Shown here one piece after another: positions 1-64,000 of a stretch of 64,000 bases of DNA. Source of the DNA: Spirochaetaceae bacterium. GTDB taxonomy: Bacteria; Spirochaetota; Spirochaetia; DSM-2461. The notes beneath the pieces were generated by a model. It was not told where the DNA came from. It searched no databases and was given only the letters and a program-made list of their open reading frames with translations. The stretch spans positions 608,001-672,000 of the forward strand of contig OZ245056.1 in assembly GCA_965224705.1 (NCBI GenBank), given 5' to 3'. How positions within the stretch are numbered: position 1 is the first letter of the stretch; every line of letters starts with the position of its first letter. Made by a program: the position numbers and the translations under genes.

Positions 1-36
1 TCCAACTGCAAGCAGCAGTGCCCGTTTTGCCGTCAT
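1..36 (-). CDS. 5' fragment of a gene running off the window (MTAKRALLLAVG..., signal-peptide-like)
   Basis: ATG at 36 preceded by GGAGG RBS; basic then hydrophobic N-terminus; only 12 codons visible. Confidence 0.45.
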   Translation of the reverse strand, partial: MTAKRALLLAVG

Positions 37-106
37 ATTCGACCTCCTAAAAAATTCAACCGCTGAAAATGCGGTATGTTTCATTAACATGAGGAAATTC
101 TGATCC

Positions 107-889
107 TCATTTCACAGAATCTGGAACAACATGGCACACCTTATCCGGATCTACTCCACGCTTTTCCCATTCCTCCTCAGAGTAATCAATATCAGTGATT
201 ATGTGGTCAAATGCATCAAGAGAGCTGATTCTCCAGAAACTGGAAATATTAAACTTCACCGAATCAGCAAGAAGAACCCGGACACTTGATACCCGCATTA
301 TCTCCTGTTTGATTTTAGCCTTACCCATTGTGGGAGTGTAAAGGATTCCTTCAGAGGAAATACCCGCCACTCCGATTATTCCAACGTCCACATTCATCTC
401 GGAAAAAAACTGCTCCGTGTAAGGCCCCAGGAGAGCTCCTGTGCTATTCTGTATTTCCCCTCCAGCAACAAAGGCATGGCACCCGATTTGGTACAACTCC
501 GATGCAATACGAAGATCGCTTGTTATAGCCGTGATATTTTTTTTCGTACCAAGAAGACGGGCAACCTCAAAGGTTGATGTTCCCGCATCAAGGATGAGAG
601 ATGTACCATTGGAGATAAGTTCAAGACAGCGGCGTGCCATGGCTGTTTTGGCTCCATGTGTGTGGATCTTCTTATCATCATAGTTCTCTTCATTGCTTAT
701 AATGCGATTATCAGTACTGACTGCACCTCCATAAGTTCGCGTAAGCTTTCCCTGCTCTTCCAGAGTTTTAAGATCCCTCCTAATCGTGATTGCACTTACC
801 TGCAATTCTCTTGCAAGTTCGTCAACTTTGACTGCTGAATCCCGATCAATCCTGGCATGTATATAGCGAATTCTTTCAACACCTAACAT
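107..889 (-). CDS. DeoR/GlpR family transcriptional regulator
   Basis: N-terminal HTH (ELARELQVSAITIRRDL, RTYGGA) and sensor motif LDAGTST. Confidence 0.95.
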   Translation of the reverse strand: MLGVERIRYIHARIDRDSAVKVDELARELQVSAITIRRDLKTLEEQGKLTRTYGGAVSTDNRIISNEENYDDKKIHTHGAKTAMARRCLELISNGTSLILDAGTSTFEVARLLGTKKNITAITSDLRIASELYQIGCHAFVAGGEIQNSTGALLGPYTEQFFSEMNVDVGIIGVAGISSEGILYTPTMGKAKIKQEIMRVSSVRVLLADSVKFNISSFWRISSLDAFDHIITDIDYSEEEWEKRGVDPDKVCHVVPDSVK

Positions 890-901
890 AAGATCCTCTT
901 G

Positions 902-983
902 AAAGTATGTTTCATACTTTTTTGCGAAATGTCAAGATTTTTCTTGATTTTTCTTGATTTTTTTTGATTCCTTTTGATCTTTC
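902..983. promoter_or_regulatory. Putative DeoR-type operator/promoter region
   Basis: TTGAT at 944, 954, 964 and 974 (10-bp period); palindrome AAAGTATG-TTT-CATACTTT at 902-920; minus-strand TTGACA at 935-930. Confidence 0.55.
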
Positions 984-1006
984 GTCATTGCCGACGAGAA
1001 ATATCC

Positions 1007-1433
1007 AGTGTCAGAAAGCTTGTTAATTCAATAAAACCCTATGCCAGGCTCGTTATAGCATAGTAAGAGAACAATTTATAAGGAGATTTACTGTGTCATT
1101 TCCTCACTGCCCCAACCCGAAATGTATCAATTTCAGGGCTCCGAAGCAAAAAAACTTGTTTCCGATGCACAGTTCATACAACACAAAAGCCCTGGAACAG
1201 TCCAACATTACATCTGCAATGATTGTAAAAGACCTTTTCCCGCCCAGACTTTTCCATTGATTACCATGCGAAAAAAGTCATCGACTACGATGAAACTTTT
1301 ACACAGATGGTGACCTTTTCAGTGTGAATGACATCAGCCGCCACCTGAAAATTTCTTCCAATGAAGCACAGGATGAAGAAAAAACTGGAATCCCTGAATG
1401 GGTTGAAAGAGGTTCTACAGGCTTTCTGACACT
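1007..1433 (+). mobile_element. Internally deleted IS remnant (repeat family A) with terminal inverted repeats
   Basis: AGTGTCAGAAAGCTTGT (1007-1023) and ACAGGCTTTCTGACACT (1417-1433) are inverted repeats enclosing transposase-like fragments. Confidence 0.75.
1093..1370 (+). pseudogene. Frameshifted transposase N-terminus (Zn-ribbon plus HTH, IS1/InsA-like)
   Basis: AGGAGA RBS and GTG; fragments across frames read HCPNPKC..., YICNDCKRPF..., SIDYHAKKVIDY..., VNDISRHLKIS. Confidence 0.6.
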
Positions 1434-1458
1434 ACGATATTATTACTGATTCCCCTGG

Positions 1459-1619
1459 GAGTCTGTCGGATTTACGTCTCACGGCTCGATTTTCGCCCTT
1501 TTTCCTGCTACCGCGTTGCCAAAATACTCACGCAGCCCAGCTACACTTGAGTTTTTGTCGCCTTGCATCAGGGAAAAATCATCAAAAATCGCCTCGAAGT
1601 CTTAAAATCCGACAGGCTC
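1459..1619. mobile_element. MITE family B, copy 1 (161 bp)
   Basis: TIR GAGTCTGTCGGA / TCCGACAGGCTC; 4-bp duplication CTGG on both sides; near-identical copies at 21474 and 24702. Confidence 0.85.
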
Positions 1620-1694
1620 CTGGAAAAATGATGATAAATACTCAGAAATCAATAAAACACTGACTGGAGATCGTCTTGAGAATCAAAGAGGTGA

Positions 1695-3230
1695 ATGAAC
1701 ATGGAAATCTACGCATATGCAGCTTCCGGTTACGCAGGCCAGCTTGTTTCGGTGGAAGTAGACATCCGAAGAGGGATTCCTGGTCTGGACATCGTTGGCC
1801 TGCCCGATGGAGCTGTTCGAGAATCCCGCGAAAGGGTTCGCATCGCAGTCAATCGAAGCGGATTCAATTTCCCAATGGACAGAATTCTCGTCAATCTTTC
1901 ACCTGCTGACCTGAAGAAAGAAGGGGCCTCCTATGATTTGCCCATAGCTCTGGGCATCCTGATCGTGTCCAATCAACTACATTACACAGGTAAGCAGCCC
2001 ATCCTCTGCATTGGGGAACTGATGCTTGATGGTTCAGTTCGTCCGGTGCATGGAATCCTGCCAGCAGTGGCCGCAGGCAGAAGCAGCGGTATCAAGAAAT
2101 TCATTGTTCCAAAAATCAATCTTCCAGAAGCCAGAACACTGGCCAATCAGTATTCCTCAGGGATTGCTCATCTCACAGAACTCCAGCAAGTACTGATGGA
2201 ATCCCGGAAGTCTGTTTCCAGTCAACAATACACAACTGAGCCAACCGATTCCACACTGTGCCAGGATATATCGGAGTTACATGGTCAACCTATACTGAAG
2301 AGAGTCCTGGAACTATGTGCCTCCGGAGGTCATCATCTCATTGTTTTTGGACCTCCGGGCAGCGGTAAAACGATGGGCATACGAACACTGCCTGGATTGC
2401 TTCCCAACCTTGATGTCGTGAAATCAATTGAAGTAACACGAATCTGGTCTCAAGCCGGAAACTTGAATGAGAAACAGGGACTCATCCAGCGTCCCCCTTT
2501 TCGGGAACCCCATCATACCTCCACCAGTGAGGGATTGGTGGGCGGAGCAGCCGGGAAACCCGGCGAAGCATCCCTGGCCCATGGAGGCATTCTTTTTCTG
2601 GATGAGGCTCCTGAATTCGGCAGCCGGGTTTTGCAATCCCTGAGAGAGCCGCTTGAATCAGGCCGTGTGGATATGGCACGAGCTGGAAGACAGTGGTGGT
2701 ATCCGGCAGAATTCCAACTCGTCATGGCCATGAATCCCTGTCCATGCGGCAATCTTGGCCGTGAAGAAGTTTCCTGCTGCATCTGTACCCCTCCCGAAAT
2801 AAGCCGCTACTGGCGAAAGATAGGCGGAGCCCTGATGGATAGAATTGATCTCCGGGTACCTGTTTCACCTGTTGACCCTCAAACCCTTCTCGATCCGCCT
2901 GGAGAGGATTCTCAAACGGTGAGAGCCAGGGTGGAAGGAGCCAGGAGTCGACAGTATCACCGGTACAGAAACTGCCGGTGGAGAATAAACGCCGACATAC
3001 CCCCGGGAGAGTTCAAAAAATTTGTACAGCTGGATGAGTCAACATCCCTCTTTTTCACCGAAGCGGTACGGAAGCTTGGTTTTTCTTCACGGGCCGCCCA
3101 TGGTGTCTTACGGATCGCCCGAACCATGGCAGACCTGGAAGGACGTCAAGATGTCAACACAGAAGATATTCTGGAGGCAGTACAGCATCGGCGTTTTGGC
3201 AATCGGGATCTCTTCTGGACAACTATCTGA
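1695..3230 (+). CDS. comM: ComM/YifB family Mg-chelatase-like AAA+ ATPase
   Basis: IVGLPDGAVRESRER, NLSPADLKKEG, Walker A GPPGSGKT, LAHGGILFLDE, MNPCPCG. Confidence 0.92.
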   Translation: MNMEIYAYAASGYAGQLVSVEVDIRRGIPGLDIVGLPDGAVRESRERVRIAVNRSGFNFPMDRILVNLSPADLKKEGASYDLPIALGILIVSNQLHYTGKQPILCIGELMLDGSVRPVHGILPAVAAGRSSGIKKFIVPKINLPEARTLANQYSSGIAHLTELQQVLMESRKSVSSQQYTTEPTDSTLCQDISELHGQPILKRVLELCASGGHHLIVFGPPGSGKTMGIRTLPGLLPNLDVVKSIEVTRIWSQAGNLNEKQGLIQRPPFREPHHTSTSEGLVGGAAGKPGEASLAHGGILFLDEAPEFGSRVLQSLREPLESGRVDMARAGRQWWYPAEFQLVMAMNPCPCGNLGREEVSCCICTPPEISRYWRKIGGALMDRIDLRVPVSPVDPQTLLDPPGEDSQTVRARVEGARSRQYHRYRNCRWRINADIPPGEFKKFVQLDESTSLFFTEAVRKLGFSSRAAHGVLRIARTMADLEGRQDVNTEDILEAVQHRRFGNRDLFWTTI

Positions 3231-3385
3231 GTCCACAGTTCCCTTCCATGTAGGCTTATCGCAGGAAATGTTCCTGGAGTTACGTTCCCGGCAGGCTTGT
3301 TAGAGATACGCCTGCAACAGCCGCACCACAACCGGGTGAGGCAAAGGTTCACTTGATTTTGAAACTGAAGCAGCAAATAACTCAC

Positions 3386-4000
3386 TCATAACTTATCAGG
3401 AAGCTGGAAGATCATTCTGATCTCCTGTTTACCCTGAGTAACAACTTCATTGTATTGAGCATTAATGCTGGCAATCTGTTCTAAATACGCCTTCGTAAAA
3501 TCGGGATCCTGTTCCGGTGTCAGCTTGAATGATTGTCCTGTTTGTTTTCTCAGCAAATCCTCTTTCTGCCTGAGATGAGGTTCCCACTGAGAACGAAGGT
3601 TATTTTCCAACTGGTTGAGAGATTCCAGATATTGTCTGAAAAGCTTCTGAAAATGATTGATCAGATGATCAAGTTTTTTGCTTCCAGAGGATTTCCCTGC
3701 CAGAGCCTTTAAGCCATCAGCGACTGCCTTGAAAGGAGATAAGGTTGTTTCGGAAGCAGGAAGGCTGATATTGGCCAGGAAAGTGGTCAAAATACCCTCC
3801 CTTACCCAGGAGAGTTCACTGCCTTTTAGTTTTTTCAGTTCGCTCTCAAAAGGATTCTCCCCGGGTGAATCCAGATAACGTCCGGCAAGGTTCTTTCCAA
3901 TACTGATTGAGTCATTCCTGCGAAGAGCCTCCTTATCAATCTTCACATCATCTGTGCGCTCCAGAGCAAGCTCCAGTGCTGATTTTATCCTGCTCATCAT
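3386..4000 (-). CDS. Conserved hypothetical helical protein (spirochaete type)
   Basis: GGAGG RBS before ATG at 4000; N-terminus RIKSALELALERT. Confidence 0.7.
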   Translation of the reverse strand: MMSRIKSALELALERTDDVKIDKEALRRNDSISIGKNLAGRYLDSPGENPFESELKKLKGSELSWVREGILTTFLANISLPASETTLSPFKAVADGLKALAGKSSGSKKLDHLINHFQKLFRQYLESLNQLENNLRSQWEPHLRQKEDLLRKQTGQSFKLTPEQDPDFTKAYLEQIASINAQYNEVVTQGKQEIRMIFQLPDKL

Positions 4001-4128
4001 GTTTCCTCCAATTGATAAGATTGCACAAATAGACTCCAGAAACAAGTGCATGACTCATTCCAGGAACTTGACCAAAGTATCAGATAGGGACATGATGTAC
4101 AGGTTATAAACAGGTAAAAAGGAATATC

Positions 4129-5391
4129 ATGTACCATAAAAAAATAGAGAAGCGTGTCGTTATTACAGGATTGGGAACAATTAATCCGATTGCCAACGAT
4201 GTTGAAAGCTACTGGGAAGGTCTGAAGGCCGGTCGATCGGGTATCCGTCGAATCCAGCATGTTAATCTTGACAAATATCATATACATATCGGCGGTGAGG
4301 TTGATTTCCCCGATAATCTGAGATCCTACTTCAAACAGCCTAAGATGATTAAGAGGCTGGACCGCAACATAATTTATGCGCAGGTGGCAGGCATGCAGGC
4401 TCTCCGTGATTCCGGGATAACTGCCGAAGATATGGCCTTTAGATGCGGTGTCGTAATAGGAACGGGCTCCGGGGGTATTCGTGCCCACCAGATAAACCTG
4501 GACCGTGTACATGACGGTAATCTATACGAAGTTTCACCATTCTATCTGATCAGTGCAATTCCAAGCACAGCTACAAGTTATTTTGCTAAAGAAGCAGGAC
4601 TCAAAGGACCCATTTTCTCAATAAATTCAGCCTGTGCCTCGGGAAATCATACATTCGGAGTCGCCTCCATGCTGATCAAGGCAGGTATGGCTGACATAAT
4701 CTTTGCCGGTGGTACAGAATCAGCAGTCAACCACCCGGGAATTATTGCATTTGGAAATATATCGGCTTTATCGACTCGAAATGATGAGCCTCAAAAGGCC
4801 AGTCGTCCCTTTGATGTTGACAGGGATGGCTGTGTACTGGGTGACGGTGCTGGCGTCCTCTGCCTGGAAGAACTGGAACATGCCAGATCCCGAGGTGCCA
4901 GAATCTACGGCGAACTGACAGGATATGGATTTACCAGTGATGCAAGTGATCTGGTTGCCCCCCACCCGGAAGCCGAGGGTTCAACTCGGGCGATCCACTC
5001 AGCTCTGGAAATGGCCGGGCTGCAAACTTCCGATATCGGGCTTATTAACGCTCATGGAACTTCTACGCCAATCGGCGATTCACTGGAAGCCCTGGGGATT
5101 CAAAAAGTATTTAAAGAAAGAAGCTCTGAAATTCCTGTTCACAGCACCAAATCAATGGTTGGTCATCTTCTTGGTGGTGCCAGTGCTGTAGAAGCCATTG
5201 CAGCACTCATGGTTTTCAATGAGAATACTGTCCATGCAACTGTGAACTATGATAATCCGGATCCCGATATAAACCTCAACATCGTTTCAGAAAACATGGA
5301 TGGTTCTCACATTGATCACATCCTTTCCAATGCCTTCGGATTCGGCGGAATGAACGCCTGTGTTGTTCTTTCACGCTATAAAGAGGAATGA
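4129..5391 (+). CDS. fabF: Beta-ketoacyl-ACP synthase II
   Basis: RVVITGLG, SACASG (Cys), NAHGTST, KSMVGHLLG, NAFGFGG. Confidence 0.93.
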   Translation: MYHKKIEKRVVITGLGTINPIANDVESYWEGLKAGRSGIRRIQHVNLDKYHIHIGGEVDFPDNLRSYFKQPKMIKRLDRNIIYAQVAGMQALRDSGITAEDMAFRCGVVIGTGSGGIRAHQINLDRVHDGNLYEVSPFYLISAIPSTATSYFAKEAGLKGPIFSINSACASGNHTFGVASMLIKAGMADIIFAGGTESAVNHPGIIAFGNISALSTRNDEPQKASRPFDVDRDGCVLGDGAGVLCLEELEHARSRGARIYGELTGYGFTSDASDLVAPHPEAEGSTRAIHSALEMAGLQTSDIGLINAHGTSTPIGDSLEALGIQKVFKERSSEIPVHSTKSMVGHLLGGASAVEAIAALMVFNENTVHATVNYDNPDPDINLNIVSENMDGSHIDHILSNAFGFGGMNACVVLSRYKEE

Positions 5392-5483
5392 GCATAAAGA
5401 AAAGCCCCTTACCCGGAACAATACCCCTTCGTTCAATGATACCGAAGAATTGAGTCCGGCCGGAAGCGCTGCTGCCTGCTCGG

Positions 5484-6326
5484 CTATGCCGCTGTGTATG
5501 CCCTCAGCGAATGAGATCTTGAAGGATGACGCAGACGATTCAAAGCTTTCTTCTCAATCTGTCTGATCCGTTCCTTGGTAAGTCCCAATATATCACCAAT
5601 CTCTTTCAATGAAAGAGAGCGGGTATCACCCAGCCCAAAACGGTATCTGATGACTTTTGCCTCTTTTTCAGACAGTGTTCCAAGCACATCATCAATCTCT
5701 TTAGTCAGCATTTTCCTGATGGCCTGCTCCTCAGGAGCAGCGGACAGAACATCTTCAATGAAATCACCAAGGTTGGATGTATCCTCTTTATCATAAACTG
5801 GTGTCTCAAGGGAAACCAGATCTCTGCTGATTGCCTGAAGAACCTTTACGTCTTCTTCCTTAATCCCGGTAATATTGGCGATGAAAGCATCGGAAGGTTG
5901 ATTCCCATATTCGGACAAATATGCTTTCTTGGTGTTTTTAATCTGTACAAGCTCATTGGCTCGATTCATTGGGAGCCGAATCATTCGGGATTTCTCATAA
6001 ATAGCTTTGAGAATGGCCTGGCGAATCCACCAGACAGCATACGAGATGAAGTGATATCCCTTATCAGGATCGTATCGGCTGATGGCATTCATTAATCCAA
6101 TATTTCCTTCACTGATAAGATCTTCCAGAGGTAAACCTTGATTTTGAAATTTCTTCGCTGTACTGACAACAAATCTCAAATTCGCCTCAATAAGCTTTAA
6201 TTGAGCATCTTTGCTGCCGGATGCGGCTGCACGAGCGATTATGTCCTCCTGCTCCCGTGTAAGCAGAGGAACTTCATTGATCTCCTTGAAATACAGAGAT
6301 AGATCATTATCTTTTTTCAACTGCAT
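5484..6326 (-). CDS. Short sigma70-family factor (RpoS-like; regions 1.2, 2, 3, 4)
   Basis: YFKEINEVPLL, ANLRFVVS, DLISEGNIGL, FISYAVWWIRQAI, TKERIRQIEKKAL; start placed at ATG 6326 after GGAG. Confidence 0.9.
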   Translation of the reverse strand: MQLKKDNDLSLYFKEINEVPLLTREQEDIIARAAASGSKDAQLKLIEANLRFVVSTAKKFQNQGLPLEDLISEGNIGLMNAISRYDPDKGYHFISYAVWWIRQAILKAIYEKSRMIRLPMNRANELVQIKNTKKAYLSEYGNQPSDAFIANITGIKEEDVKVLQAISRDLVSLETPVYDKEDTSNLGDFIEDVLSAAPEEQAIRKMLTKEIDDVLGTLSEKEAKVIRYRFGLGDTRSLSLKEIGDILGLTKERIRQIEKKALNRLRHPSRSHSLRAYTAA

Positions 6327-6349
6327 TATCATCTCCTGCCTGCAAACAA

Positions 6350-6364
6350 GCAAGAAACGGGCCA
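6350..6364 (-). promoter_or_regulatory. sigma54 (-24/-12) promoter
   Basis: Minus strand TGGCCCG-TTTC-TTGC with canonical spacing, just upstream of the sigma gene RBS; AT-rich tract further upstream. Confidence 0.7.
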
Positions 6365-6501
6365 AATTTGAAGCTGTTCTATATATTTTATTATTCTATA
6401 ATAACTTATATTTTTTTCATCTGAACTATTTTACGGAGTAACGTCTCTGTTGTACTTTGAGAGTAGCGGGAATCCTTTAAATTGGGCCATTTCTACCCAT
6501 T

Positions 6502-6861
6502 TCAACTACACGGCTCACTAATTGAGTCATAATAACCCATGTCATGGGTTGATGACTCGAAATTGAGACATGGTAACCCGATTCTCAAGTCGTTGACAAA
6601 GTCAAATGGTACGTATGAATTTGGATTATCAGCGACAAAACCCGGGAACACAATGGTAGTACCCCAGTATAAGGTATCCCGTCCCTGACGGCTTAAGCAT
6701 TTCCATTGACTGGAATAACACAGCTCAACCCATGCATCAGTAATCATGCCCATCACAGCATCAAATTCGCAGCGGCCAGAGAAGCGTTTCTGGGGCCGTG
6801 ATGATAAATACCGATTCACCTGGATGTGTTGAAATCTCAGAATCTCCTCTTTAACATCCAC
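6502..6861 (-). CDS. Hypothetical protein
   Basis: 119-aa ORF with GGAG upstream; no recognised motif. Confidence 0.5.
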   Translation of the reverse strand: MDVKEEILRFQHIQVNRYLSSRPQKRFSGRCEFDAVMGMITDAWVELCYSSQWKCLSRQGRDTLYWGTTIVFPGFVADNPNSYVPFDFVNDLRIGLPCLNFESSTHDMGYYDSISEPCS

Positions 6862-6938
6862 AAATGTTTGTCTCCAAGTCTTGATACAAACAAGATAGTT
6901 ATGAATATAAGAAACGGCAATACTTTTTTATGCGATTG

Positions 6939-7469
6939 TTAATCCAATACTGTTACTTCCAGAAGTGCGGCTGTGGCGACTTTCCCACTCACAAGAACCT
7001 GCCCCAGAAGAGTACCAAAATAGGCATCATATTCAACCACACGGGCAAGCAGAGTCATTGTATCGCCCGGTTTTACTTCACTTCTGAAATAGACACCTTT
7101 GATACGGGTTGCCCGGATATTGGGGGGTGTTGCATCATGGCCAATACTGGTGGCATTGTTCTCCATGAAATGAACAAGACACAGGCCTGTTTGACCGATG
7201 GCCTCCACCTGTAAAGTACCGGGATAGACTGGATAGTCTGGAAAATGTCCCTGGAAGAGTGGGAGTTCCGGCGATAGATGATACTCACCTGAGATAATCC
7301 TGTTCTCCAGATCAATTCCCGTGAGATATTCGACAAGAAGAAATGGCTCCCGGTGAGGAAGTATACATTTTATATCGGATAGACCGTAGTCAATTCTGCA
7401 TGGTAAGGCTTCAGGATTGCACAGGGGAACACGGCGATGATGCTTCAGCAGATTGTCTTCGCTATCCAC
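6939..7469 (-). CDS. 3-hydroxyacyl-ACP dehydratase, FabZ-like
   Basis: LPHREPFLLV and FQGHFPDYPVYPGTLQVEAIGQ (His/Glu dyad). Confidence 0.9.
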   Translation of the reverse strand: MDSEDNLLKHHRRVPLCNPEALPCRIDYGLSDIKCILPHREPFLLVEYLTGIDLENRIISGEYHLSPELPLFQGHFPDYPVYPGTLQVEAIGQTGLCLVHFMENNATSIGHDATPPNIRATRIKGVYFRSEVKPGDTMTLLARVVEYDAYFGTLLGQVLVSGKVATAALLEVTVLD

Positions 7470-7522
7470 AGAACACCCCTGACGAAATTCTTCTGCTTCT
7501 GATGTGTGATCCGCCCATGGTA

Positions 7523-8782
7523 TTACTCAATACCTTTTACAATCACATCTTCAATGATATTGAGCGTTTCATCCATCTGGGGTTTGGTAAGCTGAGATGA
7601 TACCGATATGCGAAAACGTCGTGCATGAGCTGGTACTGCGGGAAAATCCACCGGCTGCAGGAATAATCCCCGCTTCTGCATGGCGGCAGCATATCTCATG
7701 AGTTTTGCACCATCAGAACCAATGATGACAGGTATAACCTGAGATTCACTGTTACCTGAATCCAGGCCCAATTTATCCAGACAACCTTTCAAGTAGACCA
7801 CATTTTCCCAGAGTTTATCCCGGAGAGTTGAATCCCTGGTGGCAATTTCCAGTGCTTTCAGCAATCCGCCAGTGACAGCCGGTGATGGGGCGCATGAAAA
7901 ATTCCACGGGGATGCATACCCTTTGAGATAACGAATCAGTCCTTTGTTAGCACACACAAATCCTCCAACTCCGCCAAAGGACTTACTGAGAGTTCCAAAG
8001 GAAACTCCGATACGGTCTTCTACACCAAAATGCTCTGCCACACCACGTCCATTTTCACCGAACATAAGTGTGGAATGTGCTTCATCTATATAGGACCCGG
8101 CACCAAATTTCTCGCAAAGTTCCAGGATCTCAGGCAGCTTTGGGAGATCCCCATCCATGGAATAAACACCTTCCACAACAACAAGAGTGCGCTTATTTCC
8201 AGCTTTCTCAAGCATCTTTTCAAGGCTATCCAGATCATTATGCGCGAAGAACAGCATCCTGGCCCCAGACAGTGTACCGCCATCGATAAGGCTTTTATGG
8301 CATTTTTCATCCATTATCAGGTAGTCACCCTTGCGGATTATTCCCTGAATTGCTCCAACATTGGCCCCGAGGCCACTGGAAAACAGGAGACAATCATCTT
8401 TCTGCTTAAACTTCGCCAGCTTACGGGCTAACTCGACATGAATATCCAGGGTACCTGACAGCAGTGGAGCTCCTGAAGACCCAAGGCCATACTTATCCAG
8501 AGCATCTTTCGCAGCCTGTATTACCTCTGGATGAGTTGACAATCCCAGATAGTTGTATGAAGTCAGGTTGATTATCCGCCGTTCCCTGCCATCAAGATTA
8601 CTGCGAATCAGCGTGGAAACCCTGGGAGCTTCCAGCAATTCCTGTTCAAAGAAACTAAACCCCTGCTTAACCGCGGGATGATTCATCCATTTTTCAAAAT
8701 CCGAGGGAGGAGCCAGGATGTCTGTACTATCATTAAAGAAAAAATCAGCCAGACTGAAATTCAGAATATCGTCATTGGACAT
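7523..8782 (-). CDS. PLP-dependent alpha-oxoamine synthase, serine palmitoyltransferase-like
   Basis: SYNYLGL, EGVYSMDGD, DEAHS, GTLSKSFG (PLP Lys), RFRISVS; family is secure, substrate is inferred from context. Confidence 0.8.
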   Translation of the reverse strand: MSNDDILNFSLADFFFNDSTDILAPPSDFEKWMNHPAVKQGFSFFEQELLEAPRVSTLIRSNLDGRERRIINLTSYNYLGLSTHPEVIQAAKDALDKYGLGSSGAPLLSGTLDIHVELARKLAKFKQKDDCLLFSSGLGANVGAIQGIIRKGDYLIMDEKCHKSLIDGGTLSGARMLFFAHNDLDSLEKMLEKAGNKRTLVVVEGVYSMDGDLPKLPEILELCEKFGAGSYIDEAHSTLMFGENGRGVAEHFGVEDRIGVSFGTLSKSFGGVGGFVCANKGLIRYLKGYASPWNFSCAPSPAVTGGLLKALEIATRDSTLRDKLWENVVYLKGCLDKLGLDSGNSESQVIPVIIGSDGAKLMRYAAAMQKRGLFLQPVDFPAVPAHARRFRISVSSQLTKPQMDETLNIIEDVIVKGIE

Positions 8783-8874
8783 TTAGGATTCTCCTATAAC
8801 AAATCTTTCAGATGACCAGCCGAATAACCCCACCAACCACTGTCCGATCTTATCCTGGATGAATAATAGTATTT

Positions 8875-9132
8875 CTACGTGGACTGGTTTTTATCAAGGT
8901 ATTCCAGGAACTTATCTGCAAGGGTGTCGATATTAGTGAGCTCAGCAAGCTCAGCTCTTGGAACTTTGATGCCCAGTTCACGCATGGAGCAGGAAACCAC
9001 TTCGATCATATCAAGGCTGTTCGCCCCATAATCTTTCATTGAATTCTGTGGATCAATTTCATCAGCTTTAATATCATCAAGGTTTTCCTCAATGATTTTT
9101 TTGATGATATCGATGACTTCTGGTTTTGTCAT
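8875..9132 (-). CDS. Acyl carrier protein, AcpK-like (beta-branching donor type)
   Basis: 85 aa, acidic, YGANSLD phosphopantetheine motif (N rather than D before Ser). Confidence 0.88.
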   Translation of the reverse strand: MTKPEVIDIIKKIIEENLDDIKADEIDPQNSMKDYGANSLDMIEVVSCSMRELGIKVPRAELAELTNIDTLADKFLEYLDKNQST

Positions 9133-9971
9133 AGTTCTTTCTCCTGTAAGCCGATCCTGGTATCATCCATGGATCGTTTAGTAATATATTCCATCATCGC
9201 ATTGTCCCGGAATGGCAATCCAAGGTCAGCGTTGATTATTTGGCCATTTATTGCGGACATCAATCCGCTGCACAGTGCCAGTATAACTTTACCACATTCA
9301 GTGGGTGTTAGGATAGCATCTTCACCAATACCTTTGTTTTCCTTCAGCCACTCAAAATACTCCTCTCCAAATATAGCCGTAAATGAAGGTGTACGAACAG
9401 TTCCAAACCGTATTGTATTCACACGGCAGCCATCATCATAGAGGTGTACGGCTAAATATCGTGTAAAAAACTCCAATAATGCCTTGGAAGCCGCTACATA
9501 GTCATAGCCTCGATAATAGTTGTCCGGCCCGTTTGAAGAAATTCCAACAACAGTCTCAGGATACCTGCCAAATTTCTTTTTCGCCTGACGGACATAGTCT
9601 ATCAGAGGCCAGGAACTGTAATCAAAGGATTTATACAGGGATTTCTTCCTGTAATCCTCCAGGGTTTCCGCCTTCAGGGCGAATCCGACATTGGAGACAA
9701 AAATATCTATCCCATCATGCTCTTTCCCTATCATCTCCATCACGGTGACCGTATCTTCTTCCCGGGAGACATCGGCTTCCAGGATGAGTGGGGATGGGGC
9801 ACCTTTCGACCTGAAGAGTTTCAAGACTTCATCTTCGGGAGTAGAGCCCCAGCGATGAGTAAGAACAGAACGCACACCGGCAGCACCAAGTTCCAGTCCT
9901 GCTGCAAGACCGATACCGCTGGTTCCACCAGTTATGAGAGCCGTTTTCCCGCTTAGATCAATGGAAGTCAT
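9129..9971 (-). CDS. SDR, probable enoyl-ACP reductase (FabI/FabL type)
   Basis: TGGTSGIG; catalytic Y-x6-K (YDYVAASK) typical of enoyl reductases. Confidence 0.75.
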   Translation of the reverse strand: MTSIDLSGKTALITGGTSGIGLAAGLELGAAGVRSVLTHRWGSTPEDEVLKLFRSKGAPSPLILEADVSREEDTVTVMEMIGKEHDGIDIFVSNVGFALKAETLEDYRKKSLYKSFDYSSWPLIDYVRQAKKKFGRYPETVVGISSNGPDNYYRGYDYVAASKALLEFFTRYLAVHLYDDGCRVNTIRFGTVRTPSFTAIFGEEYFEWLKENKGIGEDAILTPTECGKVILALCSGLMSAINGQIINADLGLPFRDNAMMEYITKRSMDDTRIGLQEKEL

Positions 9972-9983
9972 TCAGCCAAACTC

Positions 9984-10736
9984 CTAATTCGCATAAAACT
10001 CATCAATGATTTTCCTGGTTTCAGAGTAACCAAAGCTGATACGATGCATCAGATCCTCCTGTTTCCTGGCTTCATTAAGCAGTTGCCTCTTTCGTGCACT
10101 CAGGGTGTATTTTAACAGTCGAATGGAAGCTGGATTTTTTTCAGCTATCTGCCGTGCGAGATCTTTAGCAACATTTATAACCCGCATTTTTGTAACAAAT
10201 CGGTTGATGTTTGTATTCATACGTTCAAGCTCAATTCCCTTGAAACGTTTCGCCGTGAACATCATTTCATTCGCCACGAAAGGACCAACCATGTCGGCCA
10301 GCAGAGTAGTGATTCCCATCCCGGGGGTAAATCCCATCGACATGAAAACGGCTCCGTAACGGCTTTCTTTCGCCGCGATAACGATGTCTGAACAGCAGGC
10401 CAGGGCTAAGCCGCCTCCCAGAGCATGACCCTCCATGGCCGCAATAATTGGGAATTCGGCATTCAACAGTCTTTCCGACAGAATAAGATCTTTCACGAGA
10501 ATTTTTCCCTCGGTAAGGGCCATCAGAGTATTTTTATCGGCACCGGCACAAAAAACATCATGAAGTCCGCAAAGAACCATAACGCGTGGAGGTTCTCTCA
10601 AAGCTTCCACTTCATCCATAGTTCGCACAAAATCAGCAATGAATGTTTCAGAGAAAACATTTTTTCCCTTCTCATCATTCAATTTAAACCACCCAACACC
10701 ATTAGGATCCACTGTGAAGGTAATGACACCACTCAT
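9984..10736 (-). CDS. Crotonase ECH2 (PksI-like methylglutaconyl-ACP decarboxylase)
   Basis: AMEGHALGGG, FMSMGFTPGMG and C-terminal EDLMH resemble PksI signatures. Confidence 0.85.
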   Translation of the reverse strand: MSGVITFTVDPNGVGWFKLNDEKGKNVFSETFIADFVRTMDEVEALREPPRVMVLCGLHDVFCAGADKNTLMALTEGKILVKDLILSERLLNAEFPIIAAMEGHALGGGLALACCSDIVIAAKESRYGAVFMSMGFTPGMGITTLLADMVGPFVANEMMFTAKRFKGIELERMNTNINRFVTKMRVINVAKDLARQIAEKNPASIRLLKYTLSARKRQLLNEARKQEDLMHRISFGYSETRKIIDEFYAN

Positions 10737-11599
10737 TGATCATCTCCTTGAAATGGTTCACAAAGGGGAACAGTGGGGCGATATGATTCAAACCAACCGG
10801 GCAGTTCTCCACTGGAAAAACCTTTTATTGCTTCCAATGTATCAGGACTGACCGCTATATTCACAAGTTCTTCCACTGCAAGATTCCTCTGTTCCTCAAG
10901 GGTTAAATATCTCAATTTCTGCATAAAAGCTTTTTGCCTGCCTGTAGCCGCCGGTGAAAGACGCATAAGCCGTCGGCCAAGTTTATTCACAGCCTTTTTC
11001 AGATTATAGTCAGAATGCACCTCATCAACCAAGCCCCAGGATAGAGCAGTTTGAGCATCAATGCATGCAGCCGTTTGAACCAGATAAGCCGCCCTCTTAA
11101 CCGGCATCCGCATGGACAGAATATAGGGCATCACATTGGCTGGAATGAGACCAAGATAGAGTTCACTCAGCTCAAAACTTGCAGAATCAGAGGCTATAAC
11201 AACATCACAGGCCGCTGCCAGTCCCACTCCGCCAGCTTTCACAGCACCCCGAATAAGAGCTGTTGTAGTTTTGGAACATTTGTGTATTTCCTCAAGAAGA
11301 CAGGAATAGGCTGTAACACTGTCACGAAACCTGACTGCTGAATCACTGATGTTCTCAGAATTAAAGGCATCAAGATCCATGCCGAGACTGAAAACCGGTC
11401 CGTTGGACCGGAGTAGAATAAACCGGACAGAATCATCGGTAGAAAAATCCCGTACAGCACTCCGGATACCTTCAATCAAACTGGCATTGAGACGATTACC
11501 TCCAGTGGAATCTGTCATCGTTATTATGCCCGCACCAGAATCGATTATAGTCTTTACTGGCAAAAGTTCAGCTCCAGCCGTAGTGACGGACGTATCCAT
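10733..11599 (-). CDS. Crotonase ECH1 (PksH-like HMG-ACP dehydratase)
   Basis: FSLGMD, AGGVGLAAACD, FELSELYLGLIPANVMP resemble PksH. Confidence 0.85.
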   Translation of the reverse strand: MDTSVTTAGAELLPVKTIIDSGAGIITMTDSTGGNRLNASLIEGIRSAVRDFSTDDSVRFILLRSNGPVFSLGMDLDAFNSENISDSAVRFRDSVTAYSCLLEEIHKCSKTTTALIRGAVKAGGVGLAAACDVVIASDSASFELSELYLGLIPANVMPYILSMRMPVKRAAYLVQTAACIDAQTALSWGLVDEVHSDYNLKKAVNKLGRRLMRLSPAATGRQKAFMQKLRYLTLEEQRNLAVEELVNIAVSPDTLEAIKGFSSGELPGWFESYRPTVPLCEPFQGDDQ

Positions 11600-12797
11600 C
11601 CACTTTATTCAGTGTCAGCAGTCCTTTCCCCTGATAGTTACTGTCCCATAATCCAGCAGGGAAATCGCGATCCGGTATATAATTTTCCTTCTCAATACTG
11701 TCCTTGCGTTTGACATCAACCTCTTCGTATTCCTGAACACTGGCTTCACGGCGGCGATCCAATTGTCCATCAATATCCATGGTCCTGACTTGCTCAATAC
11801 CGCCGTCAAGAACCCGGCCACTCCAGAATTCCCCTATGGCACCCGATCCATACGCATAGTAACCAATACGATCCCCGGCCCGTACAGGGGCTTCTCCAGA
11901 AAGCAGGCTGGCCGTCCCTACAAAGTTGCTGGAGCCGTATGTGGAACCAAGCCGCCGAGAATACTTCAACGCAGGAAATACTCTTTTCTGAAAGTCTTCC
12001 TGCACCTCAGCTTTCTTACGCAGACTGTTAATATTACAGAGTGTTCGGTGAGCCTGGAATGCCATACCAGGAAAGGGGGTATGATAACATAACCATTGAT
12101 GATCGGCATCAAAGTCAACTTCGGTCCCTGTTCGTGAGACATAATCATCCCAGGCTCCTTCCAGGGCATCCAGGTATGAATACAAACTCACCTCATTATT
12201 CCCTACTTCACCGGTGGCACTTGGACGCCAGGTATCATAGATATCAGTAGACCATGTCCCTTTGCGGTATGGTTCAAACTCAACAATTTTCGGCACTTCG
12301 CTGATCAGAAGAGCAGCCGCAACGCCGCCAAGAACAAATTCTTCCTTTTTTTTCAGATGCTCCCGGGAGAAGTCAGAGGCTATGATCAAAGCTTTACGGC
12401 CTTGATTCAGTCCTGATGCAACCCAGTTGACTCCCGTATCCAGAGCAGCCAGACCGCTGTAGCAGGCATGTTTGACTTCATAATTCCTTATATTCTGATT
12501 TAAACCCAGCGCTCCGATAATATTCGTGGAAATTGGTTTCCCAAAGTCGACTGAACCTTCCGTTCCCACAATGAGCATGCCAATACTATCCGGGTCAACA
12601 TCATTCATCAGCGTCTTTGCCGCATTGGCACCCATGGTAACCGTATCCTCCCATACAGGATTCAAAGATCGGGTGTCGATAAGATAATCACCAATAACGG
12701 TTTTAGGATCCTTGTTCCGGGCTAGAGCTATTTGCCGCTGTTCAACGAACATGCTGCATCCATAGATATTCAATTTCTCGATTCCCACTCTATTCAT
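11568..12797 (-). CDS. HMG-CoA-synthase-like HMG-ACP synthase (PksG type)
   Basis: GTEGSVDFGKP (Glu), EVKHACYSG (Cys), YHTPFPGM (His); adjacent to ECH1/ECH2. Confidence 0.92.
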   Translation of the reverse strand: MNRVGIEKLNIYGCSMFVEQRQIALARNKDPKTVIGDYLIDTRSLNPVWEDTVTMGANAAKTLMNDVDPDSIGMLIVGTEGSVDFGKPISTNIIGALGLNQNIRNYEVKHACYSGLAALDTGVNWVASGLNQGRKALIIASDFSREHLKKKEEFVLGGVAAALLISEVPKIVEFEPYRKGTWSTDIYDTWRPSATGEVGNNEVSLYSYLDALEGAWDDYVSRTGTEVDFDADHQWLCYHTPFPGMAFQAHRTLCNINSLRKKAEVQEDFQKRVFPALKYSRRLGSTYGSSNFVGTASLLSGEAPVRAGDRIGYYAYGSGAIGEFWSGRVLDGGIEQVRTMDIDGQLDRRREASVQEYEEVDVKRKDSIEKENYIPDRDFPAGLWDSNYQGKGLLTLNKVDGYVRHYGWS

Positions 12798-12838
12798 ATA
12801 ATTTCCTCATAATTTCATTCCTGATCCTATCGGGATTC

Positions 12839-13579
12839 CTATGGAATATAGGTTAATCCTCCGGCAACACATAGGTTCTCTCCATTGATAAAACCAGCTT
12901 TTTCTGTTGTAAGATAATACACCGCATCCGCTATTTCCTCCGCTTCCCCTATCCTTTTGATGGGACAGTACTCCATCCATATCTTTTTCAGTTTCTGTGC
13001 CAGATGCTCCTCTGTCATATCCGTTTCCACATATCCAACCGTAACGACATTGGAAGTGATTCCCTTGGCACCATATTCCCGGGCTACTGTTTTCGACAGA
13101 GTCACCAGGCCGCCCTTGCTGACAGAGTAACTTACCTGACCGCTTGAACCATCCTGGGCAAGCGATGAGATGTTAATTATGCGGCCATATCTTGCTCCAA
13201 CCATGGACATGAGGAACTGTCGGATCATGTAAAAAGGGCCCGTTAAGTTGGTGCGGATTACATCATTCCATTCATCATTACTCATGAAGGCAACGGCATT
13301 ATTCCGATTAATCGCTGCATTATTGACCAGAACTCCAATTTCTCCGAAGTCGTTCAGAGCCTCTTCCACGACAGATTCAACCTGTTCCGGGTATCCCTGG
13401 TCCAATTGATAGGATTGGATTTTTGCATTCGAGTTGATTTTTTTAGCTGATTCGATGGTTTTGGCCGCAGCTTCGATATTGCTGGCATAGCTGAAGGCAC
13501 ATCCATAGCCTTCCTCAATGAACTTGAGAACAATTGCCTGGCCGATACCTCTGGAACCGCCAGTAACAAAGCAATTCAT
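12839..13579 (-). CDS. 3-oxoacyl-ACP reductase, FabG-like
   Basis: TGGSRGIG, NNAA, ISS, YSVSK. Confidence 0.88.
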   Translation of the reverse strand: MNCFVTGGSRGIGQAIVLKFIEEGYGCAFSYASNIEAAAKTIESAKKINSNAKIQSYQLDQGYPEQVESVVEEALNDFGEIGVLVNNAAINRNNAVAFMSNDEWNDVIRTNLTGPFYMIRQFLMSMVGARYGRIINISSLAQDGSSGQVSYSVSKGGLVTLSKTVAREYGAKGITSNVVTVGYVETDMTEEHLAQKLKKIWMEYCPIKRIGEAEEIADAVYYLTTEKAGFINGENLCVAGGLTYIP

Positions 13580-14862
13580 GATCCCTCCTCATATCGTTTA
13601 ATAAGTGAGCAACAGTTGATACCTCCGAAACCAAAGGAATTTTTGAGCATCATACTGATGTGATAGTCCTCTGCTTCTGTTATAACATTGAGCTTGATTT
13701 CCGGATCCAGCCTGTCAATATTGATTGTGGGATGAAGACGTCCATGCTTCATTTGCAGTAATCCGCCAATGGTTTCCACCAGTGGACTGCCCCAGCAGGT
13801 ATGTCCCAGCATGGATTTCGGGGCATTGATTCTAAGATTCCCGGCATGTTCTCCAAATGTCTCCTGAATGGCCAGAACTTCCTGTAAATCACCGGACGGG
13901 GTTCCCGTTGCATGGCAATTGACATAGTCAACCTCCCAGGGTTCGACTCCTGTCATGGATAGCAGATCTTTCATAACTCTGGCCTGGTTTTCTGCACCGG
14001 GCATGGGAAGGTGATTGGCATTGGATCCCGCTTTCACCCCCAGTAACTCCCCATAGATAGGAGCATTCCTTTCCAGTGCGGTATCAAGGCTTTCAAGAAT
14101 GAGCGTAGCTGAACCATGGGAGTAGAGGAAACCACATCGATCTGAATCAAATGGCCTGGACGCTTCGGTGGGCCTGTTTTGATAGTCCGGACGAATGACC
14201 ACAGCATTGATGATTGCTGAAGCCTGGATATCAGCGGGAGAAACATCAAAAGGAGGACCGCATACAACGGACCGGACTGATTCACCGCTGAGGATGTCTC
14301 GCAGTCCTTCCCTGAGTGCTAAATTACCGCTTGCACAGGCTCCTCCAATGGTAAACGAGGGCCCCTTTGCGCCCAATACTTCCGCAACAATTCCGGGGAT
14401 ATTGGGATCTATCGCCTCCACTCCCGCCAGTGCATCAATCCACTCAGGCTCTTCCTGGAACTGTTTTGTTACCTCAAACATGTAATTGGAATTGAAATTA
14501 TGTCCGGCAACCATCACCCCGGTATCGACGGGATTTCCTTCATCAATCTTCAAGCCTGCGTCTTTCCAGGCAGCCAGAGTTGTAAGAATTGCCATACGTG
14601 CGGAAAAAGTTGTATATCGAAAAAGCTTCTTCACTGTTTTGAAGCGATCCCTGCCTAAAAAATCCTGAAATTGCTCCAATGCAGCTTTTGTATCGTAATC
14701 GCCAAGATCCCCTCCGATCTTACACTCAACATTGCTCAGGTCAATTGATGTCCATTGTTTCATTCCGGACTTTCCAGCAATGAGAGCTTCATAGTAGCCG
14801 TCCAGTGTATCGGCAAGAGGGTTGATCGTACCCATACCGGTAATGACTATACGTTTATTCAT
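13576..14862 (-). CDS. Stand-alone ketosynthase (PksF/FabF-like) with intact Cys-His-His
   Basis: FTIGGACASG, NCHATGT, KSMLGHT, NSFGFGG. Confidence 0.88.
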   Translation of the reverse strand: MNKRIVITGMGTINPLADTLDGYYEALIAGKSGMKQWTSIDLSNVECKIGGDLGDYDTKAALEQFQDFLGRDRFKTVKKLFRYTTFSARMAILTTLAAWKDAGLKIDEGNPVDTGVMVAGHNFNSNYMFEVTKQFQEEPEWIDALAGVEAIDPNIPGIVAEVLGAKGPSFTIGGACASGNLALREGLRDILSGESVRSVVCGPPFDVSPADIQASAIINAVVIRPDYQNRPTEASRPFDSDRCGFLYSHGSATLILESLDTALERNAPIYGELLGVKAGSNANHLPMPGAENQARVMKDLLSMTGVEPWEVDYVNCHATGTPSGDLQEVLAIQETFGEHAGNLRINAPKSMLGHTCWGSPLVETIGGLLQMKHGRLHPTINIDRLDPEIKLNVITEAEDYHISMMLKNSFGFGGINCCSLIKRYEEGS

Positions 14863-15782
14863 AGTAAACCTTCGATAGCATCCAGTTTTCCCGCAGGTCT
14901 TGCCCGAAGTTTACTTCTCATGTTTTTCCACAACCCGGTAAGAACTGTTCCAGGTCCCACTTCGAGAACCTGATCCGGGTTAAGATCCATCAATGCTTTT
15001 TGACTGTCAACCCATCGGACACAATGGTCAAGCTGGTCCAGACATGTCTGTCTCAATTCATCACCTCTGCTGGCAGTTGCCGCTGTAGTATTGACATATA
15101 TGGGGATCTTCGGATCTGAAAAGACGATACCATCAAGGAATTCAGAAAACTCCGGTTTCGCATCTTCAAGCAATGGGGAATGAAAAGGACCGGAGACCAT
15201 GAGTTTCACCTGTTTCATCGCACCAGCCTCTTCCAATTTTTCCTCAGCCTTACTCAATCCAGCAGCCGTACCGGAAAGGACGGATTGATTCGGCGAACTG
15301 TGGAGTGCGATATAAACGTCATCAATTCCATTAATGGCCATGGCAATTTTTTCTCTATCCAGACCCAGTACGGCACTCATTCCCACAGGACCATCCGGTG
15401 TATCTTTGGTTCGACTGATTCTTTCAAGCAGTTTGCCTCTTTTATCAACAACTCGCAGAAGATCCCCCCGGGTCAACACTCCAGCCTGGTAAAGAGCTGT
15501 GTATTCTCCAAGACTGAATCCCGCACAGGCAGAAGCTGTAATACCACGAGCTTCCAGAGCCATGGATGCTGCCATACTCACAAGAATTATGGCAACCTGA
15601 GCGACATCGGTCGCTTTGAGTTCCTCTGCACTGCTATCAAACAGGATCTTTGCCCAATCACGACCGTTGATGTCCGATGCTTCATCGAATAATTGACGCA
15701 CATTCAGATCGGCATTATATAAATCTTGCCCCATACCAGGATACTGAGCCCCCTGGCCTGGAAAGAGAAATATTGTTTTCAT
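14859..15782 (-). CDS. Malonyl-CoA:ACP transacylase, FabD-like
   Basis: FLFPGQGAQ, AGFSLGEY, VSGPFHS, EVGPG; start placed at second Met. Confidence 0.92.
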   Translation of the reverse strand: MKTIFLFPGQGAQYPGMGQDLYNADLNVRQLFDEASDINGRDWAKILFDSSAEELKATDVAQVAIILVSMAASMALEARGITASACAGFSLGEYTALYQAGVLTRGDLLRVVDKRGKLLERISRTKDTPDGPVGMSAVLGLDREKIAMAINGIDDVYIALHSSPNQSVLSGTAAGLSKAEEKLEEAGAMKQVKLMVSGPFHSPLLEDAKPEFSEFLDGIVFSDPKIPIYVNTTAATASRGDELRQTCLDQLDHCVRWVDSQKALMDLNPDQVLEVGPGTVLTGLWKNMRSKLRARPAGKLDAIEGLL

Positions 15783-15853
15783 TGCTTCTCCATCTGATTC
15801 TTGAGTATGCAAAGTACCCTGGATCAGAAAAATATTTCAAGTACATTAAATCA

Positions 15854-16981
15854 TCAAAGAGTCTTATCATACACTCGATGGATTTTATAATGCACACAAC
15901 CCCACTTTTCCAATAGATTTCTCAAAGGATAGTTAGTTTCAAGAATCCAGCTGAACTCACCAATGTCCATATTGGTACTCAGTCCATCATCATTGAGTTT
16001 AGTCATCATCAGTCCATCAATTCCCTTGCCCTGATATTCCGGTAACACGCCAAAAGCAGCAACACGAAGTATTTTGGCCTTTTTCTTCGCTGCCAGCAGT
16101 TTGAAGATTCCGAAAGGGAAAAGCTTCCCCTCAAGCTTCTGTAAAGCGAAATTTATATCTGGTATGGGGAAACAAAACCCAACAGCTTCGCCATCTATCT
16201 CAGCGATATAAGTAAGCTTTGGGTTCATCATTATCTTTATGCCTTTTGCCATTTTCTTGAATTCAGGGTCATACCAGGGAGTAAATCCCCAGTTGTTATG
16301 CCAACCTCTTTCCCAGATTTCCTTTACAACTGCAACTTCGGCATCCCAGTTTTTAATGCTGGCCGTCCTGATAGTAATACCATTGCGTTTCGCTGCCAGT
16401 TCAGAAATCCGCCGGATTCTGTCACTGACAGGCGCCTCTCTTACATTCCTCCGATAGGAGTATAGATCCTGTGCCCTGGTATAACCGGCATTTTCAATCT
16501 GCTGACCATAATACGGCGCCGAGTAGGGCATATCGATAACTGGCAATTCTTCAAAATTATTAATCTGGTTCCCAACCTGGAAATTGGTGGAACCATTGAC
16601 AGGCCCCATAACCTTCTCCATGCCCCTGGATCTCAACCATTCTTCTGCTGTTCTGAATAACGCTTCGCTGACATCCGGACGGTCAAGGCATTCATAGTAA
16701 CCAAAGAAACCGGTCTGAGTCTTTTGATATTCAACATAATTCTGATCAATAAATGCGGCGATGCGGCCAAGAACCTTCCCATTTTCCCTGGCAAGCCAGA
16801 ATTGCCCTTCGGTATGGTCATACATGGGATTCTTCTTATTCATAACCTGGCGTAGATCCATATTGAGGGGAGGGACCCAGTTACTGTATCGGAAACAATG
16901 GCTCCAATACACATCGTAGGGGAGACGAATAAATTCCTTATTATCTTTTCGGTTTACGACTTCACCGATCTCAACATCCAT
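15854..16981 (-). CDS. GNAT-fold N-acyltransferase, YghO/bacterial ceramide synthase-like
   Basis: FIRLPY..NWVPPL, GRIAAF, GFFGYYEC, PYSAPYY, NWGFTP, PDIN, GVLPEYQGKG, SWILETN. Confidence 0.78.
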   Translation of the reverse strand: MDVEIGEVVNRKDNKEFIRLPYDVYWSHCFRYSNWVPPLNMDLRQVMNKKNPMYDHTEGQFWLARENGKVLGRIAAFIDQNYVEYQKTQTGFFGYYECLDRPDVSEALFRTAEEWLRSRGMEKVMGPVNGSTNFQVGNQINNFEELPVIDMPYSAPYYGQQIENAGYTRAQDLYSYRRNVREAPVSDRIRRISELAAKRNGITIRTASIKNWDAEVAVVKEIWERGWHNNWGFTPWYDPEFKKMAKGIKIMMNPKLTYIAEIDGEAVGFCFPIPDINFALQKLEGKLFPFGIFKLLAAKKKAKILRVAAFGVLPEYQGKGIDGLMMTKLNDDGLSTNMDIGEFSWILETNYPLRNLLEKWGCVHYKIHRVYDKTL

Positions 16982-17084
16982 GACTCTTCCCAGAATACCA
17001 GCAATAATCGGCTATTGCAAGACGAAATCAGGCTTGAATTGTTTCCTGACCTGGTTTTCATGCCGTGTTTCATTTTTCTGATAA

Positions 17085-19388
17085 TCACCGATTACGAATC
17101 CTCTCATAGAAAGTGATGGCTGCAGGTATGAAAATCACTGTTCCTGTCATTGTTGAAAAAAGTGTTCCAGCAATAAGAAATCCAAAGAATACAACTGGCT
17201 TGAAGCTGGCAAAACATAGAACCAGAAGTCCGGCGACCAGAGAAAATGTGGTTAGCACAATGGGACGGCCCGTAATGTGCAAACTTGATGAGAGAGCGGA
17301 ATCATACGGTTGTAGAAGTCTTTGCTTCCTATACTGCAAAATGAAATGAACGGCATCATCCAGTCCGACGCCCACCGTTACATTCGTTACCAGAATAGTT
17401 GTCAGATCCAGGGGAATTCTGGTCAAATAGAGCGTAATGAAATAAAAGAAGATACCACTGAGCAAGGGTACCAGGGCAATCAAGCTGAATACAAACGATC
17501 GGAAAAAGATCCAGGTCACAATCATGCCCAGAGTGATGGAAATCAAAGTAGATCTCAGTTGATCACGTTTAATCGTCCGGGATGATTCCATAATTAGAAG
17601 TGTATTGCCCCACACATTAATTTCAACTGAATCATCAAAATAAACGGCTGATTCATCGTTGACAAAGTCCTGAAACTTCCGAACATCGTTTTCATTGATC
17701 ATGCTGTATGTATCTGTTTCAGCCAATTTGAGATAAACAGTTATCTGGGATGCATCATCGTTAATAATGGAGGAATCCTGACCAAAGATTATTTTATCTC
17801 GCGGGATCATACTGAAATAACGGTAGAGTAAAAGTATTAATCCCCTGGATTCCGGAACAGTCTCCTCCCCATTCACAGCTTCATTCATTGCTTTGAGAAT
17901 TCCAATAAATGACCGCTTGCTGGTTACAGAGGGATGTTCGCTGAGAACTGTTTCAAATCTGTCTGTTAAACTCAGAATTTTCGGATTGAGGAAAAAATTC
18001 TTCTCACCATTTGCCGCCGTCAGTGTTATATTGAATGTCTGGGAGCCGCCGCTGTGTTCGTTGATGAATTGACTCCCGATAATAAGGGGATCATCTGAGG
18101 GAAAATAAGAAAAGTAATCCGACTGGTGAAGGATGTGGGGGTAACCTGACAGGAAAAACACAAACAGCAGGATGAATGAAGCAAGCAGGATGTATCGATA
18201 TCGAGATGCCCACTGGCCGAACCGGGTGACAATGCTGATTATTGGACCATCTTTAATACGTTTGCGATGGATTGCCGGGGGTGTTTTAAGGATGTAAAAA
18301 ACAGATGGCAGAAAAGAAAGCGCCAGTATGGCACAAAAGAAAATTCCAAGGCTTATAGATAACCCAAACTCCCGGAGGGGACGAATAGTTGTTGTCAACA
18401 AACTCAAAAAACTGATCATTGTAGTGAGTGCGGCTATTATAACAGTGCGGATAACGTGTTCAACAGCATCAGTCAGCCATTGCATTTTTTCAGTTTCTCC
18501 AGATTTTTCAATCCGGTAATACTCATTGAGGATATGAATCGTATAAGAACTGCCAATCGTAAGAACCAGTGCCGGGACAATAACAGTGAGAACGGTGATC
18601 TTGAAACCAATCATGGACATAACACCCAGAGTCCAGATTGTTCCAACGACTGTGACCATAACAGGTAGAATGACAGCTCTCAGTGAGCGGAAACTAAGCC
18701 AGAAGATAGTAAGCATGGTAATCAGAGCTAGAATCATCAATCTGGAAAAATCTCTCAACAAGTAAAACGCCACTCGTTCTTGAAACGGGATCTCACCTGT
18801 ATGGTACACCCTGACCACCTCTTTGAGAGGTTTGATAGCCGCATCGAAAGAAATCATGAATGAGGCAGAATCCACCACCGTTCTACTTATAAATGCAGCA
18901 GTTAAAATTCGGCCATTGTCGGAAACAACCAGATTTCTCGACAGTGAGTTGCTCCTGACACGTTTTTCAAAAATCTCCAATTCTTCAAGATTCAATGGTG
19001 CCCTTCCAGTCGGAGAAACTGTTGCGGGAATGATCCGGCGGCCTTCCGCATCAAATGAAATGAAATTGAATGGTGACAGGGCAACTATGATTTCTGGTAT
19101 ATCCAGTATGGCATCAATTGTGTTTTGGAATTCCTGGAGGACCTTGAGATTATACAAATCATTGCCATAAATACTGATAAAGACAAAATTAGTGATTTCT
19201 TTCTCAATTCCCAGTTCCGTTCGTATTTTGTCTATCCGATCATTTTGTCTGGGTGTCAGATTGTTCACATCGGTATCGATACCTATATCTGCTGCTTTCC
19301 AGCCCATAAATACAGTGACCAATATCGTCAGGACTATAATGAGTTTCGAGTTTCTGAGAACGAATCGGATAAATTTCCTGATACTCAA
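17085..19388 (-). CDS. MMPL/RND family transporter
   Basis: Duplicated architecture of 1 TM, periplasmic domain and TM bundle; IGSSYTIH and GVGLDDAVH motifs. Confidence 0.9.
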   Translation of the reverse strand: MSIRKFIRFVLRNSKLIIVLTILVTVFMGWKAADIGIDTDVNNLTPRQNDRIDKIRTELGIEKEITNFVFISIYGNDLYNLKVLQEFQNTIDAILDIPEIIVALSPFNFISFDAEGRRIIPATVSPTGRAPLNLEELEIFEKRVRSNSLSRNLVVSDNGRILTAAFISRTVVDSASFMISFDAAIKPLKEVVRVYHTGEIPFQERVAFYLLRDFSRLMILALITMLTIFWLSFRSLRAVILPVMVTVVGTIWTLGVMSMIGFKITVLTVIVPALVLTIGSSYTIHILNEYYRIEKSGETEKMQWLTDAVEHVIRTVIIAALTTMISFLSLLTTTIRPLREFGLSISLGIFFCAILALSFLPSVFYILKTPPAIHRKRIKDGPIISIVTRFGQWASRYRYILLASFILLFVFFLSGYPHILHQSDYFSYFPSDDPLIIGSQFINEHSGGSQTFNITLTAANGEKNFFLNPKILSLTDRFETVLSEHPSVTSKRSFIGILKAMNEAVNGEETVPESRGLILLLYRYFSMIPRDKIIFGQDSSIINDDASQITVYLKLAETDTYSMINENDVRKFQDFVNDESAVYFDDSVEINVWGNTLLIMESSRTIKRDQLRSTLISITLGMIVTWIFFRSFVFSLIALVPLLSGIFFYFITLYLTRIPLDLTTILVTNVTVGVGLDDAVHFILQYRKQRLLQPYDSALSSSLHITGRPIVLTTFSLVAGLLVLCFASFKPVVFFGFLIAGTLFSTMTGTVIFIPAAITFYERIRNR

Positions 19389-19401
19389 AATTTATCTCAT
19401 T

Positions 19402-20142
19402 CTATTGATAACTCACGGAGTACTCCAGTGGTTCCGTAAGCATCAATACTGGCAGTAAGGGAATTCTGTATTTCACTGTATTCTTGTTGACTACATGGCC
19501 GCCTTTCTGGTCAATGATCTGCCCTTCTACCCGGATTGTCAGATCCAGCGAAGAGGATTGGATTCCTGCACGACTCACCTCGCCCAGAGCGAATTCCATC
19601 ATGTCGAGATATTCCTCTTCTGTCAGTCCTTCTGTGCTCGCTGGTCCAAACGTCTCGACAAGTGCGTTATTGAAGGATGGGTTTTCATCAAGCAGGGCTG
19701 TGATGGTTTTGCGGTTGAGCCTCACCGTTAATTTAGAAATACGCCCATCATTCTTCATCTGGACTATCTGACTCCCGGCGGAACCCGCTTCAATACTCTG
19801 AAGCAGTATGCTCGGATCCAGGAAAGTGAACTGTCCTGTTATCCTGTTCTGTGCCGGAGCTTCCAGGCTGACAAGGGTGATTCCCTCACGCTGCCGGAAA
19901 TCATTTTCAATAGCCTCCAGGTCAAAGAATGACAACTGATTTTCTGGTACACTGTCTCCGGGTTCCAGAAGCATCATGACCTGGGCAATCACCTCAGTCA
20001 GATAATCAGCAAGCTGAATATCGAAGCTTACCCTTCCATTGCCTGACTTCTCAATGTAAACATCCTGTTTCACAGCACAGGAAGCCGCCATAATGATGCT
20101 GAGCATCCCAATCAATACCGGGTTTACCATTATTCTCTTCAA
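19402..20142 (-). CDS. Hypothetical lipoprotein
   Basis: Signal peptide ending MAAS-C; 13 bp upstream of the RND gene. Confidence 0.7.
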   Translation of the reverse strand: MKRIMVNPVLIGMLSIIMAASCAVKQDVYIEKSGNGRVSFDIQLADYLTEVIAQVMMLLEPGDSVPENQLSFFDLEAIENDFRQREGITLVSLEAPAQNRITGQFTFLDPSILLQSIEAGSAGSQIVQMKNDGRISKLTVRLNRKTITALLDENPSFNNALVETFGPASTEGLTEEEYLDMMEFALGEVSRAGIQSSSLDLTIRVEGQIIDQKGGHVVNKNTVKYRIPLLPVLMLTEPLEYSVSYQ

Positions 20143-20332
20143 AGCAACACCTCAAACAGGGTTTATAGAAAGCTCAACTCCTGTCTGCCCAGGCATCCAG
20201 TTTCCACGAGTACCACGTCGACATAGCAAAAAAACAAGCCGGAACCGCAATGGGTGCTTTCAGAGTTCCCCATCAAACTATAGTATAATGAAGAATAAAC
20301 AAAATGTCACGCCCTCTCTTGATGCTGCCCCC

Positions 20333-20555
20333 AGTGTCCGAAAGCTTGTAGAGATGAAACGGCGACAATTTCTACAAGGATAATATATTATGAATAAAGA
20401 AATTACAATGGTTTTCGATTGGCATGATCTTCTAACACTTAAAATGATTTTTTATCAAATCTTACCCGTAAACAGTGTAGGAACAACTATATCAAACAAA
20501 AACTCCTCCTTACCCAGGTACAGCGCAAACAGACATCTACAAGCTTCCTGACACT
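20333..20555. mobile_element. MITE family A (223 bp)
   Basis: Ends AGTGTCCGAAAGCTTGT / ACAAGCTTCCTGACACT; interior aligns in reverse with 24659-25171. Confidence 0.8.
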
Positions 20556-20767
20556 ACAATCTGCTTGCAGAAACCTGAAATCCAGAACGAAATGCGGCTG
20601 CGGGAAAAGTCTCTGCATGATAACAGAAAAGATGAGAAAAGGCTTCTGCCAATGGCACACTTCAGTTTTCTAAAAACTGTTATGGACAAGGCTTTTGAAA
20701 CTGATGTATAATTAGCTATATAGTGAAGGATTATGATACATTGAACAAGGAAGCTATGTAATATATA

Positions 20768-21262
20768 ATGAAATCACCCAACAATTGGCATAGATTAAAT
20801 CAGAATCATTTATTGCCAGATAGAATCAGCGAGATAATTGGCCGGATCGGGGAGCTTTATTCAAGCTACTTTGACCAGAATTGGTTCACGACCTTTTTAG
20901 GTGACTTCCCCATGACAACCGGACAGTTCTATGATATTCGCGCCTGCATATCGATAAGTGAACCTGTTCAAGCCGACATTCCGGTTATTCAAGAGGGTCT
21001 CAAATCCCTGAAAGTTTACATACAACTCCTGAAAGAAACCATTGTACCAGAAATCACAAACATCAGCAGCAGAAAAACTTCGAAGAGGAATATGGAAGCA
21101 ATGACCAGCGAATCCAGAACACGTACAGAAATCATTGCCTACCTTCTTCCCCTGAATCTTAATACACTGGAAGATCTGGTTAAGGAACTTGAAGAATCCC
21201 TGCCTAAGATGCCAGTTTCAAAGAAAAGAATTAACAGGATTGGACCACCTTTCAGACATTGA
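20768..21262 (+). CDS. Hypothetical protein
   Basis: 164-aa ORF occupying an otherwise empty interval; no motif recognised. Confidence 0.6.
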   Translation: MKSPNNWHRLNQNHLLPDRISEIIGRIGELYSSYFDQNWFTTFLGDFPMTTGQFYDIRACISISEPVQADIPVIQEGLKSLKVYIQLLKETIVPEITNISSRKTSKRNMEAMTSESRTRTEIIAYLLPLNLNTLEDLVKELEESLPKMPVSKKRINRIGPPFRH

Positions 21263-21473
21263 CAGTGTTGTGCATAAGGCATACACCCCGGCCTTTGCGA
21301 AAACCGAGCATTTTCTCCACTTCTTCATCAGGTCATGGTCTCTTCAAGGTCGGCCAGAACCATGGATAACCCGATGTTTCCTAATGATAAGAGATCCTGT
21401 CGGCAGAGAATATGTAATCTCTTATCCTATCAGATATAATCCGGTGATAGAAACACCCGGTTCATTTAACAGG

Positions 21474-21635
21474 GAGTCTGTCGGACTTACGCCTCACGCC
21501 TCGATTTCTGTCCTTTTTTCCCGCTGCTGCGTTGCCAGAATACTCACGCAGCCCGGCTACACTTGAGTTTTTGTCGCCTTGCATCAGGAAAAAATCATCA
21601 AAAATCGCCTCGAAGTCTCAAAGTCCAACAGACTC
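21474..21635. mobile_element. MITE family B, copy 2, inserted into a family A terminal repeat
   Basis: TIRs GAGTCTGTCGGA / TCCAACAGACTC; flanks CAGG/CAGA; removing it restores ACAGGCTTTCTGACACT. Confidence 0.85.
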
Positions 21636-21838
21636 CAGACTTTCTGACACTGCATATACCTCATAATCCGGTAGAAATTGAGTATTCGTTGTTTTACAGA
21701 ACACCGAAAATTTCCAGACACGGCTTTTTGAAACTGGATCAGCAGGCGATTTACATCCGCAGTGCTTCAGGTGCCCATAAGTAAGAACTGTAATTTTATC
21801 ATTGATATTTCTTATTTGAGAGATTAAATTACTACCTT

Positions 21839-22861
21839 ATGCGACGTTATTCAGTTGTCATCGTTCTCTTGCATGCAGCCGTACTTCATCTCCAGGCCCT
21901 GCCTGCTCAACGAGGTTGGACTCTGTCTCCCAATGTGGGCCTCCATTGGGGAGAAGTACATGAAATTGTCTATTACCCTCCTACACTCCAATATCCTACA
22001 AGCAATGAGTATTACAGTCTTCTGACCTGGGAACTGAAGAATATCCTTATGATGGGTCTGGACACTCGCTGGGAGAGTGGTAGAGCTTTGGGAATTGAAC
22101 TTGATTTTAATACAGCGATACCTGGCTGGCATGCAGGAAAAATGAACGATTATGACTGGCTCTTCACTGACAGGGACTGGAGCCATTGGTCATTGAGTGA
22201 TATTGAACTCAGATGGGGTTTCTCCCTGGATGCCTCTGCCGATTTAAGGGTTATGGATAAGGGCCCGATTTCATTTCATCTCGGACTGGCCTATCACCTT
22301 GATACCTGGGCATGGACTGATACACTGGAAAACTCCATCTATTCCACCGGATTTGAGACTTATCCAATTCCTTTTGATTCTTCATCCAAACATGTTTTTC
22401 GGGATCCTGAGCATGTTCCAGGCAGCATAGGAGCCAATGCCATTGACTACGAGATCTTTTATCACAGTCTGCTTGCTGTTTTCAAAATGCGAGTCCAGAA
22501 TAAAAGATGGTTTATCGAGTTAGCTGCCCGAATTGGTCCTTCACTGGCTTATGCCATGGATTTCCATAAGTTACGTGATGGTGGAAATGGACTTAAATAT
22601 ATGAATACTGGAATCGGTTTTCCCTGGATTGATGGGACGATTGATGTGGGAATCCATTTCACGGAAAGAATTTCCCTCACACTTCGGGGAGAAATTGCCT
22701 GGAAGAGTGCTATTCGCTCTCATACAATTTACTACTACCCCAGGTTGGATGCCTACAAGAAGACGAATTATGATGCTGGTGGTGTAAACTTTGTGCGAGG
22801 AGCTTTGAGTATTCAGTTTTCATTGACCCTGGATCCTCTTCATCACAATATGGATTCGTAA
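21839..22861 (+). CDS. Omptin family outer-membrane protease
   Basis: Signal peptide; EIVY, SLLTW, GKMNDYDW (Asp pair), DFHKLR (Asp-x-His); beta-strand pattern. Confidence 0.8.
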   Translation: MRRYSVVIVLLHAAVLHLQALPAQRGWTLSPNVGLHWGEVHEIVYYPPTLQYPTSNEYYSLLTWELKNILMMGLDTRWESGRALGIELDFNTAIPGWHAGKMNDYDWLFTDRDWSHWSLSDIELRWGFSLDASADLRVMDKGPISFHLGLAYHLDTWAWTDTLENSIYSTGFETYPIPFDSSSKHVFRDPEHVPGSIGANAIDYEIFYHSLLAVFKMRVQNKRWFIELAARIGPSLAYAMDFHKLRDGGNGLKYMNTGIGFPWIDGTIDVGIHFTERISLTLRGEIAWKSAIRSHTIYYYPRLDAYKKTNYDAGGVNFVRGALSIQFSLTLDPLHHNMDS

Positions 22862-22902
22862 TACTATGGTATTCCCTGAGTTAGAATAAAAGGATAGACA
22901 AA

Positions 22903-24627
22903 ATGGACAAGCTTCAAAGAATGCGCCACTCCATGGCTCATGTTATGGCATCTGGAGTACTGAAAATGTTTCCAGATGCAAAAATTGCAATCGGCCCCCC
23001 TATTGATGATGGTTTTTACTATGATTTTGACCTGCCGCGTCAGCTGAAGCCGGATGATCTTCCCGTTATTGAGCAATACATGACAGAGGTTGTTCAGGCC
23101 GATGTACCATTTGAAAAGGAAGTGATTTCCCGGTCAAAGGCCCTGGATTTCTTCCAGGGTCAGGATTACAAGATAGAACTTATTAACGATCTTCCCGAGA
23201 ATGAAGAGATTTCCCTCTATCATATGGGAGATTTTGTTGACCTCTGCCGGGGGCCTCATGTGGAATCAACAGGCAGGCTCAACCCACAGGGTTTCAAGCT
23301 CCTGAGTATCGCCGGTGCCTACTGGCGCGGCGATGAAAAAAGGCCCATGCTGCAGCGTATCTATGGTACGGCCTGGAATGAAAAAAAACAGCTGAGAGTC
23401 CATCTCAACTACCTTGAAGAAGTAGAAAAACGTGACCATCGGCGTCTGGGCAGGGAACTCGACTTGTTCAGTCTTCAGGAAAAGGCCGGACCCGGATTGG
23501 TGTACTGGCATCCGAAAGGAGGCCGTATCCGCGTTGCTGTAGAAGATTTCTGGCGGCAGGAACACTATAAAAACGGCTATGAGATGATATTCACTCCCCA
23601 TGTAGGAAAAAGCTGGCTGTGGGAAACTTCGGGGCATCTGGAGTTTTATGCCGAAGGTATGTATCCCCACATGGTGATGGACAGGGCCAACTACTACACA
23701 AAACCCATGAACTGCCCCTTCCATGTCATGATTTATAACAACGGGAAGCATTCGTATCGGGATTTACCTTACCGATGGGCAGAATTGGGTACTGTGTACA
23801 GATATGAGCGTTCCGGGACTCTCCATGGCCTGCTTCGTGTGCGGGGGTTCACCCAGGATGACGCCCACCTCATCTGTACTCCGACCCAGATGCAGGATGA
23901 GATACAGGAAGTCTTACGCTTCAGCCTTTATATGCTCCGATCTTTTGGATTCCAGGAAATATCGGCCTATCTTGCCACCAAACCGGAAAAAGCCGTGGGA
24001 AGCCTTGCCCGATGGGACAATGCACAGCTTTCTCTTAAAAAAGCCATTGAATCCGAAGGGGTGGAATACCATATTGACGAAGGCGGCGGTGCATTTTACG
24101 GCCCTAAAATTGATCTCAAAGTTAAAGATGCCCTGGGTCGGCAATGGCAGCTGACAACTATTCAGTTTGATTTCAATCTTCCAGACCGCTTCGATATGAC
24201 GTTTACTGATGCGGATGGCAGCGAACAGCGTCCGTACATGATTCATCGTGCACTTTTAGGCAGTCTTGAACGATTCTTCGGTGTAATGATAGAGAATTAT
24301 GGAGGCGCTTTTCCTGTTTGGCTGTCCCCAGTGCAGGCTGTGATTATACCTGTTGCTCCTGCATTTAATGATTATGCTGTTGAGGTTAAGACGAAGCTTG
24401 GCAGCAGGGGTATCAGGGTTGATGCCGATCTTGGAAAAGACAGATTGAACGCTAAAATTCGATACCATCAAACTCAAAAAATTCCATACATGCTGGTTGT
24501 CGGGGAGCGGGAACAACAGGAAAACAAAGTGAGTATTCGCGTGAGAACTGGCGAGAAAACTGATTTATCACTGGACAATGCTCTTCTGATGATATGTGAA
24601 AAAATCGAAAATAAGGAAATGCCTTAG
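22903..24627 (+). CDS. thrS: Threonyl-tRNA synthetase (lacks the N-terminal TGS domain)
   Basis: RHSMAHV, DLCRGPH, KPMNCP, LLRVRGFTQDDAH, FYGPKID, IHRALLGS. Confidence 0.98.
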   Translation: MDKLQRMRHSMAHVMASGVLKMFPDAKIAIGPPIDDGFYYDFDLPRQLKPDDLPVIEQYMTEVVQADVPFEKEVISRSKALDFFQGQDYKIELINDLPENEEISLYHMGDFVDLCRGPHVESTGRLNPQGFKLLSIAGAYWRGDEKRPMLQRIYGTAWNEKKQLRVHLNYLEEVEKRDHRRLGRELDLFSLQEKAGPGLVYWHPKGGRIRVAVEDFWRQEHYKNGYEMIFTPHVGKSWLWETSGHLEFYAEGMYPHMVMDRANYYTKPMNCPFHVMIYNNGKHSYRDLPYRWAELGTVYRYERSGTLHGLLRVRGFTQDDAHLICTPTQMQDEIQEVLRFSLYMLRSFGFQEISAYLATKPEKAVGSLARWDNAQLSLKKAIESEGVEYHIDEGGGAFYGPKIDLKVKDALGRQWQLTTIQFDFNLPDRFDMTFTDADGSEQRPYMIHRALLGSLERFFGVMIENYGGAFPVWLSPVQAVIIPVAPAFNDYAVEVKTKLGSRGIRVDADLGKDRLNAKIRYHQTQKIPYMLVVGEREQQENKVSIRVRTGEKTDLSLDNALLMICEKIENKEMP

Positions 24628-24701
24628 ATATCTTTTTTGCAGGAGCAGACAGATTCCCAGTGTCAGGAAGCCTGTAGATGTCTGCCTGCACTGTACCTGA
24701 G

Positions 24702-24988
24702 GAGTCTGTCGGACTTTAAGACTTCGAGGCGATTTTTGATGATTTTTGCCTGATGCAAGGCGACAAAAACTCAAGCGTAGCTGGGCTACGTGAGTATTTT
24801 GGCAACGCAGCAGCAGGGGATGCGAGTCTATGGACTCGCATCCTGAGAGAGTGCCGAGTGATAGCGAGGAAAAGCCGCCACGGATGGCGGCGAAAACGAA
24901 CGAAGGCGGCTCTCCAGAAGCAAGCAGGAGGCTTGCTTCTGGAGAGAAGGGCAAAAATCGAGCCGTGAGGCGTAAGTCCGACAGACTC
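24702..24988. mobile_element. MITE family B, copy 3 (reverse orientation, with a ~130-bp insert)
   Basis: TIRs GAGTCTGTCGGA / TCCGACAGACTC; 4-bp duplication TGAG. Confidence 0.85.
24818..24946. repeat. Multi-hairpin REP-like repeat (family C)
   Basis: Hairpins GGATGCGAGTC/GACTCGCATCC, GCCGCCA/TGGCGGC and CTCTCCAGAAGCAAGC/GCTTGCTTCTGGAGAG; partial copy at 39514-39561. Confidence 0.7.
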
Positions 24989-25190
24989 TGAGTAAGGTGA
25001 AGTTTTTATTCGTATAGTTGCTCTTATACTGTTTTTGATTGTGATTTGATGAAAAAATCATTTTGATCGCTGAAAACTCATACCCATCGAAAGCCATGTA
25101 ACTGCTTCACATATAATATGTTATCCCTGTAAAATCTGTCTCCATTCTATCTTTACAAGCTTCCGGACACTCAGAGATTTTAAATAGGGC

Positions 25191-25220
25191 TTGACATTAT
25201 TGTCTTAGTACAGTAGTATA
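25191..25220 (+). promoter_or_regulatory. sigma70 promoter overlapped by a putative YtrA/GntR operator
   Basis: TTGACA-N17-TAGTAT; imperfect palindrome TGTCTTAGTACAGTAGTATA at 25201-25220. Confidence 0.6.
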
Positions 25221-25249
25221 GTTGTATCATTATTCAGGAGGTATTATGA

Positions 25250-26104
25250 GTGATAACAATGCAGGACATGTCTTTTGGTTACAACAGAGGATCATTATTC
25301 GAAGGATTGAATCTCAATATCAATAAAGGCCGTATTTACGGATTACTTGGCCTCAACGGTGCGGGAAAAACTTCACTACTCAGACTGATTTCAGGTCTGT
25401 TGTTTCCGAAGGGAGGCCGGATAAGGGTGTTGGGAGAAGATCCAGGCAGGAGAACTCCTGGTTTACTTTCAAAAATCATAGTTTTGCCAGAAGAGTTAAA
25501 TGCTCCTTCTATTACTGATCGTGAATATGCTATGTCCCGTTCCGTATTCTACCCAGAGTTTGATCATGATCAGTTTGAGAGGTATCTGAACGAGTTCGAG
25601 ATTCCTCGGAATAAGAAACTGAACAACCTTTCTTATGGACAGAAGAAAAAGTTTCTTATGTCTTTTGGTCTGGCCTCCGGGTGTGAGTTATTCATAATGG
25701 ATGAACCAACGAACGGTCTGGATATTCCATCCAAGGTTGTATTTCGAAAGCTCGTTGCTGAAGCCCTTACAGAAGATCGGCTCTTCATCGTTTCCACTCA
25801 TCAGGTGCGGGATGTTGATGCCCTGCTTGATTCCATCATCATACTTAGTAATGGGAAAATTCTTTTCTCCCATGCACTGAGCGATGTTGAAAATCGAATG
25901 CATATGACCCGAACAAGTTCTCCTCCGGAGGAAAATGCTGAAGGACTTATTTTTTCTCAATCGGTTATTGCTGCTCACCTGTCGGTTTGGGCTGGTGCGG
26001 ATGAAAATGGTACTTCAATAGATCTGGAAGTTCTTTTCAATGCCATTATGGCCAAATCCGATATAATCAACAGTTTTTTAACTGAAAAAGGAGAGACTGT
26101 ATGA
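25250..26104 (+). CDS. ABC transporter ATP-binding protein
   Basis: GLNGAGKT, LSYGQ, MDEPTNGLD, STH. Confidence 0.95.
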   Translation: MITMQDMSFGYNRGSLFEGLNLNINKGRIYGLLGLNGAGKTSLLRLISGLLFPKGGRIRVLGEDPGRRTPGLLSKIIVLPEELNAPSITDREYAMSRSVFYPEFDHDQFERYLNEFEIPRNKKLNNLSYGQKKKFLMSFGLASGCELFIMDEPTNGLDIPSKVVFRKLVAEALTEDRLFIVSTHQVRDVDALLDSIIILSNGKILFSHALSDVENRMHMTRTSSPPEENAEGLIFSQSVIAAHLSVWAGADENGTSIDLEVLFNAIMAKSDIINSFLTEKGETV

Positions 26105-26880
26105 ATCAGATATTGAGCCTCAGACGAATCGGCTTTCTTGCGAAAATTTCTATCTATACGAACTGGAGAATGGCACTGATCAGTGCCGGTGCTATCAATG
26201 GACTCATTCTGCTTCTCGCCATTGTCAAAGCTATATTTAAATCCTCGTTGAATTATATGTCATACCTGGAACTCCCTCTGTTTGCTGCAGCAATTATTAC
26301 AGCCAGTATGGCATTCCTCGATCTCCACAATAAAACCAAAAATGATGACTTCCTTCTTCTGCCGGCGTCTGCTCTTGAGAAGACCATTGTTCGGCTTGTA
26401 GGTGTTTCATTTGTTGTGCCTCTGTTTGCTGTCATTGTTGTGACTATAGCCGCACTGATATCTGAGACCGTTCGCACCCTTGTCTTTGGGTTATCATTTA
26501 ATATGTTCAATCCCTTCTCACTGGAAGTTTTGACGAATTGGAAATATCTCATTGCAGTTCAATCTGTTTTCTTCCTGGGAGCGGCCTGGTTCAAAAAAGC
26601 CCATGCCGTAAAAACCGCTTTTTCTGTTGTCGTTCTTACAATTATTCTTGGTCTTATTGCCGTCTTTATATTCAGAATTGTATTTCATCAGTCATTTCAT
26701 AACTTATTCACATTCTCAAATCTTTCGGTATTCAATGAGATGAGCGAGGTGGAAAGCTGGCATTATTTTTATTCTCTGACTCGAATTTTGAAAATTCTCT
26801 TTCTTGGAGTATTTCCCATCTTCTGCTGGGTGACGGCCTGGATTTGTGTCAAAGAAACACAGAGTAGTGATGGAATTTGA
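26101..26880 (+). CDS. ABC-2 type permease-like membrane protein
   Basis: About 6 TM segments, LLLPASALEK motif, overlaps the ATPase stop. Confidence 0.8.
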   Translation: MNQILSLRRIGFLAKISIYTNWRMALISAGAINGLILLLAIVKAIFKSSLNYMSYLELPLFAAAIITASMAFLDLHNKTKNDDFLLLPASALEKTIVRLVGVSFVVPLFAVIVVTIAALISETVRTLVFGLSFNMFNPFSLEVLTNWKYLIAVQSVFFLGAAWFKKAHAVKTAFSVVVLTIILGLIAVFIFRIVFHQSFHNLFTFSNLSVFNEMSEVESWHYFYSLTRILKILFLGVFPIFCWVTAWICVKETQSSDGI

Positions 26881-27244
26881 CAGTGTAAAATGCATATATC
26901 TCCAGATAGCCGATCAGAGTCGGGAGCGCATTCTTACCGGCGAATGGCCAGTGGGAGGAAAAATCCCCTCAGTACGAGAAATGGCCGTGAATATGGGAGT
27001 GAATCCCAACACAGTACTCCGAAGTTATCAAACCCTTGTCAGTGATGGAATCATCGAGAACCATCGAGGCTTTGGTTACATTGTTACACCTGGTGCATTG
27101 CAGGTGATTGAGGAAATGATGAAAAAACAGTTCATTGAAAAAGAACTGCCCAGGATATTCTCCACCATGGAAAAGCTTGGTTTCGGAATCATGGACATTG
27201 TTTCCTACTATGAAAATAAGGAAAAGGAAAATGAAAACCAGTAG
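26870..27244 (+). CDS. GntR family regulator (YtrA subfamily)
   Basis: IYLQIAD, KIPSVREMA, VNPNTV, RGFG; short C-terminus. Confidence 0.92.
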   Translation: MEFDSVKCIYLQIADQSRERILTGEWPVGGKIPSVREMAVNMGVNPNTVLRSYQTLVSDGIIENHRGFGYIVTPGALQVIEEMMKKQFIEKELPRIFSTMEKLGFGIMDIVSYYENKEKENENQ

Positions 27245-27932
27245 AAAACTATTGTTAGTCGGATTGGCCGTATTAGTAGTAACAATCCTGATATTGATTC
27301 TTGTGGGTCGTTCCCTTCTGATTGAGCCTGAGTATGATATGGAAGAAATGGGCCATCAGGAAACAATGAATCTTGATTACGAAGGATTTACGGGAATATT
27401 TATTGATGGATGGGATGTGGATATTGAGAAGTCCGATGATTTCTCGATTAATATATCGTATCCAGCAGCAATGAAGAATTACATTGAAATAGAAAAGAAG
27501 GATGATGAACTCATTATGACGACTGTATCCAGAAGAGGAGTACATCTATTCAGGCAGGGTTTTGATGCCATCATTACCATGCCTTCACTGCAATCCCTGA
27601 TGGTTGAAGGTACGAGCAATGTCAGTATGGAAGATTTTGAAGAGGAATCCATTAAAATTGGGCTTGTTGGTATCGGCAAAATCAAAGCGGAGAATTCTTC
27701 AGTGCGTTTTCTTGAAGTGACCCTGGATGGAATCGGGGACATTGAGCTTAATGGAATGATAACTGATAATGCTAACGTGTATTTGAATGGTACGGGAGAG
27801 ATTGAACTCAACATGGATGGTGGAGTCCTTGAGGGAGTACTTGAGGGACTTGGTTCTATTCGATATACAGGCTATGTCAGCAATGAACAGATTGAAATTG
27901 ATGGACTTGGTCAGGTAGAATTTGAGCGGTGA
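27231..27932 (+). CDS. Membrane-anchored GIN/DUF2807-like beta-helix protein
   Basis: N-terminal TM then repeats such as LDGIGDIEL, LNGTGEIEL, LEGLGSIRY. Confidence 0.75.
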   Translation: MKTSRKLLLVGLAVLVVTILILILVGRSLLIEPEYDMEEMGHQETMNLDYEGFTGIFIDGWDVDIEKSDDFSINISYPAAMKNYIEIEKKDDELIMTTVSRRGVHLFRQGFDAIITMPSLQSLMVEGTSNVSMEDFEEESIKIGLVGIGKIKAENSSVRFLEVTLDGIGDIELNGMITDNANVYLNGTGEIELNMDGGVLEGVLEGLGSIRYTGYVSNEQIEIDGLGQVEFER

Positions 27933-28068
27933 GAGCCGGTATAAAACTCGCTGCTGACCGTGTTTGAAAGACTGAATACGGGCTGGGGAAACGGGTTTCA
28001 GTCAGCATGATTTCTAGTTCAGGTCTATTCAGTGTTGAAGAAAGCTACTATTATCTCTTATTTATAAT

Positions 28069-28458
28069 ATGAAAGAATCTATAACTTTTTTATTAGTCGC
28101 CTGCATCCTTTCAGCATGTGCTTCCAATGCCCAGAATTCAGCAACCCCTGTTGCTGTCGAAAACATGGAGAATACAGACTTTCTCACCAGACCTCAATTT
28201 GGTAAGCCCGTACTCCGACCACTCGGACATGTTCTCTTATCATGGAATAAAGCTGAAAATACGGATGGTTATGAACTGCAGGAGTCGGATACAGAAAGCT
28301 TCAACACCATTCTGCAGAACTGGACGATGAGTGGAAGCAGTATAGAGATTCCATTCAAGGAAGGTGTTCCCCGATGGTACAGGGTAAGAAGCTTCACTCT
28401 GGAGAATGTGAGCCGATGGAGTCCTGTCTTTAGACTGGATGGGAAGGTTCTGCAATGA
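28069..28458 (+). CDS. Lipoprotein with a fibronectin type III-like domain
   Basis: Lipobox LSAC; LSW...YELQ...WYRVRS...SRWS pattern. Confidence 0.65.
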   Translation: MKESITFLLVACILSACASNAQNSATPVAVENMENTDFLTRPQFGKPVLRPLGHVLLSWNKAENTDGYELQESDTESFNTILQNWTMSGSSIEIPFKEGVPRWYRVRSFTLENVSRWSPVFRLDGKVLQ

Positions 28459-29147
28459 GTAATGAGTGGTTATGGTTAATAATGCTTGGCTTGAATTTTG
28501 CCGGTATTCTCGCTGTATACCGTTTTTTCGGTCGTGTTGGACTTTATGCCTGGCTGCCCATTGCGGTGATTATCGCCAATTTACAGGTAATCAAGACAGT
28601 TGATCTTTTCGGATTAACAGCTTCACTGGGCAATATTGTCTATGCAACCAGTTTTCTTGCCACGGATATACTGTCTGAGAATCATGGAAAGCAAGATGCC
28701 GGTAAAGCTGTTTGCGTTGGTTTTTTTTCCCTGATTATTCTAACCGTAATGATGAATTTAGCCCTGCAGTTTAAGCCTTCACCAATTGATATCGCCCACA
28801 CAAGTATGCTGAACCTTTTTAAGTTTTTTCCCCGAATTACACTGGCCAGTTTCATCGCCTATGGGGTAAGTCAGAGCCATGATATCTGGATGTATTCGTT
28901 GTTGAAGAAACGACTGCCTGGATGGAAGTGGATATGGGTTCGCAATAACCTGTCTACCATACTGAGTCAATTCATTGATTCCGCAATTTTCAGTGTGATT
29001 GCATTTGCCGGGCTTGTTCCAGTGGAAGAGTTCTGGGAGATTGTTATCACAACCTGTGTTTTGAAATGGCTGGTCGCTGTTGCTGATACACCTATGGTTT
29101 ATCTGGCCAAATACTGGCAGGCCCATGGAAAATCAAGGGGGGTCTGA
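28455..29147 (+). CDS. Queuosine precursor transporter (YhhQ/VUT family)
   Basis: ANLQVIK, FLATDILSENHG, RNNLSTILSQFIDS, DTPMVY. Confidence 0.88.
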   Translation: MSNEWLWLIMLGLNFAGILAVYRFFGRVGLYAWLPIAVIIANLQVIKTVDLFGLTASLGNIVYATSFLATDILSENHGKQDAGKAVCVGFFSLIILTVMMNLALQFKPSPIDIAHTSMLNLFKFFPRITLASFIAYGVSQSHDIWMYSLLKKRLPGWKWIWVRNNLSTILSQFIDSAIFSVIAFAGLVPVEEFWEIVITTCVLKWLVAVADTPMVYLAKYWQAHGKSRGV

Positions 29148-29150
29148 GGT

Positions 29151-29930
29151 ATGTTCTGGCTGACTGTTAAGAAGTCTTTTTTTGATGCATGGGACAATCT
29201 TTGGAAGATGGTTCTCTGCAACTTTGCCTTCCTTCTTCTAATGATTCTTGGTTTCTGGCCAATGTTCGAAATATCCCGGTTTCAAATGCTAACAGGCGGT
29301 CTATTTTTTATAGTTATTATTCCAATTCTTTTCATTGCGATGGGGGCGATTTCTTTCATCATGTTCAATGTGAGTGAATACAAAAACGTACTCTGGGTGG
29401 ATGTGGTAAAAGCTGTCAAGAAAAATGCAATGGTCAATTTTGGATATTCCCTGATAATGACAGGTTTCTTCATCCTCTCTTTTCTGGGAACGAATTATTA
29501 CATTTCCATCAAGAGTATTTTTGCTGTTGCTGCATGGTCATTGCTTCTCTGGGTGAACCTGGGTATCTACCTGGCCGCTATCTGGATCTTTGCTGTAAGA
29601 AATCGTTTAAGCGGAGGATTCTGGAAATCATTGAAGAAATGTGTTTTGATTATGATCGACAATATTGCACTAACCCTGTTTACCGGATTGATAATGATTC
29701 CACTGCAGGTCATCCTGTGGCCGTTAACATCTTTTGCGGCATTTGGTCCAGCCGGTATACAATTGTATCTCAATGTATCATTGCGGCTACTGATGCATAA
29801 ATACGATTGGTTGGAGGAGAATCCGGAAGCGGCCAGGCAGTCCATCCCCTGGTATGAATTGCTTGTGGAAGAGAGGGAAAAAATTGGCAGAAGAACTCTG
29901 AAAGGGATGATTTTTCCCTGGAAGGATTGA
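29151..29930 (+). CDS. Conserved hypothetical membrane protein
   Basis: Multiple TM segments; ends IFPWKD. Confidence 0.7.
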
Positions 29931-29943
29931 ACAGGAGGTAAAC

Positions 29944-31347
29944 ATGCCGGGTAGGAATCTATTAGAAAAAGTATGGGAGCGGCACAGGGTGAAAACCCTG
30001 TCCTCAGGACAGGATCAACTGTTTATCGGAATGCATCTCATCCATGAGGTAACGTCTCCCCAGGCATTTGGGATGTTGGAAGAGAGAGGATTGAAGGTTC
30101 AGTATCCTGAACGAACATTTGCAACGGTTGATCATATAATACCAACGGAGAGTATTCATCGGCCCTTCAGCGATCCCCTGGCTGAAGAATTGATACAGAC
30201 CCTGGAGAGTAATACCAGAAAACATGATATTACTTACTTTGGTCCTGATTCAGGTAAGCAGGGAGTTGTTCATGTGGTTGGGCCTGAACAGGGACTCACC
30301 CAGCCGGGTATGACCATAGCCTGCGGTGATTCCCACACAGCCACTCATGGGGCATTTGGAGCAATCGCCTTCGGTGTCGGCACAAGTCAGGTGCGGGATA
30401 TTCTTGCCACCCAGACCATGGCCCTTTCCCGTCTCAGGGTAAGGAAAATACAGGTAAACGGTCATCTTGAACCGGGAGTTGGTGCCAAGGATCTTATCCT
30501 GGCCATTATAGGCCGTCTGGGAGTGAATGGCGGACTCGGATATGCCTATGAATATACCGGAGAGGCTGTCAGGACCCTGAAAATGGAAGAAAGGATGACG
30601 CTTTGCAATATGAGCATTGAAGGCGGGGCCCGTGTTGGATATGTGAATCCTGATTCAGTCACCTATTCCTGGCTCAAAGAACGTCTGAGCAGCAGCGAAT
30701 TTGAGAAGATGAAGGCATTTGGTGAAGAAATGAAATCGGATGAGGATGCGTTCTACGATGATGAAGTCGTTTTTCAGGCCCGTGACATAAAACCCATGGT
30801 AACCTGGGGAATCAATCCCGGACAGGTTGTGTCAGTGGAGGATACTTTGCCGGAGGTTGAGGATCTGCCGGAAGATGAGAGGGAAACAGCGGCCAGGGCC
30901 TATGAACACATGGGATTCTCTCCGGGAGAATCCATGTTGGGAAAAAAGATAGATGTTGTTTTCATTGGTTCCTGCACGAACGGGCGTTTAACGGATCTCC
31001 GTGAGGCAGCAGAAGTGGTAAGGGGCCGAAAAGTTGTGAAAAATGTTAAGGCTCTTGTTGTTCCGGGAAGTCAGGCTGTCGCCAAAGCAGCAGAAGAAGA
31101 AGGGCTGAATACAGTTTTTACAGAAGCTGGTTTTCAGTGGCGTCTGGCAGGCTGCTCCATGTGCCTGGCCATGAATCCTGACAAACTCAGCGGTCGTCAG
31201 CTTTCAGCCAGCACATCAAACCGTAACTTCATAGGCCGCCAGGGTTCTCCAGTCGGACGAACTTTACTGGTCAGTCCCCGGATGGCAGCCGCCGCTGCAC
31301 TCAACGGCAAAATCGTTGATGTGAGGAAGGAAGGAACTTTGAAATGA
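29944..31347 (+). CDS. leuC: 3-isopropylmalate dehydratase large subunit
   Basis: [38 protein letters not shown]. Confidence 0.97.
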
Positions 31348-31946
31348 TTCAGACGATTAAGAAAATTGAAGGGAAGGGGATCGCCGTGAGGGGAAATGAT
31401 ATTGATACCGATAGAATTATCCCTGCACGGTTTATGAAATGTGTTACCTTCAGCGGCCTTGGAAAGTATGCATTTTACGATGAACGTGTGGACGGCCTGG
31501 GTCAACACAAAGGACATTCCTTTGATGATGCCCGATGGGCTGGAAATCCAATACTCCTGGTTAATGCTAATTTTGGATGTGGTTCATCACGGGAACATGC
31601 ACCTCAGGCTTTGAAAGACTATGGTATTTCTGGAATTATCGGGCAGTCGTTTGCAGAGATATTTGCCGGGAACTGTTCCTCTCTGGGGATTCCAGCCGTC
31701 ATGCTCCCGCTCCCGGATGTAGAGCAGCTTCAGAGGATTGTGGAAGAACGCCCGGAAACAGTGATTTCCATCGATCTTGAAGGCATGAGAATTGAAACAG
31801 CCGGACTCATTCTGGATGCAGCCATGCCCGAATTCTACAGGCAGGCACTTTTGGATGGGAGCTGGGATTCCACCGCAATTTTAACCGAATCCATGAGTGA
31901 CATCAAAAGAGTCGCCGGGAATTTACCCTATATGTCTGAATGTTGA
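31344..31946 (+). CDS. leuD: 3-isopropylmalate dehydratase small subunit
   Basis: [24 protein letters not shown]. Confidence 0.97.
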
Positions 31947-32857
31947 ATGAATCTATGAATATCGATGAAATCAAAGCAGCCGATCTTGTGCCAGGGGACA
32001 TGCCAGGCGATAAAATCCTGATAGATGAATCTCACTTACTTCGGGCCCGGAGATTATTTCCCATCCTGCATGATTTCCTCAAAGAGTCTTCAGAGAGTAA
32101 GATATGTGTGTCCATTTTTGGAGGATCAGGCTCTGGAAAATCCGAAATAGGTTCCATCCTCTCATACAGATGCAAGAAAGAAGGCTATCCCACCTATCTG
32201 CTTTCAGGTGATAACTATCCTGTCCGCTGTTCCCCGATGAATGATGCAGAACGACTGAACCGGTTTCGAAACGCTGGCCTGTCCGCCATGATAAAGCATG
32301 AGGATTTTTGTGATGACTGGAATGATGAAATCCAGAGTCTCATAAGGTCAGGAGAAGATGCCCTTCTTGAAGACAGTCAACAGATTTCCGGTAAGAGTAT
32401 ATATCAAACCGAAGGATGTGAAGAGCTCAAACGCTATCTTGGGACCCATGAGGAAATTGATTTTACAACAGTGAACTGGATTATAAATGAATTCAAGTCT
32501 GGTGCGGCTGAAATTCCTCTCAAACGAATCGGTCTTACACCGGAAGAAACAAAATTCGAACTGGTTGATTTCTCATCGATTCAAGTCCTGATAGTAGAAT
32601 GGACTCATGGGATGAGTGGGTTCTTAAACGGGATAGATTTCCCCATCTTTCTTTACAGTACTCAGCATGAAACAGCCGAACACCGTAAACTTCGAGGTCG
32701 GGATTCCAATACAGACAGTCTTTTTACGATTCTTCTTCTTTCCCTGGAGCAGGAATTAATCAATCGGCAGGCGCCATTGGCCAGAGTTATAATTACAAAG
32801 GATGGCCAGTTCATATCACCTGGAGATTTTGAAGAATTCCTAAGAAATGAACACTGA
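31940..32857 (+). CDS. P-loop kinase, putative sugar kinase
   Basis: Walker A GGSGSGKS, LSGDNYP, LIVEWTH; overlaps the phosphorylase gene. Confidence 0.7.
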   Translation: MLNESMNIDEIKAADLVPGDMPGDKILIDESHLLRARRLFPILHDFLKESSESKICVSIFGGSGSGKSEIGSILSYRCKKEGYPTYLLSGDNYPVRCSPMNDAERLNRFRNAGLSAMIKHEDFCDDWNDEIQSLIRSGEDALLEDSQQISGKSIYQTEGCEELKRYLGTHEEIDFTTVNWIINEFKSGAAEIPLKRIGLTPEETKFELVDFSSIQVLIVEWTHGMSGFLNGIDFPIFLYSTQHETAEHRKLRGRDSNTDSLFTILLLSLEQELINRQAPLARVIITKDGQFISPGDFEEFLRNEH

Positions 32858-34364
32858 TGGAGTGATGTTCAATGCTTATCCTGACAGCTGCGGCGGAAAT
32901 CTTTCCGCCACAGTAAAACTGTTGGAACGGCCTGAATTCAAGAATGTCTTCAAGTATTTCTACCTCCTGCCATCCATGTTTCAGTCCGATCTGGATCGTG
33001 GATTCTCGATAATCTCCTATGACCTGGATGATTCTCTGGTCTCTCCTGGCAGCCTTGATTCCCTGCGTCGGCTTGGAATTGAGCTCAAACTGGATATAGT
33101 TCTCAATCATCTGTCAGTACAGTCTCCTGAGTTCCAGGATATTCTCAATAGAGGTGAACAGTCGCCTTTCTGTGAGATGTTTATAGACTGGAATGAATTC
33201 TGGAAGGGCCATGGAAATACTGGTTCTCAGGGGTATGTTATTCCCGATAAAGAATACCTTTCAAGGCTGTTTATGAGAAAACCGGAATTGCCCATTCTTG
33301 AAACTCACTGGCCGAACGGCACACCCCACTATTACTGGAATACATTCTACCAGAAAAAAGATGAAGACCATCCCGGGGAAATTCTTGGACAGGTGGATTT
33401 GAATGCAGAATCAAAAAAAACCTGGAGTTATTATGAGAATACTATAGAAAAGCTTTCATCTTTCGGTGCCAGAATCCTGCGCCTGGATGCCTTTGCCTAT
33501 TTACACAAAAGAGTTGGAGAGACAAATTTTTTCAATAAGCCTGGTACCTGGGAGTATTTGCAAAGAATACAGAGAATTGCATCCCGATACGAGCTTACTT
33601 TGCTGCCGGAGATTCATTCGAAATGGTCGGAAGGAGTGCATCGAGAACTTGCAGAGAAAGGGTATCTTTTTTATGACTTCTTCTTCCCGGCATTGCTTAT
33701 TGATGCTTTGGAGAATGCCCATTCAGAAACTCTTATTTCCTGGATAGAGGAAATTCGGGATAACCAGTATCGAACGGTTAACATGCTGGGCTGCCATGAC
33801 GGAATCCCTGTGCTCGATGTTGACGGTTTATTACCTGATGAACGGATAGATCAATTGATAAACACTATCACCAGCAGAGGTGGATTCATTAAAAATCTAT
33901 TTGATCTGGATGGGAAAAAAATTTCCTATTATCAAGTCAATGCAGCATTTTTAAGTGCTCTGGGAGAGAATGAGCAGAAAATGCAGTTGGCCAGGGCAAT
34001 ACAGATATTCATGCCGGGTATCCCTGAAGTCTGGTATCTTGATTTGTTTGCAGGGACCAATGATTACAATGCAGCATCAGAACTTGGCCACAAAGAGATT
34101 AACCGTACAAATCTTTCGGTAGAGGAAATAAACAGCCGCTTAAATCGGTCACTCATACAGAATCAACTGAAAATGCTTCAATTCAGAAATACATTTCCAG
34201 CATTCAGTTCTCATAGTCAATTGTCTATTGAAAGGAGAAACTCTTCCCACCTTGCACTAACCTGGACTCAAAATGATCATACTGCCATTCTTGATGCTGA
34301 TCTTTCAGCAAGCACATTTTCAATTCGATATAATGATGGAGGAGGTCAAAAAGTCCTCATATAA
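32847..34364 (+). CDS. GH13_18 sucrose-phosphorylase-family glycoside phosphorylase
   Basis: NAYPDS, DRGFS, VLNHLS, LRLDAFAY, LPEIH, GCHDGIP, YYQVN. Confidence 0.88.
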   Translation: MNTDGVMFNAYPDSCGGNLSATVKLLERPEFKNVFKYFYLLPSMFQSDLDRGFSIISYDLDDSLVSPGSLDSLRRLGIELKLDIVLNHLSVQSPEFQDILNRGEQSPFCEMFIDWNEFWKGHGNTGSQGYVIPDKEYLSRLFMRKPELPILETHWPNGTPHYYWNTFYQKKDEDHPGEILGQVDLNAESKKTWSYYENTIEKLSSFGARILRLDAFAYLHKRVGETNFFNKPGTWEYLQRIQRIASRYELTLLPEIHSKWSEGVHRELAEKGYLFYDFFFPALLIDALENAHSETLISWIEEIRDNQYRTVNMLGCHDGIPVLDVDGLLPDERIDQLINTITSRGGFIKNLFDLDGKKISYYQVNAAFLSALGENEQKMQLARAIQIFMPGIPEVWYLDLFAGTNDYNAASELGHKEINRTNLSVEEINSRLNRSLIQNQLKMLQFRNTFPAFSSHSQLSIERRNSSHLALTWTQNDHTAILDADLSASTFSIRYNDGGGQKVLI

Positions 34365-34373
34365 CAAAAACAG

Positions 34374-34411
34374 AGCGCAACTGGGCTGCGTGAGTATTTT
34401 GTAACGCAGCA
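34374..34411. repeat. Partial family B-related repeat
   Basis: CTGGGCTGCGTGAGTATTTTGTAACGCAGCA matches the family B interior. Confidence 0.55.
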
Positions 34412-34582
34412 TGGCGGCCAAAATGCACTTTTGGAATACGCCATCTGCACACCCAGGCTTCCTTCTCTGAATCGGCCTTCTCGGAAAGATCTTCTCAGCC
34501 AGTTTTCTTTCTCAGGTTAAAAAGCAAATTATTCCTTCCCGGTATCTGATACTCACTTTGCGGGCAGGTTGAGATCTATGGA

Positions 34583-34655
<73 letters not shown>

Positions 34656-34755
34656 AATCTGGATAAACTGTACTGATCAAACTGGCACGGTCAAGTAAGG
34701 AATTCATCGGAGTATACTGAAACTCTACTTTGAATTAAGCAATGGATTCGTACAG

Positions 34756-35412
34756 CTAGTTCTTATTTTGAGCATTTCTCTGAGTTTTTACAAGGCGTCT
34801 GAAGTCATGGATGTTGGTAACGATAATGCTTGTTTGAGTCATACTTATTCTGTTTTTCTCCTGATAGTGATTGATGATTTCTCTACATCGGATGGGAGTT
34901 ATACCTGCCCAGTGGGCAATATCTGCAACAGAACAATTGAACTCACGTTCCCCCGAATTTGATACTTCTTCTTCAAGTTCAGTTTTTTCGTCCAGCATTA
35001 CAAACACATCCGCTACCTTGGCGGAATCATCTTCTAATGTGAGTATGGAGAACTGTCTTTTCTGATCGTAAATCCTTGTAGAAAAAAGACGCAGTAGTTT
35101 AAGAGCCAGTTGGGGATTACTGGTCATGAGCATCTCAAAGTTATTCTGATTGAACTCCAGAATCCTGCTATCCTCAACGGCAATGATTGAAGCACTCCGG
35201 GGAGCATTCTCCAGAAGTGCCATTTCACCGAAAAATTCACCTGGATGAAGCACGTCAATGAGTTTTTCAATTTTCCCGAAGATTTTAACAATCTTTACCT
35301 GACCTGAATTTATAAGGTAAAACGCATCGCCAGGTTCGTATTCGCAGAAAATAATACTACCGGCACTATAGTTTTTGGCGAACCGCTCGAATAAAGAAAG
35401 ATCCAGATTCAT
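34756..35412 (-). CDS. Crp/Fnr family cNMP-binding regulator
   Basis: GEFFGEMALLENAPRSAS and a C-terminal HTH-like region. Confidence 0.9.
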   Translation of the reverse strand: MNLDLSLFERFAKNYSAGSIIFCEYEPGDAFYLINSGQVKIVKIFGKIEKLIDVLHPGEFFGEMALLENAPRSASIIAVEDSRILEFNQNNFEMLMTSNPQLALKLLRLFSTRIYDQKRQFSILTLEDDSAKVADVFVMLDEKTELEEEVSNSGEREFNCSVADIAHWAGITPIRCREIINHYQEKNRISMTQTSIIVTNIHDFRRLVKTQRNAQNKN

Positions 35413-36392
35413 AATTTCTTTCCTTTGAGAGCACTGATTTTCGTCAGCATCTGGCGATACAGGCTGTCTGATTTCGGGAGATGTTTGTAGGCTGTCTGGT
35501 AGAATTCCAATGCCTTACTCTTCTGTGCAAGAGCTTCGTAGCTGAATCCAATATAACAAATTGCTTCACCTGTATGAGTAAGATTCGGGTATTTATGCAG
35601 AGTTGCCGAAAGCTGTTTTATTGCATCATTGTATTTTCCAAGGAAATACAAACAACAGCCAATCCGTAATTCCACATAGGCTTCATTTTCTGCAGCAGCT
35701 TTGTTTTCTAACAGGGTCAAAAAACCTTTGAGTGCAATTTTATACTGCTTGAGCTTATATTGAGAATCAATAGCATGAAATGATAATGCGGAATAACCTG
35801 TTGGCGGGTCATTTTGGGGAGCTATCTTCTGGCTATTGGGATTATTAAGGGATTGTTCCAATAGTGTTTGTGCTTCATCCGCCTTTAACTTGGCCTGTGG
35901 AGCATATGATCCAGTTGGCCAATGCTTCATATATCTTTGAAATGCAAACACGGCCTGTGAATACAGGCCTTCATTTTTATAATACTCACCGACAGAAATG
36001 AGTCCGGCTTCGGGGTTTATTTCTGTATCCTCTGTGGAAAGGCTGCTCTGCACCTGGTGGTGAATCCGCCGGAGTTGATTCGAGAAAACCCTGAGCATTT
36101 TCATCAGAATTCTTGGGTTTCCTGATATCAGTTCTTCAAACTCAGGTACGGTGAATTGCAGAACAGTACATTCTGTCAGTGCTCTGGCTGTATCATCGTG
36201 AAGATTACCAGCCAGTGCTGCCTTTACTCCAAAGAACTCTCCAGCTTCCACGGCCTCGCTAATTTCTTCGCCGGTTTGAAGATCTATACTGGTCAACTCA
36301 ACCTTTCCCTGCTTGAGTATGGATATCCCATCAGCTTTGTCTTCAGCGAAGTGTATTATGGCATTTGCATGATATGTAATTGGTTTCGGCAA
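35409..36392 (-). CDS. cNMP-binding domain plus TPR protein
   Basis: GEFFGV N-terminal domain followed by TPR-like helices. Confidence 0.8.
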   Translation of the reverse strand: MPKPITYHANAIIHFAEDKADGISILKQGKVELTSIDLQTGEEISEAVEAGEFFGVKAALAGNLHDDTARALTECTVLQFTVPEFEELISGNPRILMKMLRVFSNQLRRIHHQVQSSLSTEDTEINPEAGLISVGEYYKNEGLYSQAVFAFQRYMKHWPTGSYAPQAKLKADEAQTLLEQSLNNPNSQKIAPQNDPPTGYSALSFHAIDSQYKLKQYKIALKGFLTLLENKAAAENEAYVELRIGCCLYFLGKYNDAIKQLSATLHKYPNLTHTGEAICYIGFSYEALAQKSKALEFYQTAYKHLPKSDSLYRQMLTKISALKGKKL

Positions 36393-36483
36393 TTAGATAT
36401 TCTCCTGTACAACCAATTCTGGAAGAATACGAGATATGTCAAGCACTGTCAATATCTACAAACACAATATATGATATGATTCT

Positions 36484-37311
36484 ATGGTAGATCTTCATAC
36501 CCATTCAACAGAAAGCGATGGTGAATTGTCACCCAGCGAGTTAATAGACCTTGCAGATGAAACCGGGCTTTCTGCTATTGCTCTCACTGACCATGATACC
36601 ATTGCGGGTATCAATGAAGCCCAGGTTCGATCTGACATGAAAGGAATCAGATTTATTCCCGGAGTTGAAATCAACGTACAGTTTGAACTTGGAGAATGCC
36701 ATCTCCTTGGTCTCAACCTGAAGAAAGATAAAATCGTCCATATCGAGAAATTTCTTATGGAAATACGTCGGCATCGTGTAACTAGAAACCAGAAAATGAT
36801 TCAATGTATGCAGAATGATGACCTGGATATTTCCCTGGATGCCCTGTACAGCCAATTTCATGGTGATGTGATTGGGAGGCTGCATTTTGCTCGCTGGTTG
36901 ATTGCCGCAGGTAAAGCCAGAGATGTTCCAGACGCATTCAGAAAATGGCTGGGTGTCGGTCGGCCTTATTATGTCCGAAATTCTCTTCCCTCCATGGCAG
37001 AGTCTGTTCAGGTAATCCACCAATCCGGCGGGCAAGCTGTTGTTGCTCATCCTAAATCATTGTGGATTTCCTGGGGTCGTTTGAATATGCAATTAGCTGA
37101 GTGGAAAAGCATGGGGCTTGATGGAATTGAGGCGCTTCATTCCGGAAACTCGAAAAATGATGTTAAACGGTTATTGGAACTTGCTCAAACTCATGATTTA
37201 TTCATCACAGGAGGTTCTGATTTCCATGGTACAAGCCGCCCTGATCGAGTTTTAGGCCATGGTCCGCAGGGAATGTGTTTGGATGACAGTCTTCTGGAGC
37301 CATTTCAATGA
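36484..37311 (+). CDS. PHP domain phosphoesterase (TrpH/YciV-like)
   Basis: DLHTHS, ALTDHDT, AHP, TGGSDFHG. Confidence 0.92.
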   Translation: MVDLHTHSTESDGELSPSELIDLADETGLSAIALTDHDTIAGINEAQVRSDMKGIRFIPGVEINVQFELGECHLLGLNLKKDKIVHIEKFLMEIRRHRVTRNQKMIQCMQNDDLDISLDALYSQFHGDVIGRLHFARWLIAAGKARDVPDAFRKWLGVGRPYYVRNSLPSMAESVQVIHQSGGQAVVAHPKSLWISWGRLNMQLAEWKSMGLDGIEALHSGNSKNDVKRLLELAQTHDLFITGGSDFHGTSRPDRVLGHGPQGMCLDDSLLEPFQ

Positions 37312-38204
37312 TGAGAAGAGCCTTCCTCACAGCTCTAACAACATTGCTGGCTGTATACAGTCTTTTTGGAGATTACCCTCTTATTAGAGAAAAGAATAAA
37401 TCTCAAGATCTTGTTTTCCTGCAGCAGCAGCAGGATGTTTCTAATTGGTACTCAGGAATGGAAGATCCCCCTCCAATAGTCCTGTTTCGATATAAGCCTG
37501 ATGCCACGGAAAGTCTTTTTACAGTCGCAGCAGATTTCAATCTTCCATATGAGACCCTGTCTACACTGAACAGTTGGGATTCCCCGGCTCTTTTTGCCGC
37601 TGAAACCGAAATCCTGGTTTCAAATCTACCCGGGTTGTTTATTCAGGAATTGTCGGACATGGAGTGGGATAAAAACATGATTGAAACCCGGCAAAACCTG
37701 GAAAGCTCCAATCTTGTCATTACAACTGCAGATGGAATAACAAAAACATTTAAGTTCTTCCCTGGAGAAAAATTTACCCCTGAAGAGCGTATTCGGTTTC
37801 TTGGCAATCTTTTTTCTACACCTCTGGACAAAATCGCAGTGATTACATCCCATTATGGGTACAGAAACAGCCCAATTACTGGTAAAATAAGTTTCCATCC
37901 AGGCATAGACCTCAGAGTTGAGATAGGAACTCCTGTACTTTGTGCTCGAAATGGAGTAGTTTCTGATATAGGTACGTTGGAGATTTATGGCCTTTATCTT
38001 ATCATCAATCATGATGGAGGTTATCAAACGGTATATGCCCATCTCAAAGAAGTTCTGGTAACTCAGGGGCAGAGAGTGAATGCAGGTTCAGTTGTGGCTC
38101 TATCTGGCAATTCCGGGATTTCAACAGGCTCTCATCTGCATTTTGAGATACGTCGAAATGAACGTCCAATAAATCCTTTGCGGGTTACCGCATTGAGGAG
38201 ATGA
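37308..38204 (+). CDS. M23 family peptidase with LysM-like region
   Basis: FHPGIDL, YAHL, STGSHLHFEIR. Confidence 0.9.
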   Translation: MMRRAFLTALTTLLAVYSLFGDYPLIREKNKSQDLVFLQQQQDVSNWYSGMEDPPPIVLFRYKPDATESLFTVAADFNLPYETLSTLNSWDSPALFAAETEILVSNLPGLFIQELSDMEWDKNMIETRQNLESSNLVITTADGITKTFKFFPGEKFTPEERIRFLGNLFSTPLDKIAVITSHYGYRNSPITGKISFHPGIDLRVEIGTPVLCARNGVVSDIGTLEIYGLYLIINHDGGYQTVYAHLKEVLVTQGQRVNAGSVVALSGNSGISTGSHLHFEIRRNERPINPLRVTALRR

Positions 38205-39247
38205 TGAAGCGAAAACGAAAGAAAATGACAGCCGTATTCATTATTATTTCATTATCCTGTTTTTGCATACAGAATCTTGCTGCCGAAAGTATCAATGGAA
38301 CAACTGTCGGGTTCATTGATGGGAATAGTGATGCAATTGCCTTCAATCTTGAGGATATAGTGGTGATAAATGCTGTATCCATACCGGATCATCAGGAAGG
38401 TATGGAACTTGAGATTGATATTCCGAGAAGACTGCAGGACTACCAGAATAGTTTTGCCCTTATGATATACAGGAGCATTACTCCAGAACCAGGCATGGAT
38501 GTGCGATCATACAATGGGATCCGGGTATATATGAGATTGTTGACTACCAGAGAATCCATGTATCTTCGAATCCCGTTTAATACGCATCATTCCGTCAGTG
38601 GAGATGCTCTTACTCAACTTCTTCCGGTCGCAGTAACTCCTGAGGATTTCCCCCTGCTATTTACCATTCTGCCAGTAGTGAAGGGTATACCGGATATGGT
38701 ATACAATCAGGATTTCACAATACAGGCTTCTCCACTATGGAGAAATGAAGGATTGGTGTCTGTCAGTATCGCCAACTTATCCGGTTCGCCTGAGGAAACG
38801 ATTTTAATCACTATCGATGGGAATGAAGTTTCTCAGAATGAGAAAACTGCATTGGAAACAGGTATACATAAGATTATTGTAAGCAGCACTCATGCCCCCC
38901 TGGTTGAAAAAACAGTCATCGTTGAACCAGGAGAAGAAATTGATATCCCTGTAACGCTTGATTACAGACCTCCTGAACTGACCATAAAAACATTGGATGG
39001 AGCGCAGATTTTTCTGGATGATAATGAAATTCTGTCCGATGACAATGGAATTGAAGTAGACAACAGCATCATTACACTGGAAGTGGAACCAGGGGATCAT
39101 ATTATAACGAGTATACTGGGCGATTATGAGCTATCGAAGAGCTTTTCTATTCGACCCGGGGGGCGAGTCCGCATTGAATTACTATTCGAGATCAAAATTG
39201 CTGAGTATGAAAATGAAAGTGGGAATCCCTATGGCCTGGGAAACTAG
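38201..39247 (+). CDS. Exported hypothetical protein with PEGA-like C-terminal repeats
   Basis: Signal peptide; GAQIFLD and VEPGDHII-type motifs. Confidence 0.65.
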   Translation: MMKRKRKKMTAVFIIISLSCFCIQNLAAESINGTTVGFIDGNSDAIAFNLEDIVVINAVSIPDHQEGMELEIDIPRRLQDYQNSFALMIYRSITPEPGMDVRSYNGIRVYMRLLTTRESMYLRIPFNTHHSVSGDALTQLLPVAVTPEDFPLLFTILPVVKGIPDMVYNQDFTIQASPLWRNEGLVSVSIANLSGSPEETILITIDGNEVSQNEKTALETGIHKIIVSSTHAPLVEKTVIVEPGEEIDIPVTLDYRPPELTIKTLDGAQIFLDDNEILSDDNGIEVDNSIITLEVEPGDHIITSILGDYELSKSFSIRPGGRVRIELLFEIKIAEYENESGNPYGLGN

Positions 39248-39387
39248 TGTTTTTGTAGATTTATTCCTGTTATTTTTCATGTTTTTCTAAGTTTAATGCC
39301 TCAAAGTGCCGAGAATCATCATGTCGGGTAACCGGGGTAGTACCCCTCCCAGTTCACTATGCCGGGTATCTGATCCCATTTATGGGT

Positions 39388-39420
39388 GGCTGGCCTTCGG
39401 GCCGGCCTTTGCTTTTTTTT
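39388..39420 (+). terminator. Intrinsic terminator
   Basis: GGCTGGCC-TTCG-GGCCGGCC followed by a T-rich tract. Confidence 0.8.
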
Positions 39421-39422
39421 GT

Positions 39423-39480
39423 AGTGTCAGAAAGCCTGTAAAACCCTCTTCAACCCATCCCGGGAGTCCAATCTCATCCT
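39423..39480. mobile_element. Isolated end of a family A IS element
   Basis: AGTGTCAGAAAGCCTGTAAAACCCTCTTCAACCCAT matches the reverse complement of about 1385-1433. Confidence 0.75.
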
Positions 39481-39577
39481 GAACCTTCCCATACAGCGGA
39501 TCATAACGACCAGTGGACTCGCATACCGAAGAGAGTGCCGGGCGATAGCAGGAAAAGCCGCATCAGATTAATTCCTG

Positions 39578-41704
39578 CTACTGCTGTGTGTTGGAGTTGT
39601 TAAACCAGAAATACTCCAGATCTCCCAGAACCGATTGAGTTGATTTAATGGATTTAAACACCGGCGGCAGGGCATCAAGAAACAACTTCCCATAAGCCTT
39701 ATGAATTATACGGGAATCAAGAACGAAGACGGCACCATAATCATCTGTCCGTCGCATGAGACGCCCGAACCCCTGACGGAATCGGGTGATGGCAGCAGGA
39801 ATGGTGAATTCCAGGAAGGCATTCCCACCGGAAGCAGTAATGGCATCCCGTCGTGCCCGGGATACTGGTTCGGACGGGGATTTGAACGGCAAACGTGTAA
39901 TGATAACCATTCGAAGAGAATCACCGGGAATATCAACTCCTTCCCAGAACGAATCAGTGGCAAACAGCACACTGGACGAATCCTCCCGGAACCGTTTAAG
40001 AAGCCGACTCCTGCTTTCATCTCCCTGAGCAAGAAGCCGGAGACCCCCACTCCCCAGGCAGGCACGAACACCTTTAATTGTCACTCTCAGAGTTTCAAAC
40101 GAGGTAAAGAGTATCAGTGCATGTCCCCCTGTCAGATCCAGAATGCTTGCTATTGTCTCAACAAGATATGTCTCCCAGACATTTTTTTCACCGGGGAACG
40201 GGGAATCATCCGGTACGCCAAGCATCACACGGGATGAGAAATCAAATGGCGAATGATAAATACCTTCCAGTGGGTTAAATGAATCTGAATCGGCCCCAAT
40301 ACGGGATCGCCAATGCTTGAAACTACCTCCCAAACTCAAAGTAGCCGATACGGTAATAACCGTTCCATAGGATTCCCAGATTGCTTCTCTCACAATACTG
40401 GCCACCGACAGGGGGGCCCGTTTTGAATGAAGCTGCTCAATTCCATCCGTCGTTCGGTGCAATTCCAGCCAGAATACCTGCTCTGGATGTTTCGTTCTAT
40501 TGAGAAACGTATCAATAATATCTGCGGCTTCTTCAAGACCTCCAACAGCCTGCTCTACTTCTATTGACAAACCCTGAAGCTCAATATCGGGATTGTCGCT
40601 TTTTAATCCATTGATTCCATCTTTGAGATCATTGGTCAGTTTAATCAGAGCTTCCCGGAGATTTCTCATAGGTTCAAGTAGTTTAATTTTCTCAAGGGTT
40701 CCAGGTTCATCGGTCAGGTGCAGGGGTGATGAATCAGCAAATAATGCAGGAGCACTGATATCAAGGATTTCCGCTGCTGCCTGGGCCTTATTCACAAGCT
40801 TTGGGATTACTCCTGTCAAGAACTCATTTAACTGCGGTTTTTTCATGGCAATGCTTTTAAGCAGACCACTGATATGCCGTCCTTTTTTACGATACAGCCG
40901 ATTAAAAAGACGTTTCAATGAAGAGGAAGAAATCACGGCCGTAAACAGTGCTGTTGCCCCATTCTCAATGTGATGGGCTTCGTCAAAGATTATGCATTGA
41001 CAGGCTGGTAAGACCGCTGTTTCATCCTGACTTCCTCCGTTTCGCCGTGCAGCTTGATCCGCAAATAGAAGATGGTGATTGGATACCAGAATGGATGCAC
41101 TGGCCGCCTGTCTTCTGGCCCTCATGAAAAAACACGGCTCATAATATGGACACAGCATTCCCGGACATGAATCTGTTTCACAGCAAACCCGCTCCCGGAT
41201 TCCTTTGCCTGGTTGAAATGCAAGCTCAGAGAATTCACCACTGCTCGTTTCATCGGCCCACTGACGCAATTCTGTCAGCTCATTTTCCATTTCAGGGAAA
41301 TCATCGCCTGCTCCTGCCTCATTCAGACGCTTCAGGCAGAGATAGTTTCCCCTGCCAACAACCAGAACTGTTTTTACATCCCTGCCTGTGAGCTTCTTCG
41401 CCAGAGGAATATCTTTATCCATCAACTGCTGCTGCAATGCAATGGTAGCCGTAGAAATAACCACCCGTCCCTCATTGTTAGCAGCCCATTCAAGTGCTGG
41501 TAAAAGGTAGGCAAGGGATTTACCAACTCCGGTACCGGCTTCAATAATCAGTGGCCGGGACTCGTCAAACGACTGACTGACACTCTTGAGCATGGATATC
41601 TGTTCGGGGCGGAATTCACAGGATTCGAGATAGTTACCAAGACCTCCTTCTAAAGTTAAAAGGTCTGAAAGATCTCGTTTCACAGGATTATTGTCGGCTG
41701 GCAT
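39578..41704 (-). CDS. DinG/YoaA family ATP-dependent helicase
   Basis: EAGTGVGKS, GRGNYLC, Fe-S Cys cluster, DEAH, SATL, FWEGVD, QGFGRLMR. Confidence 0.93.
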   Translation of the reverse strand: MPADNNPVKRDLSDLLTLEGGLGNYLESCEFRPEQISMLKSVSQSFDESRPLIIEAGTGVGKSLAYLLPALEWAANNEGRVVISTATIALQQQLMDKDIPLAKKLTGRDVKTVLVVGRGNYLCLKRLNEAGAGDDFPEMENELTELRQWADETSSGEFSELAFQPGKGIRERVCCETDSCPGMLCPYYEPCFFMRARRQAASASILVSNHHLLFADQAARRNGGSQDETAVLPACQCIIFDEAHHIENGATALFTAVISSSSLKRLFNRLYRKKGRHISGLLKSIAMKKPQLNEFLTGVIPKLVNKAQAAAEILDISAPALFADSSPLHLTDEPGTLEKIKLLEPMRNLREALIKLTNDLKDGINGLKSDNPDIELQGLSIEVEQAVGGLEEAADIIDTFLNRTKHPEQVFWLELHRTTDGIEQLHSKRAPLSVASIVREAIWESYGTVITVSATLSLGGSFKHWRSRIGADSDSFNPLEGIYHSPFDFSSRVMLGVPDDSPFPGEKNVWETYLVETIASILDLTGGHALILFTSFETLRVTIKGVRACLGSGGLRLLAQGDESRSRLLKRFREDSSSVLFATDSFWEGVDIPGDSLRMVIITRLPFKSPSEPVSRARRDAITASGGNAFLEFTIPAAITRFRQGFGRLMRRTDDYGAVFVLDSRIIHKAYGKLFLDALPPVFKSIKSTQSVLGDLEYFWFNNSNTQQ

Positions 41705-41985
41705 AGAGACTTCTCCAAACTCAAAGCATGATTCCCGGGTGCCTCTTAAAAACTCGCTTCCTGAAAACAGCGAATAAATCCTATCTGGATGCAAGGTGGG
41801 TTGAAGTCTGTAACAATCCTCTGCCTAATGCAATAAACAGGACTCAAAGAAAGGTACATTCGCTCATATCTCACTCTACGGATGATATTATTTCCTTTTT
41901 ACCCATAGAAGCAATACAAAGCCTTGACCTTAAATATCTTTTAGGACTAGGTTCTCTCCTAATAATATTCACAGGATGTACTACA

Positions 41986-43074
41986 ATGGAACATAAGATT
42001 CCCGTTGCCATATTGGGAGCAACCGGAACGGTTGGACAGAAATTTATCTTGCTTCTGCAAAATCACCCCTGGTTCAAAATCACAGAATTAGTGGCCTCTC
42101 ATCGTTCGGCAGGAAAACCTTATGCCGAAGTTTGCCAATGGAAACAAACAGTGCCCATCCCGGACTACCTTGTCCGCAAAACTGTTCTCAATTCCGGCAC
42201 GGAACTCAAGAGCAGAATTCTGTTTTCAGGCATAGAATCATCCGCTGTCGGATTGCTGGAGAGAGAATATGCAGAAAAAGGTCATGTAGTTGTTTCCAAC
42301 ACAAGTAACCATCGCATGGATCACGATGTTCCCCTGATTATTCCAGAGATAAATCCTGATCATTTCGAGCTGACAAAGAAACAGAATTATTCCGGTGCTA
42401 TTATCACCAATTCCAACTGCGTCGTTATGCCGATGATCATGGCATTGGCTCCGCTGAAAGATGCTTTTGGTATTCAGTGGGTTAATGCTACCTCAATGCA
42501 GGCGATCAGTGGAGCAGGTTATCCAGGAGTATCTGCCTATGATATTCTGGGCAATATAGTTCCCTATATTGGCAATGAAGAACCAAAAGTAGAAGAAGAA
42601 GGACAGAAAATTCTTGGTACGATGAATAACGACCGCATCGATCCGGCAGATTTCATTGTGAGTGCCCAATGCAACAGAGTACCTGTACTTGACAGTCATA
42701 CCGCAACTTTGAGTATAAAACTTAAAAATCCTCCCCGATCAATAGAAGAAGTGAAAAAAACTTTGTTGGAATGGGAAGGCAAACCCCAGGCAAAAAAACT
42801 CCCGTCTTCACCACCCTCCCCTTTGATCATTTTCGAAGAAGAAGACAGGCCTCAACCAATTTGGGACAGCAATCTGGCTGGAGGAATGTCCATCTGTGTT
42901 GGAAGGATTCGAAAATGTCCTATTGGGGATGTTAAAATGGTCGTGATGGGGCATAACACTATTCGCGGTGCTGCCGGAGCTGCCATAATCAATGCTGAAG
43001 CCTATGTCAATCTAGGCTATCTAAAAGACAATCGGAAGGAAGCATCCATAATCAAAACTCAGCTCACGGCATAG
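41986..43074 (+). CDS. asd: Aspartate-semialdehyde dehydrogenase
   Basis: LGATGTVGQ, TNSNC, QAISGAG, CNRVPV, GHNTIRGAAG. Confidence 0.95.
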   Translation: MEHKIPVAILGATGTVGQKFILLLQNHPWFKITELVASHRSAGKPYAEVCQWKQTVPIPDYLVRKTVLNSGTELKSRILFSGIESSAVGLLEREYAEKGHVVVSNTSNHRMDHDVPLIIPEINPDHFELTKKQNYSGAIITNSNCVVMPMIMALAPLKDAFGIQWVNATSMQAISGAGYPGVSAYDILGNIVPYIGNEEPKVEEEGQKILGTMNNDRIDPADFIVSAQCNRVPVLDSHTATLSIKLKNPPRSIEEVKKTLLEWEGKPQAKKLPSSPPSPLIIFEEEDRPQPIWDSNLAGGMSICVGRIRKCPIGDVKMVVMGHNTIRGAAGAAIINAEAYVNLGYLKDNRKEASIIKTQLTA

Positions 43075-43433
43075 CCATCCAGGAAGGCCTGCAGCAGGGC
43101 AATTCCCAGGTAGAGGATGAGACTCAAAACGGTTGCAAGCAATGAAAGGATAATGGGTAATAACTCCAGTTTTCTACTGATTGGCAGAGTGGCCAGTGTG
43201 GTTATAGCCGATAGAAATCCTGCAACAGCTGTAAGAGAGAGTATGCGGAATTCGATGTCGAAAAGGATGATTAAGGTTCTATCAGTGAATCCCTGCATGT
43301 TGCCCAACAGATAGAAATACAGGATGAAGAGAGAAGTACCCATCAGCAAAAAAGTAGTACGGCCGCATAGTTTCGGCAGCCAGATTTCTCGAAATCTGAA
43401 GCGGCTGGAATTCATAAGTCTATCATCGTCCAT
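43059..43433 (-). CDS. Small hypothetical membrane protein
   Basis: Three hydrophobic segments. Confidence 0.55.
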   Translation of the reverse strand: MDDDRLMNSSRFRFREIWLPKLCGRTTFLLMGTSLFILYFYLLGNMQGFTDRTLIILFDIEFRILSLTAVAGFLSAITTLATLPISRKLELLPIILSLLATVLSLILYLGIALLQAFLDGYAVS

Positions 43434-43456
43434 AATCCTGAGTTACAATAGAGTCA

Positions 43457-44347
43457 ATGAATGAATCCACTGTCAACTCTATTGTAAACAGTCTCACACC
43501 CCTGCACCCTCTGTCTACAGATCTGTGCAATAAGCTGTATATTCCTGCTGACATACGTGCGGTTCTCTTTGATGTCTATGGAACACTTCTTATATCCGGA
43601 AGTGGTGATATCGGTACATTGGAACCATGGTCAAATACGGAAAAGCTGTCCCGAATTCTTCATGAATCGGGATATCCATCCTCATCCAACGAAATGGAAA
43701 ACATTGTACCGGCCATGCTCAAAGAGGTGATCGGAAAGCATCATCATCAATCCAGACTCAGGGGTACAGATTTTCCAGAAGTCGATATACGCGAAATCTG
43801 GTCTGAAGTACTCGATATTCTCCGGGAAAAAGGACTCCTCGACTGCGAACCGGAACAGGGGGATATTGATACTCTTGCCTTGAGATATGAAACAGTGGTC
43901 AATCCCGTATGGCCAATGCCTGGATTCCCGGATATCAACAAAAAACTCAGTCAGAATCATTTCAAACTGGGCATTGTATCTAATGCTCAATTCTACACCC
44001 CTATTCTCATGGAAGCTTTAGCAGACAGCTCATTGAGCCAGATAGGATTCCTCCCCGAACTATGCGAGTGGTCTTACCAGTTGAGGAAAGCAAAACCATC
44101 CCCGGACATCTTCACTAAACCATTGAATTCACTTAAAACTATGGGGATATCATCTGAGGAAGTTCTCTTTGTAGGGAATGATATGCTTAATGATGTACTG
44201 ACAGCATCGAAATCTGGATGCCGAACCTGTCTTTTTGCCGGGGACAGGCGTTCCCTTAAACTCAGAGAAGCCGAAATTGGGGAAAACTTTGAACCGGACA
44301 TGGTGATAAATGATCTCTCATTATTAGAATGCTTGATACCGGTGTGA
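43457..44347 (+). CDS. HAD family hydrolase
   Basis: FDVYGTL, IVSNAQ, KPSP, VGNDMLND. Confidence 0.9.
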   Translation: MNESTVNSIVNSLTPLHPLSTDLCNKLYIPADIRAVLFDVYGTLLISGSGDIGTLEPWSNTEKLSRILHESGYPSSSNEMENIVPAMLKEVIGKHHHQSRLRGTDFPEVDIREIWSEVLDILREKGLLDCEPEQGDIDTLALRYETVVNPVWPMPGFPDINKKLSQNHFKLGIVSNAQFYTPILMEALADSSLSQIGFLPELCEWSYQLRKAKPSPDIFTKPLNSLKTMGISSEEVLFVGNDMLNDVLTASKSGCRTCLFAGDRRSLKLREAEIGENFEPDMVINDLSLLECLIPV

Positions 44348-44360
44348 GGAGGCTGGATTA

Positions 44361-45242
44361 ATGAGAAAACAGAACAAGTTGGAAAAAACGCCTCGCAGGA
44401 AAAATCTCAAAGCTCAGTTTCTTATTATATTCCTCCTGATTATTATAATCTCTGGAGGAACATTTTACTTCGGCTGGGTTCAATTCAGCCTGGACGCCGG
44501 CGAATATGGTGTTATTTATACTAAAACCAGTGGATGGGATCATGAAATTGTAAGAAATGGAGAATTCTCCTGGCGTTGGGAAGCTTTATTGCCGACGAAT
44601 CTTACTCTTCATATATTAAAATCCACCATGCAGACTATTGAAATCAAAAAAACAGGCTCACTCCCATCGGGCAAACTTTTCAGCAAGCTTGCTGGTGAAG
44701 GTGCTGAGTTTGACTGGAAAATCCATGCAAGAGTCAACTACAGGATAATTCCGGAGACTATACCGACACTGGTATCCGAAGGACTGGTTGTTGATTCTCT
44801 GGAAGATCTGTACCCCGAATATGAATCACGTATAGAACGTGAATTGATACAGTTTGTCAATGCGAAAATCATTTCTTTAGATATCGATGCTGTAGAAAAG
44901 CAGCTAAAAACCTACTTGAACACAATAGATGATAAAATGGGTGTCATCAATGTCAGCATTGTTAACTGGTATTTCCCGGACAAAGATCTCTATGATGAAA
45001 CTAAACGACTCATGCTCAAGCATATCAAGGAACGCCAGGCCGTACTGGCAGAAATTGAAGATGCCAGACTGCGCAGAGATGATAATCTGGATGAAACTTT
45101 GAGTAGAATGTCCCGATATGGAGAGGTACTCACAGCTCATCCAATACTACTGGATTATTTCTCCATACAGAACAATCTCGAATCATTCTTTGATCCTTCT
45201 CAAGAATTGATCCCTGTAATTCCAGAGAGATCTGATGAGTAA
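44361..45242 (+). CDS. Membrane-anchored hypothetical protein (SPFH-like architecture)
   Basis: N-terminal TM, beta-rich domain, helical C-terminus. Confidence 0.6.
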   Translation: MRKQNKLEKTPRRKNLKAQFLIIFLLIIIISGGTFYFGWVQFSLDAGEYGVIYTKTSGWDHEIVRNGEFSWRWEALLPTNLTLHILKSTMQTIEIKKTGSLPSGKLFSKLAGEGAEFDWKIHARVNYRIIPETIPTLVSEGLVVDSLEDLYPEYESRIERELIQFVNAKIISLDIDAVEKQLKTYLNTIDDKMGVINVSIVNWYFPDKDLYDETKRLMLKHIKERQAVLAEIEDARLRRDDNLDETLSRMSRYGEVLTAHPILLDYFSIQNNLESFFDPSQELIPVIPERSDE

Positions 45243-45845
45243 AAACCGACCAGATTTTACTTCAATTCTGACTCTGGATGAGACCATTCTATTACTGAGG
45301 CTCATTAAACCGTCAGCCCAGTTGACATGATTCAGTTCCCATCGCAGCCCCTGACTATCAGCCTTCCATGGGCCCCTGCCAATTGGGTAAACTGACAGGA
45401 TCCCATCTGGTTTCCCAATGAAACTCAGCCTGTCCTCAACAACACAAACAACTTCTCGTTCAGTGAACCATAGTATATCTGATGACTCACTGTCTTCCAG
45501 TATTTTTACCAGAGCCAGTGTATGATCCAGACGCCCTTCGCCGCCGCCAATAATGATAATTGAATCACACCCTCTTCGCCGCAGCCAGGCTATACCAATT
45601 TCCGTGTCCGTAACATCTTTATCCACAGAACTTTTCTCGATATTCTCTTGAGAGAAATTCCCTAACAATTCCAGATTGGAAAGTGAATCCATATCACCAA
45701 CAACCGCTTCAGGTTTTATTCCACAGGCTATTGCAGCTTCCAGTCCAGAATCCGCAGCACAGATTATGTCACCTTTCCGAATTATTCCCGCAATTTGCCC
45801 CTGTGAAGGGCCGCTGCCTCCCGTGAATAAAATTCCTGCAGGCAT
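45183..45845 (-). CDS. thiN: Thiamine diphosphokinase
   Basis: AADSG, VGDMDS, KDVTDTE, GGGEGRLDH, GLRW, LSN. Confidence 0.9.
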   Translation of the reverse strand: MPAGILFTGGSGPSQGQIAGIIRKGDIICAADSGLEAAIACGIKPEAVVGDMDSLSNLELLGNFSQENIEKSSVDKDVTDTEIGIAWLRRRGCDSIIIIGGGEGRLDHTLALVKILEDSESSDILWFTEREVVCVVEDRLSFIGKPDGILSVYPIGRGPWKADSQGLRWELNHVNWADGLMSLSNRMVSSRVRIEVKSGRFLLIRSLWNYRDQFLRRIKE

Positions 45846-46007
45846 ACAATATTTCCTCCACTGAATTACCTTCTGGTATGATTGAAAGCATTTTTTCCGA
45901 TTCTGGCTGGATTTTCCCATTGCTGCAACCTTGCATCAACAAGAATTCTTTTTGCAAGATTCATACGCCGCTTCATTGAAGCATTCCTTCGTATACCAAT
46001 ATTAAAC

Positions 46008-46034
46008 TAAAAACCCTTCAAAACATACCGATAG
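46008..46034 (+). promoter_or_regulatory. sigma28 promoter of flagellin
   Basis: TAAA-N16-CCGATAG. Confidence 0.8.
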
Positions 46035-46042
46035 TCAAAATA

Positions 46043-46095
46043 GTGGATAAGGATGTCCACGTAATTTCAGGTTGATTAAACATCAAGGAGGATGT
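46043..46095 (+). promoter_or_regulatory. Two putative CsrA-binding hairpins in the flaB leader
   Basis: GTGGATA-AGGA-TGTCCAC and ACATC-AAGGAG-GATGT (the second overlaps the RBS). Confidence 0.7.
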
Positions 46096-46096
46096 C

Positions 46097-46957
46097 ATGA
46101 TCATCAATCATAATATGAGTGCTCTTTTTGCTTCCCGCCAGAACAAAATTCATAATTTTGGCATAAAGCAAAGTATGGAAAAGCTCTCATCCGGTTATCG
46201 TATTAACCGTGCCGGAGATGATGCGTCCGGTTTGGCTGTATCCGAAAAGATGCGGTCACAAATCAGAGGACTCCATCAGGCAAGCCGGAATGCTGCCGAT
46301 GGGATTTCTTTCATTCAGACCACTGAAGGCTATCTCCAGGGATCTTCGGATCTCCTTCAAAGAATCAGAGAACTGGCAGTTCAAGCATCAAACGGTATTT
46401 ACAGTTCTGAGGATCGCATGCAGATTCAAGTGGAGGTATCCCAGCTCGTCGATGAGATCGACCGCATTGCTTCTCATGCTCAATTCAACGGCATGAATAT
46501 GCTGACTGGCCGTTTCGCCCGAGGTATTGGATTCAACTCGATTACAGCTTCAATGTGGGTGCATATTGGTGCAAACATGGATCAGAGGGAACGGATCTAC
46601 ATTGGAACAATGACTGCGGGCAGCCTGGGTGTCAAGCAGGTGGGATCAGGATCGATTATATCCCTATCCACACCTGAACTGGCAAATCGAAACATCGCTG
46701 TACTGGACTCCGCACTTAAGAAAATCAACAAGCAGCGGGCTGATCTTGGTGCGTATCAGAATCGTATGGAACTGGCCGTGAAGAGTCTTGATATTGGTGC
46801 AGAGAATCTACAGGCATCCGAATCCCATATCCGGGATCAAAATATGGCTGATTCAACCGTAGAGCTGACAAGATCTCAGATTCTGAATCAGGCTTCCACG
46901 GCTATGCTTGCTCAGGCAAATCAACAGACCCAACTGGTTCTCCAACTGTTGCAGTAA
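46097..46957 (+). CDS. flaB: Flagellar filament core protein
   Basis: [51 protein letters not shown]. Confidence 0.97.
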
Positions 46958-46993
46958 AAATCCGAGCGACAATTATAAGAATTCATGGATGAT

Positions 46994-47021
46994 AGCCCCG
47001 ATCGAAAGATCGGGGTTTTTT
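46994..47021 (+). terminator. Intrinsic terminator after flaB
   Basis: AGCCCCGATC-GAAA-GATCGGGGTT followed by T tract. Confidence 0.9.
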
Positions 47022-47062
47022 ACATTATGATCACTCCTGTGGGAACTGACTTGACCGATTGA

Positions 47063-48370
47063 ATGAGCATTGTTAGTTTCCTGTATATGGAAAAATCTCC
47101 TGCTCCAATACCCCACGATCTCAAAAAAGTCTCCCGAATTTTCCGCAGATCAGGCTACCAGTGCTGGCTGGTAGGAGGAGCCGTACGGAGTGGATTATTG
47201 GGCCGAGAAACCAATGATTTCGACCTGGCTACCGATGCTGAACCAGAAGAAACAGCAAAACTGTTCCATCGAACAATACCTACAGGAATCAAGCATGGAA
47301 CGATTACCATAATTATGGGTTCCCATCAATTTGAAACAACCACTTTTCGCAGCGATGGTCATTACAGTGATGGCCGCAGACCAGACAAAGTAGCCTTTTC
47401 AAAAAGTATCATCGCCGATCTGGCCAGGAGAGACTTCACTATCAATGCAATAGCCTGGGATTTGATTAATCACAGGATTCTTGATCTCCACAACGGTAGA
47501 AATGATCTGGAACAGAGAGTGATTCGAGCCATAGGTGATCCTGCCAGGCGCTTTGATGAGGATGCTCTGCGTATAATCCGTGCATGTCGGTTGTCCGCCC
47601 AGCTGGGTTTTACGATTGCTTCTGAGACTCTGCAGGCAATCAATCCTGACAGCATCAGAAGCCTATCAGTAGAACGTGTATGGGATGAACTGAAAAAGAT
47701 TCTGACAACTCCCACACCGTCAGCAGCATTCCAGTTATTTATTAAAACAGGACTGCTCAAAGCCTTGTTTCCTGAATTCCACGCTGACAATTCTTACCTG
47801 CCGTCCTTTTTTAAAAAAAGCTTGGCCATATTCGATACCATCCCTTCTCAGAGATTCCATGTCCGCGCGGCTTTGCTCTTCTACAATGAAGAAAAATCTG
47901 CCGAGGAGAATAAAGCCACTGCCGCAAAGATTCTCAAACGCTTCAAAGCATCAAATGCGGACATCGACAAAATCAGCAGACTGATCAGTTATCATGAACT
48001 GCGGTATGAAAGCAGTTGGCCTGACTCAGACGTGCGGTGCTTTATCAGGCAGATTGGCACAGATATATTGGACGATCTCCTCCTCCTTCATAAAACCGTG
48101 GCCGGAAATCTTAAAAACGATTCATCGCATCAGATTGAGCTTCTTGAAGAGTTACATGGCCGAATTCAAATAATCCGTGCACGCAAAGACCCGTTAACAA
48201 TACAGGATCTGGATATCGATGGGCACATCCTTATGGAAGAGTTGGATTTACCCCCCTCACCCATAATCGGAAGGTTACTCAACTACCTGTTAACCTGTGT
48301 CATGGAGGATACAGAGAGAAATAAAAGGCATCTTCTTATGGATATGGCCAGGAGGTGGCTGACGGATTAA
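47063..48370 (+). CDS. CCA-adding tRNA nucleotidyltransferase / poly(A) polymerase family
   Basis: LVGGAVR, DFDLAT, DLARRDFTINA, EDALRIIRA, SVERV. Confidence 0.92.
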   Translation: MSIVSFLYMEKSPAPIPHDLKKVSRIFRRSGYQCWLVGGAVRSGLLGRETNDFDLATDAEPEETAKLFHRTIPTGIKHGTITIIMGSHQFETTTFRSDGHYSDGRRPDKVAFSKSIIADLARRDFTINAIAWDLINHRILDLHNGRNDLEQRVIRAIGDPARRFDEDALRIIRACRLSAQLGFTIASETLQAINPDSIRSLSVERVWDELKKILTTPTPSAAFQLFIKTGLLKALFPEFHADNSYLPSFFKKSLAIFDTIPSQRFHVRAALLFYNEEKSAEENKATAAKILKRFKASNADIDKISRLISYHELRYESSWPDSDVRCFIRQIGTDILDDLLLLHKTVAGNLKNDSSHQIELLEELHGRIQIIRARKDPLTIQDLDIDGHILMEELDLPPSPIIGRLLNYLLTCVMEDTERNKRHLLMDMARRWLTD

Positions 48371-49134
48371 TTGTCCTTTCCATGACCAGCTAAATGCTCC
48401 CAGGCCATCTGAGCAACTTTCTGTTCAGCAGATTTCTTGCTGGTACCGGAACCAGGCCCATAAGACACCTCGTTGACAAGTACTGTTATCCAGAATGTCT
48501 GTTGATGATCGGGGCCTGTTTTTTTATCGAGGATGTATTTTGGGCAGGAATGATAGCGTTTCTGAGCGAATTCCTGCAGCAGTGTCTTGTAGTTTTTCTT
48601 ATGCCTGTCTTCAATTACGGATTCAATCAAATTCTTGAAGCAGCGAAGTACAAATTTTGATGCTTTACTGTAACCGGCATCCAGATACCATGCACCAATC
48701 AAAGCTTCCATGCTGTCAGAAAGAAGGGCTTTTTTCTGACGTCCTCCAGACAGCTCCTCGCCCCTGCCAACTCGAACGATGGAATCTATGCCGATTTGCA
48801 AAGCGACTGTGACCAATGAATCTTCACTAACCACATGAGATTTAATCCGTGCCAGATCCCCCTCCGGCCTGCTGATTAGAAGCCGAAACAGGTAATCAGC
48901 GACAACTAACCCAAGAACGGAGTCACCAAGAAACTCAAGGCGCTCATTGTTGTCTATCTCCTCGCTTGTTTCATTGACAAACGAACGGTGACAGAATGCG
49001 AGATCCAGCAGTTCAATTCTTTTGAATTTCAATCCGATTTTTTTTTGGAATTGAAGTAACTCTCTCTGACGTACCGATGTTACCTTTGGGGTTCTAAATG
49101 TCGACACATCAGAACCCGCGGCAAATGAAAACAC
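48367..49134 (-). CDS. rnc: Ribonuclease III
   Basis: NERLEFLGDSVLG and a dsRBD. Confidence 0.97.
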   Translation of the reverse strand: MFSFAAGSDVSTFRTPKVTSVRQRELLQFQKKIGLKFKRIELLDLAFCHRSFVNETSEEIDNNERLEFLGDSVLGLVVADYLFRLLISRPEGDLARIKSHVVSEDSLVTVALQIGIDSIVRVGRGEELSGGRQKKALLSDSMEALIGAWYLDAGYSKASKFVLRCFKNLIESVIEDRHKKNYKTLLQEFAQKRYHSCPKYILDKKTGPDHQQTFWITVLVNEVSYGPGSGTSKKSAEQKVAQMAWEHLAGHGKDN

Positions 49135-49136
49135 AT

Positions 49137-49382
49137 CTACTTTGCGTTAAGTTGCTCCTCAATAAAGGCTAACGCATCTCCCACTTTCTCAAATTCTGTG
49201 GCTTTTTCGTCTGGAACAGAAACACCAAGTTCCGAGTCGATTGCGTAAAGCAATTCATAGGTATCAAGGCTGTCAGCTCCTAAATCTTCACGAAATCGAG
49301 ATTCCAGCGTTATCTTATCCTTCTCAATCTCAAGCTTGTCCGCAATGAGGTCTTGCAACTTTGTAAAAAGCTCGTTACTCAT
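49137..49382 (-). CDS. acpP: Acyl carrier protein (housekeeping)
   Basis: DLGADSLDT; rpmF-acpP-rnc synteny. Confidence 0.96.
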   Translation of the reverse strand: MSNELFTKLQDLIADKLEIEKDKITLESRFREDLGADSLDTYELLYAIDSELGVSVPDEKATEFEKVGDALAFIEEQLNAK

Positions 49383-49407
49383 ATATTTTATTCTCCTTTG
49401 AAAATAA

Positions 49408-49596
49408 TCAATCCATGTTTTCAGATTTGATTATCTGCTTTCCTTTATAAAAGCCACATTTATGGCACACTCGGTGTAACATTATCCAACTACCACAATT
49501 AGCACAAGACACCAGGCTGGGTACAGCAATTCTCATATTGATTGATTGCCGACGGCGGCTTCGTGCCTTGGAAGTCTTATATTTGGGTACAGCCAT
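49408..49596 (-). CDS. rpmF: 50S ribosomal protein L32
   Basis: MAVPK...CANCG...HRVCHKCGFY. Confidence 0.96.
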   Translation of the reverse strand: MAVPKYKTSKARSRRRQSINMRIAVPSLVSCANCGSWIMLHRVCHKCGFYKGKQIIKSENMD

Positions 49597-49799
49597 AACA
49601 TTTCCTCGCTCTTCTCAGTACGGCTTCAAACTACAATTTACCGGGATTTTTGTCAAGTAGGTCTGGTGTTTCAAATCAATTATGGCACTTCTCAAAGACA
49701 ATCAGTTTTTAACTCAATCTTTTTCCCTGCTGCGGTATGTCAGAATGTTCAGGCAGGCGAAAACTTCTTCGCCAATCCCCTGAATCTGTTTGTATACTT

Positions 49800-51044
49800 C
49801 TAATTCATAACTCTCTCTTTGAGCGTCCCTTCTGTCATTCTCTCCACAGGGATTTGATTGACCCGTTTCTTCACCAGAATCCAATACTCATCGGAGGGTG
49901 CAGCACCTGCGGACCAGCGGCCTGGAGGTAATTTTTTTCTGTCAGTCTCCCAGATTACAACTCGGCGGGCAATCACAGCATCTGCATTTTCAAGTGTATG
50001 CAGAATATTTTTCCAGTTTCTATTATCCACGTTGAGACGCGGTACACTGTAAACCTCATCCAGCAGACCTGGAGGCTGTGCTGTTTTGTTATTGAAATCA
50101 AATCCTCCAATGAGCTGGCGATCATTGCGGGTCAAAGATGCGGCTGTTGCCTTCAATTCTGATCTTACAGTTTCTGATATTCCGTAGGGATAGGCGATAG
50201 TTTGTACACTCCGGGCTTCTCCACCAGCATATTCATCGATGAGTTCCCAACCAAGTAAGGCATCATGGATGAAGAATTCCAGTCCTGTATCACTAACAGG
50301 TTTATGACTCAGGGTGTGTAACCCAAGAATAAAATTCTTGTCCAGATACCGGATCTTCTCTTCAACGACAGGAATTCCGGGATAAGGAAATCCGGGATTC
50401 TCATGATCACCCAGCTGTCGAAACGGGATGGCATCAAAGGACACGTAAAAAGTGAAGTTGATTCTGTTATTCTCTTTTTTTGCGTACTTCTCGAGAATTG
50501 CCACCATGGAGTTCCGATTGAGTACCGGCCTGCCAAAAACTCGTTTTACCCTTCCTGTCAGCCTTTTTCCATGAGTCTGATATATCATTATGCCGTACGA
50601 AGCATCATCGGCCCCCATCACTATGGGTTTCAACCCTGTCGGCACCCGGGAAAAATCTCTGGAAAGATACTGATGATCGGCTATCAGATACCAGCCATTG
50701 TTATTGATATACTTCAACAGTTTTCGAAAACGTTCCGGGGTAAGAGAAAAATTGGTTTCATGCCCAATTTTATGGAAACCAAGAATTAATACTTCACCTT
50801 TGGAAGACTGTTCAGCCAGGAAGACAACGTGGCCCTCCCGGCGAATCATCCAGCTTTCATATCCTTTTTTCCAGGCAAGGTAATCATAAGGACTGACACC
50901 ACCGGGTACCTCAATTTTATCTTTCAGTATGGGTCGATTATATCGGTCAGTCGTATATTTCCAAAAAATATCCCTAGAATCAGCACAAACAGCAGAAGCT
51001 GTTAATACATGAACGCTGATCACAAGAAGAACTCTCTTCATCAA
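49800..51044 (-). CDS. Exported polysaccharide-deacetylase-like protein
   Basis: Signal peptide; ILGFHKI, KPIVMGADD, HTLSH, AYPYG. Confidence 0.7.
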   Translation of the reverse strand: MMKRVLLVISVHVLTASAVCADSRDIFWKYTTDRYNRPILKDKIEVPGGVSPYDYLAWKKGYESWMIRREGHVVFLAEQSSKGEVLILGFHKIGHETNFSLTPERFRKLLKYINNNGWYLIADHQYLSRDFSRVPTGLKPIVMGADDASYGIMIYQTHGKRLTGRVKRVFGRPVLNRNSMVAILEKYAKKENNRINFTFYVSFDAIPFRQLGDHENPGFPYPGIPVVEEKIRYLDKNFILGLHTLSHKPVSDTGLEFFIHDALLGWELIDEYAGGEARSVQTIAYPYGISETVRSELKATAASLTRNDRQLIGGFDFNNKTAQPPGLLDEVYSVPRLNVDNRNWKNILHTLENADAVIARRVVIWETDRKKLPPGRWSAGAAPSDEYWILVKKRVNQIPVERMTEGTLKERVMN

Positions 51045-52102
51045 TGCTTGTTTTTCTTCTTCTTTTTCCTGGCCTTTGCCCTGGCACGTTTATCAGTAGC
51101 CTCGGCAATTTCCTCTGCGGTTTGCCGCTTAACCGGTTCTGAAATTTGTCTGTCTGATTTCACCGGTGATCCTTTTATGCCGGAAGATACAGCAGGACTC
51201 GGATCGGCCAGAGTTGCCTTCACCCTCTTCACACCTCTATCGTGCCAGGCTAGAAGTATAGGCGAGGCAACAAAAATTGAGGAGTACGTTCCAACAATCA
51301 CCCCGATAACAAGACTCACTGCAAAAGTACGAATCGTACCGGTTGCAAAGATATAGATTGCCAGTACGGCTAATAGAGTTGTTATGGATGTGATTAAGGT
51401 ACGGCTCAAGGATTGAGATACGGAAAAATTGATAATCCTTTTGAAACTCATATCTTTTACGATTCGGGAATTCTCCCTGATTCTATCAAAAATGACGATT
51501 GTATCGTTCAATGAGTAACCGATGATTGTGAGTACTGCCGCAATAGTTGCCGTTGAAAACTCCAGCTGCAGGGCACCAATAAATCCCAGTAAAAACAACA
51601 CATCATGGAATACGGCTGCGATTGCTGATACAGCATAATTCAGTTTGAATCGTATCCAGACATAGAGGAGGATCAGGCCCAGAGCGATCAAAGTAACCCA
51701 GATAGTCTGCGCAGCCAGACTACTCGCAAAACTTGAACCAATGTATTCTTCACTGACAATGGATACACCGCTAAAACGGTTGTTGAGAAGTTTTGTAATC
51801 TCTGTCGAAGTTGTACGCTGGAAATCAGCCATGGAACCATCATCCGGGACTCTGATATTATAACGCCTGCCTTCGTTCCCAACAGTTTGAACCTGCGGCT
51901 TGAAGTCGGATAATTCTTCCCGGATCATTTCTTCATCGGACGATGATAATATATCCACGGTATAGTTTACACCGGCCTGAAAATCAATGCCAAAATTGAA
52001 TCCGCCAGAAAAATAGAGTGTGTAAATCCAGAATGAAACTATAACCAGCCCGGAAGCTATAAGAGCCGGGACACGATACTTCGTTATATTGAATTCTCTC
52101 AT
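51041..52102 (-). CDS. secF: Protein translocase subunit SecF
   Basis: GIDFQAG, IIGYSLNDTIVIFDRIRE, GTYSSIFVA. Confidence 0.96.
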   Translation of the reverse strand: MREFNITKYRVPALIASGLVIVSFWIYTLYFSGGFNFGIDFQAGVNYTVDILSSSDEEMIREELSDFKPQVQTVGNEGRRYNIRVPDDGSMADFQRTTSTEITKLLNNRFSGVSIVSEEYIGSSFASSLAAQTIWVTLIALGLILLYVWIRFKLNYAVSAIAAVFHDVLFLLGFIGALQLEFSTATIAAVLTIIGYSLNDTIVIFDRIRENSRIVKDMSFKRIINFSVSQSLSRTLITSITTLLAVLAIYIFATGTIRTFAVSLVIGVIVGTYSSIFVASPILLAWHDRGVKRVKATLADPSPAVSSGIKGSPVKSDRQISEPVKRQTAEEIAEATDKRARAKARKKKKKNKH

Positions 52103-53826
52103 TTAAGTCCCCATGCAATGCTGATCTTCTGACGTTTAAACCTTTCAGTTCCAACATCGAAAAAGAAACGGGAAACAAATAGTGCTGTAAATAGGGAACA
52201 ACCGATTCCCCAGGCCAGGGTAACAGCAAAACCTTGAATCGGTCCTTTCGCAAGCTGTGAAAGAAAGAGAGCTGCTATGAGGGTTGTTATCTGCGCATCC
52301 ATAACTGTCCAGAAAGCCTTCTTAAAACCGGTATCCACTGCGACTGAACGGCTTTTACCCAGCCTTAATTCTTCCTTGATTCTCTCGAAAATGATGACAT
52401 TGGCATCCACGGACATGCCAACTGTAAGGATAAGACCCGCAATGCTGGTCATTGTAAGTGTGAAATTGAAACTTGAGAGTAATGAGGTAAGCAGAAAAAG
52501 GTTTATGGCCAGGGCTGTATCGGCTATGATTCCTGCCCCTTTGTACCAGACAATCATGAAGATGAATACAGCTGCGAAACCAATAAGAATGGCCCGAATT
52601 CCAGATTGAATGGTATCTGCTCCCAGGGAGGCACCAACAGATTGCAGGTTTCGTACCCCCAGTTGTACTGGCAGGGAACCTGTACGGAGAACAACGGCAA
52701 GATCGTTGGCCTGATCATAATCGAAACCTGTCACACTCACGCTACCGCCAGCTATTGTTTCCGAAATCCTCGCATACGCCTTTACTTTGTCGTCAAGTAC
52801 AACGGCCATTGACTTCTGTACATTTTCCGATGTGAGATTCTGAAAAAGAGTTGCTCCCTCCGCATCGAGTCGGAAAGTAACCGTAGGCCTCAGGGTATTG
52901 GGGTCAGTTTCTGGTCTGGCCTCCCGGATATGAGTACCATCCAGCCCTGGAGTATCAGGCACCACAATCCAATCAATGAAGCGATCAATACCATAATTGT
53001 CCTTGGTATAGTATCCCATTACCACAAGTCCTTCGGCCAGAGTATCATTTTCAACTGGTCGGCCATCAACGATTTTTCCGCCCGTGGCCACATAATCCCT
53101 GACGGCTTGAGTCCCTTCGTCATCAACAATACGGAAACTCAGGGAACCCCGTCCCATCAGGAAGGAATTGATCCGGCCGGGATCGGCTTCACCAGGAATT
53201 TCTATAAGGATGGAATCATCAAGTTGTCTGCGGATCTGGGGTTCGGTAACCCCAAAAGTATCAATTCTATTATTGATAACTTCCAGAGCGGATTCCAGAG
53301 CTGCCGATCTATCATCTGCTGACAATACCTCAGTGGATTCGTTTTCAAGGGAAGTGAAATCCGGCTCCAGAACAACACTCAGTCCACCGGACAGATCCAA
53401 TCCCAGAGCAAGAATGCGATTCTTAGTGTTTTTCAGATCCAGAATTTTCTGGCGATTATAGTTTTCAATGGATGTTTGAATTTCATCGTAGTCACGGAAA
53501 CCATTGAGCACTGCGGCAAGGGTCCAGTCTTTTGGTACGCTTTCATCTTTTTGACGATAATGCTCCTTCGCCATAGTGAGTAAGAAATTGTACTCAACGG
53601 GTAAAGGCTCTTCCAACTTCACCGAATTACTTCCAAGTTCTTTGATTTCAGCTACAGTTTCAGCAGCATCATTCTCAGCCCAGAGTCTGATTTCTTCCCG
53701 CGTACTGTTTGCCAGAGATTTGGTTTCCCGGTCGATTAAAAAGTACCACTCAATTGTTGGATAAAGAAAAACCATCCCCAATCCCACACAGATCAGGATT
53801 AGAAACAGACGCATCAATTTGGTCAT
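52099..53826 (-). CDS. secD: Protein translocase subunit SecD
   Basis: LGLDLSGG, RIDTFGVTEP, GMSVDANVIIFERIKEE. Confidence 0.96.
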   Translation of the reverse strand: MTKLMRLFLILICVGLGMVFLYPTIEWYFLIDRETKSLANSTREEIRLWAENDAAETVAEIKELGSNSVKLEEPLPVEYNFLLTMAKEHYRQKDESVPKDWTLAAVLNGFRDYDEIQTSIENYNRQKILDLKNTKNRILALGLDLSGGLSVVLEPDFTSLENESTEVLSADDRSAALESALEVINNRIDTFGVTEPQIRRQLDDSILIEIPGEADPGRINSFLMGRGSLSFRIVDDEGTQAVRDYVATGGKIVDGRPVENDTLAEGLVVMGYYTKDNYGIDRFIDWIVVPDTPGLDGTHIREARPETDPNTLRPTVTFRLDAEGATLFQNLTSENVQKSMAVVLDDKVKAYARISETIAGGSVSVTGFDYDQANDLAVVLRTGSLPVQLGVRNLQSVGASLGADTIQSGIRAILIGFAAVFIFMIVWYKGAGIIADTALAINLFLLTSLLSSFNFTLTMTSIAGLILTVGMSVDANVIIFERIKEELRLGKSRSVAVDTGFKKAFWTVMDAQITTLIAALFLSQLAKGPIQGFAVTLAWGIGCSLFTALFVSRFFFDVGTERFKRQKISIAWGLK

Positions 53827-53847
53827 GTATTACATCTCCGATATGCG

Positions 53848-54249
53848 TTATTTCACATCTTCAGACGTTTTATCAGTCTTTTTCTCTTCAATGGAGGCCT
53901 TGCTTGAAGGAGCAGTTTCCTGAGTTGTACTACTGACATCAACAGAACCAATTGCTGTTTTGACAAACTCAAGTGTGGCTCCCTTGTGATCCACCTCGAC
54001 AACAACAGTTTTATCTGTGATGTTTTTCACTACTCCTTTTATACCTCCGATACTCGTTACCCGATCACCCTTTTTTATAGCTGCGAGCATGTTCTTTGTT
54101 TCTTTCTGCTTCTTTCGCTGGGGACGAATAATGAGAAGCCAGAAGACCGCAAAAACTGCGACTATCATGCCGATTTGAACCATGCTGCCCTGCGATGATC
54201 CACCAGAGCTGCCCGATGCAGCACCCAGGAGTAATGAAATATTTAACAT
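53848..54249 (-). CDS. yajC: Preprotein translocase subunit YajC
   Basis: LIIRPQRKKQK, GDRVTSIGGI. Confidence 0.95.
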   Translation of the reverse strand: MLNISLLLGAASGSSGGSSQGSMVQIGMIVAVFAVFWLLIIRPQRKKQKETKNMLAAIKKGDRVTSIGGIKGVVKNITDKTVVVEVDHKGATLEFVKTAIGSVDVSSTTQETAPSSKASIEEKKTDKTSEDVK

Positions 54250-54376
54250 TTATTTGCCTGCCTTAACAATGATACGTCCGAGTTTACACATCCAGACGCA
54301 ACTTGGATTATATTGAATATCGAGAAACCATAACATAACACAACAGGATTCGTCAATCAATTATCCGGGTTCTTAG

Positions 54377-54670
54377 TCAAATCACACGAACGCCGATTAT
54401 ACTGTCTGATGGCGGCTGCACTCCAAACACCCTGCTGAGATCTTCAATTTCATCATATTTTACTGGTGAAATGGAATTGAACTTCTCCAGAACTAATTCT
54501 GAGCCCCTGCGATCCTGATCAAATACGGCACTTCTGTATGCAACTTGAAACAAACCCTTCTCAGTCAATTCCTGTATGCTCAACTGCCTGTATCTGGAAC
54601 GAGACCGCTTATCGACAATGGCATGATTGCCATCAAAACCAATAGCAAAGACATATTCATCTCTTTTCAA
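54377..54670 (-). CDS. Hypothetical protein
   Basis: 97-aa ORF with GGAGG RBS before TTG. Confidence 0.6.
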   Translation of the reverse strand: MKRDEYVFAIGFDGNHAIVDKRSRSRYRQLSIQELTEKGLFQVAYRSAVFDQDRRGSELVLEKFNSISPVKYDEIEDLSRVFGVQPPSDSIIGVRVI

Positions 54671-54765
54671 GCATTCCTCCTGCCAGTCAATTAAGCCCTG
54701 ACACAGCAGATACAGCTGGAAATGCTTTATCTGCCGTGTTATTAATATGGATCAGTGTGATGAAA

Positions 54766-56424
<1,659 letters not shown>

Positions 56425-56516
56425 CTATTTATTAGGTATAAAATTAGATTATGGGTGTACTATGCCAATCGATAGCATTCTTCCCGGATAGAACATACAA
56501 AAAACATGAAAATTCA

Positions 56517-57230
56517 TCAAGAGAAATCGAAATCTCCACTATACACTGGAAATAAAGAATCATTTCCAGTATTCAACAACAGGGCTCCATCATTATTCAA
56601 ACCAGCAACATGCCCACAACAAATCTGTTTTCCCGCAGCATCACCCAGGATAATTTTCACCTTCCTGTTCTTATACGCCAGTCGATGTATCACTTCGCTG
56701 AGAGGGGCAGGGTGTTCCAGAAGCTGGTGAAATTCGCCAAGAATGCCCTTCAGCTCTTCCTCTGCGTCCACCCTGTAACCAAGAATTTCAGATATTCCTT
56801 TCGCCGGGGAACGCAGCCCGGCCGAGAAACTGCCCAATTCGAGATTCAATCCCATTCCAGCCAGAAAGTAATTCTTTTCCACCTCAATAAGGATGCCGGC
56901 AATCTTGTACCCGGACAGCAGAACATCGTTGGGCCATTTTATCTGAGGACTGAGGCTGTAGGATTTTTCAAGATGCATGCAGAGTGCGAGGGCAAGAACT
57001 TGAGTCAGAGGGTATTGGGTAACTGAAGATTTTTTATCAAGAAGAACTGTATACAGAAGGGATGAGACTCCATTCTCCCATTGACGTCCCTGTAATCTGC
57101 CCCTGCCGGCATTCTGTGTTTCAGCCAGACACACGGTTCCATGACCGTAGCCATTTCGTATGGCTTCCCGTGCATCATCCATGGTGGATCCCGTGACTTC
57201 TTTGCGGATTATATGAACAGGAAAGGACAT
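56517..57230 (-). CDS. birA: Biotin-protein ligase (no N-terminal HTH)
   Basis: GSTMD, QNAGRGR, KWPNDV, KIAGIL. Confidence 0.92.
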   Translation of the reverse strand: MSFPVHIIRKEVTGSTMDDAREAIRNGYGHGTVCLAETQNAGRGRLQGRQWENGVSSLLYTVLLDKKSSVTQYPLTQVLALALCMHLEKSYSLSPQIKWPNDVLLSGYKIAGILIEVEKNYFLAGMGLNLELGSFSAGLRSPAKGISEILGYRVDAEEELKGILGEFHQLLEHPAPLSEVIHRLAYKNRKVKIILGDAAGKQICCGHVAGLNNDGALLLNTGNDSLFPVYSGDFDFS

Positions 57231-57304
57231 ATGATGATTATACGGCTTGAAAGTCTTGTCTGTAAGGCCTGAAAAAAATATGCTTTAGAACTGATCCTGG
57301 AGGT

Positions 57305-58360
57305 TTGAAATTGTTAGCAGCAGTCATGGGAGCAACCGGTTACACTGGCCGTGTGCTTATGAGATTACTCATGGAACATCCCGCCGTGCATTCCATACTT
57401 CCTGTATCAACTTCAGCCGCCGGGGAGAAGGTTAGCAGACTTGATCCGGGATTTGGAGTGCATTTTTCTTCAAAACTCCCTGAAGATGGATGCTTTGTCA
57501 CTCGCAGGGAAGCCCTGTTGAGAAAACCTGATGCGGTATTCTCAGCACTCCCGGCGGGAGATTCAGCCCTTTTCTGTGAACCCTTTTTTGGTAAGGCCGT
57601 GGTGTTTGACCTTTCGGCAGACTTCCGCCTGAAGAATTCCATGAACCACGAATCGGCTTACGGGTGTCCTGCCCCATTCCCATCCTGGCGGGACAATGCT
57701 GTTTACGGTCTGACGGAGGTGAATCCCAGGAAGATTGCGGAAGCAGACATCATTGCTGTCCCCGGCTGCTATCCCACCTGTGTCCTGCTTCCGCTGATTC
57801 CCCTTGTACAGGCAGGGCACATAGCCGGTCATATAGTGGTCAATGCCCTGAGCGGAATATCCGGAGCCGGTAAAAAACCCGGCGAAAAAACCATGTTTGT
57901 AGAACGTGCTGAGAGTGCTGTGGCCTATAATCCTGGACGAACTCATCGGCATGTACCGGAAATGCAGCAAGCCCTGGAGGAGTATGACTACCAATACCCA
58001 TTGTTCTTTACCCCCCACCTTGTACCCATGAGGCGGGGCATGGAAGCAACCATTTGCACATCTCCCCTGGAGTCTTCCAGTGAAGAGGATATCACCCACA
58101 CACTGGAATCCTTCTATAGGGATTCCCCTTTTGTTCAACTGATCCGCCATGAAATACCGGATACAAGGAATGTTGTCGGTTCCAATCGATGTGATATTGG
58201 ATGGCGTATTGTGGACAGCCCAAAAGGAGGTAAGATGCTTTACATCTTCAGTACCATTGACAATCTGATGAAGGGCGCTTCCGGTCAGGCTGTGCAAAAT
58301 ATGAATGTTCGCTTTGGATTACCAGAAACGGATGGTTTACCTCTGATGGGTGAGGTATGA
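57305..58360 (+). CDS. argC: N-acetyl-gamma-glutamyl-phosphate reductase
   Basis: GATGYTG, DLSADFR, PGCYPT, SGISGAG, DNLMKGASGQA. Confidence 0.96.
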   Translation: MKLLAAVMGATGYTGRVLMRLLMEHPAVHSILPVSTSAAGEKVSRLDPGFGVHFSSKLPEDGCFVTRREALLRKPDAVFSALPAGDSALFCEPFFGKAVVFDLSADFRLKNSMNHESAYGCPAPFPSWRDNAVYGLTEVNPRKIAEADIIAVPGCYPTCVLLPLIPLVQAGHIAGHIVVNALSGISGAGKKPGEKTMFVERAESAVAYNPGRTHRHVPEMQQALEEYDYQYPLFFTPHLVPMRRGMEATICTSPLESSSEEDITHTLESFYRDSPFVQLIRHEIPDTRNVVGSNRCDIGWRIVDSPKGGKMLYIFSTIDNLMKGASGQAVQNMNVRFGLPETDGLPLMGEV

Positions 58361-59121
58361 AGGTTCTCAAAACAGGAGGCCGCATAGCCGATGATAACCG
58401 CCTCATATCTTTTCTGGCCGATGAATTAGCCTCAAGGCACAGGGACGGTGAGAAAACACTTCTCATTCATGGCGGCGGAAAAAGCATCAGTGCTCTCCAG
58501 GAGAAGTTTAATCTGACTCCAAATTTCATCCAGGGTCTTCGACAGACAACTTCCCAGGAAATGCCCCTGGTCGACATGGCCCTGTCAGGACTGGTCAACA
58601 AAAAACTGGTTCGTCTCTTTCATGCACGGGGTATTCCGGCCTGGGGCATGTGCGGAGCTGATGCCGGTATCCTGACCGGCAGGAGCGTTGCCCCCGATGG
58701 GGGAAAAAACCTCACCGGGCATGTAACGGAGGTTTCCATTGAACCGATCAAACTCCTGTGGAAGGAGAATTACTTTCCCATCCTCGCCCCGCCGGCCATG
58801 GATGCTGACAGCCATGCTTTGAATATCAATGCAGATGAAGCAGCCCTGTCGATGGCCATTGCCCTCAGAGCCTCACATCTGATTTTCATGTCAGATGTAC
58901 CGGGAGTTCTTCGGGATGGCCGTGTTATTAAAAAGATTACACCAAAAGAATCGGAAAAGCTTATTGAAGACGGAGTCGTGACTGGAGGAATGATTCCTAA
59001 ACTGAGATCCTCTGTTGCAGCTCTCAAAGCCGGAGTCGGCACTGTAATAATTGCAGCCTATGATGGAAACGGCTGCTTATCCAGGATACTGGAAGGAGAA
59101 TATGGAACAACGATCCGATAA
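58357..59121 (+). CDS. argB: Acetylglutamate kinase
   Basis: HGGGK, GLRQT, NINADEAA, GGMIPKL. Confidence 0.95.
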   Translation: MKVLKTGGRIADDNRLISFLADELASRHRDGEKTLLIHGGGKSISALQEKFNLTPNFIQGLRQTTSQEMPLVDMALSGLVNKKLVRLFHARGIPAWGMCGADAGILTGRSVAPDGGKNLTGHVTEVSIEPIKLLWKENYFPILAPPAMDADSHALNINADEAALSMAIALRASHLIFMSDVPGVLRDGRVIKKITPKESEKLIEDGVVTGGMIPKLRSSVAALKAGVGTVIIAAYDGNGCLSRILEGEYGTTIR

Positions 59122-60373
59122 GAATTACCACAGCAGGAATACAGCATTGGGAGCCGAAGTCATCAATCATCCCCTGCCTGATCAGTATGGAGAGAGATTA
59201 CTGGTTTTTGATCACGGAGAAGGATGTCGGCTGTACGATGAATCTGGCAGGGAGTACCTTGATATGGGTTCCGGTATAGCGGTTAATTCCCTTGGTTATG
59301 GACGGATTGATTTCGCCAAGATTGCTTATGAACAGATGAAGAAGCTTGTTCATGTGTCCAATCTTTACACAACAAGACCACAACTGGATCTGGCGGAAAG
59401 AGTTCTTGATTTAAGCAATTCCAGGGGTTTTCAGACAACATTCACGGCTGTGAATTTTGGCAACTCAGGGACTGAGGCCAATGAAGCCGCATTGAAATAT
59501 GCCCGTCTGTATGCACTTGCCCACAAAGGGTCCGGTCATCATCGATTCATTTCATTCGAGAATGCTTTTCATGGCCGCAGCATGGGATCTCTCAGTCTTA
59601 CAGCCAATCAGGCGTATAGAGAACCATTTGCCCCATTGATCCCCGGCTGTGAGATACTGCCGTTCAACGATGCAGCCGCTTTGAGAGAAACCCTGGACGA
59701 GAAGGTGGCAGGAGTTATTGTTGAACCCATTCAGGGAGAAGGCGGACTCGATAAACTCTCATCTGAATTCACAGAAGAATTGAACTCACTTTGCCGAAGA
59801 TATAATATTTTACTGATTGCAGATGAAGTTCAATCCGGTATCGGCCGCTGCGGAACATTGTTCGCCAGTGAAATAATGGGATTGGAGCCGGATATTATCA
59901 CTTTGGCCAAGGCATTTGCCGGAGGGCTTCCCCTGTCGGCCACCATTATCCCGGAGAAGGTTAATTCACTGTTGAAGCCGGGGCATCATGCCAGTACCTT
60001 TGGCGGCGGCCCGGTTACAACCAGAGTGGCTCTGAAGGTATGGGAAACCGTATCGGATCCCCTATTTCTCAGCGAGGTGAAACGCAAGGGGAAACGTATG
60101 GCCGATCTTCTCAGTCAGTGTCATGCGCCCGGAGAAGTGAGAGGAGCCGGTCTTCTCAGGGGTATCAAATTGAATCAAAAAAAGTATGATAGTGCCTGGT
60201 GCCTGAGAGTGATCAGCGCAATGAGGGACCGGGGAATCATCATCCTGAAAACCGGAGTGGATGTACTGCGATTAGCCCCTCCGCTTATTATTTCCGATGA
60301 GGAGATGGAGTATGGGGTTTCAACACTGGTAGAGGTTATGCAGGACCTCTCATTGGAAAAGGAAGATTTATGA
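59102..60373 (+). CDS. argD: Acetylornithine aminotransferase
   Basis: NSGTEANEAALK, FHGRS, EPIQGEGG, DEVQSG, LAKAFAGG; lies in the arg operon. Confidence 0.93.
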   Translation: MEQRSDKNYHSRNTALGAEVINHPLPDQYGERLLVFDHGEGCRLYDESGREYLDMGSGIAVNSLGYGRIDFAKIAYEQMKKLVHVSNLYTTRPQLDLAERVLDLSNSRGFQTTFTAVNFGNSGTEANEAALKYARLYALAHKGSGHHRFISFENAFHGRSMGSLSLTANQAYREPFAPLIPGCEILPFNDAAALRETLDEKVAGVIVEPIQGEGGLDKLSSEFTEELNSLCRRYNILLIADEVQSGIGRCGTLFASEIMGLEPDIITLAKAFAGGLPLSATIIPEKVNSLLKPGHHASTFGGGPVTTRVALKVWETVSDPLFLSEVKRKGKRMADLLSQCHAPGEVRGAGLLRGIKLNQKKYDSAWCLRVISAMRDRGIIILKTGVDVLRLAPPLIISDEEMEYGVSTLVEVMQDLSLEKEDL

Positions 60374-61647
60374 AAAACAGCAGCAAAGTCAAAAAGATAT
60401 GTCTGGCTTATTCAGGTGGACTGGATACGTCTATAATAATGCCATGGTTGAAGGAGAATTATAACAATCCGGACATCATTGCAGTATGCACAAATGTGGG
60501 TCAGAAGGAAGATTGGGATGCTGTAAAGAAAAAGGCCTACGCCTCGGGAGCCTCGAAGTACTTCCTTATTGACTGCCAGGAAGAATTTGTGAGTGAGTAC
60601 CTGTATCCAATGGCAAGAGCCGGGGCCGTCTACGAAGGCCAGTACCTTCTTGGAACGGCTATTGCACGGCCCCTTCAAGCAGGAAAACAGGTTGAAACAG
60701 CCCTGGCCGAAGGCTGTGATGCCCTGGCCCACGGCTGTACAGGCAAAGGAAACGACCAGGTACGCTTTGAGTTGACATATAAGGCCCTGGCCCCCCATCT
60801 TAAGGTTATTGCTCCCTGGCGGCTCTGGGACATACACAGCCGTGAGCAGGCCATTGCCTATGCCGAAGAAAAAAAACTTGATCTCGGTACAATTTCGGCA
60901 AAAAACATCTACAGCCGTGACTGGAACATGTGGCATATGAGTCATGAGGGGGGGCAGTTGGAAAACCCCTGGCAGGCACCGGACGAGGAAATGTTCCGCC
61001 TGTCAAAAAGTCCCCTGGAAGCACCGGACAAAACCGAGGAAATCACTATCGAATTCGAAAAAGGTATTCCTGTTGGACTGAACGGCAAAAAAATGAACGC
61101 CCTGCCCCTGCTGGCTGAACTCAACACTCTGGGAGCCGCCAATGGAATAGGCCGTGCCGATATCGTGGAAACCAGAATGATTGGGATGAAAAGCCGCGGC
61201 ATCTATGAAACACCGGGAGGAACAATTCTTCATACGGCCCTCAGGGATCTGGAAAGATTTACAATCAACTTTGATGCCCTGAACATCAAGCAGAAACTTG
61301 CCCAGTACTATTCAGATTTAGTGTATGCAGGAAAATGGTTCACAACGGCACGCATAGGACTGGAAACCTATATGGAATCCGTGACAGCCTACACAACCGG
61401 ATCGGTAAGAGTGTCCCTGTACAAAGGAAATGTCTCTGTTACCGGCCGTCAATCACCATACGCCCTGTACCTGGAAGATTTGGCCAGTTTTGGGGAGACC
61501 GGATATGATCATGCTGATGCAGAGGGATTCATAAATCTCTATGGATTGTCCACCGGAGTGACCGCCATGGTGCAAAAAGGTCTGGAAGATAGTTCGGGGC
61601 AGGCGGTAGCAATGAAACAGGTGGCGGCCAATTTCCATGATAAGTAA
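60370..61647 (+). CDS. argG: Argininosuccinate synthase
   Basis: LAYSGGLDTS, HGCTGKGNDQVRFE, GMKSRGIYETPGG. Confidence 0.98.
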   Translation: MKNSSKVKKICLAYSGGLDTSIIMPWLKENYNNPDIIAVCTNVGQKEDWDAVKKKAYASGASKYFLIDCQEEFVSEYLYPMARAGAVYEGQYLLGTAIARPLQAGKQVETALAEGCDALAHGCTGKGNDQVRFELTYKALAPHLKVIAPWRLWDIHSREQAIAYAEEKKLDLGTISAKNIYSRDWNMWHMSHEGGQLENPWQAPDEEMFRLSKSPLEAPDKTEEITIEFEKGIPVGLNGKKMNALPLLAELNTLGAANGIGRADIVETRMIGMKSRGIYETPGGTILHTALRDLERFTINFDALNIKQKLAQYYSDLVYAGKWFTTARIGLETYMESVTAYTTGSVRVSLYKGNVSVTGRQSPYALYLEDLASFGETGYDHADAEGFINLYGLSTGVTAMVQKGLEDSSGQAVAMKQVAANFHDK

Positions 61648-61653
61648 ATTCGA

Positions 61654-63030
61654 TCAGCACAATTCTTGAGAGCACAATCCAGCAAGATCGGGATCGTCCC
61701 CCTGATTGATGGATTTTACCCGAACGGAAAACAGCCGGTTCTGCACCTCATCGGGTGATTTTTTCCCCGGTACCTCGAATCGAACTGGAACATAATTAGC
61801 CGACAGACCACGGGCAACAAGTTGTTCCCGATCCCATTCAGTCCGCTCAACCAGAATTTCCTGCATGGATCCAATCATGGACTCCCGGAAAACTCTTTTT
61901 CCCCTCCTTGAAATATCCCGAATGAGTCGGCTCCTCTCCTTCTTCACCCTTTCAGGGATCTGATCGGGCATTCTGTCAGCACGGGTTCCTGTCCGTCTTG
62001 AATACGGAAATGTATGGATATGACCAAAACCCAGCCTCTCACACATGCTGGCCGTATCGGCAAAATCATTATCCGTCTCACCTGGAAATCCAACAATAAC
62101 ATCCGTTGTAAGATTGAATGATTTGATACGGCGTCGAAGCTCCCCGGCAATGCTCTCGAACCAGGCGGCTGTGTATGGCCGTTTCATAGCTTTCAGTATC
62201 CTTTCCGCCCCGGATTGGAGACACAGATGCATGTGCGGGGTCATTTTCGGATGTGCCATGAGATCCAGCAGGCCATTATCAAGGCGATCCGGTTCTATGG
62301 ATCCCAATCGCAAACGGAAGTTTCCCTGAGCATGAAGGCAGGCCTCCACCAGACTGGTAAACCCCTCTTCGCCCTCCTGCCATCGGCTCATGTTAACACC
62401 TGTTAGAACAATTTCTCTGTATCCGGAAGCAGCCGCCTCCTCAACAGCCTGAACCGTTTCCTCCAGTGAGCGGCTTATACCTCGACCGCGGACAAATGGA
62501 ATGATGCAGAAAGTACAAAAATGATCGCAGCCATCCTGCACCTTCACCATGGCTCGAGTCCGAAAAACCCGTTTTGCAACTGGATAGGCAAAGGGAGTTC
62601 TCCCGCCTTCCTGGAAATCAGATTGTATTTCTCTTTTGAAATATGCATCCACCAATTGAGGAATGCTGCTTTTATTCTCATTGCCCACAACATACGTGCG
62701 GCCGTCCGCCTCAAGTTCTTCCCTGTGTCCGTTCGCATAGCAGCCAGTCATCACAATAAGAGTTTCATCAGAGCCATGCCGTAAAGCATGAGACATTTCC
62801 GATCGGCTCTTCCTGTCAGCAGTATTGGTTACCGTGCAGGTATTGATGATAACGGCATCCACGGACTCTCTGTAATCGGCAATTTCCCAGCCCAGAGATT
62901 TGAATCCAGTGGCGATGGACTCTGTTTCAGCCTGGTTGAGTTTACAGCCCAGAGTTTTGAAGCTCACGCGCCGAGGTCTGGCCGAATGCTTCTGCACCCC
63001 TGTAAGTTCTGATGAATGAAGTGCCGACAT
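61654..63030 (-). CDS. mtaB: tRNA t6A37 methylthiotransferase
   Basis: TLGCKLNQAE, NTCTVT, KVQDGCDHFCTFC, HTFPYSRR. Confidence 0.9.
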   Translation of the reverse strand: MSALHSSELTGVQKHSARPRRVSFKTLGCKLNQAETESIATGFKSLGWEIADYRESVDAVIINTCTVTNTADRKSRSEMSHALRHGSDETLIVMTGCYANGHREELEADGRTYVVGNENKSSIPQLVDAYFKREIQSDFQEGGRTPFAYPVAKRVFRTRAMVKVQDGCDHFCTFCIIPFVRGRGISRSLEETVQAVEEAAASGYREIVLTGVNMSRWQEGEEGFTSLVEACLHAQGNFRLRLGSIEPDRLDNGLLDLMAHPKMTPHMHLCLQSGAERILKAMKRPYTAAWFESIAGELRRRIKSFNLTTDVIVGFPGETDNDFADTASMCERLGFGHIHTFPYSRRTGTRADRMPDQIPERVKKERSRLIRDISRRGKRVFRESMIGSMQEILVERTEWDREQLVARGLSANYVPVRFEVPGKKSPDEVQNRLFSVRVKSINQGDDPDLAGLCSQELC

Positions 63031-64000
63031 CAGAGTGTTTCCTCCCGAACGACAACTCCTTCCATGCTCAGAGGGCGGGCACCTGTAATCTTTACCTGCG
63101 CAAATTCGCCTGTGGCTGCGCCCTCGGCTTTGAGACGCACGGGGATGCGGCCCTCTGTATACCCGGAATAGAATCCCGGCCTGCGGTTTTTCTCAGTAAC
63201 CAGAACCCGAAAAACTTTTCCAACTCTGGCTTTACTGACTGGTTCTGCAATATCAGTGAGGAGACTGCTGAGAATGTGGAAGCGGCGTTCCTTTTCCTCA
63301 CGGCTTACATTGTCTTCCCAGTCGGCACTTTTTGCCCCCGGCCGCAGGCTGTAACGGGCGATGTAGGCCATATCGTATTGAAATTCCCGCATGGCACTGG
63401 CCGTAGCCTGAAACTGCTCTTCATTCTCATCGGTGAAGCCCACGATGATGTCTGTGAACAGAGTGGAATCAGGGAGAATTCTACGGATATCATTCACCAC
63501 TGCCCGGTACCGTTCCATTGTATGGTTTCTGTTCATTTTCCGCAGAACTTCATCGTCGCCGGACTGGAGGGGGAGATGGATCCATTCGGCCAGAACAGGA
63601 TATCGGGCCATAACCTCCAGGAGTTCCCGGGTAATGTCCCGGGGATGAGGAGAAGTAAAAAAAACCCAGAAGTCCCGGCTGCTTTGCTGACCAAACTCAC
63701 CGATTTTTCTCATCAGTTGAGGGAAAGTAAGTTCATCATTCAGGCGATCCAGACCATAGGAGTTGACGTTCTGTCCCAGCAGGGTAATGGATTTGCAGTT
63801 TCCGGCCACCAGAGATTGCACCTCGGATAAGATGTCTTCTGAAGGACGGGAAATCTCCCTGCCCCGAGTGTAGGGAACAGCACAGAAGGAGCAGAATTTA
63901 TTGCAGCCGTTCTGGATCGGTACATAAGCTTCAATTCGCGATGAGTAGCTGGGTTTCACGTTCCAGAATTCTTCAATCCGCTGGCGATCCTGTGCTTCAC
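63030..64000 (-). CDS. miaB: tRNA i6A37 methylthiotransferase (5' end outside the window)
   Basis: GCNKFCSFCAVPYTRGRE, LLGQNVNSY, TSPHP, HLPLQSG; frame open to the window edge. Confidence 0.88.
   Translation of the reverse strand, partial: EAQDRQRIEEFWNVKPSYSSRIEAYVPIQNGCNKFCSFCAVPYTRGREISRPSEDILSEVQSLVAGNCKSITLLGQNVNSYGLDRLNDELTFPQLMRKIGEFGQQSSRDFWVFFTSPHPRDITRELLEVMARYPVLAEWIHLPLQSGDDEVLRKMNRNHTMERYRAVVNDIRRILPDSTLFTDIIVGFTDENEEQFQATASAMREFQYDMAYIARYSLRPGAKSADWEDNVSREEKERRFHILSSLLTDIAEPVSKARVGKVFRVLVTEKNRRPGFYSGYTEGRIPVRLKAEGAATGEFAQVKITGARPLSMEGVVVREETL

What the first reader, a model, noticed from the sequence alone, without database searches (positions are those of the whole stretch)
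6939..16981. Stand-alone beta-branching cassette joined to type II FAS and sphingolipid-type enzymes: candidate branched-ceramide pathway in a spirochaete
Seen: eleven co-oriented genes, five junctions overlapping, in the order GNAT - FabD - KS - FabG - HMGS - ECH1 - ECH2 - enoyl reductase - ACP - alpha-oxoamine synthase - FabZ, with no modular PKS/NRPS in the 64 kb. Established: HMGS/ECH1/ECH2/KS/ACP (PksG/H/I/F and AcpK of bacillaene) install beta-methyl branches and normally serve type I PKS assembly lines. Serine palmitoyltransferase plus a GNAT-fold ceramide synthase are core steps of bacterial ceramide synthesis. Inference: the operon builds a methyl-branched acyl-ACP de novo, condenses it with an amino acid and N-acylates the product, giving a branched sphingolipid or aminolipid. 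I know of no described system with this combination, nor of characterised sphingolipid synthesis in spirochaetes.
Basis: partly seen in the sequence, partly recalled or inferred. Interest (0 to 1): 0.92.

Follow-up and report, generated by a model that had tools for sequence, protein, structure and literature searches.

The report
Branched ceramide-like lipid operon in spirochaetes
This uncultured spirochaete carries a dedicated gene set that appears to build a methyl-branched fatty chain with enzymes normally known from antibiotic assembly lines and join it to an amino acid, probably giving a ceramide-like membrane lipid that nobody has yet isolated.

Summary
Real and conserved. The eleven minus-strand genes and five overlaps are as described, with catalytic residues intact. 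The one-contig genome has no modular PKS/NRPS and has separate housekeeping FAS, mevalonate and Kbl loci, so this is a second, dedicated type II synthase.

Corrections: (1) the KS keeps Cys-His-His and belongs to a clade beside the Ser-type KS0, so it can condense; (2) the oxoamine synthase groups neither with canonical SPTs nor with BioF/Kbl; (3) GNAT and FabD are not in the conserved core; (4) a FabF paralog at 4129-5391 is a missed twelfth gene, and a CerR-like reductase lies elsewhere.

Cassette, synthase and FabF paralog occur in the same 12 of 38 family genomes. All 21 synthase-type genomes in a 400-genome phylum sample have the GNAT. Related loci swap the cassette for FAAL-ACP-KS, or swap the synthase for a PlsC-like acyltransferase, which points to a lipid product.

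Best reading: a methyl-branched (most likely iso-terminal) acyl-ACP is condensed with an amino acid and N-acylated. Product, branch position and amino acid are unproven. The scan noted this system twice before on other genomes; ten paper searches found no description.

The parts
15854..16981 (-). GNAT-fold N-acyltransferase of the bacterial ceramide synthase (YghO/CerS) type; only copy found in the genome
   Evidence: Pfam PF00583; 36% identity over 379 aa, E=7e-80, to E. coli YghO, which lies beside SPT-ACP-epimerase-acyl-AMP ligase; single tblastn hit in the genome
14859..15812 (-). FabD malonyl-CoA:ACP transacylase; only FabD found in the genome, so probably shared with housekeeping FAS; not part of the conserved core
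   Evidence: PF00698 and TIGR00128 at 241 bits, below cut-off; GxSxG and His motifs; single hit; absent from most relatives' loci
13576..14862 (-). Ketosynthase related to the beta-branching KS0 (PksF family) but with an intact Cys176-His317-His354 triad
   Evidence: Top NCBIfam model PRK07103, 314 bits, below cut-off 445; C-H-H in 119 of 119 best homologs and in 32 of 32 cassette loci, Ser only in a trans-AT PKS cassette; Cys clade (support 100) sits beside the Ser clade (99), apart from FabF
12839..13579 (-). FabG-type 3-oxoacyl-ACP reductase
   Evidence: TIGR01830 top model, below cut-off; YxxxK motif
11568..12797 (-). HMG-ACP synthase (PksG/CurD type), Glu-Cys-His triad intact
   Evidence: Best solved relatives PksG and CurD at 226 bits, against 173-208 for bacterial HMG-CoA synthases; groups with PKS-type HMGS, apart from the genome's mevalonate HMGS; motifs
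10733..11599 (-). ECH1 dehydratase (PksH-like)
   Evidence: Top model PRK07112, below cut-off; conserved Glu
9984..10736 (-). ECH2 decarboxylase (PksI/CurF-like)
   Evidence: PRK07110 at 234 bits, above cut-off 215; best solved relatives CurF ECH2 and PksI; conserved His231
9129..9971 (-). FabI/FabL-type enoyl-ACP reductase
   Evidence: 10 best solved relatives are enoyl-ACP reductases; Y-X6-K motif YDYVAASK conserved
8875..9132 (-). Single acyl carrier protein of donor (CurB/AcpK) type, Ser39
   Evidence: CurB E=7e-10 against 2e-5 or worse for FAS ACPs; PRK07117 top model, below cut-off
7523..8782 (-). PLP-dependent alpha-oxoamine synthase of a separate clade (not canonical SPT, BioF or Kbl)
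   Evidence: Best solved relative S. multivorum SPT, 263 bits; no NCBIfam cut-off met; trees and AU tests; His162, Lys267 intact
6939..7469 (-). FabZ-type 3-hydroxyacyl-ACP dehydratase
   Evidence: PF07977; PRK00006 top model, below cut-off; His/Glu motifs
4129..5391 (+).
   Evidence: TIGR03150 at 465 bits; 57% identity or more in exactly the 12 of 38 family genomes that have the cassette, at most 42% in the other 26; next to the operon in many loci; own clade apart from the genome's housekeeping FabF

Best explanation
A dedicated type II fatty-acid synthase with a built-in beta-branching cassette makes a methyl-branched long-chain acyl-ACP for a ceramide-like lipid. Shown: gene content, intact active sites, conservation and co-occurrence. 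Inferred steps: (1) FabD loads malonyl on the single ACP. (2) The Cys-retaining KS both decarboxylates malonyl-ACP to acetyl-ACP and condenses to acetoacetyl-ACP. (3) HMGS, ECH1 and ECH2 convert this to 3-methylcrotonyl-ACP, and the enoyl reductase gives isovaleryl-ACP. (4) The FabF paralog with FabG, FabZ and the reductase elongates it to an iso-branched acyl-ACP. (5) The oxoamine synthase condenses the chain with an amino acid, serine being the best guess, to a 3-keto long-chain base. (6) The GNAT N-acylates it and the unlinked CerR-like reductase (G000:C1:1582003-1583025) reduces the ketone. About 0.75 that the product is a branched amino-acid-derived lipid, about 0.6 that it is an N-acylated ceramide-like lipid, and about 0.4 for the exact iso-terminal, serine-derived version.
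For: No PKS/NRPS to serve. Housekeeping jobs are covered elsewhere: acc-fabH-fabG-fabF-fabZ-fabV, a mevalonate operon with its own HMGS, and Kbl with tdh. In the family, ECH2, the close synthase and the FabF paralog mark the same 12 of 38 genomes. The CerR-like gene is in 7 of those 12 (6 of 6 that are at least 90% complete) and in 0 of the other 26; it is the best hit of 5 of 5 epimerases taken from beside SPT or GNAT genes. In a 400-genome phylum sample, 21 of 21 genomes with the synthase-type cassette have the GNAT, against 0 of 9 with the synthase-less variant and 109 of 370 others. Module swaps point to a lipid: in 8 loci from the phylum of an Enhygromyxa genome the same FabG-ER-ACP-AOS-FabZ back end (synthase 58-64% identical) follows a large protein, FAAL-ACP-KS(-AT) in the 4 scanned, instead of the cassette, so the cassette sits in the chain-supply slot. 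In L162 and L166 the cassette is followed by a PlsC-like acyltransferase instead of the synthase. L212 (Enhygromyxa) has cassette, synthase, GNAT and a CerR-like gene together. No branched-chain 2-oxoacid dehydrogenase E1 and no other crotonase was found in the genome, so the usual iso-starter routes seem absent. Precedents read: a donor ACP can act as surrogate acceptor with acetoacetyl (PMC11522927, introduction); a dedicated ACP feeds SPT in proteobacteria (PMC11324152, passages); the PKS-linked synthase SgaB makes sphinganines from serine (PMC12134224, section 8).
Against: The synthase is rejected from the canonical SPT clade (p-AU 0.0002) and scores 326 bits against a cut-off of 640 for the closest SPT model. 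Positions matching S. multivorum SPT Asn52, Ser81, Arg82 and Met271 read Tyr, Ala, Pro and Asn (roles of 52, 81, 271 from PMC10196870 passages), so the amino acid is open. SPT look-alikes can fail to make sphingolipid (PMC8895605, abstract). The GNAT was inside the fetched stretch in only 3 of 21 phylum loci (many end at contig edges) and was not found in 2 of 12 cassette genomes of the family, 73% and 88% complete. The genome has a second oxoamine synthase beside cysN/cysD and cysteate synthase, so the GNAT and CerR could serve a sulfonolipid instead. Nothing tested fixes the branch position. Myxobacteria usually have other routes to iso-starters (recalled), yet 8 loci there keep the cassette, each with two enoyl reductases, which fits a more complex chain. 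Genomes are related, so the counts overstate independence (21 genomes from 11 families).
Confidence: 0.6

Rival explanations
1. Late branching: the FabF paralog extends a long chain onto the dedicated ACP, the Cys-KS mainly supplies acetyl-ACP, and HMGS branches the last beta-keto intermediate. This gives a 3-methyl acyl chain and a 5-methyl long-chain base, or another internal methyl.
For: The FAAL-ACP-KS variant shows that this back end can take a preformed fatty acid. PKS-type HMGSs accept long acceptors (PMC11522927). The KS pocket segments resemble KS0 more than FabF.
Against: With one ACP, selectivity must come from the chain, and acetoacetyl is the ancestral acceptor. The HMGS beta6-beta7 loop lacks the insertions of CurD/PksG and has the length of the genome's mevalonate HMGS; this is weak, because a trans-AT HMGS in the same alignment is only one residue longer. 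No FAAL is linked here.
Confidence: 0.18
2. Repeated branching: two ketosynthases alternate so that every second cycle is branched, giving a polymethyl, isoprenoid-like (phytanoyl-pattern) chain made on an ACP and then a terpenoid-looking amino lipid.
For: Two dedicated, co-occurring KSs; both reductive and branching enzymes are kept; two enoyl reductases in 8 of 8 myxobacterial-phylum cassette loci. A tetramethyl sphingosine from a tunicate is known (aplidiasphingosine, recalled, no call).
Against: No precedent for such programming found. A FabF-like gene appeared in only 1 of the 8 myxobacterial-phylum stretches. The genome has a mevalonate pathway that could supply isoprenoid chains more simply.
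Confidence: 0.1
3. The product is not a ceramide. The synthase uses another amino acid (Ala, Gly or a polar one) or releases a free amino-ketone signal or defence compound, and the GNAT and CerR-like genes serve the separate cysteate (capnine-type sulfonolipid) locus.
For: Synthase outside the SPT clade with a changed pocket; it branches near PigH and a PKS-linked synthase, with support only 87-90. A second synthase lies beside cysteate synthase. A Serratia plasmid has the cassette with no synthase among the features seen. GNAT homologs occur in 109 of 370 spirochaete genomes without the cassette.
Against: GNAT in 21 of 21 synthase-type and 0 of 9 synthase-less cassette genomes; the CerR-like gene is confined to cassette genomes in the family; the closest outside synthases (Verrucomicrobia) sit beside GNAT, CDP-alcohol transferase, fatty-acid hydroxylase or glycosyltransferase genes.
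Confidence: 0.17
4. The cassette works in trans on a modular PKS encoded elsewhere, and the lipid genes are bystanders.
For: This is the normal role of HMGS cassettes (PMC11522927; example on an Enterobacter plasmid). The genome is rated 95% complete.
Against: No multidomain KS, ACP or condensation domain in a one-contig genome; the KS keeps its Cys; the cassette stays fused to FabG, ER, FabZ and the synthase across two phyla.
Confidence: 0.03

Closest known systems
HMGS beta-branching cassettes of polyketide pathways (bacillaene AcpK/PksF/G/H/I, curacin CurB/C/D/E/F, virginiamycin Vir)
   Same: HMGS, ECH1, ECH2 and ACP have CurD/PksG, PRK07112, CurF/PksI and CurB as best matches; the KS is from the same wider family.
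   Different: The KS keeps its Cys; there is one ACP and no separate acceptor ACP or PKS; the cassette is embedded in a full type II FAS and feeds an oxoamine synthase.
Bacterial ceramide pathway Spt / bCerS / CerR with dedicated AcpR and AasR (Caulobacter and other proteobacteria)
   Same: A CerS-type GNAT, a CerR-like reductase, a dedicated ACP and an oxoamine synthase are all present.
   Different: The synthase is outside the SPT clade. The acyl chain is built and branched on the ACP rather than loaded by an acyl-ACP synthetase.
Pseudomonas SgaAB: PKS-derived sphinganines (PMC12134224)
   Same: A dedicated chain-building system hands its acyl chain to an oxoamine synthase to make long-chain bases.
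   Different: SgaA is an iterative type I PKS with no HMGS cassette; here discrete type II enzymes, a branching cassette and a GNAT. SgaB itself was not available for alignment.
Fogacin type II PKS with beta-alkylation (Sato 2019; seen only as a reference entry)
   Same: Beta-branching enzymes working with discrete type II enzymes, so stand-alone use is not unprecedented.
   Different: By its title it uses two KS-CLF pairs for polyketides; the present locus has no CLF and has full reductive FAS enzymes plus an oxoamine synthase.
Myxococcus xanthus Aib route to isovaleryl-CoA (recalled, no call)
   Same: Same net chemistry as the favoured model: HMG, methylglutaconyl, methylcrotonyl, isovaleryl, giving iso-fatty-acid starters from acetate.
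   Different: Aib is CoA-bound and uses a different decarboxylase and reductase; this system is ACP-bound with PKS-type ECH1/ECH2.

Membership tests
PKS beta-branching (HMGS) cassette | HMGS of the ACP-dependent type with Glu-Cys-His triad | tested here: met
PKS beta-branching (HMGS) cassette | ECH1 dehydratase and ECH2 decarboxylase | tested here: met
PKS beta-branching (HMGS) cassette | Donor-type ACP | tested here: met
   CurB best hit by four orders of magnitude; the Arg after the CurB Ser motif is Met/Ile/Leu/Val here
PKS beta-branching (HMGS) cassette | Condensation-incompetent KS0 (Cys to Ser) | tested here: not met
   Cys176 kept; C-H-H in 119 of 119 homologs
PKS beta-branching (HMGS) cassette | A separate acceptor ACP on a PKS | tested here: not met
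   One ACP in the operon; no modular PKS in the genome
Canonical bacterial serine palmitoyltransferase | Meets an SPT family model | tested here: not met
   326/640, 276/500, 246/670 bits, while reference SPTs pass
Canonical bacterial serine palmitoyltransferase | Falls in the SPT clade | tested here: not met
   AU test rejects, p=0.0002, 28 rows, quick tree; group chosen
Canonical bacterial serine palmitoyltransferase | PLP lysine motif and stacking histidine | tested here: met
   GTLSK267S and His162
Canonical bacterial serine palmitoyltransferase | Condenses L-serine with long-chain acyl thioester | not testable with these tools
   needs an enzyme assay
BioF / Kbl | Meets family model and groups with BioF/Kbl | tested here: not met
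   329/426 and 324/460 bits; AU p=0.0009; a true Kbl with tdh lies elsewhere
CqsA autoinducer synthase | Closest relative is CqsA | tested here: not met
   116 bits against 263 for SPT; 190/428
Bacterial ceramide synthase (bCerS) | Full-length homology to the GNAT found in SPT loci | tested here: met
   36% over 379 aa to YghO in the E. coli SPT locus; among SPT-linked GNATs in a poorly resolved tree. Caulobacter CerS itself was not available.
Bacterial ceramide synthase (bCerS) | N-acylates a long-chain base | not testable with these tools
   needs an enzyme assay
Bacterial ceramide pathway (three-gene set) | CerR homolog in the genome | tested here: inconclusive
   G000:C1:1582003-1583025 is 26-35% identical to five SPT- or GNAT-linked epimerases and tracks the cassette, but the epimerase family is broad
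Type II fatty acid synthase | Discrete AT, KS, KR, DH, ER and ACP with catalytic residues | tested here: met
   no FabH in the operon

The most novel reading that the evidence does not exclude
This is a free-standing, lipid-making family of beta-branching synthases (condensing KS, one ACP as donor and acceptor) that plugs into an oxoamine synthase, into PlsC, or into neither. Its two ketosynthases alternate to build a polymethyl, isoprenoid-like chain on an ACP, so animal-associated spirochaetes would make terpenoid-looking sphingoid lipids. It may also be the living form of the system from which PKS cassettes arose by loss of the KS cysteine; the unrooted tree allows this but does not show it.
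Probability: 0.12. Interest if true: 0.92.

Novelty: new variant of a known kind. Interest (0 to 1): 0.68.

Why it matters
It would move polyketide beta-branching from secondary metabolism into membrane-lipid synthesis and give bacteria an acetate-only, ACP-bound route to branched long-chain bases. It defines a KS clade (Cys-retaining relatives of KS0) and an oxoamine synthase clade with no characterised member that I could find. It predicts ceramide-like lipids in spirochaetes, including invertebrate symbionts (named relatives L017, L020), where bacterial sphingolipids could act on the host. All enzymes are small and discrete, so the question can be tested directly by reconstitution.

Tried and rejected
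Unlinked PKS/NRPS: searched, none. HMGS as the mevalonate enzyme: rejected, a separate mevalonate operon exists. Operon as housekeeping FAS: rejected, a complete one lies at about 2.23 Mb. MMPL gene 17085-19388 as exporter: a close homolog was linked only in the nearest relative L013, so not counted as a part. Structure prediction of HMGS from the single sequence failed (pLDDT 32) and was not used; no fold search or complex prediction was run. GNAT has no solved relative by sequence. Promoter and terminator scans were near shuffle level (35 vs 29.9; 21 vs 14.6). Phage search gave nothing relevant. The metagenome scan gave 5 loci, 3 with the cassette. The careful synthase tree did not finish; quick trees with SH-aLRT only were used; one search left out 7 duplicate or partial rows and 16 Verrucomicrobia rows. 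RNA: contigs from 3 mollusc metatranscriptome runs of one study cover 26, 15 and 10 of 30 bins at low depth; contigs cannot show strand or co-transcription and DNA carry-over is not excluded, so this is only a hint of expression. Passages of PMC4511686 (a cultured spirochaete with an unidentified aminolipid and iso-C15:0; no mention of polyketide genes) and PMC11129491 were read and are not used as evidence for this operon. Paper searches that found no description of the system: 0 papers; listed titles unrelated to this gene set. The library lacks most subscription journals. The 2022 paper defining bCerS/CerR was not read, and the supplements of bioRxiv 2024.01.25.577268, which list phyla with Spt-like proteins and may include spirochaetes, were not seen.

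Full report
Observation. Eleven co-oriented genes run on the minus strand from 16981 to 6939 in the order GNAT, FabD, KS, FabG, HMGS, ECH1, ECH2, enoyl reductase, ACP, oxoamine synthase (AOS), FabZ. Family scans support every label. Five junctions overlap and the rest are 12-92 nt apart. GC content matches the surroundings. Catalytic residues are intact and conserved in relatives for KS, HMGS, ECH1, ECH2, ER and AOS, and present in FabG, FabZ and FabD.

Genome context. The genome is one 3.0-Mb contig, 95% complete. All 6 ketosynthase-profile matches and all 6 carrier-protein matches are in short stand-alone frames, and no condensation domain was found. Elsewhere lie a complete housekeeping FAS (acc, fabH, fabG, fabF, fabZ, fabV), a mevalonate operon with its own HMGS, Kbl with tdh, an aryl-polyene-like cluster, and a second AOS beside cysN/cysD and cysteate synthase. 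FabD and the GNAT are single-copy, and no other crotonase was hit. No branched-chain 2-oxoacid dehydrogenase E1 was found; the two weak matches cover about 70 of 300 positions. So the operon is a second, dedicated synthase with no assembly line to serve.

The cassette differs from the textbook one. HMGS, ECH2 and ACP have PksG/CurD, CurF/PksI and CurB as best solved relatives. The KS scores best on the PksF-family model but keeps Cys176. The triad is Cys-His-His in 119 of 119 best homologs and in 32 of 32 cassette loci; Ser appears in the trans-AT PKS cassette used as a control. In a quick tree of 43 rows the Cys-type proteins form a clade (100) beside the Ser-type clade (99), both apart from FabF. 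There is one ACP only. A donor ACP can serve as acceptor with acetoacetyl at three-fold lower efficiency in the curacin system (PMC11522927, introduction), so one ACP can suffice.

A twelfth gene. The FabF paralog at 4129-5391 has relatives at 57% identity or more in exactly the 12 of 38 family genomes that carry ECH2 and the close AOS; the other 26 reach at most 42% or have no match. It lies next to the operon in many loci from other families and groups apart from the genome's housekeeping FabF.

The synthase. Its best solved relative is S. multivorum SPT (263 bits), ahead of a BioF/Kbl-type enzyme (242), Kbl (228), BioF (at most 175) and CqsA (116), but it passes no family cut-off. It forms a clade (100) with AOSs from the myxobacterial phylum and Verrucomicrobia. 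AU tests reject a clade with canonical SPTs (p=0.0002) and with BioF/Kbl (p=0.0009) (28 rows, groups named after the tree). Its neighbours further out are a PKS-linked AOS and PigH, with support of only 87-90. Four positions near the substrate differ from SPT: Asn52 to Tyr, Ser81 to Ala, Arg82 to Pro, Met271 to Asn (PMC10196870 passages). A Black Sea metagenome study also describes a wider 'Spt-like' clade defined by bCerS/CerR neighbours (bioRxiv 2024.01.25.577268, section 7); I could not place this protein in its tree.

GNAT and CerR. The GNAT is 36% identical over its length to E. coli YghO, which lies beside an SPT that passes its family cut-off, an ACP, an epimerase and an acyl-AMP ligase. 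That layout matches the proteobacterial aasR-cerR-acpR-spt plus cerS set (PMC11324152, passages). One gene at C1:1582003-1583025 is the best hit of 5 of 5 epimerases taken from beside SPT or GNAT genes. It occurs in 7 of 12 cassette genomes of the family and 0 of 26 others. The GNAT is found at 41% or more in 9 of the 12, at 32% in one, and not in two incomplete genomes; 6 of 26 cassette-less genomes have distant copies.

Distribution. In 400 sampled spirochaete genomes, 30 have an ECH2 match. Twenty-one are of the close type (54-63%); 16 of them show the AOS in the fetched stretch and the other 5 end at a contig edge just past ECH2. All 21 have the GNAT somewhere, but only 3 within the fetched stretch. 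The conserved core is therefore KS-FabG-HMGS-ECH1-ECH2-ER-ACP-AOS-FabZ, often with a phosphopantetheinyl transferase and the FabF paralog. The nine distant genomes (42-47%) show no AOS in the stretch and have no GNAT match; in two the order is KS, methyltransferase, FabG, HMGS, ECH1, ECH2, ACP, PlsC-like acyltransferase, AcpS. In 301 genomes from the phylum of an Enhygromyxa genome, 18 have the enoyl reductase. Eight carry cassette plus AOS, each with two reductases and a Cys-KS. Ten carry the ER-ACP-AOS-FabZ back end without the cassette; in 8 of these a large protein precedes it, FAAL-ACP-KS with or without AT in the 4 scanned, and 2 are cut by contig ends. A Serratia fonticola plasmid has the cassette and FAS genes with no AOS among the features seen.

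Mechanism. The swaps show a modular design: a chain-supply front end (cassette or FAAL-KS), a reductive middle on one unusual ACP, and an output enzyme (AOS or PlsC-like). That makes a branched lipid chain the likely product. I favour branching at the first beta-keto intermediate, giving isovaleryl-ACP and an iso-terminal chain, for three reasons: it needs only the ancestral acetoacetyl specificity, the usual iso-starter enzymes were not found, and the cassette occupies the starter slot. This is inference. Late single branching (0.18), repeated branching (0.10) and a non-ceramide product (0.17) remain open.

Comparison and novelty. It works like a PKS beta-branching cassette but fails two defining features (KS0, acceptor ACP on a PKS). 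It works like the Spt/bCerS/CerR pathway, but its synthase is not a canonical SPT. Stand-alone use has a partial precedent in the fogacin type II PKS (reference entry only), and a dedicated chain source for sphinganines in SgaAB (PMC12134224). Ten searches of the open library found no description of this gene set. Two earlier notes of this scan describe the same system in other genomes; they agree with this reading but are not independent support.

Verdict. A real, conserved, apparently undescribed lipid pathway made of known parts in a new arrangement, including uncharacterised KS and AOS clades. New variant of a known kind; interest 0.68.

Noticed in passing
G000:C1:2384263-2389825 (L202:4263-9825): cysD, cysN, cysteate synthase (above cut-off) and a second oxoamine synthase in a row: looks like a capnine-type sulfonolipid pathway in a spirochaete. 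The capnine reading is recalled; no paper search was run on it.
   Followed up: partly
L162:4594-13238, L166:4353-12558: Variant cassette KS - SAM methyltransferase - FabG - HMGS - ECH1 - ECH2 - ACP - PlsC-like acyltransferase - AcpS, with no oxoamine synthase; suggests beta-branched chains in glycerolipids.
   Followed up: partly
L214-L222, L026: FAAL-ACP-KS(-AT) followed by FabG, enoyl reductase, ACP, oxoamine synthase and FabZ: an unbranched sister pathway in the myxobacterial phylum.
   Followed up: partly
L226:6148-10527, L228:5859-10364: Cassette loci with two oxoamine synthases, one in a longer frame that also holds an ACP-like match; could make a doubly modified or two-headed amino lipid.
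   Followed up: no
L181, L183 (Serratia fonticola plasmid CP013914.1): Same Cys-KS cassette with FabD, ACP, FabZ, FabG and enoyl reductase, followed by a lipocalin-like gene, no oxoamine synthase seen; the record has frameshifts and repeats the cassette at both ends.
   Followed up: partly
L030-L071 (Verrucomicrobia, Candidatus Udaeobacter): Closely related oxoamine synthase beside a GNAT, with CDP-alcohol transferase, fatty-acid hydroxylase or glycosyltransferase genes in the loci scanned: candidate sphingolipid locus in abundant soil bacteria.
   Followed up: partly
G000:C1:2050000-2066000 (L205): Aryl-polyene-like cluster: two KSs, two ACPs, ApeP dehydratase, ammonia-lyase, CoA ligase, acyltransferases.
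   Followed up: no
G000:C1:1627500-1634200 (L203): Complete mevalonate operon (HMGS, IDI-2, HMGR, decarboxylase, kinase).
   Followed up: no
window 17085-19388 (-): MMPL/RND-type transporter 103 nt upstream of the GNAT; close homolog linked only in the nearest relative; little RNA-contig cover.
   Followed up: partly
window 5484-6861 (-): A 119-aa ORF with no family match and a sigma-70 factor lie between FabZ and the FabF paralog; the ORF recurs there in L013 and L016, with the sigma factor confirmed in L016.
   Followed up: no
phylum sample: bCerS-type GNAT homologs occur in 130 of 400 spirochaete genomes, far more than the cassette, so ceramide-like N-acylation may be widespread in the phylum.
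   Followed up: no

Follow-up and report, generated by a model that had tools for sequence, protein, structure and literature searches.

A conserved spirochaete operon joining a β-branching cassette to an α-oxoamine synthase, and its likely amino-lipid product

The locus described here raises the question of what a spirochaete builds with a complete set of β-branching enzymes, and where the resulting chain goes. Within the window, a stretch of 64,000 nucleotides, the genes for an acyl carrier protein (ACP), a FabI-like enoyl-ACP reductase (ER), the crotonase-fold enzymes ECH2 and ECH1, an ACP-type HMG-ACP synthase (HMGS), a FabG-like 3-ketoacyl-ACP reductase (KR) and a ketosynthase (KS) are packed tightly at 8875-14862 on the minus strand. 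The initial annotation had named these seven genes, and family profiles and closest structures agree on identity, position and strand; all the catalytic residues that were checked in the seven proteins are kept. The presence of a seven-gene branching cassette in a spirochaete is confirmed. Our favoured reading, held with slightly better than even confidence, is that the operon makes a methyl-branched acyl chain on a CurB-like ACP and that this chain is released with an amino acid as a branched long-chain base.

A conserved gene order apart from housekeeping metabolism

The seven genes sit in the middle of a larger block of nine, KS-KR-HMGS-ECH1-ECH2-ER-ACP-AOS-FabZ, in which AOS denotes an α-oxoamine synthase. 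Neighbours overlap by 4 bases at KS/KR, ECH1/ECH2 and ER/ACP and at the junction of KS with the upstream transacylase gene (AT), the HMGS and ECH1 frames as called overlap by 32 bases, and the remaining neighbouring genes of the operon are 12-92 bases apart. The comparison set consisted of 80 related loci from public genomes, and presence was counted only where the contig has room. The nine-gene order is complete in 47 of the 53 related loci with room for the block, and these loci belong to Spirochaetota and to MAGs labelled Aminicenantes, FCPU426, Firestonebacteria and Chlamydiae; the operon is common to many uncultured bacteria. Gene by gene, presence was 68/69 for KS, 74/77 for KR, 74/74 for ECH1, 67/67 for ECH2, 63/64 for ER, 62/63 for ACP, 57/59 for AOS and 53/57 for FabZ. 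HMGS, ECH1 and ECH2 occur as one copy each in all 80 loci, and the ACP and AOS genes adjoin throughout. Such an arrangement is far beyond chance, and our literature search found no description of this operon family. Four metatranscriptome libraries of a single study contain contigs that match the operon, almost always at 99% identity or more, and in one run these contigs cover 26 of 30 bins, which gives a weak hint of transcription.

The genome has a housekeeping FabH-FabG-FabF-FabZ-FabV locus separate from the operon, a housekeeping AcpP gene beside rnc and, elsewhere, a full mevalonate operon with its own MvaS. As type II fatty acid synthesis (FAS II), AcpP and the mevalonate pathway are each provided for separately, the operon is best regarded as a private, dedicated pathway. 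Modular PKSs are absent from the genome, where each of the six KS-domain matches falls within an open frame of 398-444 aa. The genome also encodes a branched-chain 2-oxoacid oxidoreductase of the VorB family (513.6 bits, above the cut-off of 399), a possible source of ordinary branched primers; an acetate-derived route is therefore not compulsory.

Enzymes of branching and elongation

The cassette KS (13576..14862, minus strand) matches PF00109 and PF02801, with NF005490 as its best NCBIfam model (314.3 bits, below the cut-off of 445), and shares 34% identity with both FabF copies of the genome. In the alignment, its triad Cys176/His317/His354 is kept in 71/71 orthologues. Among 20 stand-alone KS relatives, the nearest 15 (34-59% identity) have the active-site Cys, four at 33-35% identity have Ser and one has Phe. 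Because the triad is kept and the closer relatives have Cys, the enzyme appears to be a KS of the cassette lineage that is nevertheless capable of condensation, and it could itself make acetoacetyl-ACP. The available part of PMC10006238 describes the KS of classical HMGS cassettes as condensation-inactive.

The HMGS (11568..12797, minus strand) matches PF08540 and PF01154, and its closest solved structures, PksG (226.5 bits) and CurD (225.5 bits), align over residues 1-408, its whole length; HMG-CoA synthases align only up to about residue 360. Its Glu80/Cys112/His239 are kept in 79/79 orthologues, and by these matches the enzyme is classed with the ACP-dependent PksG/CurD kind. ECH1 (10733..11599, minus strand; PF00378) is a crotonase-fold protein and putative HMG-adduct dehydratase, with NF005498 as best model (149.8 bits, below the cut-off of 250) and 3i47 as closest solved structure. 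PksH is matched at 72.7 bits, and ECH1 also resembles methylglutaconyl-type hydratases (γ-carboxygeranoyl-CoA hydratase model, 102.5 bits; 4zu2, 78.8 bits). Of the core genes it varies most, with 35-64% identity over the 80 loci except for the closest relative, L071 (93%). The crotonase-fold decarboxylase ECH2 (9984..10736, minus strand) exceeds the cut-off of NF005496 (234.4 against 215 bits), has CurF ECH2 (125.1 bits) and PksI (124.2 bits) as closest solved structures, and keeps Lys68 in 69/73 and His231 in 72/73 orthologues; it is assigned to the CurF/PksI decarboxylase kind.

The private ACP (8875..9132, minus strand; PF00550) is of the cassette donor-ACP lineage, its closest solved structure being CurB (42.3 bits, E 7e-10), with AcpP-type ACPs at 28.3 bits or less. 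Ser39 is present in 63/63 orthologues, and Ser+6, which we take to be the position of the Trp/Phe acceptor flag, is Val or Ile. CurB is an acetyl-donor ACP. Acceptor ACPs carry a Trp or Phe flag, as described in the accessible part of PMC10006238.

The FabD-like malonyl-CoA:ACP transacylase (AT; 14859..15812, minus strand; TIGR00128 241.3 bits, below the cut-off of 260.9) is the sole FabD match genome-wide, as it is in the genomes G332 and G380, and lies inside the cluster in 26/80 loci. The KR (12839..13579, minus strand) scores 224 bits with TIGR01830, below the cut-off of 297.75, and has Ser138 in 73/74 and both Tyr151 and Lys155 in 74/74 orthologues. The ER (9129..9971, minus strand; PF13561) is a FabI/FabL-like SDR with FabL and FabI as best NCBIfam models, FabI enzymes as closest solved structures (69 bits) and Tyr156-x6-Lys163 in 64/64 orthologues. 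The dehydratase (DH) that had been proposed for plain elongation cycles does exist, although it lies beyond the seven-gene segment, at 6939..7469 (minus strand): a FabZ-like hot-dog protein with an N-terminal extension (PF07977; NF000582 86 bits, below the cut-off of 113) and with His75 and Glu89 in 55/55 orthologues. A second FabF-type KS, FabF2 (4129..5391, plus strand), passes NF005589 (462.7 against 387 bits), keeps Cys169/His309/His346 in 47/47 orthologues and adjoins the core in 48/80 loci, on either side. It likely serves the private system as its elongating KS, and its passing a FabF subfamily model fits a division between a starting and an elongating KS.

The private type II set is complete, with two Cys-His-His KSs, KR, hot-dog DH, FabI-like ER and ACP, and it is combined with HMGS, ECH1, ECH2 and an SPT-like AOS in one conserved order, separate from the housekeeping FAS II. 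The route that had been drawn on paper, from a β-ketoacyl-ACP through an HMG adduct, dehydration, decarboxylation and reduction, thus has, by gene content, every enzyme it requires. As an inference, the chemistry leading from HMG-ACP through methylglutaconyl-ACP and methylcrotonyl-ACP to a saturated branched acyl-ACP has good support.

Chain release and the predicted product

The PLP-dependent AOS (7523..8782, minus strand; PF00155) would release the chain by condensation with an amino acid. Its model scores are 349.5 bits for TIGR01825, 329.3 for bioF and 325.6 for SPT (CFB), each below its own cut-off, and all three SPT models are missed (325.6 vs 640, 276 vs 500 and 246.4 vs 670 bits). The closest solved structure is an SPT (3a2b/8guh, 263 bits), with BioF/Kbl-type enzymes at 241.7 bits. 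Lys267/His236/Asp233/Arg391 are found in 56/56 orthologues, and no core protein is more conserved than the AOS (62-84% identity; 96% in L071, set apart). As it falls under every curated cut-off and BioF/Kbl enzymes score near SPT, the amino acid is not fixed by sequence; it is probably serine. A predicted complex of the AOS dimer with the ACP scored 0.45, against 0.00 for the best of three controls, with contacts at least 82% alike between runs and a partner pLDDT of at least 81. The mark used was reached by 116/157 solved complexes and 2/215 mismatched pairs, and with a score of 0.60 or less by just 18 of the 157 solved complexes and by both passing mismatches, so the prediction lends weak support to a hand-over from ACP to AOS.

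Three genes upstream of AT extend the minus-strand run. A GNAT-family acyltransferase of 375 aa (15854..16981; PF00583 39.3 bits), which lies in the atlas beside unnamed GNAT clusters about 370 aa long, adjoins the cluster in 23/80 loci and is a candidate N-acylase of the amino-lipid base. An MMPL/HAE3-type RND exporter of 767 aa (17085..19388; PF03176 96.4 bits; TIGR00921 (HAE3) 205 bits, below the cut-off; weaker matches to HpnN models) likely handles lipid export. The first gene of the run (19402..20142) encodes a 246-aa protein with a signal-peptide/lipoprotein-like N-terminus and without a Pfam or NCBIfam match. The exporter gene is found in 2/80 related loci and the lipoprotein-like gene beside the cluster in 1/80, L071 alone; this restriction to the nearest relatives counts against the favoured explanation. 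In L120 the gene immediately after ACP-AOS-GNAT carries PF08557 (sphingolipid delta-4 desaturase, 54.4 bits) and PF00487, a single occurrence among the 80 loci, which weakens the link to sphingolipids. An Sfp-type PPTase follows FabZ in 13/80 loci, an NAD-dependent epimerase is near the core in 8/80 and located elsewhere in this genome, and no CerR is found in the operon.

In the favoured scheme, FabD would load malonate on the ACP, and the cassette KS would decarboxylate malonyl-ACP to acetyl-ACP and also condense to acetoacetyl-ACP. HMGS would then add acetyl-ACP to a β-keto intermediate; that this is acetoacetyl-ACP is our preferred guess, given somewhat less than an even chance. If so, dehydration by ECH1, decarboxylation by ECH2 and reduction by ER would yield isovaleryl-ACP, which FabF2, KR, FabZ and ER would elongate before AOS forms a 3-keto amino base; in this genome, the base may be N-acylated by the GNAT and exported by the MMPL pump. 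The product is likely a sphingolipid-like base, methyl-branched, from acetate units. The iso-ended form is a preference rather than a result; the sequence fixes neither branch site nor branch number. Of the earlier proposal that the cassette supplies an iso-fatty-acid primer, the branching chemistry survives; a general primer role is weakened by the separate FAS II and AcpP, the VorB-family enzyme and the tie to AOS. Because the cassette is tied to a private ACP and AOS in all loci with room but two, the chain would end up in an amino lipid rather than among the bulk fatty acids.

Where HMGS acts is the point on which a less likely alternative turns, namely that it acts once on a longer β-ketoacyl-ACP, for example in the last cycle before release, giving a mid-chain or near-head methyl (at base carbon 5 if in the last cycle). 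HMGS acts on a grown chain in all cassettes described in the available part of PMC10006238, the private KR, DH, ER and FabF2 could build such a chain beforehand, and the ER gene directly follows ECH2; HMGS would, however, have to spare acetoacetyl-ACP, the first β-keto species formed, and the condensing triad of the cassette-lineage KS fits a starter role as well. The acceptor raises a separate doubt. The cluster ACP looks donor-like and is without the acceptor flag at Ser+6, which counts against the favoured explanation, and we know of no precedent for a single ACP type serving as donor and acceptor. It is conceivable, if improbable, that this ACP holds the acetyl donor alone, as CurB and AcpK do, that housekeeping β-ketoacyl-AcpP is branched and that AOS takes acyl-AcpP or acyl-CoA. 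The likeness to CurB agrees with this, and since the cluster AT is the genome's only FabD, the private and housekeeping systems already share one enzyme. Yet in that case the conserved private KR, DH, ER and second KS would duplicate the FabG, FabZ, FabV and FabF encoded elsewhere, ACP and AOS adjoin throughout the loci, the predicted AOS-ACP complex (0.45 vs 0.00) weakly favours a hand-over, and Trp or Phe stands at Ser+6 in no ACP of the genome, AcpP included.

The size and repetition of the chain can be weighed in the same manner. CqsA and LqsA are members of the AOS family, and BioF/Kbl-type enzymes, whose substrates are short acyl groups, come close to SPT in score; a short or medium chain might thus become a CAI-1/LAI-1-like amino-ketone or α-hydroxyketone signal, or a pyrazine precursor. 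This is doubtful, as the autoinducer-synthase model scores lowest among the close AOS models (189.7 vs 349.5 bits), CqsA structures reach 116 bits vs 263 for SPT, a FabF-family elongating KS is present, this genome adds GNAT and a lipid-type MMPL/HAE3 exporter, L120 has a dihydroceramide-type desaturase, and the operon holds the only FabD in three genomes. The initial annotation had also offered phytanyl-like multi-methyl chains, with branching and plain cycles alternating to add a C5-like unit per pair without prenyl chemistry. The enzyme set allows this on paper, and each kind of cycle could in principle have its own KS, as two distinct condensing KSs are present. No feature favours the proposal, however, all 80 loci have a single HMGS, ECH1 and ECH2, and our literature search found no precedent. 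As type II β-ketoacyl-ACPs diffuse freely and may meet either KR or HMGS, strict alternation would need some further selector, and the proposal, now without support, is very improbable. Its description as a route without isoprenoid enzymes needs a rider as well, given the mevalonate pathway and MvaS of this genome.

Relationship to known systems

The myxobacterial alternative isovaleryl-CoA route consists of MvaS, LiuC, AibA/B and AibC. The operon is predicted to convert an HMG thioester into a saturated isovaleryl thioester by like steps, independently of leucine. However, the myxobacterial route is CoA-bound, with a CoA-transferase-like AibA/B decarboxylase, an MDR reductase and bulk iso-fatty acids as output, whereas the operon route would be carrier-protein-bound, with the crotonase ECH2, an SDR and an output coupled to AOS.

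The HMGS (HCS) β-branching cassette of trans-AT and cyanobacterial PKSs comprises a donor ACP, KS0, HMGS, ECH1 and ECH2, according to the accessible text of PMC10006238. All five protein types of the bacillaene (PksG/PksI) and curacin (CurB/CurD/CurF) cassettes are present in the operon, with HMGS nearest to PksG/CurD, ECH2 to CurF ECH2/PksI and the ACP to CurB; PksH is a weaker match for ECH1. Like chemistry is predicted, with acetyl-ACP added onto a β-keto thioester followed by dehydration and decarboxylation. Unlike in those systems, the spirochaete genome has neither a modular PKS nor a flagged acceptor ACP, the operon KS keeps its condensing triad instead of being condensation-inactive, and the cassette belongs to a private set of type II, FAS-like enzymes that ends in AOS.

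Caulobacter-type bacterial sphingolipid synthesis uses Spt, often with a dedicated ACP, together with bCerS and CerR, in the part of PMC11087976 available. The operon likewise pairs an SPT-like PLP enzyme with a dedicated ACP and an acyltransferase nearby, and one related locus has a sphingolipid delta-4 desaturase. The differences are that the operon AOS fails three SPT models, that the ACP paired with it belongs to the cassette donor lineage, that the operon is without CerR, and that the predicted acyl chain is branched and made by the operon itself. The sphinganines of Pseudomonas fluorescens MYb115 are made by SgaAB, a monomodular type I PKS and an aminotransferase, as outlined in the accessible portion of bioRxiv 10.1101/2024.02.06.579051. 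Like the operon, SgaAB as outlined there offers a sphingoid-base route that bypasses a canonical Spt drawing on the general acyl pool; it is described without a branching cassette, whereas the operon employs discrete type II enzymes together with HMGS, ECH1 and ECH2.

Organization and conservation of the operon

The seven genes at 8875–14862 on the minus strand are exactly those listed in the initial annotation, encoding an ACP (8875–9132), an SDR enoyl reductase (ER; 9129–9971), ECH2 (9984–10736), ECH1 (10733–11599), an HMG synthase (HMGS; 11568–12797), a FabG-like ketoreductase (KR; 12839–13579) and a ketosynthase (KS; 13576–14862). Downstream of this set on the same strand are an alpha-oxoamine synthase (AOS; 7523–8782) and a FabZ-like dehydratase (6939–7469), and a second, FabF-type ketosynthase (FabF2; 4129–5391) is encoded on the plus strand beyond a sigma-70 gene. 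The set is part of a minus-strand gene run (6939–20142), whose upstream portion contains a FabD-like acyltransferase (AT; 14859–15812), a 375-aa GNAT (15854–16981), an MMPL/HAE3 exporter (17085–19388) and a lipoprotein-like gene. Most neighbors in the run overlap by 4 bases or are separated by 12–92 bases, a spacing typical of an operon. Over 5300–21000, a consensus-based search identified 38 promoter-like sites, against 28.8 ± 5.5 in shuffled sequence, and 20 terminator-like ones, against 13.2 ± 3.2; as these counts are near chance, the transcript is not definable from the scan. Four metatranscriptome libraries of a single study, which bear the label mollusc metagenome, contain contigs that match the operon, almost all of them at ≥99%, and one run accounts for 26 of 30 bins; in contig data of this kind, uncovered stretches (e.g., 17224–18876) carry no meaning. 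These contigs hint weakly at transcription of the operon in nature, DNA carry-over being possible.

Orthologous HMGS (55–60% identity) is encoded in 21 of the 400 other sampled Spirochaetota genomes, and a further nine of the 400 contain an HMGS relative at 35–38% identity. Scanning a single genome for each species revealed 116 encoding stretches, the best 80 of which were kept as loci. These best 80 of 116 are mostly from Spirochaetota MAGs; other labels among them are Aminicenantes, FCPU426, Firestonebacteria, Brevinematales and Chlamydiae, together with one oligochaete symbiont. The exact order KS-KR-HMGS-ECH1-ECH2-ER-ACP-AOS-FabZ is found in 47 of the 53 loci among them with room for nine genes. 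Two of the six exceptions have all nine genes plus an extra weak KR-like match, one has KS, KR and AT inverted nearby, two lack a FabZ match, and one has no KS or KR nearby. The coupling of the branching cassette, a private ACP and AOS is fixed across the loci. Within the same best 80 of 116, AOS is the most conserved protein (62–84% identity, and 96% in the closest relative, L071) and ECH1 is the least conserved core gene, while the companions of the core are FabF2 (48/80), AT (26/80), GNAT (23/80), MMPL (2/80) and the lipoprotein (1/80); 13 of the 80 have an Sfp-type PPTase after FabZ, and eight have an NAD-dependent epimerase near the core.

A second type of stand-alone cassette is present in other spirochaete families (loci L064–L066 in genomes G119, G067 and G018; e.g., L065:5026–15768), with HMGS 35–38% identical. 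Its genes encode an MBL-fold protein, a KS with the Cys kept, a SAM methyltransferase, KR, HMGS, ECH1, ECH2, PEBP, ACP, a PlsC-type acyltransferase, PPTase and DUF3187. As DH, ER, a second KS and AOS are all absent from these three loci, the probable recipient of the branched acyl group is a glycerolipid-type acceptor.

Branching cassette and private fatty-acid-type enzymes

Several of the encoded proteins resemble components of the β-branching cassettes of polyketide synthases (PKSs). Of the solved structures, those of the ACP-dependent enzymes PksG (226.5 bits) and CurD (225.5 bits) are nearest to HMGS and can be aligned as far as residue 408; alignments with HMG-CoA synthases stop at approximately residue 360. 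Glu80, Cys112 and His239, which we take to be the catalytic triad, are unchanged in 79/79 sequences, and HMGS therefore has the features of the ACP-dependent HMG synthase of such cassettes. ECH2 scores above the cut-off of the curated model NF005496 (234.4 bits; cut-off, 215), its top solved matches are the CurF ECH2 and PksI, and 69/73 and 72/73 sequences retain the Lys and His residues, respectively, that correspond to those of CurF, as befits the ECH2 decarboxylase of a cassette. ECH1 has a crotonase fold; its best model, NF005498, scores 149.8 bits, below the cut-off of 250, and its solved relatives are mixed, with 3i47 first and PksH tenth (72.7 bits). The closest solved chain of the cluster ACP is CurB (42.3 bits, E 7e-10), the ACP that donates acetyl in the curacin cassette, and AcpP-type ACPs reach at most 28.3 bits. 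With Ser39 kept in 63 of 63 sequences, this protein has the features of the dedicated malonyl/acetyl-donor ACP of such cassettes.

The KS departs from this pattern. PMC10006238 defines the cassette KS as condensation-inactive. The KS encoded here scores best, though below the cut-off, with NF005490, a model for stand-alone KSs of polyketide synthesis, and its Cys-His-His is intact, unlike a KS0 that only decarboxylates malonyl-ACP. With Cys176, His317 and His354 found unchanged in 71 of 71 orthologues, the KS of the spirochaete operon should be able to condense. Among 20 stand-alone KS relatives from a search of 1.84 billion representatives, the 15 closer ones (34–59% identity) have the Cys; the remaining five comprise four Ser-type proteins at 33–35% identity and one with Phe. 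A flagged acceptor ACP on a modular PKS, on which such cassettes act, was not found in this genome: all six KS-domain matches are in frames of 398–444 aa, leaving no modular PKS, and none of the six ACPs of the genome has Trp or Phe at Ser+6, where we assume the acceptor flag to be placed.

The condensing KS, KR, DH, ER and ACP are all separate proteins, as in a dedicated type II fatty acid synthase (FAS), and the expected residues are present in KR (Ser-Tyr-Lys), the hot-dog DH (His/Glu) and ER (Tyr-x6-Lys). ER is nearest to FabI enzymes, and its invariant Tyr-x6-Lys has the spacing that we regard as the mark of FabI-type reductases. FabF2 is the sole member of this type II set to exceed the cut-off of a curated model (NF005589, 462.7 bits against 387). 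KR, DH, ER and KS score below the FabG, FabZ, FabI and FabF cut-offs and are therefore relatives of the housekeeping enzymes, which are located elsewhere in the genome, rather than those enzymes themselves. In the single 3.0-Mb contig of this genome, a housekeeping locus at approximately 2.23 Mb contains AccA/D/C/BCCP beside FabH-FabG-FabF-FabZ-FabV, and a mevalonate operon that includes a separate MvaS is located at approximately 1.63 Mb. The operon is a private pathway, separate from housekeeping FAS II. The cluster AT is the sole FabD of this genome, although divergent (approximately 240 bits, below the cut-off of 260.9), and the same status was found in two complete genomes whose clusters carry GNAT-AT, G332 (C1:453412–454293) and G380 (C1:2770717–2771607); three genomes without the cluster AT have a canonical FabD elsewhere (335–359 bits). 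Because the operon holds the only FabD of these genomes (this one, G332 and G380), it probably has constitutive expression and a link to primary lipid synthesis.

Two further observations concern other loci of this genome. The housekeeping acpP (49137–49382, minus strand) is directly upstream of rnc for RNase III (48367–49134, minus strand), apart from the FAS II locus at 2.23 Mb. An aryl-polyene-type cluster at approximately 2,050,000–2,066,000 of the contig (L021) contains ApeP- and ApeI-like dehydratases, a KS/CLF-like pair, KR, two ACPs, glycosyltransferase 2, LpxL-like and PlsC-like acyltransferases, DUF3261, and an aromatic amino-acid lyase split in two frames (367 + 108 aa).

Alpha-oxoamine synthase and the proposed amino-lipid end

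AOS belongs to PF00155 (166.4 bits) and shows the alpha-oxoamine synthase fold of Spt with the PLP lysine and its partners, Lys267, His236, Asp233 and Arg391 being kept in 56 of 56 sequences. The nearest solved structure is SPT (3a2b/8guh, 263 bits), nearly equalled by BioF/Kbl-type enzymes (241.7 bits). AOS scores below all of the curated SPT equivalog models (NF047600, 325.6 against 640; NF047599, 276 against 500; NF047603, 246.4 against 670), and the TIGR01825, bioF and Kbl models score it alike, every curated cut-off lying above it. AOS is SPT-like and may use L-serine and a long acyl thioester. Alignment to the solved SPT starts at query residue 63 and chain residue 40, leaving an N-terminal extension of approximately 60 residues, in which Ser10, Ala12, Asp13, Phe14, Pro26, Asp28 and Trp32 are invariant in 25 of 25 sequences (residues 1–60). 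This extension may serve for docking to an ACP or to a membrane. Complex prediction for the AOS dimer and the cluster ACP gave a score of 0.45 (best of three controls, 0.00), with at least 82% contact agreement between runs and partner pLDDT of at least 81. Of 157 solved complexes, 116 attain the mark applied, as do 2 of 215 mismatches; those that pass at scores of ≤0.60 are only 18 of the 157 solved complexes and both of the mismatches. The prediction thus weakly suggests that AOS may dock onto the cluster ACP.

In locus L120, from a MAG labelled Chlamydiae, the order ACP-AOS-GNAT is followed directly by a desaturase gene (16278–17246, plus strand) that encodes a sphingolipid delta-4 desaturase domain (PF08557, 54.4 bits) and a fatty-acid desaturase domain. 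This gene occurs in one of the best 80 of 116 loci and is, for that one locus, a direct contextual tie to ceramide chemistry. The AOS-GNAT-desaturase context of L120 hints that GNAT may be a bacterial ceramide synthase (bCerS); an atlas search with GNAT returned unnamed GNAT clusters only.

Candidate products and relation to known systems

The enzyme families, their intact active sites and their separateness from housekeeping FAS II can be read from sequence, and the following pathway would accommodate them. FabD would load malonate onto ACP, and KS would decarboxylate it to acetyl-ACP and, through its condensing ability, also give acetoacetyl-ACP. HMGS, ECH1, ECH2 and ER would then turn a β-keto intermediate into a saturated β-methyl unit, the chain would be elongated by FabF2, KR, FabZ and ER, and AOS would release it onto an amino acid. 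Regarding the acceptor of HMGS, we tentatively favor acetoacetyl-ACP, leading via isovaleryl-ACP to an iso-ended base, because it is the first β-keto species such a system makes, because the core has no KS III, and because the two KSs fall readily into a starter of the cassette lineage and an elongator of the FabF family; this choice is a preference rather than a result, and we give it slightly less than an even chance.

The initial annotation proposed an ACP-bound analogue of the myxobacterial isovaleryl route, priming iso-fatty acids. The chemistry of this proposal is apt, but the conserved private KR, DH, second KS and AOS indicate that the chain does not enter the general fatty-acid pool. 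The argument that the route is needed for want of another branched primer source also fails: no BCKDH E1 was found in this genome (partial matches of 24–25 bits only), yet a VorB-family oxidoreductase is present (513.6 bits against a cut-off of 399), and ordinary branched primers may be available to the cell anyway. The other product proposed there, an iterative phytanyl-like chain, found nothing in its favor and requires a selector between KR and HMGS. That the private type II synthase alternates branching and plain cycles to give a multi-methyl, isoprenoid-like chain joined to an amino acid is very improbable, and the part of this reading in which the iterative chain arises on the carrier protein purely from malonate-derived acetate units is equally so; if true, alternating cycles would give bacteria a way to phytanyl-like sphingoid lipids that does not involve terpenoid chemistry. 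An LPS replacement was considered as well. LpxC was not found in this genome (single contig, 95.2% complete) or in families f2–f12 of the same class, and is present in 210 of 401 sampled Spirochaetota genomes. Because 18 of the 21 sampled spirochaete carriers of orthologous HMGS keep LpxC (exceptions G332, G380 and the 78% complete G079), the product is ruled out as a general lipid A substitute.

A full-text literature search, outside which most subscription journals lie, returned no description of a stand-alone cassette combined with type II enzymes and an AOS, and the accessible text of a paper on Black Sea sphingolipids mentions neither Spirochaetota nor HMGS (PMC11334938). The chemistry and every enzyme family are already known; what is new is the combination of a condensing cassette KS, a single donor-like ACP, a type II setting and release by AOS. 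Many bacteria from several phyla, most of them uncultured, share this branching machine in conserved form. Confirmation of the product would establish a leucine- and SAM-independent origin of methyl branches in bacterial lipids, a previously undescribed class of branched long-chain bases or ceramides as potential environmental biomarkers, and a cassette KS that still condenses, with a bearing on the origin of branching cassettes. Giant polyketide synthases are the known setting of β-branching cassettes, which serve them as accessories; in this operon, the same chemistry is housed in a small, self-contained machine of the fatty-acid type, with a sphingolipid-type enzyme at its end.
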